Counted from the first letter of the whole stretch, positions 1-63,948 are shown. The stretch: 63,948 nucleotides of DNA, filler included, from Sanchytrium tribonematis (GCA_018985235.1; 5 parts of 5 records of this genome joined end to end with filler, not necessarily neighbours in it); one strand, 5' to 3'. The notes: generated by a model not told the origin, from the letters alone. Numbers and translations: made by a program.

Positions 1-800
1 CTCGGATGGGCCAGTTTAATTCTTGGTGCTTTAAGGTGATGCCATTTTCTGTTATTGTACAACCCAAATATTCGATACTGGTCATGCCAAATTGAATTAC
101 GGAGACAACGGTCAAAAACAACTTCGATCATACGAAGATGTTCTGTGCATGTTTCAGTGGCTAATAGAGTATCGTCCTGATAAACAAACTTGTATGAAAA
201 AGATATTCTCGGAAAGCAATATCCATTCCACGCTGAAAGGTCTTTCCAGAATTAGTAGTCCAAAATGGCACCCCAAGATATTCAAATACTCCTACATCTG
301 ACAATACCCTTTACGACAGTCAAATTTAGCAAAATATCTTTTCCCTTTGAACATTGCCATGGATATTGATCTGAAACGGTTACAGCACTTAAATTGCGAC
401 AATTAACGGAAAATCGAAATACGTCCTGAGATCTAGATTTAGGAACCAAAACAACAGGCGAACAATATTCAGTGTGTCCCTTTACCTCGCGTATGATGCT
501 TTCTTCCAGCTTGTATTTGATTTTGTTTTCAATAAATCGCTTTTGCTTAAAAATGCTCGATTATGTCGAGATTTCCTTGGAACATCAGTAGTTTCAATGC
601 GATGTTCAATTGGCAATGTACATCTCAATTTATCTTCAAATCATCCTCTTCTTCTTTTAAAAATTTCAAGGACTGCCTGTTTGCCTGCCGAATATCCAAT
701 TTCAAGTGTAACAAAATCAACCATTGGCTGAATGCCTCACTTGTAAAAAGTTAATCTTTAATTTCTTCTTCAGAAATTATGATTCCTCTCAATATTTGAT
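1..800 (-). mobile_element. Decayed Ty3/gypsy LTR-retrotransposon pol (reverse transcriptase) fragment
   Basis: Minus-strand manual translation across frameshifts gives CSPVVLVPK..FRFSVNCRNL, YFAKFDCRKGYCQ, FVYQDDTLL (YxDD) and IEYLGCTITENGI; boundaries approximate. Confidence 0.8.
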
Positions 801-1464
801 TGGACGGGGATCAGATGATTGTCTACAGCCATTTTAATTTCCTTAAAATAAATCAACTGGAATTAGATTCATTCCCAAAATCATATGCGACAAGGAGAAA
901 CGACTTGTAATAGAGACAGCAATAAAATGGCTAAATTGAAGCCAAAAACAAAGCAATTACTAAGTAAACATGGAAAAAAAAAGGTTTACGGTTTAACTAG
1001 ACTTATTCTACTCAATATGCAGACATCTTACGAAGATGGAGAGCGAATGGACGATATGGATGACTTTCGAGAAGCAATTTGTGATGCGACGGGTATACAA
1101 TATCGCCAGATCAAGCAATGTTAGGAGATTGACACCAATTTTGTAGAATTGATCTTCCAGAGACAACATTTAGAAAGAATTGAACAGGCTCTTACATTGT
1201 TCAAAGAAGAATACGGACGAAAATTTGCAAATATTTCCTGGAAAACGGAAAAATCATGGCACATGTCTCTTTTAACATATTGATCATGATAAGAAGAATG
1301 AGGAAATTCAGCGACTTCATAGTTTGATTTTTGATCTGGCATGTATCTTGAAAAGCAACCGTCAACCCTGTTTTAAAGGGGTAAATGGACTCTATTTGGA
1401 TTCCGTTGCAATTTTAAATTCTGGATTAAATATGGATAGTTATTAGGGCAAATTACAAAATAGA

Positions 1465-4400
1465 GTGACAAAATTACTTGAGGAAGACCCAGCTGCAATG
1501 CTGAGCATTAATATTACAAAAGGCAACATCACTGATTGTGAAGATTATGAGGAAGATATAACTGAATTTGCAAAAGCAAATGGAAATAAAGTGCTGGATA
1601 AATTCAACAAATCTGCTAAAAAGAATTCTAAAGCGACGGAAGACATCAAAATGTGCGATGTGAATGATAAAGAATCAAGCAAGTTAAACCCACCAATTAA
1701 GCCGCCACACAAGATTCTTGTGAATATAGTTGTAGATCATCAACCCAAAATAGTTCAACAACCATTAAACATGTATTTGATCAAGTTGGAAATGTGTCAC
1801 ATGCTGTGTATAATTTGGTAAATGCGCCAAATCCACAAACAGTTTTGGAAAATAATTCCACCATCTATTGTCTAAGAAAACTACCAGCAACTCATAAAGT
1901 GGAAATTAATGAATTTGGAGCGATGCGTGAAATCAATGTAACCTTTTTGAAGAATCCTGGTTTGTTGATTCCATTATTGCTAACAAAAGAAGCAGAAAAG
2001 TATGATGTTTTGGTGAATGGAATGTCATTTTCTACGCAGGCGGAATTTGCTGAAGGAATCAAGCCGATTATAATTTAATCTAAAGAGATTCAAGATTCGA
2101 ATGAAAATATTAAAGTAAATCGCTTTAATTATTTGGCACACTGTTTGGATACCTTGTTTGTTTTTCTGAAGTGGTTCATGATTTTTGAAGTATTTCATTT
2201 ATTTGGTGCCTATTCTACGCAAATTCACTTTGCTGGACAAATATTTACAATTCCCAGTACACACAGTAGTACATTTCAAGATGCCCATGTTCACTTTGCT
2301 GCAAAAGGATGGCCGAAAGGCGACATTCTTCTTAATAACGAAGTGCAAGCACTTGGTAATAAAATTGAACCCAATCATGATGGCAAATTATATTACAAGT
2401 GTCATAACAACTCTTTCAAAAGCAAAAAGGATGTAAGCCGCAAATCCATCAAAATTGCTGGATTAAACGACTATGGACTAAAGTATTGCATTAAAGATTG
2501 TAATAGAACAATTAGAGATGATCAATTGGATATTTTGTTTTTATCCGAGGTTAAAATTCATCAGCTATTCATCCTCAATGGAATATTTTATAATAAATCC
2601 CAATCAAAGTACTGGATGGCCATTATGTATAATTTGGAGACATATACAGCAAATGAAATTAAAATTACTAGTGAAAGTGATACACACATTAGAATGCAAC
2701 TAAAAGATGTAGACATTATGTATATTTATAGAGAATTAGGAACTGTACCATTAAAATGGTATTTAGAGCATATTCAGCAATATATTACAAGCAAGACAAT
2801 TCTTTTCGGAGATTTCAATCTAAACATTAAAATTAATAGGTTGCCAAATAAGACTATTGCATTATTTGACAGGTTAAACTTGGATTCTTTGAATTTGTTG
2901 GATATTTCTGGAGAATGTGCATTTCACAACAAAAATGGTGGTCACAGTTACATCGACTTAGTGTTTTACAAAGAAACAGACTCATTCACCATTAAAAATG
3001 CATATCTGATTGATACTTTGTACAATTCTGATCATAAGGCAATTTGAATGGAAATTGAATTAAAAGATGAAGATTGCATTATTTTAGAGAAAAGACCAAG
3101 ATGGCGCATCAATAAGCTAAAAAATGATGATAATTGCCTGCTAGAATTCCAGAACTACATCAATGTACAGAATTCCAGAAGAAGAGCAGAAATTCTTCAA
3201 TTGATTCATGACATGAAGCATAAAGAAAATAATATAATAAATCTAGAAAAATGCGATCAAATCAGCGACATATTGCACAAAATAATCAAGGATTCAGCAA
3301 ACCAAGCAATTGGAAAGACAATGAAATGAAACATGTGACATTTAAGTGAGTTTATTGTTGCTAGCACAAATAGATTGATAGGAAACACAGACATTGCCAT
3401 TGAAATTATCAAACAGAGTAGAAATTTAGCATTTAAAACACATAAAAACAACACAAATGAAAAGAATGGCAGTAGATTTATCAAACAGATATCAACTAGC
3501 CAAAAGAGGCACGCAAAATCTAATATCCTGCAAAATGCTAATCAAATTGAAGATAAACTATCACAATAGGATTCTAAATGGGATCTGACCGACAGAACAC
3601 CCCTTCATATTTTATGACAGTAGAAATGAGTCTGATTGGACTGCTTTTAATTTGCAAGAATTTAAAGACTTGTTAAAACAGTTGCCAAATTCAAAATCCC
3701 CGGTAACCGATCCACTACAAGCAGAATTATTGAAAATGGCCCCATTGGCATTTAAAGAACTACTTTTAGAATATATGAATGGATTGTGTGAACAAGGACT
3801 CATTCCTGATCACATGCGATATAATTTAACAATTCCACTCCCGAAGAATCCAAATTTCACAGATTTTGACGACATGAAGAAACAGCGACCGATCAATCTG
3901 TTTGATCACATTAAAAAGTTGATGGAGGCATTTATATTGCCCACTATTAATCCCCATTTGCAAACTTCAAACAAATTCGTCATTTGTAAGGTAGATATAA
4001 GTTCCGCCTTTGATTCTGTCCAATTCCCCCCATTGCAGCAATTTATAATTGAATTGGCAATTCAACAGAATATCAAACAGATTCTGCTAAACCTGGTTTG
4101 TAGTCAACATCTGGCATTGTTAATTGGCGATTTAACGTCTGGATTTAAGGCAATTAATAAGGGTCAACCTCAAGGCTCTAAAATCAGCCCTGGGCTCTTC
4201 TACAGATTATTGGATATTTTATTTCTTGGATTTGAATATTTTCACATTCTGTTTGCAGATGATTGTTTGATTGTGTGCAAACCAGGTGAATTAAATGAAG
4301 CAATTGCGGATATCAAAAAAAGAATAGCGAGGCTGGGATTGACATTAAATGAAGCAAAAACAGAAACCCTTGGTGAGCGTTACAGTATCTGGCTGGTTAT

Positions 4401-5539
4401 AAAAATTAACAAATTTGGTCTATCTCGCGAAATGCAGTTAGAATACAATATTAACAAAGCAAAGCGTAAATTGGGAAAATTGACTAAATTTGGCGTTTTC
4501 AAGAATTCATTTAAATATAGTCATTTATTGCGCTCAATAGGTATTGCGCTCAATAGGTACTTTTTTATTACCTGTTGTTGAGTATGGTCTGAAAGAGTGG
4601 ACATATTTCTTAATGAATACGTGCGCAAATTATTAAATTTGCAATATTCAATGCCAGTTGAAGACATACGCACCATTTGTGGATATGATAAATTTAAATT
4701 GCGATGGCAAGATATTGGTGTGAGATTTTTCAACAAATTGAGCATGAAGGCAAATAGAATGAACTTGCTTTTGTTTCATCCTAGAATAAAAATGGGATTT
4801 TCCATTCCAAAACAAATCATCAAATCCAACAGCGATTCCTCCAAACTTATTCAAACAATACTCAGAAAATTTCCTAAATGCTTCAAACAATGAATTATTC
4901 TGAGTTATCTCGTGAAGTGTGTGTTCCTTCAGAAGAACTTGGACTCCACATATTGCCATTATGTATGTCTAAAACCCAAATTTATGCGATAACAATCACC
5001 AGTTCATCAATCAACGGTATACCTGTTTTGTGAGACAGAATAAAACACTAAAAGAACAAGTACCAGAATGCAATGCTAAAGTTGATGATATTCATGAAAT
5101 TTCAATTTTTACTGATGGAAGTTATCACGCAGGATCCCCTCCAATTGCAACAGGAGCCATATTAACAGTATTTAAAGAGTCATTTACCTTAAATACTTAT
5201 GATTTAGCAACAATTATTCCAAGAAACAGCACTAGATGTGAGTTAGCAATGGTCATCCAATCAATTTTAAATCTGATCAAAAATGAGATTAAATTTACTA
5301 AATGCACCATTTATACTGATTCAAAAGGGAGTGTAGATATCTACAGCGCATTTAAAATGGAACCAATTACAGCATATGCTTTAGAAGGCATTGAAATGCT
5401 GGGAAATTTGCAATTAGAAATATTAGATAAAATTGACGTAAAATATATAAAAGGACATGATTTAAATAACCCAAATAGTCTAAATCATGTTATGGACTTA
5501 TACACACATGATCATGGAACCAATGAGTTATTACACTAA
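1465..5539 (+). mobile_element. Decayed non-LTR retrotransposon (LINE): ORF1-like region, AP endonuclease, RT, RNase H
   Basis: APE motifs LDILFLSEVK, FGDFN, SYIDLVF, SDHKAI (to 3047); RT motifs KSPVTD, RPINL, QGSKISP, FADD (3652-4581); RNase H motifs IFTDGS, RCELA, YTDSK, YIKGH (5030-5539); several in-frame stops and frameshifts. Confidence 0.9.
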
Positions 5540-5866
5540 CAGATGAATGTGAAATATGGTAAACAGTGTAAGAGTAGAGCACTAAATATGATTTGGCAGA
5601 GCCAAATAAAATGCAGAGCATTTTTGTAAAATTTATAATTTTTTAAATTTTTTTATTTTTGCATCAGTTTGTATTAGGAATAATAAAAACGCATAATTTT
5701 TTTACATGATTTTTTGAAGATGGCCAATGCTCAATTATTTCATCCTCGATTTCACTAATAGTACCACGATCCAAATTGATTGATTCACTTGCTTTTTTAA
5801 TCCATAATCAATATTGATAAACAAGTTTGTGCTCTGGAATTTCATCAGTAAATCTCTCTTCTAATT

Positions 5867-7060
5867 TCAGTGCTTGATCTTTAAATAACCTAATAAAAAC
5901 TTCCCCATTTTTTCGATAAGAATCCACTGGCTGCCAAGGGGGTAAAATGAACTGTTCAAGACCTCCAATTGATTCTCTCCAACGTTGTTTTTCCTTTTCA
6001 AATCCAAACTTGGCCGTGAATTTATTTGGATTTCCCTTTTTAATTCTTCCTCAATTTGATTCATTTGTGTGGAATTAATGCCATAAATTCTGGGATTAAG
6101 GACCGTAATTAATGGCTAAATTAGTATAAAATTACATTTTGCACTTTAATTTCCTTATTAATATTTTGTTCCATAGAGGGTACAGGGTGAAAGTAAGCAG
6201 ATTATTATGATTCAAATTATTATTTCGTGCATTTACTTGCTGCTATGATGTCCAGACAATTTAGTTGTGTACCAAATGCCCGGTACAATAGTGTGGAGTC
6301 TATTTGGCTGTTTGAATGATGGTTGTTGATATTCCCTAGAAGTGATATCACGTTGAGAAAATGGACCTAAGTCAACTGAATAATACCGCAGTGATCTAGA
6401 TATGTAAATAAATCAAGATACGCTTTTCCAATTATAACTTAGTGATACACTTTTGTTTCTTTTGCTTGCAAGAATAAATTTGCAAAACAAAATATGGTTT
6501 AGAATTTCGGTCAACAGAATGTTCTAGCCAAAACACCTTTGCTTCAAGAAAATTTTGAGTTCTCATTGCGCACGTAATCCCAACTCGAATTATAATTCGA
6601 TATAAGAGAGCTCTTGGTGAGTCGTCATTAAATTCAGGTTTGGTTTCTAATAATAAACAAATTTCATTAATTGTCATGTTAAATGGTTGTGCCTTTGGAT
6701 TATTTTCAAAGTAGTGCAAACAGTCTTTTCTGCAACTTTTGTAGGCATTGACATAATTTTTCATTTCCAACACATCAAATAAATCAATAGAAACCAGCTG
6801 CTTTATAAGAGCATTTAATAAAGAAACATACGAGTCTAATGTGTTTGGTGACAAATATTCACCATCATTTTTTTTAAATTGAAAATAAAAGATGCAATTA
6901 CCCGATCAATAAAATTTTGAACTTTTAATTGTTTCAATGTGAGCTCTACGGGAATTGACTCATTGTAGTCAATTAATGCTGATTTAAAGTGCACGATTAG
7001 CCTCTTTTTCAATAAATTAATCTGATTGATTGTTGATGGTTCTTTGGCATAAAATTTTAA
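5867..7060 (-). mobile_element. Decayed Crypton-like (tyrosine recombinase, DUF3504-type) transposon
   Basis: Across a frameshift it reads FNLKKNDGEYLSPNTLDSY, then NDDSPRALLYRIIIRVGITCAMRTQ and GIWYTTKLSGHH, resembling Crypton/DUF3504 motifs; motif recognition only. Confidence 0.55.
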
Positions 7061-7239
7061 TCCATTTATCTCTGATTCAAATTAAACTCAGCTCTCATTT
7101 TTTATTAAAATTGGTTCATTCTCATGGTTGATATGTAGTTCTTGTTCAAGATGATGTGCGTTACTTGATTGCATCTCGTTTCAGAAAAAAATAAAACATT
7201 TAACTCGGCCTTTACGGAATACGTCGCGATTGTTAATAC

Positions 7240-7580
7240 TATTAATATAGTTTACTAGCAGCGGTTTTCTGTTGGTAATCTTTTCCACCACCCCTTTGTT
7301 CTTTTTTATTTTCTTTTAAACGTTTTTCTGTTTGTGTGGCCCTGTTTTTATTTCTGTGTCTGTCTTTAATTGCCAATTCTTTAGATTGTGAAATTTTCCC
7401 TGGTTTCTTCCAATGAATTTGGAGGTGGTACTATTTCAGGACGCAACGCTCGAATCAATAAAATGAATCTGCATTCTCTGAAGAATTTCCTCTGATCTCC
7501 CTCCATATTTTGCTAGTTTGGCACGCAATTTATCAAAATAATCTGCTGTCTCACGAACTGTACGGCCGCCCTGTTTTGTG
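7240..7580 (-). mobile_element. Possible retrotransposon gag fragment
   Basis: Minus strand KQGGRTVRETADYFDKLRAKL followed in a shifted frame by LIRALRPEI, resembling the Retrotrans_gag pattern. Confidence 0.35.
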
Positions 7581-7621
7581 CACAAATATATACATGCATT
7601 AAATCTAAAACAGGGGTAAGC

Positions 7622-8355
7622 ATGGATCTTAATGTTTTACATCAAGCAAAAAAGTTCTAATTGCTACCAAAAGAAAGCAGTCAAGTCCAGCAATGTGAAT
7701 ATACCACCCATCGCTCATTAATTAAGTTCCAATGGGAAAGTAAAACTCACCAAAGCATCAACTGGTTCAATGCATGATTTTCATGCTATTGTTTCCAAAG
7801 AACTAGAAGAAAATGAATTTATTAGATCCATCGAGTCCATTAGATCGAAGGAAAAGGATTTTGAGAAGTGGGGAATTAAATTGAAGGAATGGATTGATCA
7901 ATCTGGAGCATCAGCAATTGAGGGATCATATGGGAAGATTGTTGCCTAAGACATTGATGATGCTGTTTAAAGTTATTTGTGAAAATTTCAAGTCAGCCAT
8001 TGCAATGAATCCAAAAGGAGAGCCGGAGATTATGGATTCCGGGAAATCGACAACTCCAAAAGGAAAAGCAGCAGGAATCATTTCCACACCATTAACTAGT
8101 GGTGATTTACTTGATCGATTTATAATGATGAAGAGCATGTAGATGATGGGAGAAATTGCTCCAAATGAAACAAATGCAAATGATGAAGATGAGAAAATCT
8201 TTAAGAAAAAGAAATTTGCAAAGGAAATGGAGGAAAAAAAGCTTGCATTGATTTCACAGAAAGCAGATATCTACAAGAAATTCAAAGAAGCAGGAATGAA
8301 TGATGCAGATGCGTTGCAATTTGCTGGATTGAGTAAAGAAGCAAAAGAACAATAA
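7622..8355 (+). pseudogene. Harbinger accessory Myb/SANT-like protein (disrupted)
   Basis: Convergent with the Harbinger transposase, as in the two-gene PIF/Harbinger layout; IRSIESIRSKEKDF segment and charged coiled-coil C-terminus; stops and frameshifts. Confidence 0.5.
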
Positions 8356-8360
8356 ATTAT

Positions 8361-9489
8361 TTATTGATAAATAGAATTAAGTCTCTCACGTCTTGAATGT
8401 CCAGTGATAGATACACCTGTTACTGATGGTCCATGTTGATTCAATTGTTGCATTTCATTCCAATCTGAAATGTAAAAGTCATCTTCTTCAATTTCAAAAT
8501 TAGTTTCTAAATTACACAATTTGTCATATTCTATTATTATATTATGTACTGTAATACACGCATTAGATACTAACACACATTTGAAAAGCTTCATACACTT
8601 CATTTGTTGGCCCATTATCTAAAATCTACAATTTAATAAACCGAATGTATTTTCAATGATGACTCGTCCTTGAGAGTGCTTCAAATTAAAATTCCTCTTG
8701 TTTTGATCCACATTACCAATATATGGTGTCATCATGCGCTCATTCAATGTATAGGCACTATCCCCGAACAGATATTCTTGATTTTGGAAGTAATTGTTTG
8801 AATTTTTAAAAAATATCATTTAACTCCCAAACACGATTATCGTGATATGATCCTGGTGCTCCAACCACAGCATAAGAAATCGGTTTGCTGGGTGTGCAAA
8901 CTGCAGTAATATTGATGCCGTATTGGCATTTTCTAGCAACATAACTTTGCTTGAATTTGATAATTCCAGGAATGCTGCAATGAGTGCCATCAACTGCACC
9001 AATACAATTATCAAACGATGACGTCAACCAGAACCTATGCTTTATTTGTCTTTTTTCCTCTTGTGTTGGCCATTTGACATGATTTCCATGAATGTCATTT
9101 ATTAATTGTAACATCTGATCAATATAATATATTACACTTCCTGCTGAAATGTTAAATCTATCACTAACTTCTGTAGTGTCCGCGTTGTTTCCAATAAAAT
9201 ATAACAATAAATGAATACGTTTATCTAGCTGCAATTTGCCAATATTCAAATTTTCAAGATATGGTGACCCGCTATTTAGTATTGTTTGCTTAAAGTACTC
9301 ATAATGAATTTTAGTCATTCAAAAGAAGTATTTGTACCGGCTTTCGGATAATTGTGGAACATTCACTTCAAATCAGTCTCTAATTTTCACAATTGGATGA
9401 TAATGGGTCCTTGATTGTCTCTTTGGCTTCTGTTGTTTGGAATGTAGGTACTTAATAATAATTAAATATTCATCTGAAGAGTCCGACAT
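8361..9489 (-). mobile_element. PIF/Harbinger DDE transposase (HARBI1-like), disrupted
   Basis: CIGAVDGTH, GAPGSYHDNRVW, YLFGDSAY, FNLKHSQGRVIIENTFGLL, NACITVHNIII; one frameshift near 8810 and in-frame stops. Confidence 0.92.
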
Positions 9490-10249
9490 TTGCTTCACCC
9501 AAATTGCAAGTTGAAGAATGAAAGGAGATGGTCAAACAGTTGCGCAATTTTAGCCAATCAATTTATCTCACCAAAGTTTCACCGGTGACTTGAATTTCCC
9601 TCTGAACAATTTCCATTGGATCATTCATTTTTGACTCCGATTTGCCCTTGTTTGAGTTTATTTGTGATTGCTTGATCACCAATTCTTTCTCGCGATGTTG
9701 AAACTCATTTCTTTTTTCTCAGGTTCCTGTGAAACTCGCTGTTCTCGATTCAGTATTTCTTGTTGGCGCTGCGCCAACTGTTGTTCTTGCACTGCAAGTT
9801 GGTTTTGCAGTTGCTCCAGTCTTGCAGTCATTTAAAACAATTTTTAATCGATCATAACAAGAATTTGTTCCATATCTGTGACCTTATAACCAGGCAATTC
9901 TTACTGTTCAGTAGGGCTGCTGTAGCTGTCGCCTTTTTTCTGACTGCCACAACAACCCCTTGCTACCATGTCATCGCTGATCGCTATCTTCTCTCCTTCT
10001 TGTAAAACTGTTTTCAAAGCTTGTGACGATGCCATATTTATTTCTGATCTTCCTCGCTTACATAGTTTCAACATGCTTGCTGATAAGCGATCGAATCTTG
10101 TCCATTACGCTCGAGATTCTCCATAATATCTTGTACATTATACGTACCAACAACGCTTGTTTTTTAATTACTGTCTTTAAAAGTCTTGCAGTCACGCTGA
10201 CATGATCGGTTATTAAAAATCAATCACAACAATCACAAAACAAATCGCT

Positions 10250-12637
10250 TTGGATGGAAGCATTTTGAATGATCAAAAAACTGGGGGAAACAAATTGATC
10301 AGTTTGTTTGAGTTATTTTTGTCGTTATTTTTCTTATGTCCAAACCCCAACCCCATACCCCAACCCCATTTTAAGATAGTTACTTTCTTGCAGATTAGAG
10401 GATTGATTGAAGCCAATTTTAACGAGGAGACTGAACTCCTAAATCCTCACTTGCGAAAGCTCCCACGCCGAGAGGCTTCAATAACTAACAAATTAAACAA
10501 TTACAACAAACTAGCAGCCCAATTATCCAATCAAACAGACCAAAACGAGTGCAGTATCAGCACTATTTATGTGAAAGGATTAAAAGTAAAACTACAGAGC
10601 ACCATTCAAAATATCCAAATTGAAGATTTTATTTATTTGGGAATGTTGGAGCAATACAAAGAAGATACATTTCCAAAATTAACACTCAATTCAATCAAGT
10701 TTCTAACACCAGCAAATTTAGAGAAATGGAAGGATCATCGTGTTGATCCAAATGTAGTGCAATATGAAGTCGTTTTAGAGACGACGTTCATTGACGTATT
10801 CATGAAATTCTTAGAGAATTTCGAATTTTTCACCAACAGTCCAACTGATTTGAAGTGGGATACTTGTGAAAATAAAATCAGACAAATTCATATCAAATCC
10901 AATTCTGGTGGGATTCTACAAGATTCAGCAAAATTGGTAATCAATAAATACCAAAAGAGATTTCAAGAGTATGCCATCAATTCAATTAGCCAAACCACTT
11001 CCAAATATATATTGAATTTGATCCGTGATTTGAATATGCAAACTCAATCACAAGAATTAACAGATTTTAAGCATTTAATTTCAACAAATCAATCCCATCT
11101 TTTTAATGATTTTATTAAGTGCGTCCCTTTTCGCATTCATGACTATTTTAAAGTCTATTCTCATAATTATTCACTCACTTTTTCAGATTCTGAAATTTGT
11201 GGACAAAAACAAGTGGAATTGCTCAAAAGTGCAATTTTGTCAACAACCAAGTCCCATTTGAGTAAAATTGAATTCGGTATTCAATTTAAATCATCCAATA
11301 ACGATGAATTTGTCATGAATGAATTGATGGATGAAATTGGTGATATTGAGATGGAAATGACAGAAAATTCCAATACTCAGCAACAACAATTGGCGATTCA
11401 ATTTACCAATCAAGAGCCAGTCATTAACCAGATTCATCAACCGGATGATGCTACAAATCATGATCATCAACCTACTCAAGATGAACTGTTCATTTTGACC
11501 TTCTACAACCATAAATTGGACAAGATTAATATGTTTGAAAATCCATCAGTTTCGCAATTATTAATGCTTATGGGTGTAGAGTTGAATGATGATTTATTAG
11601 TGTTTGCAAATGGTGATTTATTGGCACATACTTCATTTGCCAATCCTTGCGCACCAAATCACACCCAATCGTTTGCATCACTCAATTTAAATATTGGATG
11701 GATTAACATTGGCGGTCGATTTCATGATAAATTGCAATATTTAAGAGGATATATGAATATGCATGACTACGATCTATTATTCATTGGGGAGACGAAATAC
11801 AGAAAAGCAGAGAATAATGGCCATGTAGTGGCACTAACAGACCCTGGTTCAAATGAGCAATATGGAATGGCATTGATGATTAAAAATGCTAATTTGGCTC
11901 AGGATGTTGCTTATATTGATGGAAATGAGTATTGTATGATTGTGGAATACAAATCATGTGGCACTATGGTATTTTATCGTCCCCATCATGATACGGATTT
12001 CAGCATATTTGAGCAATGTATGGCATTGGCAATGGATATTCATATTGATGTGTATATCGGGGATTTCAATGCATGGTTGGCAACTCCTGAGGATGATCCG
12101 AGAGCAAGAGCATTGATGGAAATATTTGATCATCATGATCTCCATTTGTGTCAAAAAACATTCAATATTACATTTATTGCTTCTGATTCAAATGAGACGA
12201 GTGGGAGGACAAATATTGATTATGTATAAACTACAACTGAATTAGCAGATGCAATTGCACCTGTTTCAATTGTCCAAGTAACCGATTTAAACAGAAATAG
12301 ACACAAGGCTATTTCATTTCAATTGCCAATTCCAGTTATCAACACCATCAACATGGTTAAAAGATGGAGATGTTGGAAATTCAATGATAATAAAGAACTA
12401 CAAAATAAATTCAACACAATTCTGGAAACACAATTCACCAATAAGAACATTTTAAACAGAATTGAAAATACTTTTAATCAAGCAGATTTTGATAAAGTAT
12501 ATGCAGATATTATTGCTTGCATAAACAATGGCCTCAATCAAACAATTGGAAAGACTGGGAAGAAACAAAAGACTAATCGGATTCAAATAATCTCCAATCA
12601 GGTCATGCTCCTTAAGTTTGGGCATTTCCCCCCTTAA
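10250..12637 (+). mobile_element. Second LINE: long N-terminal region in frame with the AP endonuclease; truncated before RT
   Basis: NIGWINIGG, DLLFIGETK, YIGDFNA, TNIDYV*, RHKAI; post-APE motifs KRWRCWKF and LNQTIGKT parallel RPRWRINKL and ANQAIGKT in the first LINE. Confidence 0.8.
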
Positions 12638-12852
12638 AATTTCGTTAAATGACCAAGAGGTCATAATGACCTGAATTTATTATTAGAGATTTACTCTTTT
12701 ATTTGGAATCACATCTTCCGGTTTTAGCAGTAAATTGGTCCAGTCAGTCATTATGCTCAACATGGGTTGTTCGAGTCTCTCAGTTTCACTCAAATTTGCA
12801 TCAAGAATATTGTTGTTTGAATCGGCTTGTTCTTCATTTGGTTTGCGAATTA

Positions 12853-12952
12853 NNNNNNNNNNNNNNNNNNNNNNNNNNNNNNNNNNNNNNNNNNNNTTAA
12901 TTAATTAANNNNNNNNNNNNNNNNNNNNNNNNNNNNNNNNNNNNNNNNNNNN
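12853..12952. other. Artificial contig-joining linker (N44-TTAATTAATTAA-N44); same linker at 25797-25896, 38661-38760 and 51354-51453
   Basis: Identical 100-bp N spacer with a six-frame stop cassette, four times. Confidence 0.97.
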
Positions 12953-13689
12953 TTAAGACAATCTACAACAAATTACAACAACAGAATACAAATCTGACAT
13001 TTCAAGTCAATTGGTTTTACATGGGAAATGTAAAAGAAACCCAAATCCAAACTATTTTAGAAAAAGTGAATTTCAAGTACAATTACAACAATATCCCCAT
13101 TAAATTCAATTTAAACCATTCACAAGTCATAGATGGGAATAAGATTGGCTACTATGATGATCAACTTCAACAAGACTTGTGGGATCAATACGCCTTTAAA
13201 AGTCCAAATATATTGAATATTTTCAGTGCTAAATTAAGTGACCACAAAGGAGGATGGAGTTCTTACCCAGGTTATTCTCGAGATGTCATCTTTCTCTCTG
13301 CTCCGGATATATTCAGTGATTCTGAAGAATATTTAGCAGGAATTATTAGCCATGAAATTGGTCATTGGTTGGGATTAATGCACACTTTTGATGGTGGATG
13401 CTTATCGAAAGAGAATGATTATGTGAAAGATACTCCAAGAACAGATGATAGAATTAGAGTTAATGGCATGGGCGGATTAATGAAAGTATTTGGGAATAAC
13501 GTGTTAAAATCTTACGATTGGAAATGCAATGACAAAATCAAGTCATGTAGCAAGTCATTCGGGAATGATTTATTGGATAACTTTATGGATTATACCAGTT
13601 GTCGAATACGAATTACCTTGGGACAACAATATAGAATCATGAATTTCGTATATTGGAGATTAATTGGTGAATTGCCTTTATTGGAATAA
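12953..13689 (+). CDS. M43 (pappalysin-like) zinc metalloprotease, copy 1, 5'-truncated by contig end
   Basis: HEIGHWLGLMHTF (HExxHxxGxxH), DYVKDTP, Met-turn NFMDY; frame open from the contig start. Confidence 0.9.
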
Positions 13690-13832
13690 ATATTATTACA
13701 AACAAAAAACAATGTCTCAAAATAATTCAAATTATGCATATTGCTTTCATTGGCGGGCGAAATGACATCAGACTCTGTATATCCTTTGATTGGACAGAGA
13801 TTCTACTTCAATTCTCTACTTCTCTGCTTTAC

Positions 13833-14675
13833 ATGTTGCTCCGTTTAGCTTTATTTGCTTTTTCAAATTGTTACACACCCAGTCCAACTGGCACGTTACA
13901 AAAAAGAGATGGAATGGTCACAGATATGGTGAATCAATATTATGAAACAGATGATTATGAAAAAGGCGTCAATACAATTGTCGAGAAATTGAAACGAGAG
14001 AATATTCCCATGTCTATTCCGGTGAATTGGTTTTACATGGGAAAAGTCAATGCGGCTGATTTCCAAAATATTCTAACCAAAGTCTCGACTTCTTTCAATG
14101 CAAATGGAATTCCCATCAAATTCTACTTAAATCATACTCAAGCAATTCGAGGTCATAAAATTGAACGTGATGACACAGTCTATCAACAGCAGTTATGGGA
14201 TACATATGCTATAAAAGAACAGCATATTTTAAATATTTTCAGTGGAGAAGTAAGTGAAAATTTAGGTGGCTGGAGTACATATCCAGGAAATAGTCCTTAT
14301 GCCCTATTTTTATCATCTCCCCATGTCTTTCGTGAAGATGAACAACACGGAGTCGGTATTATAACCCATGAATTGGGCCATTGGTTGGGATTGATTCACA
14401 CGTTTAACGGTGGTTGTTTTTCAATTGACAATGATTTTGTAAAAGACACACCTCGAACCGATAATAACACAAGACAAGATGTTGTTGCTTGGACATCTTT
14501 CACTTGGAAATGTGACACACAAGTGAAATCATGTTCCAAATCATTTGGGAATGATTTGGTGAATAACGTGATGGATTATACAAATTGTGAGATGAAATTC
14601 ACACTTGGCCAGCGATATAGAATCATGAATTTTCTTTATTGGAGATTCACCGGCAAATTGCCTTCTTTGGAATAA
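13833..14675 (+). CDS. Secreted M43 zinc metalloprotease, copy 2
   Basis: HELGHWLGLIHTF, DFVKDTP, NVMDY; start MLLRLALFAFSNCYTP matches the start of copy 3; LQKR prodomain cleavage site. Confidence 0.9.
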   Translation: MLLRLALFAFSNCYTPSPTGTLQKRDGMVTDMVNQYYETDDYEKGVNTIVEKLKRENIPMSIPVNWFYMGKVNAADFQNILTKVSTSFNANGIPIKFYLNHTQAIRGHKIERDDTVYQQQLWDTYAIKEQHILNIFSGEVSENLGGWSTYPGNSPYALFLSSPHVFREDEQHGVGIITHELGHWLGLIHTFNGGCFSIDNDFVKDTPRTDNNTRQDVVAWTSFTWKCDTQVKSCSKSFGNDLVNNVMDYTNCEMKFTLGQRYRIMNFLYWRFTGKLPSLE

Positions 14676-14845
14676 ATATTATTACAAACTATGATCGTGG
14701 GAATACTCCAGATGATGCTGTAGATTAATGTAGATCGTTCTCAAAGTTCAGTATTGCTGTTATTGGCTGGTGAAATGACATCAGACTCTGTACATCCTTT
14801 GATTGGTTAAATATTCTACTTCAATTCGTTACTTCCCCACTTCAC

Positions 14846-15697
14846 ATGTTGTTCCATCTAGCTGCATTTGCATTTTCAAATTGCTATACACCCAGTCCAT
14901 CTGAAATTACTGGTACTCTTCAGAAAAGAGACGGAATGGTCAAAGATATGGTGAATCAATATTATGAAACAAATGATTATGAAAAAGGTACCAAATATAT
15001 TATTAACAAACTGAAACGAGAAAATATTCCAATGTTTATTCCGGTGAATTGGTTTTACATGGGAAAAGTCAATTTAGAAGATTTCCGAAATATTTTAACT
15101 AAAGTCGCGACTACTTTCCATGCAAATGGAATTCCAATCGAATTCTACTTAAATCATACTCAAGCAATTCAGGGCCATAAAATTGAACATGTTGATAAAT
15201 TCTATCAACAGCAGTTATGGGATGAATATGCTATAAAAGAACAGCATATTTTAAATATTTTCAGTGGAGAAGTAAGTGAAAATTTAGGTGGCTGGAGTAC
15301 ATTTCCAGGAAATAGTCCTTATGCCATATTTCTATCATCTCCCGCAGTATTTCGTGAAGATGAACAACATGGAATCGGTATTATAACCCATGAATTAGGC
15401 CATTGGTTGGGATTATATCACACATTTGACGGTGGTTGTTTTTCAATTGACAATGATTTTGTAAAGGATACACCTCGAACTGATAATAACACAAGACAAG
15501 ATGTCGTTGCTTGGACATCTTACACCTGGGAATGCGACACACAAGTAAAATCATGTTCCAAATCATTTGGGAATGATTTAGTGAATAATGTAATGGATTA
15601 TACAAACTGCCAAATGCATTTTACATTGGGACAACGATATAGAATGATGAATTTTCTTTATTGGAGATTCACTGGCAAATTGCCTTCTTTGCAATAA
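14846..15697 (+). CDS. Secreted M43 zinc metalloprotease, copy 3
   Basis: HELGHWLGLYHTF, NVMDY; close paralog of copy 2. Confidence 0.9.
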   Translation: MLFHLAAFAFSNCYTPSPSEITGTLQKRDGMVKDMVNQYYETNDYEKGTKYIINKLKRENIPMFIPVNWFYMGKVNLEDFRNILTKVATTFHANGIPIEFYLNHTQAIQGHKIEHVDKFYQQQLWDEYAIKEQHILNIFSGEVSENLGGWSTFPGNSPYAIFLSSPAVFREDEQHGIGIITHELGHWLGLYHTFDGGCFSIDNDFVKDTPRTDNNTRQDVVAWTSYTWECDTQVKSCSKSFGNDLVNNVMDYTNCQMHFTLGQRYRMMNFLYWRFTGKLPSLQ

Positions 15698-15703
15698 ATT
15701 TAT

Positions 15704-15847
15704 TTAGGTATTCAACATACATTGAGAGATCCAATTGAATCTGTCATAATCAGTTGGAAATGTATTCGGTAATTCAGATTCATAATAAGATGCCCATGCG
15801 TCACAATCTACATAACTTAAAGCAGCCAATGTGGTAGTTAATATCAT
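15704..15847 (-). CDS. 47-aa putative secreted peptide MILTTTLAALSYVDCDAWASYYESELPNTFPTDYDRFNWISQCMLNT
   Basis: Clean ATG-to-TAA ORF below the ORF-track cutoff; stop overlaps TAAATAAA; shares a C-x2-W-A-x-Y-Y...W-I-x2-C pattern with the ORF at 25457. Confidence 0.55.
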   Translation of the reverse strand: MILTTTLAALSYVDCDAWASYYESELPNTFPTDYDRFNWISQCMLNT

Positions 15848-16263
15848 TGATATTTGATAATAGGGATCAACGATTGATATTTCATAATAGTATGTGATTG
15901 TACCAATGAGACAGACTTGTGAATTTGTTTTGCACTGTTAAATCCAATCGAGTGAACTTGCAATGGATTACCATGATCAAAATACTTAGAATAGAAATAG
16001 ACTGTGTGATCCATGCTCAAACTTGAAAGACACGTGGTTGTACAAATAACCCCGCGGGTAAACAGTTGAAAATAGATTGTGACAGAGGGGATATTTGTGT
16101 AAATTGTTTTAAAATCATTGCTTTTTAAATTGGATAGAAATGGAATCTACATTGGGAATCATGAGTCATTGATAAACGTGTATGGGTCATGACTTTAGAG
16201 GATTTCTCCGTGTTTGCTAAAAGGTCAAATCAGAATTGAAAAAGTATCTCCCTCAAACATCAA

Positions 16264-16446
16264 ATGGTACAATTAAAAGGTCGTTTGCAAGAAGTCAATC
16301 ACCCTATGATGCATAAAAAAGACATTCCATCATGTCATTTATGCTATGTATCCTTTCATACACAAAATGAATTGGAAACTCACATGACAATGCACACACA
16401 ACAACAAATTGAATTTAATCAGATAGTGCACAGTTTATTTCAATAA
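16264..16446 (+). CDS. Small single C2H2 zinc-finger protein
   Basis: CHLC..F.....L..H...H; stop overlaps AATAAA. Confidence 0.55.
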   Translation: MVQLKGRLQEVNHPMMHKKDIPSCHLCYVSFHTQNELETHMTMHTQQQIEFNQIVHSLFQ

Positions 16447-16637
16447 ATGACTTTTGAATCTACATGGCTGCATGTAATCATGCATATTTTGACAGAAATG
16501 AATGACATTTGATCCAAAAATGACAATTTTACAAGGAGGGTAAATGAAATCAAAATCAACTCCTTGGAGTCTTATCGTAAACATAAGCACGTCATTATTC
16601 AAGTCATTACAATATTGGATGATTCAATTTATTGTTT

Positions 16638-17114
16638 TTACAAGTTCAATTGCATTTCAATGGCCTGCTGTAAAGCTAATTTCCCAATTTCTGCATTTTT
16701 AGAGAATTCATTCATAAATTCATTTTGCATTCTTTTCAAGTACTTGTGAAGTATAAATTCAGCACTAGATTCAAAAACTGTCTTGTTATTTTCTTTAGAG
16801 TACATGACATGCTCTTTACAAATAAAATAATCAATAAAACTCATATTGACAGAATATTGATCCAATATTTGGGTTTTAGGGTCTAATGTGGATATTTCTA
16901 ATGCATGTGTACTAATATTATTGGATAAAAAGTGCATGAATCTGGGTAATTTGAATTCTGTTGTGATTAATCTAGTGGTTTGTAATTTACCTGAAATTAC
17001 TTTGCGATTTAAAACATCTACTGCTGATATTTGTGGACAGAACTCTGCTTTTTGCCAAATAGCATGCGAAACTTGCTCAAATGGTGAAGAAATTTGATAT
17101 TTCGTTGAAATCAT
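16638..17114 (-). CDS. PRELI/MSF1 (Ups/SLMO-like) mitochondrial lipid-transfer protein
   Basis: FEQVSHAIWQK, VDVLNRKV, KLQTTRLIT, ALEISTLDPK. Confidence 0.8.
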   Translation of the reverse strand: MISTKYQISSPFEQVSHAIWQKAEFCPQISAVDVLNRKVISGKLQTTRLITTEFKLPRFMHFLSNNISTHALEISTLDPKTQILDQYSVNMSFIDYFICKEHVMYSKENNKTVFESSAEFILHKYLKRMQNEFMNEFSKNAEIGKLALQQAIEMQLNL

Positions 17115-17153
17115 TTGTGTTTCACGGAGTCTCGTTGCGAAAAATCAATTTTA

Positions 17154-17930
17154 TTAATGTCTTTTTAATTGATCTACCCTAAATGGTGATGTATAATAAG
17201 CTACATTCTCATAAAACACTCTCTCCTGATCCAATTCCAATACTTGAAATTTATGTGAATTCACAACTTGATGAATTTTTTGTATTTCCAACAAAGCAGC
17301 AATAATTACAAGCAATCTAAATGTAAATGGGCTTGCTTGACGTGCTTTATCATAGGTAATATCATGTTCTACAATAATACTTTCCACCATTTCCACTTGC
17401 TCATTTGTAATTTTATCAATTTGTTGATCTAAAGTAAAAAACCATTCTTTAAACTTTCTAGATTGGAAATGTCTGATTTGCATCTTTGGATTATATAGTA
17501 TAGAGATACATTTGATGATTAAATTAGTTAATGGGTCTTTATGTGCATTAAATTGTGGATACAATTTGTTAATCATGGATGATTCAGTAATAAACTGCAT
17601 ATTGGATTCAATATCTGCACTCGTAGATTGTTTAATAATAGCATACTCTTCATTGGCATCATTGAGCATGTGTTGCAAATCTATCAAATGATGAATTGAT
17701 TTGCAATATAAATGATGTTGTGCAGCCAATTTAAAATCACGATTCACAATTCTCATATTTAATAAATCATCTACTGGTAAGTATTGAAAGATGTGGCATA
17801 GTGCATCTACTGGTAATTTCACTAAATTGATTTGCATTTTATGTAGTTTCATTTGAACTCCGAGGACTTCCAATTGTAATTTATCAATTCTTTGGATCAA
17901 TTTGAGTGTATGGGACATGGGATTGATCAT
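17154..17930 (-). CDS. F-box protein with coiled-coil regions
   Basis: LVKLPVDALCHIFQYLPVDDLLNMRIVNRDF. Confidence 0.75.
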   Translation of the reverse strand: MINPMSHTLKLIQRIDKLQLEVLGVQMKLHKMQINLVKLPVDALCHIFQYLPVDDLLNMRIVNRDFKLAAQHHLYCKSIHHLIDLQHMLNDANEEYAIIKQSTSADIESNMQFITESSMINKLYPQFNAHKDPLTNLIIKCISILYNPKMQIRHFQSRKFKEWFFTLDQQIDKITNEQVEMVESIIVEHDITYDKARQASPFTFRLLVIIAALLEIQKIHQVVNSHKFQVLELDQERVFYENVAYYTSPFRVDQLKRH

Positions 17931-18042
17931 TGAGATGGGATTTTATGAAATTCAATTGCATTTGAGCCAATCGGTGTGAACCAATGAGATGCATTTCATT
18001 GAAACTACCAATCAAATGCGCCAATCAGTAAAGAAAAATCAT

Positions 18043-18738
18043 TTATTCCCCAATCCTTTTTAAATAAGTCGCTAAATTGAATGGTTGTGAGTTTCGGAGA
18101 TCTGCCGAATATTTCTCGGAGTTGCTTTCTACTTGGTTCGTGATTATATCTATCTTTTTCTTGAAAATCTCAGGTAAATATTCACGGCAACCACTAATGA
18201 ATACACTTAAGTACCCTGTTTTTGATGCGAAGTGACTTTTTCCACTATTTTCAATCAAAACATCCAATAAAACTTCCACCATCTTCACCACGTCGTGCCA
18301 TTCAACAATTTGAGGACCTCGCAACCGTCTATACCATTCCAATACTTGTTTATAAAAAAAATCGTTCCGTATTCTATCAAATTCCTCCTTAGGTGGCAAC
18401 GTATAGATGTACGATTGACACACTAATTCATATTCTTGAATTGTCATTCCATCAAAATTTGCCTTTTTGAAATCAATTAAGATTCCAAAGTCTGCAATTT
18501 GACTCATGGTCAGACTGCCACCAGTTTCCAAATAGACGGTAACCAACTGAGTGAATGCAACCTTTGGATTTGCTCTTGCTTCTTCGATAGATGAAGTGAT
18601 CTGATTATTTGCAATCAATTGCTCTATTTGAGGCTCTAATTCACCATACAGCGTCATCAACTTATCAGTGACCTCAAACTGACTGTGTTGATTGCTTTGT
18701 GCTGCATACATTCCAAATACCATTACAATCCATAACAT
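18043..18738 (-). CDS. Putative secreted orphan protein (MLW family)
   Basis: 231-aa ORF with short hydrophobic N-terminus MLWIVMVFGM; paralog upstream. Confidence 0.65.
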   Translation of the reverse strand: MLWIVMVFGMYAAQSNQHSQFEVTDKLMTLYGELEPQIEQLIANNQITSSIEEARANPKVAFTQLVTVYLETGGSLTMSQIADFGILIDFKKANFDGMTIQEYELVCQSYIYTLPPKEEFDRIRNDFFYKQVLEWYRRLRGPQIVEWHDVVKMVEVLLDVLIENSGKSHFASKTGYLSVFISGCREYLPEIFKKKIDIITNQVESNSEKYSADLRNSQPFNLATYLKRIGE

Positions 18739-18901
18739 CTCCCTCCAATGTCATTGTGATCTTTTTATTTCATTTCCATCCAATCAGATTCATCTCCCTC
18801 CCCCTGATTGTTTACAAATACCCCTATTCAAAAAGGTACCCCCAAACACATTCAAAATACAACGACCCTCCATCCCCAATATTCAAATATCATTTAATAT
18901 A

Positions 18902-19297
18902 CTATTTATTAATCACATACCCATTTGGTGGTTTAAATTTATATTCTGTAAATTTGTTCATTAATTTCCATAAATTCTGAATAGATTCAAATCTGTCTCG
19001 ATCATTGATATTCAATGAATTGATATGTTCATTATAATAAGTAGTCAATACATCCAAATCTACTTTTAATGATGCCATATCATCACTTGTCATTATTTTC
19101 CAATTAATTTCAAATATAGTCAATAAATGATTAAACATGACATTTGGATGCAAATACGCATCACGAATAGATGGAATATTATCTTTATTTCTCATTAATC
19201 TATTAATATCATCTAATTTGCTATTGTATAACTCGGTTAGTGCCTTTGTACTAGTTTTTAATAAATGCATTCCAAATAATAGAGAAATCCATAACAT
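18902..19297 (-). CDS. Shorter paralog of 18043-18738
   Basis: MLWISLLFGM; SIRDAYLHPNVMFNHLLTIF aligns with SIEEARANPKVAFTQLVTVY; identical GGGAGATGTTATGGATT start context. Confidence 0.6.
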   Translation of the reverse strand: MLWISLLFGMHLLKTSTKALTELYNSKLDDINRLMRNKDNIPSIRDAYLHPNVMFNHLLTIFEINWKIMTSDDMASLKVDLDVLTTYYNEHINSLNINDRDRFESIQNLWKLMNKFTEYKFKPPNGYVINK

Positions 19298-19557
19298 CTC
19301 CCTGTAATATCAATAAATGATTAAACATGTCATTCATGATGCAATTTATGATGTCAGAATTGTCATGATGAGGTCATTTGATGAATGATTGATTGGAACA
19401 ACACACGTGCTAATATTTGCAACAAATTCAACAAATTCAATGACAAATCGACGATTATGAATCCAATTTCATTACCATTTATTGATTGGTCATTTGCTCA
19501 CTTGACTCGACTTGATTCGATCATTTCTCATCAAATCATTTCCAATATCTTTTTCAA

Positions 19558-19884
19558 ATGTCCCCTCCTCAAATCATTCTCATATTCATATTTATATGGA
19601 TATTCTTATTGAGTCTGATCATGTTAGCCATCACTTATGAATTATCAACTGTCTCATTTTACTGGATATTCCTTGGATTTGTAATTGTGTCCTATTTGGT
19701 ATTTCTCATTTTACAGTATTGTCAAGACGATGAAATGGATTCAGATGATGCATTATTGATTCCTACCATTATATTACCACATGAATCACAAGTACCTATT
19801 CCAGATCAATCTACGATTCGATCCATTCAAAATTTGAAGAATGTGCATTCAAATGATGCTGCATTTATGGATTATTTGAAATAG
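19558..19884 (+). CDS. Small two-TM membrane protein
   Basis: Two hydrophobic segments followed by an acidic tail; ends 1 bp from the MPI stop. Confidence 0.55.
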   Translation: MSPPQIILIFIFIWIFLLSLIMLAITYELSTVSFYWIFLGFVIVSYLVFLILQYCQDDEMDSDDALLIPTIILPHESQVPIPDQSTIRSIQNLKNVHSNDAAFMDYLK

Positions 19885-19885
19885 T

Positions 19886-20980
19886 TTATTTGTAAGCAAT
19901 AAATGCCAATAATGGACCATTAAATGAGATGGATTCATTAAAATAAAATGAATTGCCTTTTTTAATTTGAAATGTGTCAGATTTGCATTTTAATGAGCCA
20001 TGACCTTCCATGACAATTAAAATCGCATCTCGATGACATTCAAATACAGTATCACTCTCTTTAATATCCTGAGTCAAATCAATCTTGTAAATGTCAAATT
20101 CATCGACTAAAGATTGATATTTCCAAATAGGACCATTTTGAATGGGTTTTACGATTAAATCTTGTTTTGAGTATTGTTTCCAACTCAACATGTTTAATAA
20201 AGTATCCACATCTCTAAATTTGGGTGTTAAACCTGCTCGTACGACATTATCTGAATTGGCCATACATTCCATGCAATCTCCTGATAAATACGCATGGGGT
20301 TCATTGGCACTCATAAATAGTGCTTCATATTGATTCAATGTAATGTGATTCATGAAAATAGGACAGAAAATGCCGACATCATTGGGATATTGTGCATTTA
20401 ATCGAATAATGAGAGAAATCAGTGGATGTTGACTATATTTGGTATCTGATTCAATTCTATGCATTAATTTGGTATACATTTCAGTCATTTGGGATGTCGT
20501 GGCATTCATGAGACTCGTAAAGAGTGATTTTAAATCATGTTTCACATTCAATGATTTGATTTCTGGCACTAAATTCAAATGCATTTGATAATCAGATTCA
20601 CTACAGAATCCACTTAATGCTTCAAATGTATTTAATGCGATACACATTTCTGGTTTGTGATTATCATCTTTGTAATGCGTGGGATCTGTTTTATGCAAAT
20701 ATTCTGCTAATGGTTTATCAGGATGGGCTTGGATGGATAATGCTTTTTGGATGGATAGTACTTTGAATAAAAATGGCAATTGGGTGATTGTGGATAATAA
20801 TTGGTGATTAGGGAGGGTGGAACAAGCATTTGGGTGTGTGCCCATCCAATATTCAGCAAATTTCACATGAGATGGATTAATTGGAGTAGGCTGATTGGAT
20901 TGATGGATTTGATAAACCATTCCATCCGTGGATTTACCCCATTCATAATTTTGAATCTTTCCAATAATTGGGGTGATCAT
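19886..20980 (-). CDS. PMI40: Mannose-6-phosphate isomerase (type I)
   Basis: NYEWGK, AEYWMGTHP, LPFLFKVLSIQKALSIQAHPDK, YKDDNHKPEM, EPHAYLSGDCMECMANSDNVVRAGLTPK. Confidence 0.97.
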   Translation of the reverse strand: MITPIIGKIQNYEWGKSTDGMVYQIHQSNQPTPINPSHVKFAEYWMGTHPNACSTLPNHQLLSTITQLPFLFKVLSIQKALSIQAHPDKPLAEYLHKTDPTHYKDDNHKPEMCIALNTFEALSGFCSESDYQMHLNLVPEIKSLNVKHDLKSLFTSLMNATTSQMTEMYTKLMHRIESDTKYSQHPLISLIIRLNAQYPNDVGIFCPIFMNHITLNQYEALFMSANEPHAYLSGDCMECMANSDNVVRAGLTPKFRDVDTLLNMLSWKQYSKQDLIVKPIQNGPIWKYQSLVDEFDIYKIDLTQDIKESDTVFECHRDAILIVMEGHGSLKCKSDTFQIKKGNSFYFNESISFNGPLLAFIAYK

Positions 20981-21118
20981 GACTCTGTTTCAAAAAATAT
21001 TCAGATTTGCAAACACCTTGTTGCTATGGTGTGATTGGTGTGCAAACTTATATTATAGTTTGCAACGCGTTGATTTGTCTAATAGTTAATATAATTCGGT
21101 CGAATCCCCATTATTAAA

Positions 21119-21631
21119 ATGATGATTTCAATTGTATTCGCACAAAATGCTTTACAAAATGCTGGTGACCAATTCACTAAAAGTATTACTACTGATGGTA
21201 GCAATGCTGTAGAAGCGCAAAAAGCATTCTTTCAAGCACAGCAAGACTTTGTAGCTCAACAAGTTGCTGCTTCTGGAAATGGTGCTCCAACTGGACAACA
21301 ACCAACTGGACAACAGCCAACTGGACAACAGCCAACTGGACAACAGCCAACTGGACAACAGCCAACCGGACAATCTGGTACACCTGCAGTCAGTCCACCT
21401 ACCGTCAACCCTGGTGACCCATCTGCTGCTGCAAATACTGGTGATCAATCTGCCAATGCGCCAAATGCCAATCAGCCATCCATTTCAAGTGACAACTCCA
21501 CTTCTTCTGACAATTCCACGTCAAGCGACAATTCAACATTGAATTCAACTACTCCAAAGAAGAGTGGATCAAGCAATGTTCAATTTGCTACTACGACATT
21601 GATGATTATGTCTGTTGCAAGTTATTTATAA
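21119..21631 (+). CDS. Ser/Thr/Gln/Pro-rich putative GPI-anchored surface protein
   Basis: Short signal MMISIVFA, QQPTG and SSDNST repeats, hydrophobic C-terminus after SGSS. Confidence 0.7.
   Translation: MMISIVFAQNALQNAGDQFTKSITTDGSNAVEAQKAFFQAQQDFVAQQVAASGNGAPTGQQPTGQQPTGQQPTGQQPTGQQPTGQSGTPAVSPPTVNPGDPSAAANTGDQSANAPNANQPSISSDNSTSSDNSTSSDNSTLNSTTPKKSGSSNVQFATTTLMIMSVASYL
21287..21373 (+). repeat. 15-bp coding tandem repeat (CCAACTGGACAACAG), about 5.8 copies; 18-bp SSDNST x3 near 21485-21538
   Basis: Read directly from the sequence. Confidence 0.9.
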
Positions 21632-21646
21632 ATAAAGATATTTTTA

Positions 21647-23980
21647 TTAAACGAATGCTGGGGGTTTTGGCCCTTCCATCGGATCTTTAGGAGGCGTATA
21701 TTGTTTAGTGGGTGTATTTGATAATTCATAAAATGCCTCATTAACAGTTGAATGGTCATATGTTTCACCATTTAAACCTTTTGGAAGATTGGCCACTTCT
21801 TGTCTATAATCATGAGATTTTTGCATGTTTTGAGCAGCAGTTTTCATTTTCTCCAATCTGTCTTGATCTGATTTAGAGTATTTTTGTTTATATTTAATGG
21901 TTCCAAATGAACCAACCCACAATAATCTACGCCACGCATTTGGAATTGCAATTTTAGATGCTTGGTATATATGCTTTGTTTCTGTCCCAACTGCAGTCAC
22001 ACCATCTTTAGTTGATTGCCAAGGACTCGTTAATCTCTTTTTTAATTGATAAAAACTATCCTTGGGTCTACAAATTGACCTCCACAAACTAAAATGATCC
22101 ACAGTTTCAGTCACTTTCATCGTTTTAAGAATATTTTCTGATAATTTATCAACGTCAAATGTAGGTGCTGCTGGTTTCTTTCTCATGATAAATCTCTTGA
22201 ATTTATCAGCAATGCCATCTCCAAATACGATGCCAATAGCAGATGCCATAGATCCTAACACAAATGATCCCAAGATGATATCGCTCATTTTTAATAATCC
22301 TTCTACTGCAGCATTGAATGCAATCGAAAATGATTCATGATAAGAAGCCATATGATCTGCAAATATGCCAATTCCATAAAATTTGACGGATACTTTCAGG
22401 ACTATGGTTAATATTTTAACAAATGGGGCTGCAACTTTAAAGAATTTTCTAGTTCTAGTCAATCCTGCATTTTCATCTAATCGTTGTTTTTGTTTTTTTA
22501 ATTCATCCATCGTATTTTGATAATTTGATTTTATACTTTCATCAGTCTCGTGAGTGTGCTTGTACTTTATTTCATTGATACGCTGTTGTAAATAAGATTG
22601 TGCTTGATCAATGACAGCTGGATGTGATAAAATATCAAAATCTCCTTGAGATATTTCAGGAATTTCCCCATCTTTGGTGGGTTGTAATCTCAACATGGCT
22701 GCTGATGCATCTGCTAAAAACATGATATTCTTTTTTTGATCCGGTCCCATTTGATCAATCACTGTCTTTGCTAATCCTTCTTGTTGAATAATTGCTAATA
22801 ATTTAGTACGCGCTTTCTCATCGTTTAAAATTGCTTTGACTTTTTCAGTCACTTTATCCGATTTTGCAACATTTAATGCATGTGCGTCTCCCTTGGTATT
22901 AAAATTCACGGGTATTGATTCTCCAGAATTTTTCACATCTCTTGAAAGTTGCTGGAACACATCTGAATGAACCGTGTTATAATATTCTTTTTCAAAATAA
23001 GTCGCACTTGCTTCATCTAATGACTGTGAAATAGCCACAAACATTTCTTTTGCATTATGGCCATTATTAATCAACATTTTTAAGAATGTAAATCCAGCTA
23101 ATGCACTGCCAACTACAGCAGCAGCAATTTCCACAATATGAATCGAATAAGCACCCAATACGACACCAATAACAACAAATGAAGCATCGTGTGGCATTTC
23201 ATTCTTTAATACTTCTCGTTGTTTGAGTAATACTCTTGCTTTAGTGACATCTTGTGGTCTGGTTGATTCGTATACGGTTTGTTTTTGAATAAATTTGCTT
23301 TTCAAATCATTCATCTTCTTTTTCAAATCTTGATCTGATTTGCTGAATTTCTTGTTATCAAAATGTCTCAATTTAGACAACAAATATTCTGTAGATAATG
23401 GAGACCTTAAGAGATCTTCGATTGTATTTTTATCAAATATAGCATCATATTGTTGTGCGGTATGTACCTGGTACAATTTCTCCACTTTCTTCATGGCAAT
23501 TTTAATCTCTTCAGCACCATCAAATCCATCTTGTGCAACTCCAAATTGCTTGCTTGCTTCTTCACTTAATTTTTGATCATTTGATTGCAATTTCTGTTGG
23601 ATATATTGCACAGCTTCTTGAGAAACTGCTACTAATTTAATATCTTCTGCAGAAATTAATTTTGCATTGCCTTGTTCTATATTCTCTTTAATCTCAATTA
23701 ATTTGTTGATAATCATTTCTGCTTGTAGTCCAAATTGGACATCTAATGGATTTTTATCAAATATATTTTGTAATTTGTAATATAATCCTTGATTCTTTTT
23801 GAGTTCTTTGTATAATTCCAATTTTTGATCAGCTATTTTGGTATCTGAGCGTGTATGTTGCTTTGATAACAAAGGTGTTTTTTCTGTAGTATGTTGATTT
23901 GTTAATCCGCCAAGAAAGCCATCCCGCCTACCATTTCGTTCTGCATGTATTAATGTTATAATAAAAAGCAAGAAGATCAT
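21647..23980 (-). CDS. 777-aa orphan protein with signal peptide and two internal hydrophobic helix clusters
   Basis: Long ORF starting MIFLLFIITLIHA; hydrophobic tracts ASFVVIGVVLGAYSIHIVEIAAAVVGSALAGF and IILGSFVLGSMASAIGIVFG. Confidence 0.7.
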   Translation of the reverse strand: MIFLLFIITLIHAERNGRRDGFLGGLTNQHTTEKTPLLSKQHTRSDTKIADQKLELYKELKKNQGLYYKLQNIFDKNPLDVQFGLQAEMIINKLIEIKENIEQGNAKLISAEDIKLVAVSQEAVQYIQQKLQSNDQKLSEEASKQFGVAQDGFDGAEEIKIAMKKVEKLYQVHTAQQYDAIFDKNTIEDLLRSPLSTEYLLSKLRHFDNKKFSKSDQDLKKKMNDLKSKFIQKQTVYESTRPQDVTKARVLLKQREVLKNEMPHDASFVVIGVVLGAYSIHIVEIAAAVVGSALAGFTFLKMLINNGHNAKEMFVAISQSLDEASATYFEKEYYNTVHSDVFQQLSRDVKNSGESIPVNFNTKGDAHALNVAKSDKVTEKVKAILNDEKARTKLLAIIQQEGLAKTVIDQMGPDQKKNIMFLADASAAMLRLQPTKDGEIPEISQGDFDILSHPAVIDQAQSYLQQRINEIKYKHTHETDESIKSNYQNTMDELKKQKQRLDENAGLTRTRKFFKVAAPFVKILTIVLKVSVKFYGIGIFADHMASYHESFSIAFNAAVEGLLKMSDIILGSFVLGSMASAIGIVFGDGIADKFKRFIMRKKPAAPTFDVDKLSENILKTMKVTETVDHFSLWRSICRPKDSFYQLKKRLTSPWQSTKDGVTAVGTETKHIYQASKIAIPNAWRRLLWVGSFGTIKYKQKYSKSDQDRLEKMKTAAQNMQKSHDYRQEVANLPKGLNGETYDHSTVNEAFYELSNTPTKQYTPPKDPMEGPKPPAFV

Positions 23981-24160
23981 GGCAAATGGACCACGGGATT
24001 ATTAAATAGACAATGACAGAATTCCAATTTCAAACAGAGTCTGTGATTGGTTCTAAAGTCTGAAATCAGGATCTCTGCACGAGAAATGACTTGCATGAAT
24101 CAACGTGATTCCCGCCTACTTGATCCAGTTTACCAATACCAATTGACGTACAAGTATTTA

Positions 24161-25136
<976 letters not shown>

Positions 25137-25456
25137 TTTTACTTCTGTTTGGAGGGGCTTTGAAATAAAATTATTTTTTGAAACCCGAATATTTGAATTT
25201 TCAGAGGATGCATTTTGAAATGCATTGGAATGTTTTTTAATTGATTCACTCATTATCAACTTTAAATCACTCTATTAACTCTGCTTCACACGTTATTTAG
25301 CTCAATCTGCCTTGGTCTCCTTTGTAATTACTTTGTGCACCAAAATCATAAATTTACCAAGTCATATATCAATTAATATAGCATAATTTGCACCAATAAC
25401 ACCAATTCATCTTATTTCCAGTCATATTTAGCCTCTTCTCCATCCACTTTCTCAAA

Positions 25457-25796
25457 ATGTTATGGCATCAAATTGTATTTGCAACACAAGTCAGTGTTTG
25501 TTGGAGTTGGGCATGGTATTATTACCAAGTTGGATTACTATCTGCTTATAATTACTATGACTGGATAGCAGATTGTTCTGTTTATGGATCTCAACCAGAT
25601 GAAAATTGGGTTGAATCTGAATATGAAGAATATTTAATGCAAGGTGATTCTACTAGCCAGTCTAGAAATCTCATTGCTTCAAATCAAAAACCAAATCAAA
25701 AAACAAAGCAGAAATCATCGAATGCGAATAAAAATAAAAAAGGAACAGAAATCACACATTCTAAAGTAGTCACTTGCCTGAAACAAAATCTACCAA
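25457..25796 (+). CDS. Putative secreted Trp/Tyr-rich protein, 3'-truncated
   Basis: MLWHQIVFA signal, then CWSWAWYYY...YYDWIADC; runs into the linker. Confidence 0.55.
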
Positions 25797-25896
25797 NNNN
25801 NNNNNNNNNNNNNNNNNNNNNNNNNNNNNNNNNNNNNNNNTTAATTAATTAANNNNNNNNNNNNNNNNNNNNNNNNNNNNNNNNNNNNNNNNNNNN

Positions 25897-26105
<209 letters not shown>

Positions 26106-26147
26106 TAAAATCAATTTCAAATATCAATTATTCTTTACTTTACATAT

Positions 26148-27116
26148 TTATTTGATTTCTTTTCTTTTCTTTGCATTTCTTGACTCTATATTATCAAACA
26201 ATGGTCTATATGCTTTTGTCATACCCATATCTGTCATTCCATGAATTAATTCATCTATAAATCCAACAATGATTGAATATTTATATAAATTTGCCTTAAA
26301 TATTTCTAAATCATCTAAAAATCCTCCATAATTCAAATAAATAGCATCCATTTCCACCAAATAGTGCACATCACCATATACAATGAAATAATAAAACAAT
26401 TTAAACTCTGCATCTAATATTATAGGATCCAAATGGATCCACAAAATAGTAATGTCAAGTTTCAATATTTGTAATAATGGCACTATTTTACGAATAAATT
26501 GGAAATTGTGACGACCCCTAGACCATTTCAATTCATTTTCTATCATTTCCAACTGCATATTCAATTTCAAATAGTACCAATTAATCATGAATTCATTTAA
26601 ATCTAATAAATATTGCTTTTTTGCAATTTCATTCTTATAAATAGTGTACAATGCATTATTACATGTTTGATATGCTTTATAATTCACAAATTGATCTACA
26701 TTTGAATAAATCAATTGAGTGGCACTTTGTATTTCAATTTCACAATGATTTGTTAATTTGTTAAAATTGAAATAATAATAGACATTCAAATAGTGTTGGA
26801 TGATTTCATTTAATGGTTCATAAAATAAAGCACATTTGGATTCTATTAAATGACTCTGCATTTCTTGCAAAGTGGCAATATTGAATATTTGAGTTTCATT
26901 TTTCAATACATATTTAAAGTAGAATTTCATATTAGATGGATGATTTGTGAATTCATCAGCACATTTTGTGACTAGTGATTGAGTTGAAGGTAATTCTACA
27001 TTTAATTTGATGGAAATGGCATTAAAAAGTAGGATTAAATAGTTGTTTGATTTCAAGCTGATATCCCAATAAGAAATGATTTGATTTGCAGTGAGCAAAT
27101 GGAATAGAATAAACAT
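26148..27116 (-). CDS. Orphan protein with short hydrophobic N-terminus
   Basis: 322-aa ORF starting MFILFHLLTA; basic tail KKRKEIK. Confidence 0.55.
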   Translation of the reverse strand: MFILFHLLTANQIISYWDISLKSNNYLILLFNAISIKLNVELPSTQSLVTKCADEFTNHPSNMKFYFKYVLKNETQIFNIATLQEMQSHLIESKCALFYEPLNEIIQHYLNVYYYFNFNKLTNHCEIEIQSATQLIYSNVDQFVNYKAYQTCNNALYTIYKNEIAKKQYLLDLNEFMINWYYLKLNMQLEMIENELKWSRGRHNFQFIRKIVPLLQILKLDITILWIHLDPIILDAEFKLFYYFIVYGDVHYLVEMDAIYLNYGGFLDDLEIFKANLYKYSIIVGFIDELIHGMTDMGMTKAYRPLFDNIESRNAKKRKEIK

Positions 27117-27213
27117 GGGGAAATGTCATTTGTGTGAGTTAGCAGTGCTAATGACGGGGTGATACATATTGTGCCATGATGATTTTGTTTTTATATCCCT
27201 GAAACTACAAAGA

Positions 27214-27786
27214 ATGCTTTGGCTAGTGACATTTGGCATTCCTTTGATTTCACTAACCCCTGAATTTATAAAGCATTTGAATCAACTCACACCACAACTT
27301 CAAAATGCAATTGCAAATCAATGTAGAATGAGCAAAGTACCGCAACTGGATAAAATAAACTCAAGATTGGTGGCTCAAATGAATTTTGAAAACAACTGTC
27401 AAAGTAATTATATTGGGAGAACAAATCCAAAGGTGCAAATTTACGTAGAAGATATGGATGGTCAATTTGTATGGACCATTCAATCCGATCAAGCAACGAC
27501 GAGATACGATGCTGCCACAGATTATGACATGTTAATTGACCAATTTTTAAGAGAAATGAATTGGAATTTTAATAGATGTTGCGGAGATCAAATACTTTCA
27601 TTCAATTCTGAGATTATTTTCTCATTTTATTTAAAGCAGGGTACTCAATTGCAATTTGAACATTATAAAGTATATGCAGGTAGCAAAATTGGAGAAAAGA
27701 CTGTTGAAAAGATAAAAGCAGCCATGGTTGATGGATTGGAAATCATGCAAGTCTTGAAGAGTTGTGAAGCACCTCAAATGAAATAA
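27214..27786 (+). CDS. Putative secreted orphan protein (MLW start)
   Basis: MLWLVTFGIPL; stop overlaps AATAAA. Confidence 0.55.
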   Translation: MLWLVTFGIPLISLTPEFIKHLNQLTPQLQNAIANQCRMSKVPQLDKINSRLVAQMNFENNCQSNYIGRTNPKVQIYVEDMDGQFVWTIQSDQATTRYDAATDYDMLIDQFLREMNWNFNRCCGDQILSFNSEIIFSFYLKQGTQLQFEHYKVYAGSKIGEKTVEKIKAAMVDGLEIMQVLKSCEAPQMK

Positions 27787-28019
27787 ATTCATCTTCAATC
27801 CACTCAATAGTCATTCGGGGATGGTCTGATGCTGCAAAATTAATTGTTAAACTATTTTGCAGAAATATCTGTGTCATTTAATGTGCAAGTCTGTTTAATA
27901 ACTGCACAGACTATGTGATCAATTAGATGGTCCATTTGAAATGACAAAAGACTGTCTCATTTCAAAATTTACCTCAAATGGCTATAAAAGGAGACAGGAT
28001 CCCACTTTACAATGATGTA

Positions 28020-29197
28020 AAGTCTTTGGCAGCTCAACTCCCCCCCGGGGGGAGTTGAGTTTACAGAATAAATTTTTCACTCAACTCCCCCCGGGGGAGT
28101 TGGGTCAAACATCAAATTTTAAAAAATGACAAATGGAAATCATCCACGTAAATTACAATCTTTAATGATCAAACATAAACGTAAAGCTTTATTACAATTA
28201 GTACAAGGTTCAATTAGTATTAAAAAGCTTGCAAAAGAGAACAAAGTAGATCCAAAAACAATTAGAGATTGGAGAAAAAATGCTGATAAAATATTTACTT
28301 ATCGAGGTAGAAATAGTCGTAAAATGGTATTAATTGGGCATAGTATGAAATTTGGATCCATTGAAGATATTATTATTGAACGAATCAAATTTTTAATGTT
28401 ATGCAAATCAAGTATTAGTTACGATAGAATATATAAATGGATTGAAAAACAAGATTTTGAAGCATTTAATGATGGAACATTTAAAGCGTCGAGAAATTGG
28501 TATGATGGGATGTTAAAAAGAAATAATCTCGTACCTAGAGCAGCAACACAATTAGTTAAAAAAGATGATCAATACTTGATTGAATCAGTAGCAAAGCATA
28601 TTCTGCAAGTTAAAAGCAAATTATCTATTAAAGTTCCAGCAGGAACAAAAGGTTATTGTCAACTTGCAGATGTCGGTTTGATTAAGAGTTTTGAAGCAGG
28701 AATTCGAAAATCAATTTTAGACTTCTATGATGAACAAGTTGATGAATTTCAAGCAAACCCGAACAAGCCAAAAGTCTTTCAAAAACCAGGAATTGTAAAA
28801 TTAAGAGACTGGATTGTCTGCGAATGGGCAAAAGTGACTCCTGAGATTACCGAAAGAACTTTAAAAACATGTTATTTGTCTGAAAATGTTGAGGAATTAC
28901 ATATGGCAAAATTGTTTTATATAACTTAGGTTCACAATTTATTGAATCATTTGAGCGCTTTTCAGTTTGGTCTAATGTTGTAAATGCATTATTAAATGGA
29001 ACAACATACTCAATGACTGCAGAAGAGTTTGAAATTGCACAATTTGACGAAGATGAGGAAATTTCTGATGCAAATGTTCCTCGATTTGAAGCACAAGAAA
29101 CCATTGATTTAACTGGAGAAAATGAATAAATATATGAATTAAGTAATTTTTATTGACATTTTAGAAATATGGGGGGGAGTTGAGCTGGTAAAGACTT
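28020..29197 (+). mobile_element. pogo/Tigger-type DNA transposon, internally deleted, with TIRs and TA target duplication
   Basis: Left end TA|AAGTCTTTGGCAGCTCAACTCCCCCCC; right end is the inverse GGGGGGGAGTTGAGCTGGTAAAGACTT|TA; ORF 28126-28929 has HTH, CENP-B-like FKASRNWYDGMLKRNNL and DDE_1 tail VPAGTKGYCQLADVG. Confidence 0.9.
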
Positions 29198-29199
29198 TA

Positions 29200-30039
29200 A
29201 TTCACTTTTGAGAACCGAGCACGAGTCCCAACATAGCAACTTCTTCCCCTTCTTGGAATTTAGTTTGAAAAAAGCATCTGATTTGCACGTGTTTTCATTG
29301 GCTACTAATGAAAGCCATTTTGAAATGATTTTTCAAGTGACCCAAGCTTTTTCACTCTGCATGACATAAATACCATCTGATTTGATGGCTAAAATGCAAG
29401 TGATTCTGTCCGAATCAAATCCTGTTCCTTTTACCACAATACTAGATTTTCCCGTCACATCATGTACTAGTATGACTACTTGTAAAATAAATAGCTGTCT
29501 CATCCATGCCAATCACATTTTGAAATTTCAAAGTGTCAAACTCATTCAAGAAAGTGTGCTTCAAATATCTAAAATACACAACACTTCTTCTAAATATTTC
29601 ATCATCATCTAATGTTTGTTTCGTGGAACATCTTATTAATGACAAATTGAATCTTTTTAAAAAATAATTTCAGCCATTTTGAAGTGGCTTTAAATCCAGT
29701 AATGTTCCGCGTATGAAAGAGCAAATTTCGAATAACACAAATCTTCTGATTTCGCTTCTCAATTATTTGATTGTAAATGTCATATTCACCTTCTTTTAAA
29801 ACGAGTTTTTGCCTTGTATATGAATTGGCAGTATTACGAATTTGAGTTTCTGTTTTGATCCAGTAATCAATTGTATTAAATGGTACATGTGTCAAATTGA
29901 CATTCTTACGTGCCAATGCCGTGTTTTCCCCTACAAGATGATATTCATCTAAAAATTTAATTTTGTTTTTAAGATCATAAGTGTAATAAACGCCTCTACT
30001 TGATGGATATCCAACATCGACAGGAGATGGAGTTGTCAA
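29200..30039 (-). mobile_element. Second, different pogo/Tigger-like transposase relic abutting the first element
   Basis: FKATSKWLKLFFK, VIGMDETAIYF, KGTGFDSDRITCILAIKSDG; frameshifted. Confidence 0.75.
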
Positions 30040-30790
30040 ATAACGATATTTTTATATTTGTCAATTATTGTGACAAACCCATGTAACAACCTGTATCTAA
30101 CAATGTTGTGTATCTAGCCTGTCCCTTCGAGATTATTGTTGCGTAGCTCGTATGTTACTCACTCAAGTTCTTCATCATTTATCTGAAGTACCTTGTTGTG
30201 GTACGGTGAGTTACTGCGCCAGATGGTCACTCATATGACCATCTATCTCGCCATTTTGAATATTTTATGATAAAATTGATTTATCCATTAACTCATTAAA
30301 ACGATGCCATTCATATGCGCAATTACATGAGAATAGGCGATCAACAACTACAAATTGCTTCTAGTCAGTATATGACTTGATTTGATTGCCGCGAATAAAT
30401 TCAAAAAAACCTCATCAAGTCGATCACTTTGTGCTTTTCGACGAATCACCTTTTCCCCTTTTCTATCATAGTAAAAAAAATTATTTTTGATTGGCTAGAA
30501 CACTTTTCCAGGAATTCATTGGGCCCTTTGGAAACTGCTAAATCATTGGTCAATTTTTTGAAAATATCTTTTGCTAAGAAAATATTTGTTACACGGAATT
30601 GACAAATTTTAATATTTCGAGGTCCTTTTTATGCGAGAATATTCATTAATTGTAATTCACTCTTTTATCTTGCATAATTGTGTCAGCTCTGGTTCGACTT
30701 TGATTTATGATTAGTTGAAAGTGTAAGGTACAATTCCGATTGCTCTTCATGACTAAAACCCAAAGCCAATTTAATTTTTGGTTATGACTG

Positions 30791-30862
30791 GCGTGCATTC
30801 GAAAAATTTAACTGTGTAAAACTAGCGTACATTCGAAAAATTAAAGTGTGTAAAATTAGCGT
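30791..30862 (+). repeat. 34-bp tandem duplication (about 2.1 copies)
   Basis: GCGTRCATTCGAAAAATT...TGTGTAAAAYTA units start at 30791, 30825 and 30859. Confidence 0.75.
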
Positions 30863-30921
30863 CACATGTGTCTCTAATTTTTTTACATAAAAGGCTACAC
30901 GTATTCGCAATTCAGAACACA

Positions 30922-31332
30922 ATGCATATCGGGCATAAAAGACCAACACACCATTCTATTAAACACGTTAATCCAGAAGAAAAAGAAAGTCGAATTAAAC
31001 ATCTGCTAAGAAAGGTTACTAAAAAAGATAGAAGATTTAGCAAAGTGGAGACTATCCGCAAAGTCCCGCAGCAACCATTGAAGGATGACACGGAGTTTTT
31101 TACTAATGATAGCATTTACGAGCTTAAAGCAAAAGAGCCAAAGAAAAACACAAAGGTTTCTTTTGGGGGTGAAGAAATTATAATGCCAAAATCTGAGTCT
31201 GACTTGCAATTAGTCCCGTACGTTTCTAAAAATATGCTTATATCAAATGTTAAGAATGAAAACCAGCTTAGGGAGTTTCAATGGCATTTTAAAATTATCT
31301 TATTTACTTTTCTACTTGCAATGATATTTTGA
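30922..31332 (+). CDS. Hypothetical basic protein with C-terminal hydrophobic (tail-anchor-like) segment
   Basis: ORF from MHIGHK ending FKIILFTFLLAMIF. Confidence 0.45.
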   Translation: MHIGHKRPTHHSIKHVNPEEKESRIKHLLRKVTKKDRRFSKVETIRKVPQQPLKDDTEFFTNDSIYELKAKEPKKNTKVSFGGEEIIMPKSESDLQLVPYVSKNMLISNVKNENQLREFQWHFKIILFTFLLAMIF

Positions 31333-31366
31333 TCAAATAAAATATTAATTATTATAGCTAATTCTA

Positions 31367-32149
31367 TCATTCGACAATTTCGCCAACTATTACTGTGGTA
31401 TCGTCCAATTTCCCTCCAATGTGGTATAGTCCCTCGTCACTAGCTTTTAGTTGAAAAGGGCTCTCATCGTAAGTAGGGTCTACGCTCTTATTCATGGCTT
31501 CATCTACCAACGCCTTGGCACATTTTTTATAATCCGGTTTATGCTTCATAAGGATTTCCTCAATATCCTCATCCCATAGATTGTCAAATAAACCATCTGT
31601 ACCACAAACTAGTAAATCTCCTTTTTGAACAGGAAAGTGCACAATTTGACAATCACTCGGAGTGTCCATACTGTTTGTTCCTAATTGAAAAGGGCAATTA
31701 AAAAAATGATACTGCTCATCCGATTTAAATACCAACTGTGAATTTCTATAAATTAAAAGCTGACAATCTCCTAAACTTGCTACATCCAATATGTCATTCT
31801 TAAGTTGTCCAACTAGTACGGTACATGAGCCCTTGATTTTTAATTTGTACATATCTTGTAAAGTTTGTTTATAAGCTCTATCAAGCAAATTAATAAGATT
31901 GTCGTCTTTATATATACAGCAATAATGCAATAATTTTTCACTTACAAATGCAGAGTTGCCTTTGCCTTCTCTCCAAGCTCCAACTCCATCTGCGATTCCA
32001 AATTTATTTCCGGAATGATAATATGCATCTTCACCAATAGTGATAGATTTAATGTTTTTAACTGGTATAATGTCTTCATTGACAGGCTTAGGTCTCCCAT
32101 ATCCTTGAGCAAGTAATTTTAAATGACGCCACCATTGTTTCTGCATCAA
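31367..32149 (-). CDS. PTC7: PP2C-family phosphatase PTC7
   Basis: GEDAY, FGIADGVGAW, LGDC, FNCPFQLG, TDGLFDNL, GGKLDDTTVIV. Confidence 0.93.
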   Translation of the reverse strand: MMQKQWWRHLKLLAQGYGRPKPVNEDIIPVKNIKSITIGEDAYYHSGNKFGIADGVGAWREGKGNSAFVSEKLLHYCCIYKDDNLINLLDRAYKQTLQDMYKLKIKGSCTVLVGQLKNDILDVASLGDCQLLIYRNSQLVFKSDEQYHFFNCPFQLGTNSMDTPSDCQIVHFPVQKGDLLVCGTDGLFDNLWDEDIEEILMKHKPDYKKCAKALVDEAMNKSVDPTYDESPFQLKASDEGLYHIGGKLDDTTVIVGEIVE

Positions 32150-32529
32150 AAATGGGTGTTTTCTCCTCTAGAATTGTTAAAAATTTATTAAATTCCCAAA
32201 GACAAATTTACTATTTTCTATGATGTGCACAATCGATGAGTCTAGAATGCCTAGAACTATTACAAAGATTTCCATCTCAGTTATCATTGAAAATGTTTTA
32301 CGATAGAAGACGTGCAATTTGGAGAGCACGGGAAATATGAGACCAAATTATTAAAGAATTTTATCTATCACTTCAATAAATCCAAAATCGATGTAATGAG
32401 GCGAGGTATGTGCGATAAAGTTTATATAAGCATCATTGTTACAAATAGGATTCTTAAATAACAAATTTATCTCCATTCAGAAAACAATCTATTTCTATTT
32501 TCAAACTCCATATATTTATTATCACTATC

Positions 32530-35500
32530 CTAGTGAGCTGTGTTGGGGGAATTATTACCATCAACAGGACTCTCCACCTGTTCTTGGTCAAATCCCTCGT
32601 TCAAATTCTTAACATCGCAAAGTAATTCCGGCAAAATCCATGCAAAACTCAAAAATGGACTCAATCCCTGTTCAACAGCAGCTAAACCTTCCTCATAAGC
32701 AACCTTGTACCAGGCGGAAATTTTTCTGTATGCCTCAAACTTCAATGCTCTATTGCCTTCAATTTCTTGTGGATCCTCCACTTGCAAACCATACCAAAAT
32801 CTCTCTTTGAAATCTTCTAAAAGATCAGAGAGCACATGATTTAGTCTTTCTTGCGCATCGTTCCCTTTCTCTCTATTTCGAGAAACAAGTCTTGAAAATC
32901 TTCTAACACAATGTGCTAAAACTTCACCTTCTGATTCTGCGCCAAATCGATTCGTAATTTCAAGCAATTCTTTGTTATACTCTAATAATTGATAAATAGC
33001 CTCTTCTTGATACTCATCATTATCAAGCATGAGAAGAGATTTATCAATCTTTAAATTGCAAGCATAATCCCTCAATCGAGTGTTTTTTACCAGCCTATAC
33101 ATTTTCCCCAAAACTTTTTCGCTTTTATAAGTTTGTTTTGGTTTTTTATTCATAAAATCAGGATATTTGCGAACCACCAAATCCGAGGGATACTTTGCAG
33201 GAATTCCAGTTTTACAAAAGTCTACTGAGATGGAATGAAGTTCTGCCAATTTTAAACATTCTAAAGATTTTGCTCCCAAATCATTAGAGTCTGCAAAAAC
33301 ACAATGAGCATTTGCGATTCTACCTAAATTGTCATTTTTTATGTAATTTACGAAAGAATTAATGATGTCACTGACATCTATTTTGTCTTGTTCTGGTGGC
33401 GATTCTGGTGCAGTATACTGCATAGGCGGAAAGTTAGTTTTAGGAATCAAATCAGGATCCATGATGATATTGTAAATATCGCCATCTAGGTCACCACCAG
33501 ACATTTCATTCGGATGTGGTCTTTCTCCCTTTTGAGGGAAAACCACCACATCAACCAAGTGGCTAAATTCTTTATGATTTTTAAATTTTAAAAGCCTAAT
33601 ATCGCCTGGATGTAGGCAAGGGCAACGGTAAACAGCAACTTCTGTACCATCGTTTAATATTTTGGGTTTTTTAGTCAAGCTTTCACTAAATTGAAAAAAG
33701 ACTTCCCCAGATTCGAGAAGTCCGTATTCATCCAGTATCCCAACAAGAGTGATTCCTTTAGGGACTTCTATGCGGGCACGTACTTGCAAGTCCAAAAGTC
33801 GTCTTTGTCGTACAGCTTCGATCAAATTTTGCAAGAACAGCTCTTTTCTCACATCAAATCCAGCATCCAACATTTTGTAAGCTACAGGGCAAAAATCGAG
33901 AGACAATCTTTTGGCAGCATCGTTATCCTGGAGACAAATATCTAATTCGTGAATTTGTGTTTTCAATTTTTTCACAAAAATATCATCTTTGATTCCTAAA
34001 CTGGAAAGCAAGACTATTGCTTGGCGATTGAGGTAGCATTTAAGTCCTCTCGATATGGCCAAAACTTCTACATTTCGATGGTCTTCACTTCCTTTGAATT
34101 TATGCATGCTCTCACGTAGAATCATTTTTATTCCCTTTAAACGTGAATCAACTGAGACCACCCCCTTTGCACCACCAAATCGAATTTGAAATGCAGATAT
34201 GGGGCCATTTTCACCTAATTTTTCGCAAATTTGAGTTGCAAGTTCTGAGCTTATTGTTCCACATCCATCAGAAAAGCAGTATCCCCGTGACTCGACGTCT
34301 CCCACAATTTTAAATTCATGAGGTTGGAGATCTACAGTTTGTCGGGAATTACTAAATCCTTGAGCAAGACGGGCAGCATGTTTACCAACAATTTTGATAC
34401 CACTCAAATCTCCCATGGAGGCCCTAATTTCACTTGCAGTTGGCGGATTTTGAGTACCATGCGGCTCTTCGTCATAAATCCAGCAACCCTGCTCTCGCAA
34501 TTGACTATTAGAATATGCCAGAAACACAAATTTATGACCTGCCACGGAAATACCATTGGACAACAAATCTTTCATCCTATCAAAAATTTCATCCGATCTG
34601 GCCTGTAATACTGATCCAAAATTTTCGTCAACAAATGTAACTCTTATAAAACGATCTTTATATTTTTGAAATTGACGAATTATTCGATTTGAAAGTTCTG
34701 CGTCGGGTGGTTGCGGACAAATTCTTGTAGGTGTGATGTACACCCTCTTGGTGTATTCCACGGAAAACTCAACAAATTCTTCATCCTTTTCGGACTTAAT
34801 GCGCTCCAATAACCACTTTACTCCGTTCCCCCAATTTTGTCTCTTAAAGGTAAAAATATCTGCTAATAATTCCGCAGAAACTTCTTGACAAGTAGTTGCA
34901 ATTGCTTCGGCATCTTTTTTGTTTGTTAAATATATCAAATTAGTCGACAAGAAACAATGAATCATGTACTTTTTATCAAATGTCATGTTTTTAAAACATT
35001 CCTCGTAGCCCTGTGCCCAACCGTCAGACAGCAATATCCAACTATAATCAGATGTTTTAATTTCTTTTTGAGACTTGAACGAAAAGTCATTTAATGTTTG
35101 CACAAATTTTTCATCAGCTCTCGACTCAACTTGCCAGCAAATTAGCCGATAACAGGGATATTTGCCAAACAGTTCAACTGGAGTTCTGGTCCATTCAGTT
35201 TCATATCCTGAAGCGTCCCATACGTAGTCGCTGTAAGCCCCAGCAATCTCCTTTTGTTGTGTAATGGAAGAAACCTTTTTTGATTGAATGTATAATTTTG
35301 AAAACTTCTCAACTAATTCGGCATATGAAGCACTCGATCCTGATTCTCTATAACAATCGGGTGGATACTTAACATCAAATGAAACGACTCTCATACTATT
35401 TTTGTCTCGGTGTATGGAGAAATTTATGAGATTCCGAAGTTCAAATTCCATTTTTAAACGAACATCATCAACTTTAAAATAGATAACGAATGACTTCGCT

Positions 35501-36108
35501 TTTTGAGCATCCCACTCCATTTCTAATTCCCAAAATTGTTGTGCAACTTCAAAGGTCGGTCTTTCGCTATTTATATCATTTAAAGGCAATCCAATCTGCA
35601 AAGAATTGATTTTGTGGGTATGGCACCCTAATGATTTTGCACTTTGTAAGGGTCTAGTTTTGTTTTCCTTTACAGCAAACTTTCTACCCAACAATTGCAA
35701 CAATCCTTCTGCCTGGCGATTTTGTAAATGCTCAAACACTGCTTTACTAGAAAGTAGTATTTGACCAGTTCCGTTAGACTTACCTTTATTTTGACCATAC
35801 CGTTGCCTTTTAATTTCGCATCTTAAAATTGGCATTGGACCGAAATTTCTAGATTCTAAATTCTTAGCTAAAGCTTTTGCTAAGTCTGCAGCACTGGCTC
35901 TAAAATGAAGATTATGAGCAAATATTGTGACTTGGGCCTCGTCTTGTAAGCGAGCATTGGTGATTGCTGTTGAATCTTGAATATCATTTTCAAGTTCTTC
36001 TTCTCGTGCTTTCTCTGCTTGAAAACTTCTCATGGATATTCGATAATATTCATGGTCTTCGCGAGTTTTCTTTTTGTACCTGTTCTTGTTTCGCTTCTTG
36101 CGTGCCAT
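32530..36108 (-). CDS. Cellular (RNAi) RNA-dependent RNA polymerase with N-terminal RRM-like region
   Basis: FIRVTFVDE, FLAYSNSQLRE, FSDGCG, AFQIRFGGAKG, CPCLHPGDIR, MSGGDLDGD, SVDFCKTG, YPDFM. Confidence 0.96.
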   Translation of the reverse strand: MARKKRNKNRYKKKTREDHEYYRISMRSFQAEKAREEELENDIQDSTAITNARLQDEAQVTIFAHNLHFRASAADLAKALAKNLESRNFGPMPILRCEIKRQRYGQNKGKSNGTGQILLSSKAVFEHLQNRQAEGLLQLLGRKFAVKENKTRPLQSAKSLGCHTHKINSLQIGLPLNDINSERPTFEVAQQFWELEMEWDAQKAKSFVIYFKVDDVRLKMEFELRNLINFSIHRDKNSMRVVSFDVKYPPDCYRESGSSASYAELVEKFSKLYIQSKKVSSITQQKEIAGAYSDYVWDASGYETEWTRTPVELFGKYPCYRLICWQVESRADEKFVQTLNDFSFKSQKEIKTSDYSWILLSDGWAQGYEECFKNMTFDKKYMIHCFLSTNLIYLTNKKDAEAIATTCQEVSAELLADIFTFKRQNWGNGVKWLLERIKSEKDEEFVEFSVEYTKRVYITPTRICPQPPDAELSNRIIRQFQKYKDRFIRVTFVDENFGSVLQARSDEIFDRMKDLLSNGISVAGHKFVFLAYSNSQLREQGCWIYDEEPHGTQNPPTASEIRASMGDLSGIKIVGKHAARLAQGFSNSRQTVDLQPHEFKIVGDVESRGYCFSDGCGTISSELATQICEKLGENGPISAFQIRFGGAKGVVSVDSRLKGIKMILRESMHKFKGSEDHRNVEVLAISRGLKCYLNRQAIVLLSSLGIKDDIFVKKLKTQIHELDICLQDNDAAKRLSLDFCPVAYKMLDAGFDVRKELFLQNLIEAVRQRRLLDLQVRARIEVPKGITLVGILDEYGLLESGEVFFQFSESLTKKPKILNDGTEVAVYRCPCLHPGDIRLLKFKNHKEFSHLVDVVVFPQKGERPHPNEMSGGDLDGDIYNIIMDPDLIPKTNFPPMQYTAPESPPEQDKIDVSDIINSFVNYIKNDNLGRIANAHCVFADSNDLGAKSLECLKLAELHSISVDFCKTGIPAKYPSDLVVRKYPDFMNKKPKQTYKSEKVLGKMYRLVKNTRLRDYACNLKIDKSLLMLDNDEYQEEAIYQLLEYNKELLEITNRFGAESEGEVLAHCVRRFSRLVSRNREKGNDAQERLNHVLSDLLEDFKERFWYGLQVEDPQEIEGNRALKFEAYRKISAWYKVAYEEGLAAVEQGLSPFLSFAWILPELLCDVKNLNEGFDQEQVESPVDGNNSPNTAH

Positions 36109-36427
36109 GGTTTCGCACTCACTCCTTTTTGACTAATTTACAAAAAATTTAGACAAAGCCTAAGATTTAGTTTTTGCTGGGTTTTCAGCACATCTTCAAG
36201 ACAATTTAAATTTATTTTGTGTGGCAATTTTTCGAATTGAAGACTTTGATGCTTCCTCAGTGTTTTTTTTTCAAATTAGGATTCATTTCATGCATTCCGC
36301 ATACACATTCCACCATTTTTTGCTTGACGAATTCAAAACGCATTGGACATGTTTATTTTCAGTCATTTTAAAGCATGCAAACTTTGTTGTGCTTAAATGG
36401 TATGCCCAACCATTCAAAATTCAAAAT

Positions 36428-38660
36428 TTATTTATATGCATTGATTCCCAAACACGTACTCATATTTACAAAAGTATAGCCATAACTTTTAAATAAATTC
36501 ACAATATTGTCAAATTGGTCAACACAAGGATAACTAAATCAATTAAAATTACTGAATATCATGGCATAAAATGATGTGCCCACTCTGTGTATCACTTAAA
36601 AATGCATTTTGAATATTGGTAAATGCTTGTGGATAGTTATTTGGGGCTTTCCAATCATTTGAATCCACATCCCACACAATCGGCAAATATCCCAATTCGT
36701 ACCATCTATTCATTCCACGCTGATCAAATGATCCAAAAGGAGGTCTGAAGAAATATGGTTTTTTACCTCCCAAATTCTTTACCATTAAATTGTACGTGGT
36801 GTTCATGTCCACATCAAAATTGTGTAAATTTTGGACTAAAAATTGACTATCTGTGTGATTATATGTGTGATGCGCGACTTCATGACCAGCCTTCCACGTA
36901 CGATTAAAAACATCTTGATTATTAATGAGATTGTAACCAGATGTGAAGAATGTTGCTGTGATGTTCCAATATTTCAATTTACCCAAAATGATATCTGTGT
37001 TTGTTTTGTGCGGTCCATCATCAAATGTCAAAGCAACTTGTTTGTCATTCACACATTTTGAAAGTGGTTCTTCCATGGCTCCAGGTACGATGTAGGGTTC
37101 AGCACCAGCACATAACCAACCACAAAAATAATTAGAGTAACAAGCTGTGACACCCAAAGTACATTCACCAAATATAGAACAACAATAATACGCATCACAT
37201 CCTTGATTTTTATATTTTGGACCACATTGTGCATTTTTAGCAGTTGCAGAGACTTGTGTGGTGTTGGTGCTTCCAAATATTTGACTGGTTGGAATTGGAA
37301 TGGTGTAATCATATCCTGTATTCAGACCCAAGCAAGTTTTCATATCTACAAACGTGTATCCTTTGGTTTTAAATAATTGAATAATGGCAGGGAGGGCATC
37401 TAAACAAGGCTGGGAATAACCACTACAACTGAAAATATGACCAGAAGTTGAATCTGCATTTAATTGAGAAACAACAGCATTGTAAATAGTCACATTGGTT
37501 GCACCTGCAGCCCAGTCATTGGCATCTACATCTAAATTGACGACCCAATATCCCATTTGATTCCAATGCGTGATTGTCGGTTTGTCAAATCCATTGTAAT
37601 TTGGGCGAATAAATGGTAATGCACGATTGTGGGTAGTGGTTTGATAAAATTCACGTGTATTGTTGGTGGCTGTCTCAAAGTTGGTAACATTTTTAATCTG
37701 TCCGCTGACTGTATCTAATTTCCAACTGACATGCATTGCAATGGTGTGGCCTTGTTTGGCCAAATTCAAAGTGTCTCTGGGGTAGAAATAAGCGGATGAA
37801 CCTGTCAAGAAAAAGGTGCCACTAATATTATTTTGATTCAAAATAGCTCCAGTGGGTTTAAGCAAATTGGAAGGGCCATCATCAAAGGTGAGTGCAACTT
37901 GTTTGGATTTCGTGCACTGTGTAATTATCTGACTTTGACTTGGGACAGATCGAGGTGGCATGGAGACGGTAGTCGCAGCTGCTGCTGCAGAAGATGTTTT
38001 ACTAGCACTAACAGTAGCAGATGTTGCACCCGATGCAGGCTTGGTAGCAGCAGGAGATGTTGAAGCTGCACTATATGCAGTAGTCTGGGCTGCACTTTTA
38101 CCAGCAGAAGAAACGCTTGGGGACTGAGTTGCAGATTTCCCATCACTGGATTGTGGGAGAGAACCAGAGCTCTTTGCCTGACCAGGAATGGAAGTTTGAC
38201 CTTCACTTTGAGAGCTTACTATTTGACCATCTGTGGTTAAAACAACTTCGTGGGTCGTATCTTTGTATAATAAGCTAGTTGCGTTCAAAATAGCACTTGT
38301 AGTAGGTTGAAATACATGAGTAGCAGGAAACTGAGTTCGTTTTTGACCTAAACACTCACTTAAGGAGACAAAACGAAATGCTTTTGTCTTCAAATAAGCA
38401 ACAATTTGACGTACAGATTGCTTAAAAAATGTTTCATCGTTTCCTTGCAAAATTGAACCTCGCGCAAAACTAATGCTTCCAATGATTTGATCTAACAAAA
38501 GTTCGCGGTCACCAGTCAAAGGAAATGTAATCAAATTGTCTACTACTTTCAATTGAAAAGAAGCAGCTATGTTGATTTGATCCGGTGTTAACGATCCTAA
38601 AATCGCACTTGGCAAAATATTTGCGGCTGACTGAAATCTAGAAACTTCTAATTGTACATC
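36428..38660 (-). CDS. Chitin/polysaccharide deacetylase with two NodB domains and a hevein-like (CBM18) module; 5'-truncated; last exon 36533-36428
   Basis: Two VALTFDDGP motifs, HHTYNH, FFRPPFG, WDVDSNDW; CGP...CCSIFGEC; splicing restores HDIH and KSYGYTFVNMSTCLG. Confidence 0.92.
36534..36552 (-). other. 19-nt intron in deacetylase: GTAATTTTAATTGATTTAG
   Basis: Removal joins CA|T to give the NodB motif LCHDIH plus a C-terminus matching the first domain (KGYTFVDMKTCLG). Confidence 0.9.
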
Positions 38661-38760
38661 NNNNNNNNNNNNNNNNNNNNNNNNNNNNNNNNNNNNNNNN
38701 NNNNTTAATTAATTAANNNNNNNNNNNNNNNNNNNNNNNNNNNNNNNNNNNNNNNNNNNN

Positions 38761-40107
38761 CTGATCGAAGCTGATCAAGTTAAATTCCTTCAACGTGTCA
38801 CTGTCCATATTAAGACGAGTTTCATCGGAAATATCAATTTTACAATTATCATTCCGGAAATAATCAAGGTCGATTTTATCAATTTTTTTAAACTGGGGCG
38901 GATCCACAAAGGGGCCCGAAAATCTGAGCAAAATCCAAATCAAATTTGAATTGAAGTTTTCCCCACAGAAGGAGCTATGATCAACAATTTCAGTTTGATT
39001 TCTCTTGTGATTATAGGCGACAAAGGTACTTACATAAGTTAAAAAAGCTGTTTTTGAACTAGAAGAGGCTTTTATCAAAGAAAGACAAATGCTGTGAAGT
39101 CTATTGACTATTGTGTTAAACACAAACGTCCTTTGGAGACGCTTACTAGATTCAACTTCTTCGTATTTTGAAGCATAAATATGACCAAGATAGTGTCTAG
39201 CACCCAACCCATTTGTGTCCTGAATATCCTGAAGCTCTGGGTCGGGTATGCGATAGTCCGGAGGAGGGGGCATAGATCTCAGGGACTGGATCAATGAAAG
39301 AAATAAATTCTTATTGCTTGTTTTTTCTGGGAGCATCCCGAATCGAACCAGAGAACCTATAATAGTTTTTTCAAATTTGTCTCTAATCGAGTTTAGTTTA
39401 ATTGTATTTTTGGGAGCTTCCAAATTCTCCCCAAAAATTTGATTTGCGAATTCCATCATGTTGCTCACTGGCGTTTGATTGTTTTGTTCCTCCTCTGGAA
39501 CTAGATCTATCGTAGGTATTGGTTGAGAAATTTCTTTGATTCCATCCGGGAAAAAGCAAGGCAATTCATGAACGATTGGTAAAACATCTGGCTCGCATAT
39601 TTTCTCCAAAAGTAAATCGTAAATATTAAGCGCACTGAATTCTGAATCGCCCCATTTAAATGTACTTCCGAGGTCTAATAATGAATCGTATGGAAGTTCC
39701 GATAAAATTGATATTATTGCCTTGAAAAATAAATTATTGATATAATTGGGATTTTCTGTATTTTTAAGAAATTGTTTAAGCATTTTTTCAAAGGTAACAT
39801 CTATTTTAATCATTTGCCCTTTAAGATCGAAAGCAGACGTGGTAGCGAAAGAACCATGTAGGCTATAGCCATTTGATTTTACAATTCTCGGTATAAGTTT
39901 GTTCGTTCGTTCGCTGAGAATCAATCCAACAAGATTTTGAAAGACTTTATCGTCAGAAATTTCTAAGCAACTCATCCAAATGTTGAAGGCTTGGACGGAT
40001 TCACCAATAGCTCCAATGTTGGTCCGGAGATAAATCCATCCTGCCGTACTTGGGCACTCACTAACAATACTTAATAAGTTGCTAGTCAAATCTTCCACTT
40101 CGGACAT
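38761..40107 (-). CDS. UFD2: Ubiquitin conjugation factor E4, N-terminal part (3'-truncated)
   Basis: NLIWILLRFSGPFVD..KIDKIDLDYF..IDISDETRLN. Confidence 0.8.
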
Positions 40108-40136
40108 TCCTTTGTTGCAAAAAATAACTGAAACTC

Positions 40137-40397
40137 TTAATTAGATTTATTTGTTGGAATCGGGGCCTCATCCCTAGTGTGTCGCAGCCAATTCTGCCAC
40201 GACACTGGTATTTTCTTCGATTCGTCAAATGCATTGTGCAAATTTTCCATACTATTTTCATTGGCGTTTTTATTTCCGTACTCAACAAATCTAGTCGTTC
40301 TTCCGGAAATTTTAACACGTCTTGACTCATAATACGTATTGTTCAGATGATCTTTTCCAATTTGTCGATAAATCAATAGTTTGAAAAATTTAAACAT
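40137..40397 (-). CDS. NDUFA12/NDUFAF2-family complex I protein
   Basis: IGKDHLNNTYYE, RFVEY, IPVSWQNWLRHTRDEAP. Confidence 0.85.
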   Translation of the reverse strand: MFKFFKLLIYRQIGKDHLNNTYYESRRVKISGRTTRFVEYGNKNANENSMENLHNAFDESKKIPVSWQNWLRHTRDEAPIPTNKSN

Positions 40398-40439
40398 CGC
40401 TCGCTCAAATTGCGGGTGAGGTTAGGAGAATTTCCCAAA

Positions 40440-42140
40440 ATGACAAAGGAAAAGCATCATTATCATAGCAAGCAGCAACATCAATTGCTGAAAATGTACA
40501 ACAGTAAGCCCATTGTTTCTGGAGACGGGAAAATCATAAAAGCAGCCCCTTTTCAATCAACAAGTGCCGCACACAAAGCAAAAATTCATCCCTCGCTCAA
40601 ATGGTTTACCAATACACGAACAGTCAAGCAAGCTAAATTACAAGAAATCCATGAGACCCAGAAGAAATTAGCTGAAGAAAAAGAAAAAGGAAACTATTCA
40701 GTATTAATGAACAAGATGCAATTGCCAATGAATTTATTATTAGACACAAAAACCACCAAAAGAGATCTGAACTTTGGAGATGCATACCTCAGCAAGAAGA
40801 GGGATCTAGGCGATGTTCAAGATATTCTTAAGAGAGCAGAAAGAAATGAAGCTAAACCTGAGCAAGAAAAGGAAAGCGATTATTTAATGAAAACAAATCA
40901 TATATTACGTAAAGGCTCTTCCAATCGTATCTATCAAGAGTTATATAAAGTCATGGATAGCAGTGATGTGATTTTGCATGTTCTCGATGCCAGGGATCCA
41001 TTGGGTACTTTTGTTCAGTCTGTGATGAATTATGTTGAAGAGAAACCGCATAAGCATGTCGTTTTTATTCTAAACAAAGCCGATTTAATTCCAACATACA
41101 TGACCCGACAATGGATTCACTATTTTGGAAAAAAAGGTCCAACAATTGCATTTCATGCACATCCAACAAAATCATTCGGGAAGGGGTCATTAATCCAGTT
41201 GCTTCGACAATATGTTCAGATATATTTAAAAATGAATAGGCAACAGCTCAGTGTAGGGGTTGTTGGCTATCCGAACACCGGCAAATCGAGTTTGATTAAT
41301 ACGCTTAGAGGTAAAAAAGTTTGTACCGTTGCTCCAATTGCTGGGGAAACTAAAGTCTGGCAATACATCACTCTTATGAAAAAAATCTACTTAATCGATT
41401 GTCCTGGCATTGTATATCAAAACCAGAATGATGTAGATGTAGTTATGAAGGGTGTTTGCAGAGTGGAACAGCTCGATGACCCTGTCATTTACATTCCTAA
41501 TGTGATTGAAAGAGTCAAAAAGCAGTATCTTTTGAAGACCTACGGTCTTGAAAATTTTAATGATTCTGAAGATTTTTTGACTCAAATAGGAAAAAAATCT
41601 GGAAGATTGCTAAAAGGTGGAGTTGCAGATCTTAGGACAGTTAGTATGATGGTTCTTAATGATTTTATGAGAGGTAAAATTCCATGGTTTGTCACCGTAC
41701 CTGGCTCAGAAGAGCTTTCAGCAGAGGAACTTGAGAAAAAGTCTAAAAAGGTTGATCAGCCAAAGGTAGACCAAATTTTCAGTAAAATTCAAGTGAGGGA
41801 AGAGTTCTCAGAGGCGCCAAAGGAATCAGAAAAAGCGGAAGAATTGAATGTGGTTGACTGGGATAATGTATTTCAAGAAATGGTGGGGGAAACACAGGTT
41901 GATTTGCAGGTCATGGAAGATGACCCTTTCAGTGACCACGATTCTGTCTTAGAAGACGATTTCAAGACTGCGACTGATAATGCAGACAAACAGGATTTAA
42001 AGAAAAACTTTTACGACAAAGTGAGTGTAAAAAATAGAAACAGACCAAAGATGAATTTTAGTCACCAAGTGCAAGAACGCCGAGGCGAGTTGCGTAAGAG
42101 ACTTCCCGGAAAAACCAGAATACAGAAGAAAAAGAAGTAA
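40440..42140 (+). CDS. NOG2: Nucleolar GTPase Nog2
   Basis: KWFTNTRTV, RIYQELYKVMDSSDV, GYPNTGKSS, ETKVWQYITLMKKIYLIDCPG. Confidence 0.96.
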   Translation: MTKEKHHYHSKQQHQLLKMYNSKPIVSGDGKIIKAAPFQSTSAAHKAKIHPSLKWFTNTRTVKQAKLQEIHETQKKLAEEKEKGNYSVLMNKMQLPMNLLLDTKTTKRDLNFGDAYLSKKRDLGDVQDILKRAERNEAKPEQEKESDYLMKTNHILRKGSSNRIYQELYKVMDSSDVILHVLDARDPLGTFVQSVMNYVEEKPHKHVVFILNKADLIPTYMTRQWIHYFGKKGPTIAFHAHPTKSFGKGSLIQLLRQYVQIYLKMNRQQLSVGVVGYPNTGKSSLINTLRGKKVCTVAPIAGETKVWQYITLMKKIYLIDCPGIVYQNQNDVDVVMKGVCRVEQLDDPVIYIPNVIERVKKQYLLKTYGLENFNDSEDFLTQIGKKSGRLLKGGVADLRTVSMMVLNDFMRGKIPWFVTVPGSEELSAEELEKKSKKVDQPKVDQIFSKIQVREEFSEAPKESEKAEELNVVDWDNVFQEMVGETQVDLQVMEDDPFSDHDSVLEDDFKTATDNADKQDLKKNFYDKVSVKNRNRPKMNFSHQVQERRGELRKRLPGKTRIQKKKK

Positions 42141-42141
42141 A

Positions 42142-42435
42142 TCAATTTACTAGATTTTGCAATATTTTGCAGGTCTTGTACAAATCGTAGAGTAAGGAAC
42201 GGCAAACCCTAACCTTTTTAATCTTGCAGATTTCTTTGGCCTTGGGCTCCAATTTTGATACTTCGATGTAGTGCGCTTTCATCAATTCTAATACAGACAT
42301 AAATTCCATTTCTTGTTTTTCAAAAGTAGAAACTTTTTCATCTTCATCGATATTTTCGAACTTGAGGTCTTCTAGGATATCCATAATAGAATTTATGTGG
42401 TCCCTGATGTTATCCAAAAGATCATCGTATCCCAA
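42142..42435 (-). CDS. Hypothetical small protein; 5' end unresolved (no in-frame ATG)
   Basis: Open frame filling the gap between NOG2 and RAD17. Confidence 0.35.
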   Translation of the reverse strand: MGYDDLLDNIRDHINSIMDILEDLKFENIDEDEKVSTFEKQEMEFMSVLELMKAHYIEVSKLEPKAKEICKIKKVRVCRSLLYDLYKTCKILQNLVN

Positions 42436-42521
42436 TTTGGCTTTAATGTCTCTCTTTATATTTTTTTGAAGATTAGTAATTGGAATTAAAAACAGTTGAA
42501 TCGTCGAAAGACGCTAATTTA

Positions 42522-43490
42522 TTATTCTTCATCTTCAATTGAATCGTCGTCAGAAAATGTCACTGGTTTGGGTATTGACTTGAGTTTCTTTTCAAAGACA
42601 GAATTTTTGCCACAGACTCCAGTTTGGATTTTAAAAGGATTTACAAGAATTTCTTCCAAACTACCTTTTCGAAATTTCGAATGCATTAAATTAAGCTCAT
42701 CGAGATACAAATTATTAATGGTATCCAATTCTAATTGATTTAACAGAGCTGTGTTATTAGAACACCAGTCAAGTGTTTCCACGATGTCCTCGAATTCAAC
42801 AAAAGATGAAACGCAATTATATTGGATATATGGAATTACTAAATATGGGTGGTAATGTCTTACATTTTTAGGGAGACTTCCGCAAAGCAAAAATGTGCAA
42901 TATTCCGATAGACTCATCAACAAATCACTCTCTGGACATAAATTATTTTGATAAGCTATAATAAATTGACGTATGTCACCTTGTGCATATTTAAAATATT
43001 TTTCAAGCGCTTTTGTCGTGATTTTAAGGCCTAAGTTGGCTTCTAATGCGGCTTTTAATTGTGTATTTGGAGTGGGATTCATGTAAATAATATTTGCACC
43101 ATCTATTTTGTACTTGTGTAGCTCATACGGATCGCGAAGCGATGTATTGTATATTATAACAACCTTTTTGTTTGCCATTTGAATGACTTTGTGAAATTTC
43201 AGTACTTGATTAGGAGTCCAAAGAGGTGGTAGATCTTCTATCAGCAGAACAGCTTTGTTTTGAAACAATGCGGCTTCTCTTATTTGTGTCAAGTATTCTT
43301 CAAATAATAGTTTTGAATCTGAAAAATCAAAATCAGTTGCATTAGTTGTAATCTCAATCAGTCCCGGGCACAAATGCTTAATTAATTCTGTTTTTCCACA
43401 CCCACTTGGTCCGCATAGTAATATTATTTTGGATTTTTCGAGTGCTAATTTAATTTGTTGTACTTTAGAAGGATGAACAGCGAGTTTCAT
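42522..43490 (-). CDS. RAD17: Rad17/Rad24-like checkpoint clamp-loader AAA+ subunit (short)
   Basis: LAVHPSKV, IILLCGPSGCGKT, LLIEDLP, GDIRQ. Confidence 0.8.
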   Translation of the reverse strand: MKLAVHPSKVQQIKLALEKSKIILLCGPSGCGKTELIKHLCPGLIEITTNATDFDFSDSKLLFEEYLTQIREAALFQNKAVLLIEDLPPLWTPNQVLKFHKVIQMANKKVVIIYNTSLRDPYELHKYKIDGANIIYMNPTPNTQLKAALEANLGLKITTKALEKYFKYAQGDIRQFIIAYQNNLCPESDLLMSLSEYCTFLLCGSLPKNVRHYHPYLVIPYIQYNCVSSFVEFEDIVETLDWCSNNTALLNQLELDTINNLYLDELNLMHSKFRKGSLEEILVNPFKIQTGVCGKNSVFEKKLKSIPKPVTFSDDDSIEDEE

Positions 43491-43522
43491 GGGAAATATA
43501 CAAAAGAATAAAATATTTATTT

Positions 43523-44410
43523 CTACTGCAAATTGCCTCTGAATGTATGATGAAAGTCCAAAACATCCTTAGTAATGTCTTGGCATCTCTCAATGGATTT
43601 TTTAATCCAATAAGACATATCTGGAGCATCTCTTAACATCATGTACATAACTCTTAAATTATCATTTAATCTTGTAATTAAATTGGCAACAGTAGGTTGA
43701 TCAGCATAAGGTTGAGCAGGTTGGTGCATTTGCTCAGGTTCTTGAACCATAACTGGTTGCGGTGACATCATTGGAGAAGGTGCCACTGTGCTTGGAGAGT
43801 GTGGATGATTAACTTGTAAATTTTCCAATGATGTTGTTACCGACAAAGCTGGGGTTCCCTGGGATGAATCAATTCGAGGGGATTTTGGAGGCTGGACTCT
43901 GTCAAGAGATTGTAATGGTTTACGTTTTCGACCGATAAGAGCATCGATTTCGATAGGAGAGCTAACAGGACAGGACATTTGATTTTGTATCAAGAATTGG
44001 TTTTGCTCAAATACGGTTTGTCTCAAAATATCAATATATTGACGAGTACAATCAACCAGCTGATGACGACTAATTTTGTCATTCATTCGTGCTGTGTCTT
44101 TGGTAAGGTTGTACACAATTTCTGGCGGAATTAAGTCGCGAAAAGAATCAATAGCTAAGTTCAATTGCTCCCGTCGCTTTTTTTCCTGTAAATTTCTACG
44201 CTTTTTTCGACTATCATCTTCATTGGCACCAGAACCGTAAGAGCTGTCGCTCATATATGGTTCAAATGGCGAAGGAACTCTCAAGTATTCTTGTTGGTTC
44301 TGAGATTGGGTGGCTGCAGGGCCGTTGCCATAAAATCCATCAAAGGAATTGTAATCGCCAAAGATATTAGGATCGTAGATTTGATAATCACCTTTTTGAT
44401 TTTGATTCAT
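43523..44410 (-). CDS. bHLH transcription factor
   Basis: RRNLQEKKRREQLNLAIDSFRDLIP...KISRHQLVDCTRQYIDIL; start at 44410 or 44479. Confidence 0.8.
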   Translation of the reverse strand: MNQNQKGDYQIYDPNIFGDYNSFDGFYGNGPAATQSQNQQEYLRVPSPFEPYMSDSSYGSGANEDDSRKKRRNLQEKKRREQLNLAIDSFRDLIPPEIVYNLTKDTARMNDKISRHQLVDCTRQYIDILRQTVFEQNQFLIQNQMSCPVSSPIEIDALIGRKRKPLQSLDRVQPPKSPRIDSSQGTPALSVTTSLENLQVNHPHSPSTVAPSPMMSPQPVMVQEPEQMHQPAQPYADQPTVANLITRLNDNLRVMYMMLRDAPDMSYWIKKSIERCQDITKDVLDFHHTFRGNLQ

Positions 44411-44470
44411 TTTCGGTAGTTTCACAAGGGGAAGTTCGACGTCTTTTGTAACAATTTCTGTACCACTTTT

Positions 44471-45103
44471 ATGGATCACATCGTCAATTTACCGGAAATT
44501 GTGATAGAATTGATTTTCATCTACTCTGGCAACTCTAATTTTTCAATTATCTGCAAAAAAATTCACTCAATTTTAAAACCTTCGTTGTACAATATCAAGT
44601 TGTACTCAAAGCGGTTTAAGTGTCGTTGTGATGCTTTGAGAAACCTTATAAAACTTCGCTGTTTCAATCCAGAAATTGCAGAATATTTGACTCTACAGAA
44701 TTGTCACAACTGTAATTCAAGTAATATGCCTATCTTGGGGTATAATATTCCATACAGTCTTTTTTGGTCCAAAATATCCACAAAATTGGTAAATTTAGGC
44801 GGAGTCAAATATCATGATTCTCTTTTTGCGAAGGCGATTGAAAAGGCTGATCTTCGTTGCATCAAAAAGGCTAGAAAGCATTTAAGAGTTCCCGCTCACC
44901 AGATTATAAAGTACCTTGAGAAACTTAATGTTACAAGCTCGTCAATTTCTGTTCACTCTGCCTTGAAGCGCTTAAATTTGCCGACTCAGAATTTAAAAAT
45001 GACAAAATATTTAATTAAACAACTTTCTGACCGTGATGCTTTGAGGATTGCATTTCAAGTCTTAAATATACCCCAACATCTAGCTTATGATGAAGACCCT
45101 TAA
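44471..45103 (+). CDS. Protein with N-terminal F-box-like motif
   Basis: IVNLPEIVIELIFIY...ICKK. Confidence 0.55.
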   Translation: MDHIVNLPEIVIELIFIYSGNSNFSIICKKIHSILKPSLYNIKLYSKRFKCRCDALRNLIKLRCFNPEIAEYLTLQNCHNCNSSNMPILGYNIPYSLFWSKISTKLVNLGGVKYHDSLFAKAIEKADLRCIKKARKHLRVPAHQIIKYLEKLNVTSSSISVHSALKRLNLPTQNLKMTKYLIKQLSDRDALRIAFQVLNIPQHLAYDEDP

Positions 45104-45149
45104 ATAAAATCCTAATATATTTTCAAATATTTTTTCATACATTAAGGCA

Positions 45150-47298
45150 ATGAGTTTGAATGTGATCCTTTCCACAAAGGTAGCTCCAGAGTCTGATTAT
45201 TTTATACAGCAATGTAAAGAAGTGGATATTCTTAGTTCAAACCTTCACAAAAACCGTATTTGTCGCCTCACTGATATATGTTTGATACAACAGGCTCAAA
45301 TGGTACGTGAGGCCATAGGTAATCATTCTGCTGGAGCCATACTAGAAATGTATGCCAAGCATTTTGAGTTTCCGACAAAAGGCAAATTTTTGAAAGGAAG
45401 CCACTATGACTTTTGGACTTATGATTATGATTACTACAAGTCCACGATGGAAGATGAATATATGAATGTAAAAGATGAGCCTTTTCATAAATGGTCTATA
45501 GAAGATTTAAGCTGCCAGGAACTGCTGATTTTGCTTCGAGATCTTCAAAGGAAAGTAATAATTTATACTGGAAATTATTTTGTAGCAAAATCATTATTTT
45601 ATTTATTACGCAACTTACACTATATATCGCACAAGTTCTCTTTGATTTTAGATCAAAATGAAGAATCCAGAAAAAATTATTGCTGCGATCCATACGGATG
45701 TTTTATTACTTGGAGAGATGATTTTAATGAGCTCTCGTCCTCTAATAATGTAATTATACTATTGAAAGAACCACCGCATCTCAAGTGGCAGCAAGACACT
45801 TATATCATTATCAATGCGGCAATATCTTTGAAAGATTTGGGGTTTCTTTATAACCCAGAAATAGAAGATGGAGAAATTGCCATAGCGAAGCCAAAATATC
45901 CTCGTAAAATCAGCGATGATAGAAAAGTTGTACTTGATAAAGCCAACTTAGTCGAATCCATGATTCAAAGTACATATTTATCACAAGATTGTACTTTTAA
46001 CAAAGTTAAGGCATCTTTAATGGATTTCAAAAATTATTCTTTATTTAATTTTAAAAAATCTAAACTAGGTTTGATAACAGAGCAAATCAGCTCTAAAATT
46101 GCAATGGAGAATGATATAGTTCATTCTACTATTGAATTGAATAAAAGTGACTTAGATTTGATTAAGCAGTTCCAAGATTTTACGGGTTTAACTGGCTTGG
46201 TAATTCTTGAAAATGATACTATTAGCTATTTAGAAATGAGAAGATTTATCTTGAAAAAAACAGATTTAGTAACGTTTTTGATGGGATTACTCGATCTAAC
46301 AAAAACTCATAATCATGACCACGCCTATTGGCTTCGCAATATTGTCGCAACTGTGGAAGGAGAGCCAAATCTACATGTCATAGAAGAATTAGTTGAATTC
46401 GATCCTTTTCTACAAATAGATGGCAAATTCTATATCGAAGAATTTTCCAAGAAATACAATCGGGCACTAAAATTCAAAAGTGGATCCATGGTTAAATTGA
46501 GAAATACACAGACTGGAGTAATTAAAATTCAATCCCCAGAAATTGTGATACCACAAGACATTACAATTAAAGATTTGGAGCTATTGTCTAAATTGTATCC
46601 ACAAATTGAAGAAATTCAAGAACTCAATGACTTTTTAAAGAAAAAAGACTTGCAATATTCTGTAGAATACATACATGGTTTCGGGGATATCTCTCGTCTT
46701 GCTGGTAATTGTATAAATGAAGTTTTAAATGTAAATGAGGAAAATTTATTTGGAATAGGTTATTGCTGGATTTATTCAAGATATAAGCCAAAATTCAATA
46801 CGGCTGTATCTCCCATCAATGAATATGTGAAGAATTTCATAAAATCACATATTCCCGATATAATACTAGAGGAAAATTGTGAAATTCCAGTTGTTGATTC
46901 CAACTTATTCTCTAAGCTTATGCTGTACAAATTGTTTATTGATGAAGACATTGGTATTATGGATTAACATAGAAAAGTTGACGTCGGTTTCATTCGAAAA
47001 CGCCGAACTTATACCATATATATTTGGAGCGTTGAATTTTATTGATTTTCAAACAATTTTTATACCCTGGGTAAAATCTCAAACATTTAAATTTGATTCT
47101 GACTCATATATTGAATTGTTTCTTAGAAAAAACAATATCAAAAATTCAATGTTGAATTTGGAAGGAAGTAATTTTGAATATAAAATAAAATTGAGCGGTA
47201 AAATTGTGAGTAAGGGGAAATCAGTCGAAGAAGTCAAAAATCGCTTTTGCGAGAGCATAAATCAATGGACTGGATTCGATAGAAACTTTTCCTTGTAA
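45150..47298 (+). CDS. Putative highly degenerate Dicer-like protein, two exons (45150-46953, 46973-47298), 709 aa
   Basis: Ordered weak resemblances to helicase-C (KVIIYTGNYFVAKSLFYLL), PAZ (FSKKYNRAL...SPEIVIP), RNase III remnants (EYIHGFGD; YIFGALNF) and dsRBD (KIVSKGKSVEEVKNRFC); coding status solid, identity tentative. Confidence 0.5.
46954..46972 (+). other. 19-nt intron: GTATTATGGATTAACATAG
   Basis: Removal joins G|AA and fuses the 605-aa ORF in frame to the downstream ORF, which has no own ATG near its start; fits the intron consensus. Confidence 0.8.
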
Positions 47299-47304
47299 AT
47301 AAAT

Positions 47305-48519
47305 ATGAGGCTGTTAATCCCTTCGTTTCAAACAATGTCAGCAATACCCAGGCTTCCTGCACAGTTCGCCAGTGCAACCACCAGCTGTGGCATTCGCAGC
47401 CATCTTGATTTGGCATTGATTTGGTCTAATCAACCTTGTTCCTCGGCAGGTGTTTTTACAAAAAATGCTTTTAAGGCCGCGCCAGTTTTGATTTGTCAAG
47501 ATCTATTAAAAAAGCAAACAGCTCAGGGAGTTGTTATAAATGCTGGGAATGCGAATGCGGTTACTGGAAAGAAAGGATTTGAGAACGCAACCAAAATGAG
47601 CGCCCAATTTGTCAAGCCTGTTTTTGTAATGAGTACAGGAGTAATTGGTAAACAATTACCCATCGAGAAAGTGATCAATGGTATGAGCCAACTAAATAAT
47701 AACATATCAAGCGATGAGGACTCGGTTCAAAATTTAGCACAAGCAATTATGACAACCGACACAAGGCCTAAATATAAAACCTTGGAATTCAAAACAAAAA
47801 ATGGAAAAGTTTGCACTATAACTGGTATAGCTAAAGGTGCTGGCATGATTCATCCCAATATGGCCACAATGTTAGGCTGTATCTTAACCGATGCAAAAAT
47901 TTCACAATCTGAGTTACAACAGCTTTTATCTAAAGCTTGCTTTTCCACTTTTAATTCAATATCGGTGGATGGAGATACTAGCACAAATGACACCGTTTTA
48001 GCTCTCGCAAATCATCAAGTTGAATTGGATAAAAATGAAATGTTGAGTTTCGAAAACAATTTCCAGAAGATATGTTCTTATCTCAGTGACGAGATCGTCA
48101 GAGACGGTGAAGGAGCAACTAAGCTAATAGAGCTTACGGTTAAAGGTCTCAATTCGAATGAAGATGCTTTTCAAGTAGCAAGATTTGTGAGCAGATCTCC
48201 ACTCGTCAAGACTGCAATGTTTGGAAGAGATGCAAATTGGGGAAGGCTATTTTCTAGTGCCGGATCGTCTCATATTCTTCAAAATGAGACGTTCAATGAT
48301 ACATCCCGAATGAGTTGCAAATTTTCCAGCAAAAATGGAACCATCAAGGTGTTTGAAGAAGAGCCATTAAATTTTAATGAAGATTTGGCCAAGAATATAT
48401 TGGATGCTGAATTGATTCAAATTGAAATGGTGCTTGGCGATGGTCCAGGTAAAGCTACTTCTAAAACTTGTGATTTTACTCCAGATTATGTGCATGTGAA
48501 CGCTTCTTACCGAAGCTAG
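47305..48519 (+). CDS. ARG7: Ornithine acetyltransferase (ArgJ family)
   Basis: GNANAVTG, STGVIG, IMTTDT, AKGAGMIHPNMATML, DGDTSTNDT, DGEGATK, DANWGR. Confidence 0.97.
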   Translation: MRLLIPSFQTMSAIPRLPAQFASATTSCGIRSHLDLALIWSNQPCSSAGVFTKNAFKAAPVLICQDLLKKQTAQGVVINAGNANAVTGKKGFENATKMSAQFVKPVFVMSTGVIGKQLPIEKVINGMSQLNNNISSDEDSVQNLAQAIMTTDTRPKYKTLEFKTKNGKVCTITGIAKGAGMIHPNMATMLGCILTDAKISQSELQQLLSKACFSTFNSISVDGDTSTNDTVLALANHQVELDKNEMLSFENNFQKICSYLSDEIVRDGEGATKLIELTVKGLNSNEDAFQVARFVSRSPLVKTAMFGRDANWGRLFSSAGSSHILQNETFNDTSRMSCKFSSKNGTIKVFEEEPLNFNEDLAKNILDAELIQIEMVLGDGPGKATSKTCDFTPDYVHVNASYRS

Positions 48520-48711
48520 CAGTTGTTGAAATTGAAAAATAAAAAATTACTTCATCTCAAACACATTTATATTAATTGCTTCTCCGGTTGAGGGTTTACG
48601 CCCATAAACTAACTTGAAATGTTAACATGGTTTAAAAGATGATCTTTTGATCTGTGTAACGTCGGGCAACAAAGACGTGGATATGCGTGAAATTTTTTTG
48701 CAGTGAAACAT

Positions 48712-49599
48712 ATGTTCCCTCAAGTAAATTTGAAAATGCTAGCATTGACTTGGATAATTTTCCTACATGGTTACTTGTGGCATCTCATTCGAAGTGAGAT
48801 GAATCTATCTCATATGTTTGCCGATCCTAGAATCATACCTCAAAACATTTCAAAATTTTATTTTGAACAAGTGCCTCTTCCAAAATTTGTCAGGACAGAT
48901 ACTGAGGGCGATATTCCAATGATCCTGCATCAGACCTGGAAAACTAAAAGTCTACCTGATAATTTTTTCAGATGGAGGCTTTCGTGGTTAAGAAATCACC
49001 CCCATTGGGAGCACCACTTATGGACGGATTTGGAAAACCGTCAACTGGTTAAAGATGAGTATCCATGGCTACTTCATTTTTATGATAACTTACCTAAGCA
49101 TATACAGCGTGTTGATATAGTTAGATATTTGTATTTACATAAATACGGTGGAGTTTACGCCGATTTAGATTTTGAATGCTTAAAAGCAATAGATCCTCTC
49201 TTAGAAAATGGTAACGTGGTACTGGGCAAGATATCCGATGACGATGACTGGCTTCATAATATTCCTAATGCGTTCATGGCCTCGAAACCCAATCATGATT
49301 TTTGGTTGTTTGTGATTCATTTGTCCATTTCCAGAATGTCTCTCAACTTTATTACAGAAGATGTGACAGGTCCAATCTTGATAAGGGATGCTTACAAACT
49401 TTACGAAGAGTACAAATCTGGCGAAATTGTGTTATTAGAGCCTGGATTAGTATATGGCTTTGATTGGAGAAAATATTCTGAATTTGAATGTTCTTCAAGG
49501 TATTTATTCGGAGTGTTTTTTGACGAAGCAAAATGCAAAGAGCGTTTTCCTGACGCGTACTCTATAACGTATTGGAGCCACTCCTGGTCATTATTTTGA
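48712..49599 (+). CDS. GT32 DxD mannosyltransferase (SUR1/CSH1/OCH1-like)
   Basis: N-terminal TM, IPMILHQTWK, RVDIVRYLYLHKYGGVYADLD, TGP, YWSHSW. Confidence 0.9.
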   Translation: MFPQVNLKMLALTWIIFLHGYLWHLIRSEMNLSHMFADPRIIPQNISKFYFEQVPLPKFVRTDTEGDIPMILHQTWKTKSLPDNFFRWRLSWLRNHPHWEHHLWTDLENRQLVKDEYPWLLHFYDNLPKHIQRVDIVRYLYLHKYGGVYADLDFECLKAIDPLLENGNVVLGKISDDDDWLHNIPNAFMASKPNHDFWLFVIHLSISRMSLNFITEDVTGPILIRDAYKLYEEYKSGEIVLLEPGLVYGFDWRKYSEFECSSRYLFGVFFDEAKCKERFPDAYSITYWSHSWSLF

Positions 49600-49639
49600 G
49601 ACTTTAATAAATGACATGAAAGATCAAACCTAGGAGCGA

Positions 49640-49780
49640 ATGTTCTTTTCTATTGTAAGGTATTTTAAAATTGTGACCAGTGTAAAACCCAGATGCAAAG
49701 ATTGCTACATGGTCAACAGAAAAGGCAAATTATATAATTATTGCAAAGAGCATGTCAGGCACAAGCAACGTCAAAAGTAA
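49640..49780 (+). CDS. RTC6: Mitochondrial ribosomal protein bL36m, 46 aa
   Basis: [37 protein letters not shown]; too short for the ORF track. Confidence 0.9.
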
Positions 49781-49868
49781 AATAGTATTTAAATTAAAGC
49801 CATGTTGTTCAGCAATTCGCCTATCTTAAAATAGAAAGCGAACAAAAGAATCAAAATAAAAAATGTAA

Positions 49869-49949
49869 CGACAGAGACGAGATTCGAACTCGCGCTCCCG
49901 AAGGAAATAGCTTAGCAGGCTACCGCGATAACCACTCCGCCACTCTGTC
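49869..49949 (-). tRNA. tRNA-Ser(GCT)
   Basis: Acceptor GACAGAG/CTCTGTC, D-loop TGGCGGAGTGGTT, anticodon loop CTGCTAA, long variable arm, GTTCGAATC. Confidence 0.93.
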
Positions 49950-50275
49950 TGTGTATCACATCAAATTTGCAATTTTAAACTACTGCATTTAAAACAACAG
50001 GTGCTTTATCTGACTTAATAGACATCTAAACAAGTTATATCCTGCTAATTTGCCATCGAATTATTTCTAGACTATTTACTGAAAAAGTCAACTCTGACAA
50101 GATGCCTTTGATCATTCTCACTTTTCTCGCAACACTTAATTTCTTAGAAATCCCACTCATCATCATATCACGGGATTGTAGCAAAATATGGCTTTGAGGC
50201 ATAGGCGATATTTATTGACGTTTGTGCTGCATATTGCGCTAATTTAAACTCGACAATACTAAACTGCCAAAAATA

Positions 50276-50357
50276 TGCACAGACTGGGATTCGAACCCAG
50301 GCCACTTACGTGAGAAGAACTTGAGTCGTCCGCCTTAGACCGCTCGGCCATCTGTGC
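50276..50357 (-). tRNA. tRNA-Leu(CAA)
   Basis: Acceptor GCACAGA/TCTGTGC, TGGCCGAGCGGTCTAAGGC, loop CTCAAGT, long variable arm, GTTCGAATC; one anticodon-stem mismatch. Confidence 0.9.
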
Positions 50358-50454
50358 TGCGTTACAACTATACAATTGCTTTTAGTATTATTTTAAACAT
50401 TTTTTATATATTTTCTATATATTTCATTTTTTTTAATATTATTTATATTTTGTT

Positions 50455-51288
50455 TTATTGATTCCAAACTGGAAAAAGATACAAAATTTTGGATGAATTG
50501 ATAGATTCTTCATCAGCCATTATCGCATTTTTAATAATTGGTACAGAATATTGTGTTTTTGCATTTGACTTCAAATATTCTATCAACACTTTTTGGGCAT
50601 TAGTGGCATTGTATTTTAAATTTTGGACTACATATTCGACAGTCACAGGAGCTTCATCCGTTTTCCAACAGTCATAATCAGTAGACATTGCTACGCAACC
50701 GTATGCGATTCCGGCTTCATTTGCTAATTTACATTCTGTAGCGCTTGTCATATTAATAATATCACAATTCCAAGACCTGTACATTTCTGATTCGGCTCTT
50801 GTACTAAATCCTGGGCCTTCCATCGTGACAACTGTTGCGCCAAAATGAACTGGAATATTTAAACTTAGAATCACTTTGTGTAAATCACTCTGTAGCTTTA
50901 TATGGAAAGGATCTGCCATACTGACATGTCCGACAATGTCATCAAAAAAAGTATCTTTTCTAAATTTAGATCTGTCAATAAATTGCAGCGGTAAAACAAA
51001 ATGTCTTGGCTCGATTGCATCTCTAAGACTACCTACAGCAGTGAAGGAAATAATTTTGTTTACACCAATACTTTTCAAAGCAGCGATGTTTGCTCTGTAA
51101 TTAATGTTGGTAGGCGTTATTGAGTGTCCTTGACTATGTCTTGGAAGAAAGTAGAATTCAATACCGTCGTGGCATAATTTCAATATAGGTCCGCTGGGAT
51201 TACCCCAAAGTGTTGATATTTCTCGGCTTTCTAAGGTTTCAATTCCATCTAAATTGTACAATCCAGTTCCTCCAATTATTGCCAACAT
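50455..51288 (-). CDS. MEU1: S-methyl-5'-thioadenosine phosphorylase
   Basis: AIIGGTG, FLPRH, INYRANIAALK, MEGPGFSTRAES, IINMT, STDYDCW. Confidence 0.95.
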   Translation of the reverse strand: MLAIIGGTGLYNLDGIETLESREISTLWGNPSGPILKLCHDGIEFYFLPRHSQGHSITPTNINYRANIAALKSIGVNKIISFTAVGSLRDAIEPRHFVLPLQFIDRSKFRKDTFFDDIVGHVSMADPFHIKLQSDLHKVILSLNIPVHFGATVVTMEGPGFSTRAESEMYRSWNCDIINMTSATECKLANEAGIAYGCVAMSTDYDCWKTDEAPVTVEYVVQNLKYNATNAQKVLIEYLKSNAKTQYSVPIIKNAIMADEESINSSKILYLFPVWNQ

Positions 51289-51763
51289 GATAAACCCTCG
51301 TTTCAACGAAAATCATGTCGACTGTTGGATAACGGATGAAGCTCCTGTGACTGNNNNNNNNNNNNNNNNNNNNNNNNNNNNNNNNNNNNNNNNNNNNTTA
51401 ATTAATTAANNNNNNNNNNNNNNNNNNNNNNNNNNNNNNNNNNNNNNNNNNNNATTTTAAAAAAATATGCAATATTTGATAAGGTAATTTCGGATTTATA
51501 TGACAGGTGCACACGAGATTTTCTTCAGGATTTTAAGAGTAGAAACTTTAGAATTTTTATTTGTATTGACAAGATTCCCCGGCGTGAAATACTAGACTTC
51601 GTAAACTTTGGAATAGTTAGTTACTCTGAGTTTGTTAGAGATACAAAAATTTATTTTGAGATCGAAGATCTGGATTCTATTGTGGATCTAGTTCAAAGCC
51701 GTATATTAGGCTATCATTTATTGGATAGATTTCCAGGTTTTTAGTAAAATTTTATTGAATCAT

Positions 51764-52534
51764 TTAGTTACGGGGATTTGCTATTGCATGTAATATTTCA
51801 TAGTAAACATGTCCTTCAGCGTCAGTATAATTTGTTTTGGCAAACGCATGTTTTAACTTCTTGTAGTGTCTGTGATGAAATGGGATATTACATTTCATTA
51901 TGTAGATTTTGAAACCAAATTGATAATATTTTTTGAGAAGCTCAGTCGTTGTAGTAGCAATCAGCCAATGAAAGTTAACCACAAAAATCGCAATTTTTTC
52001 AAGACTTATTGGTAAATGGGGAGAAGATAATTTAGTTCCATCATACCAGATTTGCGTACATGACAAGGCATAATTCTTCTTAATAAAAGTACTCGGACAA
52101 TGGCCTGATTGTATCAAGTTAATTTTTTGATCAACTCTACCTTTTTTTCTGGTCATAATTGTCAAGTCGCTAGAATACTCAAAAACAATGTAATTCTCAA
52201 AACTGACAAGAAATCCGATAATATTTTCAAAACTTTTGCCAATGTTTGGTATACTTATGTCCATTTCAGTAACACCCAGAAATTTGGTTTTCAGTATTAC
52301 CTGCAATAAAAAGGATCCCGAGATAACTGCACCGTTTTCGATCAGTAAATGCTTAAAATAATCTAAATTAGATATAAATTCTGCAATTCGCAAATTAATT
52401 TTTCCTAGTGGTTTTTCGTACTGTTTAATAATGTGATTTAACTTAGAGTTGCATTTTTTCAATGACAATACATCATCTTCATTTAAATATTCAAAAATTT
52501 TAAAGTGAACTTCTTCCGGCAAGTATCTGTTCAT
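51764..52534 (-). CDS. F-box protein fused to a GAVISGS (nucleotidyltransferase-like) domain
   Basis: YLPEEVHFKIFEYL; ENGAVISGSFLLQ...EMDISI; CTQIWYDG. Confidence 0.65.
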   Translation of the reverse strand: MNRYLPEEVHFKIFEYLNEDDVLSLKKCNSKLNHIIKQYEKPLGKINLRIAEFISNLDYFKHLLIENGAVISGSFLLQVILKTKFLGVTEMDISIPNIGKSFENIIGFLVSFENYIVFEYSSDLTIMTRKKGRVDQKINLIQSGHCPSTFIKKNYALSCTQIWYDGTKLSSPHLPISLEKIAIFVVNFHWLIATTTTELLKKYYQFGFKIYIMKCNIPFHHRHYKKLKHAFAKTNYTDAEGHVYYEILHAIANPRN

Positions 52535-52643
52535 TGATATTAAAGTGGTCGAGACAGATATTTATATTATCCAAATGCTTGCACAGTATATGATTGGATC
52601 CATCGTAATATTACAATTTCTAAAAGTTTATTATTATTAAATA

Positions 52644-55600
52644 TCAAATACCCAATAGGGCGACCCCAAATTCTAATAAGTCATCCGTGAACTTCAAATG
52701 GGATTCATTATATCCTTCGGGAAATTCTTCATCACGTAGAAATTTTATATCAGAAGAAGATTTCACTCTACTAATAACAACATAAAGCTGTTGCGACAAC
52801 CAAAAGTGTCTCAAATTACCAACGACGATAGAATTTAATGTCATTCCTTGTACTCTATGTATTGTTAGCGCATAAGCTAAACTAATTGGAAATTGATATA
52901 GTTTGTAACCATCGTTGATTTCAAAGGCAGGTTTAATAGGGATACAAAGACAACCGCTTTTACATAAAAATTCAACATAAATTGTAGAACCATTGATTCC
53001 AATATCAACAGATTTGACCATACCAATAGAGCCGTTTACAAGACCGTCTTTAAGACTTAAATTTTTAAGGAGAGTAACTCTGGCTCCTACACATATTTCT
53101 AATATTGGTAAAAATCTGAATTTTGATTTAATAGCTGAGTGTTTTGGCAAATCAAAGTAACTATTCTTATTGTTTTTAAAATTAAAGCAAATAGAATGAA
53201 CTTTGGAAGCCAGACTTTTAAGCATGGCCATGTTGTGATTATTACAGGCTCTATTGGTTGGATAAATATAAGGAACAGCTTCACTATATGTATTTAGAGT
53301 AATTCTGGAGTTTATAAATTCAAGTATTGATCTAATTCTTGTTTTCTTATTCAGGTCAATGTTGTAAAAATTGTCAACGAGATATGTTAGTTCAGAATCT
53401 TTTTCTGCTCGATAATTATGGGTCAGAATGTGTTTCTTGAATATTTTAAAATAATCCGAAGAATATAATACATCTCCGTTTACAGGCGGTAGCTGTTTAG
53501 GATCTCCGAATAGTAGGACTTTGCAATTTTGAAACATTTGGTGCTGCATTATCTGCATGATGTACTCAAATAATTGGAGGTCAATCATTGAGAACTCATC
53601 AATTATTAACAAATCCATTTCTAAAGGAACAGGATTTGATTTTTCGTTAAAAAGTAAAGTCTCCCATGTTTCTTTTGTTTCATGATATCGTAACTTGAGT
53701 TTTGAATGTACAGTCGTACCATCGATCAAATATCCAGCTATCCCAGTACTTGCTGTTACTTCTGCTTTAAGATTTAAGGCTCTAGACCCTTCCATGATTG
53801 ATTTTATCAAAAAAGATTTTCCTGTTCCTGGTCCACCACTAATTATATGATATTTGGAATTCTCAAATAAACAATCTTTGTAGATTTTATATTGTTGTTC
53901 TCCTAAGGAAGAGGGAGAATTTTTTTTCTTAGAACGTTTCAATGAAAACATATTCTCAATCTCCAAAATTTGTTTATCTTTGTATCCTTCCTCTTTCAAG
54001 ATTTCTATTTCAAGCTCTTCACTTAATTCATCTGGGAATATAGCATTTTGCTCAATGTTGCCAAGAAATTTTTCATATATATAAGATCGATGTTCTGTGA
54101 TTGAATCCAAAAGTTTCTTTGGATTTCTAAATGGAACATTTTCGAGAATTTTTTGTTTGTAATAAAAATCAGCCATATACTCTGTATAGTAGGGATACAA
54201 TCGAATGATCGCATTGTTCTTTCTTTTCTTCCAATAGTTTTCGGATTTATCTTGAAAATCCCACTTTTCTTTTGCGTTGACTTTTTCATATTTTCTGTAA
54301 TAATCTGTTATTGTTAGATTTTCTAGATTTTCTGGTCTTTGACAGTAATTGTCCATCTGATTTAAATATACAAAGTTTCTATCTTCAGGATTCTCTTTCT
54401 TTAGACGTTCGCATTCTTTAGGTCTTTTTATATATCTCTTGTCTATTAAACTTTCACAGAGAGGAATCTTAACAACTTTAGTTGAAAATTTTGTAATCAC
54501 ATTTCCAGATAAATAATGACTAATCTCATGGACAGAGTAATCACGAGTACTTATATATTTTGTAATTTCATTTTCTTTAACTTCCAGTAGTCCTTGAGGT
54601 TCTGGTTTTGTGCAGTATTTTGTTATATAATTACAAATAAATTCATTACAAACCAATTTGATATCCATATTACCTTGCCACTTAAGTAGCCAATCTGCAT
54701 GGTAATCATTGATATTTACATCTTTAGTTTGCCTTTTAATGCTATATCTTGCAACGCTCGGATCAAAAAACGTTTTTCTAATTATTTCTTTTGGAAAATT
54801 AAAGCGACATTTCCGAGAAGTACCTAGACAATAATTGGAACAACTGTGGTATTGATGATACCGTACTAACAAATGTAGTTCCGGTTGTTCTTTAAAAGAA
54901 GGAATATCACCCTGTATTCCATTCAGTATATCATCGGGGCCCTCTACATTATCTAGCCATAATAACATATGCATATGAACAGTTCCGCGTTTTTGAAATT
55001 CAAATCTTTGAAAGTATTGGGAAATGGACTTCTCCATGTAGCCAAATTTAAGAATGTATTTAAACATGCTTTGTAACCTTTCATAGCAGTAATGATTTGA
55101 TAATACTGGATTAGCGGTAAAAATATTTTCATTTCCATTTGGTTTCTTTCCAAACTTTAGCAAATATTCTTCCAAATCTGGCCAAGTTTGCTCAGAGCAG
55201 GAAAAAGTGACAAACAAATGCGGAACCCCGAAAGTCTTAACCATAGCAAAAAGACCCATTCTAGCCTGTTTGAAAAATGAACTGGATCCTCTTATTGAAA
55301 CTGGAACAGCAGCAGTATTATCATCATTAAATACATTTCCAAATCCGTATTTAGAATCTTGCAAAACATCAGTAACAGTCAAATTGGAATTATTGTTTCT
55401 CAACTGTCTTGCATAATTTTCGGTAATACGATATTTTTCTAAATAGTCGAAATGAAAAAAAATAAAATCATCACACTCACGAAATCGTCCGTCTTTATCA
55501 AATCATTGGGATTTAACTCTTTTTGCCCTTCCTGTAAAATTATTTTCAAGTGTATTTCTACCTATGGGGTATAGATATGGGAACAAATGAGCTTCAATTT

Positions 55601-56626
55601 TTGAAAAGCAAAAATTAAATACTTCCTTGACTCCATTTTGAATAATTTCTCCTGCAGGTAAAACTTTTATATTGGAATCGTCTTTTCCAAGTTCCGATAT
55701 ATTGTAATCAATTGGTACCGAGAAAATTTGGCCTGATTTTCCTCCAAATAATTTTTAATCAGATTCATTTTGCAAAAAAAAGTCTAAAGTTTCTGTTGGA
55801 AAAATATAATTTGCATATAAAGGATTATTATGTACCAGCCACTGCAATGAGTTTCGAACTCTGGAGTTATCAAGAAATAATTTAGAATTGTAGCTGTTTT
55901 CAATTCCAACTAATCCTGCACAAGTTTGCCAAACTTTCCAGTTGACAGACAAATGAGCAGTTCCATAATATCTAGCATACAAATATTGTTTGGAAATTTG
56001 TGCTTGGCATAGAGTTTTAAAATTCTCAACGATTGTTTTTCACTATTATCTAAGAGTTTTATACATTCCGGAATGCTATCCCAATTTTTATCAGTACATT
56101 TGACTTTACACCTTTGATTTTTATCAAGGTTTTGCCGTTTTTTCAAAGAATTGCAGTTAAGGCAAACAAATTCTCGTATTTCGGGTTTAATGGCAAAGGA
56201 TAAGAAATTTAATTTAACATAGAAGTCTAAAAATAGCTTTAAATTAAGCAAATGTGGTTGTGTGTACTCTGGATAATCTAACTTTTTGGTAATTAACCGA
56301 TTACTTATGGTTTGTCTAAGACCTTGCAATTTTTGACTATTTAGCTTATTGTTTTTTTGAATGTTACTTAGGCTTTTAAGACCTAAGTTTTTGGAAACAG
56401 TTGATCTCAATTTTTTTGTATTGATTTTTGGTTTTGTTTTATACTTAAAACTATTTGTCGTCAACTTTAACTTTCTTAATTTTGATTGTCGACTCTTGCA
56501 TCTATTAGTTTTTAATGAGTCATCAGATATTTGCTTTTGCACGTTTTTCAAAACATCTTCAAAAATTTCTTTTTCTCTTGCTTTTTCAGATCTTAACTTC
56601 ATCTTTTTACAAATGTTATTTTTCAA
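52644..56626 (-). mobile_element. Helitron Rep/Helicase gene; 5' part disrupted by a frameshift near 55980 and in-frame stops near 55755 and 55505
   Basis: HUH Rep motifs PHLFVTFSC, EFQKRGTVHMHMLLW, YITKYCTKPE; Pif1 motifs GGPGTGKS, IIDEFSMI, FGDPKQLPPV, QFPISLAYALTIHRVQGMTL, YVVISRV; upstream EAHLFPYLYPIG..DGRFR. Confidence 0.95.
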
Positions 56627-56646
56627 TTGTTATAAATGTTCCCTGA

Positions 56647-56821
56647 CCAATCACTTTAAATCTATTTGAACACAAATTGTTACAATGCTACCTTGAAAAG
56701 CAGTCTATTGGTTAGTAACATCATTAATAATAACAATTTGAAGCGTTTTTATTGGCTATCCCGTTGATGTTGATTGGATAATGATATTACTTTAATTGGC
56801 TAGAACATTGAATTTGATTGG
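56647..56821. promoter_or_regulatory. Array of CCAAT boxes upstream of the Helitron ORF
   Basis: CCAAT at 56647; ATTGG at 56707, 56751, 56773, 56795 and 56817. Confidence 0.55.
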
Positions 56822-56944
56822 CTGGCTAACGGAGCGAAATTATGTAACTGTTTATAACGAAATCTATCAGTTCTAAAAAAATTAAAAATTATTTTTAAAT
56901 GCTCTATAGTAATATTGAAAACAGTTCAAATTTATATTATTTCA

Positions 56945-57372
56945 ATCCCACCAGGTCGAATAAATTGAATGGAAAATAAGACATCATCCAATATTAAAAA
57001 TTCACTCAGTTCTAATTTAATTACCTTAAATTATTTATTCAGCTTCTTTAGATGACAAACAAAATGCTAATTAATTATTTCGATCCCACCAGGTCGTATA
57101 AATTGAATTGAAAATAATACATCATGCAATATTAAAAATTTACTCAGTTCTAAATTTAATTACCTTAAATTATTTATTCAGCTTCTTTTGATGACAAACA
57201 AAATGCTAATTAATTATTTCGATCCCACCAGGTCGTATAAATTGAATTGAAAATAATACATCATGCAATATTAAAAATTCACTCAGTTCTAAATTTAATT
57301 ACCTTAAATTATTTATTGAGCTTCTTTAGATGACAAACAAAATGCTAATTAATTATTTTGATCCCACCAGGT
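56945..57372 (+). repeat. Tandem repeat of a 138-139-bp unit, three full copies plus a 12-bp fourth start
   Basis: ATCCCACCAGGT starts at 56945, 57083, 57222 and 57361; units nearly identical. Confidence 0.93.
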
Positions 57373-57427
57373 ATCATTACTTGTTTTATATTCATACTAG
57401 TTAAGGGCTCTCCTTGAAACATCAGTC

Positions 57428-59209
57428 ATGAAAGAAATATTAAAATTGGATGACTTTTGTAAATATACTTTAATTGATGATAGATTAATACACAAATCCC
57501 ACAAAATTTATCTAAACAAAAAAGAATTGGAGCTAGTACTGTTTAAAAACATAAAGTCCCATAAACAACTGATTTTAGATTTAATAGCTATTTTTCAAGA
57601 AAAAAAGTGTGATTTGAATCCAGCGACAATACAAAGCACTTTATTACCTTTGAGCAACAACATTTACTATCAATTATGCTCTGAAAATGCTTTGAAAAGA
57701 ATCTTAGACAATGACTCATTAACAAATAATGATATGAGAATGCTGTTCCTCACGTACAACATGACCTTTTGTAATAATGTCAACATAATGTTTGGTAACG
57801 TTGCAAGATATTCAGACCCCAAATACAAATCTAATTTCCAAAGTGGGGTTTTTGCTGTTAATGATACTCTAAATGATTATGCTGATGATTACGCGCAATA
57901 TAAAGAAAACAGTCCTGTATTTACAAAACACCAGACAATTGGTCTTTACGGACTATTTGTGCCTATTTCTCATCAACAAAATGTTGAATTGAGCGATGAA
58001 AATAAGGATTTTTCCGTGATGCATCGCGAATTTAATGGAGTAAACACTCCAGGCCTATTGATAGGACCAATTCAGTTTGTAAATCATCAATGTGTGCGAC
58101 CAAATGTTGACATTGTATTTAATTCAGACACCAAACTTACTTATTTGAAAGCAGTTAGAGATATTAAAAATGGAGAAGAATTACTTACATATTACGGTGA
58201 TAATTATTTTGGGGAAACTAATCAGTACTGTCAATGCAAGGTTTGTGAAAAGAAAGAACTAGAATTAGAACCAATTTTCAAATCATCTGAAATCTTAAGA
58301 TTGTATAGAAACTATAGCAGTTATTTCCACCCTAATAAGGATGAATTAAGTGCTTATAAATCTACTTGGAAAGATATGAGTGATCAGATGTATATTGGAT
58401 TTCATGAAATGACCTCCTATGCAGAAATTGCCGAATTTCTTCATCACACGAACCAATTGTTGCTTCCAAACTATCAATGCTACGAGAAAATAGTTACTGA
58501 TAAGCATCAAACTGAAAATAATGAAAGTAGACTCTATATGGAAGATTTGAAAAACAAAATTCATGCCCTTCAACCTGAACTGAAGTTATTTGACAATAAC
58601 AATGAATTATTACCAATACAACAAAATTTATTAATGAGCAAGGAAGTAAAACATTACTATAAATATTTGACCTACTATTGTGCAAGAATCGGCTACACTG
58701 CTCCATATTCACAAGTTTTAAAAGAATTACGTGTTGATAAAACAACAATATTTTGGTTTGAATGTCCTGTTCGTGGTAAGATTGACAAAGAAGGTTATGA
58801 ATTGAAAGGTGCATCTTTACCATATCATGCTAATATTGTCATGTTTGACTGGAAAAAAGAAACAAATACAATTGCAATTACAATTTATGAAGCGGATCCA
58901 AATTACGGTTCTACCAAACAACTGTCATTTCGAAGTCTTACACCATGGGCATTAAACAAAACCATTTCAGATATTATCTCCAAAAAGCATAAAAACAAAT
59001 CATATACAATCGATTTAGTTTGTAATTTCCAAAAAGATAGTGATAAACGTAGAAACTGCTGTAAAAATTTTATTATTAATGAGTCATACAGTTCAAAATA
59101 TAGAATCGCTAGTCGCAATATCGAACCAAAACCTAAAAAAGTCTCTAGAATTAGAGATGACCATATTAGCGAAGCATTAAACTATAAAAAATTTAAAACT
59201 GAGAAATAA
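57428..59209 (+). CDS. SET-domain protein (Set9/SUV4-20-like) with an uncharacterised C-terminal domain
   Basis: LLIGPIQFVNHQCVRPNV, AVRDIKNGEELLTYYGDNYFGETNQYCQCKVCE. Confidence 0.85.
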   Translation: MKEILKLDDFCKYTLIDDRLIHKSHKIYLNKKELELVLFKNIKSHKQLILDLIAIFQEKKCDLNPATIQSTLLPLSNNIYYQLCSENALKRILDNDSLTNNDMRMLFLTYNMTFCNNVNIMFGNVARYSDPKYKSNFQSGVFAVNDTLNDYADDYAQYKENSPVFTKHQTIGLYGLFVPISHQQNVELSDENKDFSVMHREFNGVNTPGLLIGPIQFVNHQCVRPNVDIVFNSDTKLTYLKAVRDIKNGEELLTYYGDNYFGETNQYCQCKVCEKKELELEPIFKSSEILRLYRNYSSYFHPNKDELSAYKSTWKDMSDQMYIGFHEMTSYAEIAEFLHHTNQLLLPNYQCYEKIVTDKHQTENNESRLYMEDLKNKIHALQPELKLFDNNNELLPIQQNLLMSKEVKHYYKYLTYYCARIGYTAPYSQVLKELRVDKTTIFWFECPVRGKIDKEGYELKGASLPYHANIVMFDWKKETNTIAITIYEADPNYGSTKQLSFRSLTPWALNKTISDIISKKHKNKSYTIDLVCNFQKDSDKRRNCCKNFIINESYSSKYRIASRNIEPKPKKVSRIRDDHISEALNYKKFKTEK

Positions 59210-59569
59210 ATAATTTATAAAGTCGGTGCAAATTTCTTCCTACTTTTTTTTGTGTCCAGAACATTCCAAGGAATTTGCAGGGGATTTGTGTTCAAATTTT
59301 CAATGATCAAAAAATATTTCAAATAAATTTTCATGTGAATCTAGGGCGCCCAAGCATTTAATACGTAATATTTTTTATTTAGATCTTCGACTTCGCAAAT
59401 TCTTTGTCACTCTTGACCAATGCCACCAACTTGCTCTGTATCCATTTATTGTTTTCCTGCAAAACACATTTTCGGACGAGTCTTTATTTGAATTTCGAGA
59501 TTTCGACTCTCAAAATTTTTATTATGGAGTATCTAAACGAGATGCCACGCTTGCTGGCCGACTATTTTG

Positions 59570-60030
59570 AAATATCTACTGGTCACAATATTGCGGATGC
59601 ATCAGTTTTTTGGACTAGGATCGATAACCACTGTTCAAGGCACATTGAATCAGTTTATATACTGCAAAATAATGCAAGAGCATTTGCTACCAAAGTGCAA
59701 TTCTGTCAAGACTCTTTTTATACCTGTTTTTCAACAAGAAAACGCACCTTGTCATAATGCTCGTTACATCTGTAACTGGCTTAAACGAAATGATATTGTA
59801 TTAATTGACTAGCCAGCTTGTACCGTAGTCCTAAACTGAACTCAATAGAAGATTTATGGGCGATTACGAAAGAAGACTTGAAAAGTTAGATTTTTTCAAT
59901 GAAGACTCTTTGAGGAATAGTGCAGTAGAATTATGGGAATCCATCCAGAAAAACAACTCAGCTATGCTCTAAAATCTTGCGCTAACATTCAAAACTAAAT
60001 TGAGGAACTGTTTACATGGTGACTTGATCA
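59570..60030 (+). mobile_element. Tc1/mariner (DDE_3) transposase relic
   Basis: GLGSITTVQGTLNQFIY, VFQQENAPCH, WLKRNDIVLID*PA, SPKLNSIEDLW. Confidence 0.85.
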
Positions 60031-60339
60031 ATAAATTTTATTTGTGATTTTTGGCAATAACTCCTGTAGCAAAGTATATTACCAGCTCTACAAATCAAAT
60101 TCCAAGTAGCCAGTAATAATATTACCATGGAAATATTGCGATGCGCTTGTAGTTGATTTGCTATATGGCAGGCTAAAATTTTAATGTCAAAATAAGGACA
60201 AAATAGAACGGCTCATTAATGGATTGGAATGTTCGCCAATCCGTTCATAATGGCCATTAATGGGTAAATTTAGGGAATTTTTAGATTGACGCATCTCTTT
60301 CTCAATAAAAAAGACATCCCATTTATCCATGTTATAGAG

Positions 60340-60890
60340 TATAAACCAGCTCAAATCCACCCCACCATATAATTTTGAAATGTCAATAAATTGATCGATA
60401 ATTACTTAATTCATATATTCATTCATTTTCATTTTCACTACTTAAATCAATGTTTTCTTCTTGTGCTTCCAATCAAGGAACCTTTGCATCAGAATATTCC
60501 TTATCTTTGTGCAACTTCTAACTTTTCTGCAGTCATTGAGTATGTTGTTCCATATAATAATGCATTTACAACATTAGACCAAACTAAAAAGCACTTAAAT
60601 AATGCAATATATTGTGAACCTAAGTAATATAAAACTATCTAAGACAGTTGCTTTTGACATGTTTAATTCCTCAATGTTTCAGTCAAATAACAAGTTTCTT
60701 AATTTTTTTCGATAATTTCAGGAGTCATATTTGCCCATTCCCAGACAATCCAGTCTCTTATTTCTACAGTTCCTTGTCTTTGGGAGATTTCTGGCATGTT
60801 TGGGTCATTCAAATTTGTTTTATTTGTTTGCACTTGCTTTTAAAGCTTGTTGAACAAACTTTAATTCAGAACTGCTTGGTTCGCTAACAA
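60340..60890 (-). mobile_element. Diverged 3' fragment of the same pogo family as 28020-29197
   Basis: 60510-60625 is a diverged reverse complement of 28925-29040; degenerate TIR CCAGCTCAAATCCACCCC near 60346. Confidence 0.8.
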
Positions 60891-61106
60891 TTCAACTGAT
60901 GGGCTTAAACGAAAGTTTAAATTTTAGACTATGTATAAGTTCTCGTTTAAAATTTTATTTGAATTCATCGACTCAGAGCTCCCGTAAATATTATTTAAAT
61001 CTATTGATCACTATTTGATAGAAGCAATAAATAAGCTAGATTTTAATGAAGCTACAATAGATAATTGCAATAATCTAAATAAATTGTATATAATTATTTT
61101 AATTAT

Positions 61107-61711
61107 TTACTTGTAATATTCCTTCTGTTTCTCACTCATGTTTATAACAGATGACACAGTCTTAGCATTCCAAAACTTCTCATTAATATTTAAGAACATG
61201 CACGCTTCAAAATGTACTGGGAACATTGATTGGCGCAAACTTGTCAGTACAAGCTTTGCTTTGCTAAATAAGCGCTCCACCAAGTAGATGTAGCAAAAAT
61301 AAAGCTTAAGTCAATATAATTAGTAGTCTTAAATCTTTTTATCTTTTGTTCAATTAAACCATCAGCAAACTTTAACTCTTCAACTTCAACTACTTCTACA
61401 ACATCATCACGTAATAAAAACGGCTTTAAAACTAGTTTTTCCTCATAGCTAAGCTTATGCTCTTCGTTATCCAGTACTTTCACAACAGCATTTTCAAATA
61501 TGGGACTTTGAACAATCTCGCTTGAAGGAGACAAATGAGATATCATCGATGGATACAAAGCAATAATGCCATCAAACAATGCACTTACATCACTAAGTGT
61601 CAACATTTTCTCTTGTAGCTTCTTTGTTACACTTTCAAATTTTTTCAAATGATCAAGTAATTCTAATAAGAGAGTACGTTGTTGTATAGTCGATGATCGA
61701 CTATGACTCAA
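61107..61711 (-). mobile_element. hAT-like transposase C-terminal relic
   Basis: FESVTKKLQ, LSDVSALFD, IVQSPIFENAVVK, YIDLSFIFATS, then in a shifted frame VERLFSKAK...HFEACMFLNINEKFW. Confidence 0.75.
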
Positions 61712-61786
61712 ATCTTACACCTAATGCTCCATATGCGAGTTGTGTTGATATTTGTAAGATTTGATTTTCCTAATAATTTTTAAAAC

Positions 61787-63948
61787 ATGAATTTTGTTGG
61801 CGATGAAAAGATTATGGCGTACGAATATCAGCCACTAGTAGATCCTTTCAATCCTAAAATTCGCAATAATACCCGTACCAAAATGCTAGCAGCTTTGATT
61901 GCACTGGTTTTATCGTGTTCTTTTATGGCCTATATGGTTTGGCCAACTCTCAAAACCAACTACGTAGCTCAACATGGTTTATTATATAATGAATTTAGAC
62001 TGCCTACTGATGTTCATCCTACCCATTACAATATTGGTTTGGATATTACAATGCCAACTAAGAGTGATAATTCTTCAGTTGTCAAAGGATTTGTGATAAT
62101 GGATATTGAAGTGACTAGTGCTACTGATAAAATTGTATTTCATACAGTAGATCAAGAATTAGAAAATGTTGCCTTGGTCCAAAAAGAGAAAAACTATAAA
62201 ATTGCAAAATCCAATTATAACAAGGAAATGGAATATCAAGTCTTGATATTTGATAAGAAATTAGAAAAGGGATCCTATTCTTTAAGCATGGGATTCAAAT
62301 ATGATACCCGATATGATTTAAGAGGCTTTTATTTGAGTAGTTACAAAACTTCAGAATTCAGTGAGGATTATTGGATTGGAGTTACTCAGTTTGAGGCAAC
62401 AGATGCAAGAAGGGCATTTCCTAATTTTGATGAACCAGATAAAAAGGCCACATATGATATTACTTTACATGTTCCAAAAGAATACCACGCTCTCTCAAAT
62501 ATGCCTATTTCCAGAAAAGTAGATCATGGAGAATCTACTATTTATGAATTCCAAACAACTCCAAAAATGTCATCTTATTTATTGGCATTTGCTGTGAGTC
62601 AATTTGAACCAACAGAAGTGGTTAAAACTGTCAATAATGTCGAAGTAAGATGTTGGACAAGACAAGGAATGACCGATCAAGGTGTGTATGCCGCAGCTGC
62701 AGCAGTCAAGGTTTTGGAAAAGTATACCGAATTATTTGATATCGAGTATCCATTGCCAAAATTGGATATGATTGCCATTCCTTCATTTAGTGCTGGAGCT
62801 ATGGAAAATTGGGGATTCGTGACTTATAGAGACACTGCTATCTTAATTGACCCTAAAATCAGTTCAGAGGGTAATTACCAGCGTGTAGCCACTGTGGTTG
62901 CTCATGAACTGGCTCATCAATGGTAAATTGAATTTATTTAGGTTTGGAAATTTAGTCACCATGCAGTTTTGGGACTCGTTATTTTTAAATGAGGGATTTG
63001 CGACTTTGATGGAGTACAAGGGTACTGCCGCAGTAGCAGATAATTGGAGAATCGATGACCAATTTTACATCATGGATACTTTGAGAGCATTTGATGTAGA
63101 TTCTACTTTAAATACCCATGCGATTCATGTAGATGTTCATTCACCTCATGAAATTGGTAAGATATTTGACGGCATTTCCTATTCAAAAGCAGGAAGTTGT
63201 TTAAAAATGTTGGAATTTTATGTAAATCAGCAAGCGGATGTTTCCACTGGAAATACTGCATTCTTTAAAGGACTACATGATTATTTGTCCAAACATCAAT
63301 ATGGAAATGCAGAAAGAAGAGATTTATGGAAAGCATTAGATGCACCAGGTTTATTTGTTCCAGAAATGATGGAAAGTTGGACAGATCAACCAGGCTATCC
63401 AATCGTGGATATTATTCCATTTGAAGAAGATGGTAAAACATTTGTCAATTTAATTCAGACTAGATTTTTAAGTACTGTCAAAGTGAAGACTGAGGCGCAA
63501 AAAGATCAAAAATGGATGATCCCGTTTAGTTATCAAGTTTATTCAAAGGAAGATGGGAAAATTTCTAAAGGACCTGTCCAATTTATTTTATTAAAAGAAA
63601 AAGAGACTAAAGTGCATATTCCAGATGCCAAAGGAAATTGGATAATTAAAGGCAATGTGGATCAAACTGGATTTTATAGAGTGGGGTTGCCATTTGAGTG
63701 GTACGAAGTTGCCAAAGACTGGTTTGAAGAAGATTTAAATGTCATGAGTACAATGGACAGAGCAGGTTTCTTAGAAGATGCTTTAGCTATTGTTTTAACG
63801 GGACAAACAGACCACCCAGAGAGATTATTCGCATTAACTAAATTTTTAAAGAATGAAAGAGATTATATTGTTTGGTCTACTGCTTTGAATCGATTTGCTG
63901 AGATTGAAGGTGCTTTACGAATTTCACCATTTTATAGCGAATTGAAAT
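61787..63948 (+). CDS. M1 aminopeptidase with N-terminal TM anchor; exon 1 61787-62922, exon 2 from 62942 to the window end
   Basis: TQFEATDARRAFPNFDEP, GAMENWG, HELAHQW|FGNLVTM, LNEGFAT, FDGISYSK. Confidence 0.95.
62923..62941 (+). other. 19-nt intron in aminopeptidase: GTAAATTGAATTTATTTAG
   Basis: Removal joins TG|G and restores HELAHQWFGNLVT. Confidence 0.93.

What the first reader, a model, noticed from the sequence alone, without database searches (positions are those of the whole stretch)
51764..59209. Helitron flanked by an F-box fusion and a histone-methyltransferase gene: candidate cargo-carrying element
Seen: RepHel is followed co-directionally, about 110 bp on, by an F-box plus GAVISGS-domain gene. 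A SET gene diverges from it across a CCAAT array and a 139-bp tandem repeat. No housekeeping gene interrupts the block, and TE relics follow it. Known: Helitrons capture genes and often contain internal tandem repeats. Inference: a rolling-circle element of more than 7.5 kb carrying chromatin (H4K20-type SET) and ubiquitin-pathway modulators, possibly for anti-silencing. I could not identify the element termini.
Basis: partly seen in the sequence, partly recalled or inferred. Interest (0 to 1): 0.72.

Follow-up and report, generated by a model that had tools for sequence, protein, structure and literature searches.

The report
Fungal Helitron carrying H4K20-type methyltransferase
A broken copy of a repeated rolling-circle transposon, probably from an early-diverging fungus, lies between and likely carries an H4K20-type histone-methyltransferase gene and two giant-virus-like F-box genes, which would let it tamper with host chromatin and protein turnover.

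Summary
The block sits at the cut end of a 12.5-kb contig, so the element's left end is outside the window. The RepHel is Helitron2-like, has no endonuclease, and is broken upstream by a frameshift and two stops. The 'GAVISGS' domain is a class II nucleotidyltransferase fold (Z 12); its F-box fusion is closest to giant-virus proteins. A second, convergent paralogue is cut by the contig end. Both F-box genes recur together on another contig (88% and 94% identical, Sanchytrium records), and a distant F-box relative probably shares a contig with a RepHel relative. The SET domain is clearly SUV4-20/Set9 class and occurs in variant copies in the one run that holds this DNA. Its link to RepHel in other copies and the termini were not shown. 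Its C-terminal half may be a Ulp1-like protease (lead only). SET and C48 cargo in Helitrons are published, and this scan already noted F-box-nucleotidyltransferase Helitrons in mushrooms. My searches found no H4K20-class SET in a Helitron. 'Anti-silencing' is unsupported, because fungal H4K20me3 silences. Verdict: new variant of a known kind.

The parts
51354..51453 (.). Contig join (N-linker); left limit of what can be read. The element very probably continues beyond it.
51454..51744 (+). 3' end of a second, convergent F-box/nucleotidyltransferase-fold paralogue, cut by the contig end; its full-length relative P0026 lacks the catalytic acid pair
   Evidence: 78 of 83 residues identical to P0026; tblastn 51454-51705; alignment A3
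51764..52534 (-). F-box (aa 5-38) fused to a class II nucleotidyltransferase fold (Gad2-like, giant-virus-like), 256 aa, open frame
52644..55502 (-). RepHel, open 3' part (HUH Rep plus PIF1 helicase, no endonuclease)
55503..55985 (-). RepHel 5' part between two in-frame stops and the frameshift; weak DUF6570 match
55910..56602 (-). RepHel N-terminal ORF (Lys-rich, then a Cys-cluster shared with relatives), out of frame with the rest
   Evidence: tblastn of P0006, P0007, P0009 in frame -3 at 56197-55985
56707..56821 (-). Phased CCAAT array (22-bp period), likely core of a divergent promoter
56936..57372 (+). 139-bp tandem repeat, 3.2 copies
57428..59209 (+). 593-aa gene: SUV4-20/Set9-class SET and post-SET domain (about aa 127-276), then a C-terminal domain
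58415..59137 (+). C-terminal domain of the SET protein; possible Ulp1/C48-like cysteine protease of giant-virus type (H467, E488 or D490, Q535, C544 or C545); lead only
   Evidence: scores 0.84-0.87, under the tool's 0.9 line; no hit; positions
59210..59402 (.). Interval in which the element's right (5') end probably lies; holds an imperfect 14-bp GC-rich palindrome at 59341-59354 (candidate only)
   Evidence: a 500-bp contig at depth 60 begins at 59372; 5 such palindromes in the window

Best explanation
This is a decayed copy of a repeated Helitron2-like rolling-circle transposon, at least 7.8 kb long, that likely carries three accessory genes as part of the element: two F-box/nucleotidyltransferase-fold paralogues downstream of RepHel and a SUV4-20/Set9-type histone methyltransferase, possibly fused to a cysteine protease, upstream. 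Shown: the anatomy, the protein classes, the breaks in RepHel and the repeated nature of the DNA. From established Helitron biology: an intact RepHel nicks one end, unwinds and copies the element through a circular intermediate, and inserts it elsewhere, taking everything between the ends; this copy would need a RepHel from another copy. Inferred: the phased CCAAT array drives RepHel and SET together in opposite directions. The SET enzyme would then write H4K20 methylation at the time of transposition, most likely to steer break repair and chromatin reassembly at cut and insertion sites rather than to lift silencing. The F-box proteins would dock on Skp1 and use the nucleotidyltransferase fold, catalytically weakened or dead here, mainly as a binding module to send host restriction factors for degradation, as proposed for giant-virus adaptor-nucleotidyltransferase fusions.
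For: RepHel family with 4 close relatives at 41-52% among 9 hits, self included. Both F-box paralogues recur on one other 10,530-bp contig: P0023 at 88% and P0026 at 94%. F-box relative P0025 (32%) and RepHel relative P0006 (52%) are both recorded on a 9,982-bp ENA contig, probably the same one. Run X1: of 330 contigs laid on 51454-63948, 203 are under 99% alike. SET shows variant rows from up to 4 contigs, a 214-bp deletion joint, a replaced stretch and an inversion joint to the tandem repeat. One divergent contig spans about 57301-57494, joining the last repeat unit to the SET start (span inferred from the from_end column). SET class: SUV420H1 E 1.7e-17 against 0.0087 for the next class; RYS, DFSVM, NHxC, YYG and post-SET cysteines present. 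Fold: pLDDT 84, Z 12.0, rmsd 3.4, 165 aligned to PDB 3aql, the top of six class II enzymes at Z 9.9-12.0; best viral match E 9e-12, Klosneuvirus. The 5 element ORFs have GC 0.29-0.32 and 9 hand-picked host genes 0.335-0.39 (weak, since GC3 does not separate them). Precedent: SET in proto-Helentron-Pi, C48 and FBA_3 in Helitrons.
Against: No contig was seen that joins SET to RepHel in a second copy; only 8 of 352 pieces were displayed, the longest in the element 880 bp. No other SET-plus-C-terminal-domain protein was found: 3 hits among 7993 candidates, namely the protein itself and two Claviceps proteins matching the SET domain only, so SET is not shown with the more distant RepHel relatives. 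Termini were not found. X1 is a single run and may be the window's own source; its depth is not a copy number, and joints at 80% likeness can come from other repeats (tool notes). The shared 9,982-bp contig is inferred from equal length only. DUF6570 is below its cut-off. All roles of the accessory genes are untested, and there is no expression evidence either way.
Confidence: 0.65

Rival explanations
1. The Helitron carries only the F-box genes. The SET gene belongs to a separate repeated element, or to an integrated virus-like fragment, that happens to lie head to head with it in a transposon-rich region.
For: No SET relative found with distant RepHel relatives. The C-terminal domain's nearest ESM clusters are mostly viral. 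At least two other repeat relics follow within 2.5 kb. Other DNA transposons carry SET genes (HarbingerS, seen only as a reference title).
Against: There is no transposase or viral core gene between or next to SET. The 825-bp intergenic region looks like one promoter region. A second copy keeps the tandem repeat joined to the SET start, and variant contigs cover the block from the contig end to 59376.
Confidence: 0.2
2. The SET gene is the host's own fast-evolving Set9/Kmt5, beside which a Helitron inserted; the extra copies are fragments picked up by read-through.
For: Best protein hits are two Claviceps SET proteins at 38% over the SET domain. The frame is intact while RepHel is broken. Only one full-length protein is in the collection.
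Against: Several divergent, deleted and inverted copies exist. The C-terminal half does not match the Claviceps proteins beyond the SET region (17% coverage). Composition matches the element genes.
Confidence: 0.1
3. The structure is as in the best explanation, but the package is an anti-silencing kit: SET acts as a decoy or re-targets methylation, and the F-box and nucleotidyltransferase act against RNA interference.
For: The host encodes an RNA-dependent RNA polymerase (PF05183, E 1e-175). Fungal Helitrons carry TET/JBP enzymes proposed to lift silencing (PMC12730594, passages).
Against: Kmt5/H4K20me3 is needed for silencing in Zymoseptoria, and this SET keeps its catalytic motifs, so a decoy role is not indicated. 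Nothing here links the F-box proteins to RNAi.
Confidence: 0.2

Closest known systems
proto-Helentron-Pi / HelenPi572 of Phytophthora infestans (PMC4067079 section 11; PMC11417382 passages)
   Same: HLE2-type RepHel without endonuclease, several extra ORFs, one of them a SET-domain gene
   Different: Its SET is about 153 aa and was compared with Clr4 (H3K9). Here it is SUV4-20/Set9 class in a 593-aa fusion. No F-box genes are described there. Ends (5' TT, 3' CTAG) could not be compared.
Helitron2/HLE2 of fungi, e.g. FoHeli (PMC5148889, passages) and HLE cargo domains of HELIANO (PMC11417382 section 22)
   Same: Rep plus PIF1, DUF6570-like segment upstream of Rep; protein-degradation cargo (OTU, UCH, FBA_3, Peptidase_C48) is known in HLEs
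   Different: The RepHel forms a small separate family (41-52% to four relatives, 21-26% to the rest). F-box-nucleotidyltransferase and SUV4-20 are not among the domains named in the section read.
Giant-virus F-box/BTB-nucleotidyltransferase fusions (Pandoravirus cluster 7, bioRxiv 10.1101/2023.12.02.569716, passages) and phage Gad2 (PF26128; bioRxiv 10.1101/2023.05.01.538930, passages)
   Same: Class II nucleotidyltransferase head fold joined to a cullin-ligase adaptor; motif B (RRD) absent
   Different: Carried by a transposon, as two paralogues. Motif A reads E-x-D with a 15-residue spacer in one and is lost in the other's relative.
SUV420H1/H2 and fungal Set9/Kmt5
   Same: SET and post-SET motifs, including the Ser-Val-Met pocket residues
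   Different: 38% identity to the best protein hits over about 100 residues, an insertion inside the N-terminal SET half, and a different C-terminal domain

Membership tests
Helitron-like elements | HUH Rep domain followed by PIF1 helicase in one ORF | tested here: met
   motifs conserved in A1
Helitron-like elements | Dispersed copies | tested here: met
   variant and deleted copies in run X1; F-box pair on a second contig
Helitron-like elements | Defined ends, no target duplication, empty site | tested here: inconclusive
   left end outside the contig; right end only bracketed; sequence scans found no convincing terminal structure
HLE2 / Helitron2 | DUF6570 upstream of Rep (marker according to PMC11417382) | tested here: inconclusive
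   E 0.00067, 20.5 bits against cut-off 24.3, C-terminal part of the profile only; weak in 2 of 4 relatives
HLE2 / Helitron2 | Asymmetric terminal inverted repeats, hairpin, T|T insertion | tested here: inconclusive
HLE2 / Helitron2 | RepHel groups with HLE2 in a tree | not tested
   no classified reference set was fetched
Helentron | AP endonuclease after the helicase | tested here: not met
   ORF ends after the helicase; no endonuclease family in the window protein or in relatives P0006 and P0007
proto-Helentron | SET-domain ORF of Clr4-like type | tested here: not met
   SET present but SUV4-20 class: E 1.7e-17 against 0.16 for EHMT2
SUV4-20/Set9 (KMT5) | SET domain closest to SUV420, with SAM, lysine-pocket and post-SET zinc motifs | tested here: met
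   pocket residues named in PMC8985178 (passage)
SUV4-20/Set9 (KMT5) | Methylates H4K20 | not testable with these tools
   needs an assay
Class II nucleotidyltransferase | Pol-beta-type head fold | tested here: met
   Z 12.0, rmsd 3.4, 165 aligned; Foldseek E 1.6e-4
Class II nucleotidyltransferase | Motif A hG(G/S)x9-13Dh(D/E) | tested here: inconclusive
   G73-S74, then E90-x-D92 after 15 residues; D-x-D intact in P0025, P0027, P0028, P0031, P0032, absent in P0024 and P0026; motif
Class II nucleotidyltransferase | Motif B RRD | tested here: not met
   no RRD in the 256-aa sequence
F-box protein | N-terminal F-box | tested here: met
   Pfam above cut-off; 7 of 11 family members match at E up to 0.1; Z 5.6-5.8 to the Cdc4 and FBH1 F-boxes
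CE-clan (Ulp1/C48-like) protease | His-Asp/Glu-Gln-Cys in order in a papain-like fold | tested here: inconclusive
   ESM lead 0.84-0.87; residues in the expected order (order recalled); no Pfam, NCBIfam or PDB hit; fold failed, pLDDT 31.5

The most novel reading that the evidence does not exclude
Early-diverging fungi host a distinct Helitron2 lineage that moves with a giant-virus-style host-control kit: an H4K20 methyltransferase fused to a SUMO/ubiquitin-type protease, co-expressed with the transposase, plus two F-box-nucleotidyltransferases. The element would set its own DNA-repair mark at the breaks it makes.
Probability: 0.25. Interest if true: 0.75.

Novelty: new variant of a known kind. 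Interest (0 to 1): 0.5.

Why it matters
Transposon-borne chromatin enzymes described so far mostly concern DNA demethylation or H3K9-like SET domains. An H4K20 writer would point to a different target, the repair and compaction mark, and give a testable link between rolling-circle transposition and host break repair. The F-box-nucleotidyltransferase genes tie Helitron cargo to a gene pool shared with giant viruses and may help explain the spread of this unstudied family in fungi.

Tried and rejected
No whole genome is held for this window, so the host Set9 and other copies could not be read directly. Metagenome scan with the RepHel alignment: 1 of 326 candidate stretches, a 1,058-bp contig without neighbours. 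Viral-contig scans: 0 of 104, 0 of 9 and 0 of 4 candidates. No RNA holder listed. Single-sequence fold of the SET protein failed, pLDDT 31.5, and was not searched. The SET C-terminal domain had no Pfam, NCBIfam or credible PDB hit. PHROGs gave nothing useful. Tiny introns as the cause of the RepHel breaks: rejected, because relatives align straight through with one residue at each stop and 2 contigs of X1 carry one extra base at the frameshift. A 10-11-bp inverted match between 51661 and 59381 as terminal repeats: rejected as near chance, and it lies in the coding frame of the second F-box gene. The 59341 palindrome is one of 5 in the window and has no second copy there. The relics at 59380-59950 (Tc1-like) and 61244-61714 (hAT-like) had no Pfam hit; those labels are recalled from motifs. 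Sequence look-ups in earlier findings were blank.

Full report
Setting. The window is five contigs joined by N-linkers; the last runs from 51454 to 63948. The block begins 310 bp from that join, so the MTAP and tRNA genes to its left are not neighbours. No genome is held. The host is probably a sanchytrid fungus or a close relative: proteins 88% and 94% identical to two genes of the block are recorded as Sanchytrium tribonematis.

Observation. All described features are present. The F-box gene 51764-52534(-) starts 109 bp after the RepHel stop. The SET gene 57428-59209(+) diverges from the RepHel start across 825 bp. Four CCAAT boxes sit at exact 22-bp spacing, reached by 4 of 5000 resamplings. 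The 139-bp repeat has 3.2 copies. After SET come repeat relics; 60345-60805 is 78.5% identical to DNA on another contig of the window.

RepHel. The open frame 52644-55502 has Helitron_like_N and PIF1. A search with its first 500 residues gave 9 hits among 6753 candidates: itself, four relatives at 41-52% (one from S. tribonematis, three unnamed ENA records) and four at 21-26%. The relatives align further upstream, through two in-frame stops and a frameshift near 55985, into the ORF that starts at 56602. The gene was about 1,320 codons and is broken in this copy. Two contigs of run X1 carry an extra base at the frameshift. A DUF6570 match lies upstream of Rep but below its cut-off. HELIANO reports DUF6570 as an HLE2 marker (PMC11417382, passages and section 22). 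There is no endonuclease. I class it as Helitron2-like without a tree.

F-box genes. The word-index search found only the protein itself (1 of 244 candidates). The full HMMER search found 10 proteins. With their alignment the model reached pLDDT 84. It matched class II nucleotidyltransferases (Z 12.0, rmsd 3.4, 165 aligned) and, best of all, giant-virus proteins, several of them annotated as F-box proteins. The ESM Atlas put it next to Gad2-like clusters dominated by viruses (0.97; PF26128 on 34% of members). Gad2 is a predicted nucleotidyltransferase (bioRxiv 2023.05.01.538930, passages). Motif A reads E-x-D and motif B is absent, so activity is uncertain. The fragment at the contig end, 51454-51744(+), is 78 of 83 residues identical to P0026, a second paralogue that lacks the acid pair. 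P0026 and P0023 (88% to the first F-box gene, truncated) lie on one 10,530-bp contig, a different locus. P0025 and the RepHel relative P0006 are both recorded on an ENA contig of 9,982 bp; this is probably one contig and would be independent linkage, but it rests on equal length.

SET gene. Among 38 PDB sequences matched, the ten best are SUV420H1/H2 (E 1.7e-17 to 5e-14); the next class is at 0.0087. Cofactor, pocket and zinc motifs are kept (pocket residues from a passage of PMC8985178). Only 3 of 7993 candidates matched: itself and two Claviceps proteins over the SET domain alone. The C-terminal domain resembles unannotated mostly viral clusters and one cluster with Peptidase_C48 on 15% of members, at 0.84-0.87, which the tool calls a lead only. 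His, acid, Gln and Cys occur in the order I recall for CE-clan proteases, but no profile or structure confirms it.

Copies. One run, X1, holds the stretch and may be its source. Of 330 contigs laid, 127 are 99% alike or more, 58 are 95-99%, 77 are 90-95% and 68 under 90%. The output showed 40 of 873 variant rows, 12 of 78 indels, 15 of 20 joints, 6 of 103 loose ends and 8 of 352 pieces. Summed depth is 94-358 over the 19 bins of the block (113-252 over the 5 SET bins) and 55-126 over the 7 bins from 61045; the tool warns that this is not a copy number. Within SET there are variants from up to 4 contigs, a 214-bp deletion, a replaced stretch and an inversion joint to the tandem repeat. One divergent contig joins the last repeat unit to the SET start. 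A joint from the F-box gene to RepHel has only 23 letters on its short side and is weak. No displayed piece joins SET to RepHel. A 500-bp contig at depth 60 begins at 59372, which brackets the right end at about 59210-59400. The ends remain unmapped.

Mechanism. Shown: anatomy, protein classes, decay, repetition. From known biology: rolling-circle transposition through a circular intermediate (PMC5148889, passages). Inferred: the accessory genes travel inside the element, and SET is co-expressed with RepHel. In Zymoseptoria, loss of Kmt5 derepresses transcription and raises sensitivity to genotoxic stress (PMC10553808, abstract). I therefore favour a role at breaks and insertion sites over anti-silencing. 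The F-box proteins most likely act as SCF adaptors. I put F-box cargo at about 0.9, SET cargo at about 0.7 and any specific function at under 0.4.

Comparison with print. A SET gene in a Helitron is published for proto-Helentron-Pi, compared there with Clr4 (PMC4067079, sections 10 and 11 and passages). C48 and FBA_3 cargo are published. TET/JBP cargo is published (PMC12730594, passages). Pleurotus Helitron cargo is described without the word F-box (PMC4289320, passages). No paper in the library holds Helitron, F-box and nucleotidyltransferase together (0 hits). Searches for transposon-borne SUV4-20/Set9 listed no such report (listings only). The sanchytrid genome paper has no occurrence of 'transpos' or 'repeat' in its main text (PMC8371127, term search). 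PMC8788227 was seen as passages only and added nothing decisive. I did not see HELIANO's Table S11, the supplements of Thomas et al. or Repbase, which may hold such elements. Earlier notes of this scan report F-box-nucleotidyltransferase Helitrons in mushrooms and Helitrons with SET, DOT1-like and TET genes; these are unchecked.

Verdict. A real, decayed, cargo-bearing Helitron2-like element. The theme is known; the H4K20-class SET, its possible protease fusion, the paired giant-virus-like F-box genes and the host lineage make it a new variant. Interest 0.5.

Noticed in passing
window 62923-62941: The M1 aminopeptidase gene appears to be split by a 19-nt GT-AG intron that restores the reading HQW-FGN; unusually short.
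   Followed up: partly
window 32530-36108 (-): RNA-dependent RNA polymerase (PF05183, E 1e-175), so the host probably keeps RNA interference.
   Followed up: partly
window 13021-15697 (+): Three tandem paralogues; the middle one is a Peptidase_M43 (pappalysin-like) metalloprotease.
   Followed up: partly
window 2178-4581, 8806-9318, 10643-12229: The first contig is rich in mobile-element relics: endonuclease and reverse transcriptase of a LINE-like element, a DDE_Tnp_4 transposase and a second endonuclease ORF.
   Followed up: partly
window 28126-29189 and 60345-60805: Two copies (78.5%) of a DNA-transposon-like family on different contigs; high summed depth in X1.
   Followed up: partly
window 47305-48519 and 50455-51288: Intronless ArgJ-like gene (label recalled from motifs) and MTAP-like phosphorylase, with tRNA-Ser and tRNA-Leu close by; origin not examined.
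   Followed up: no
P0024, P0026: Two Sanchytrium paralogues of the F-box-nucleotidyltransferase family have lost the catalytic acid pair, which suggests repeated conversion to binding modules.
   Followed up: partly
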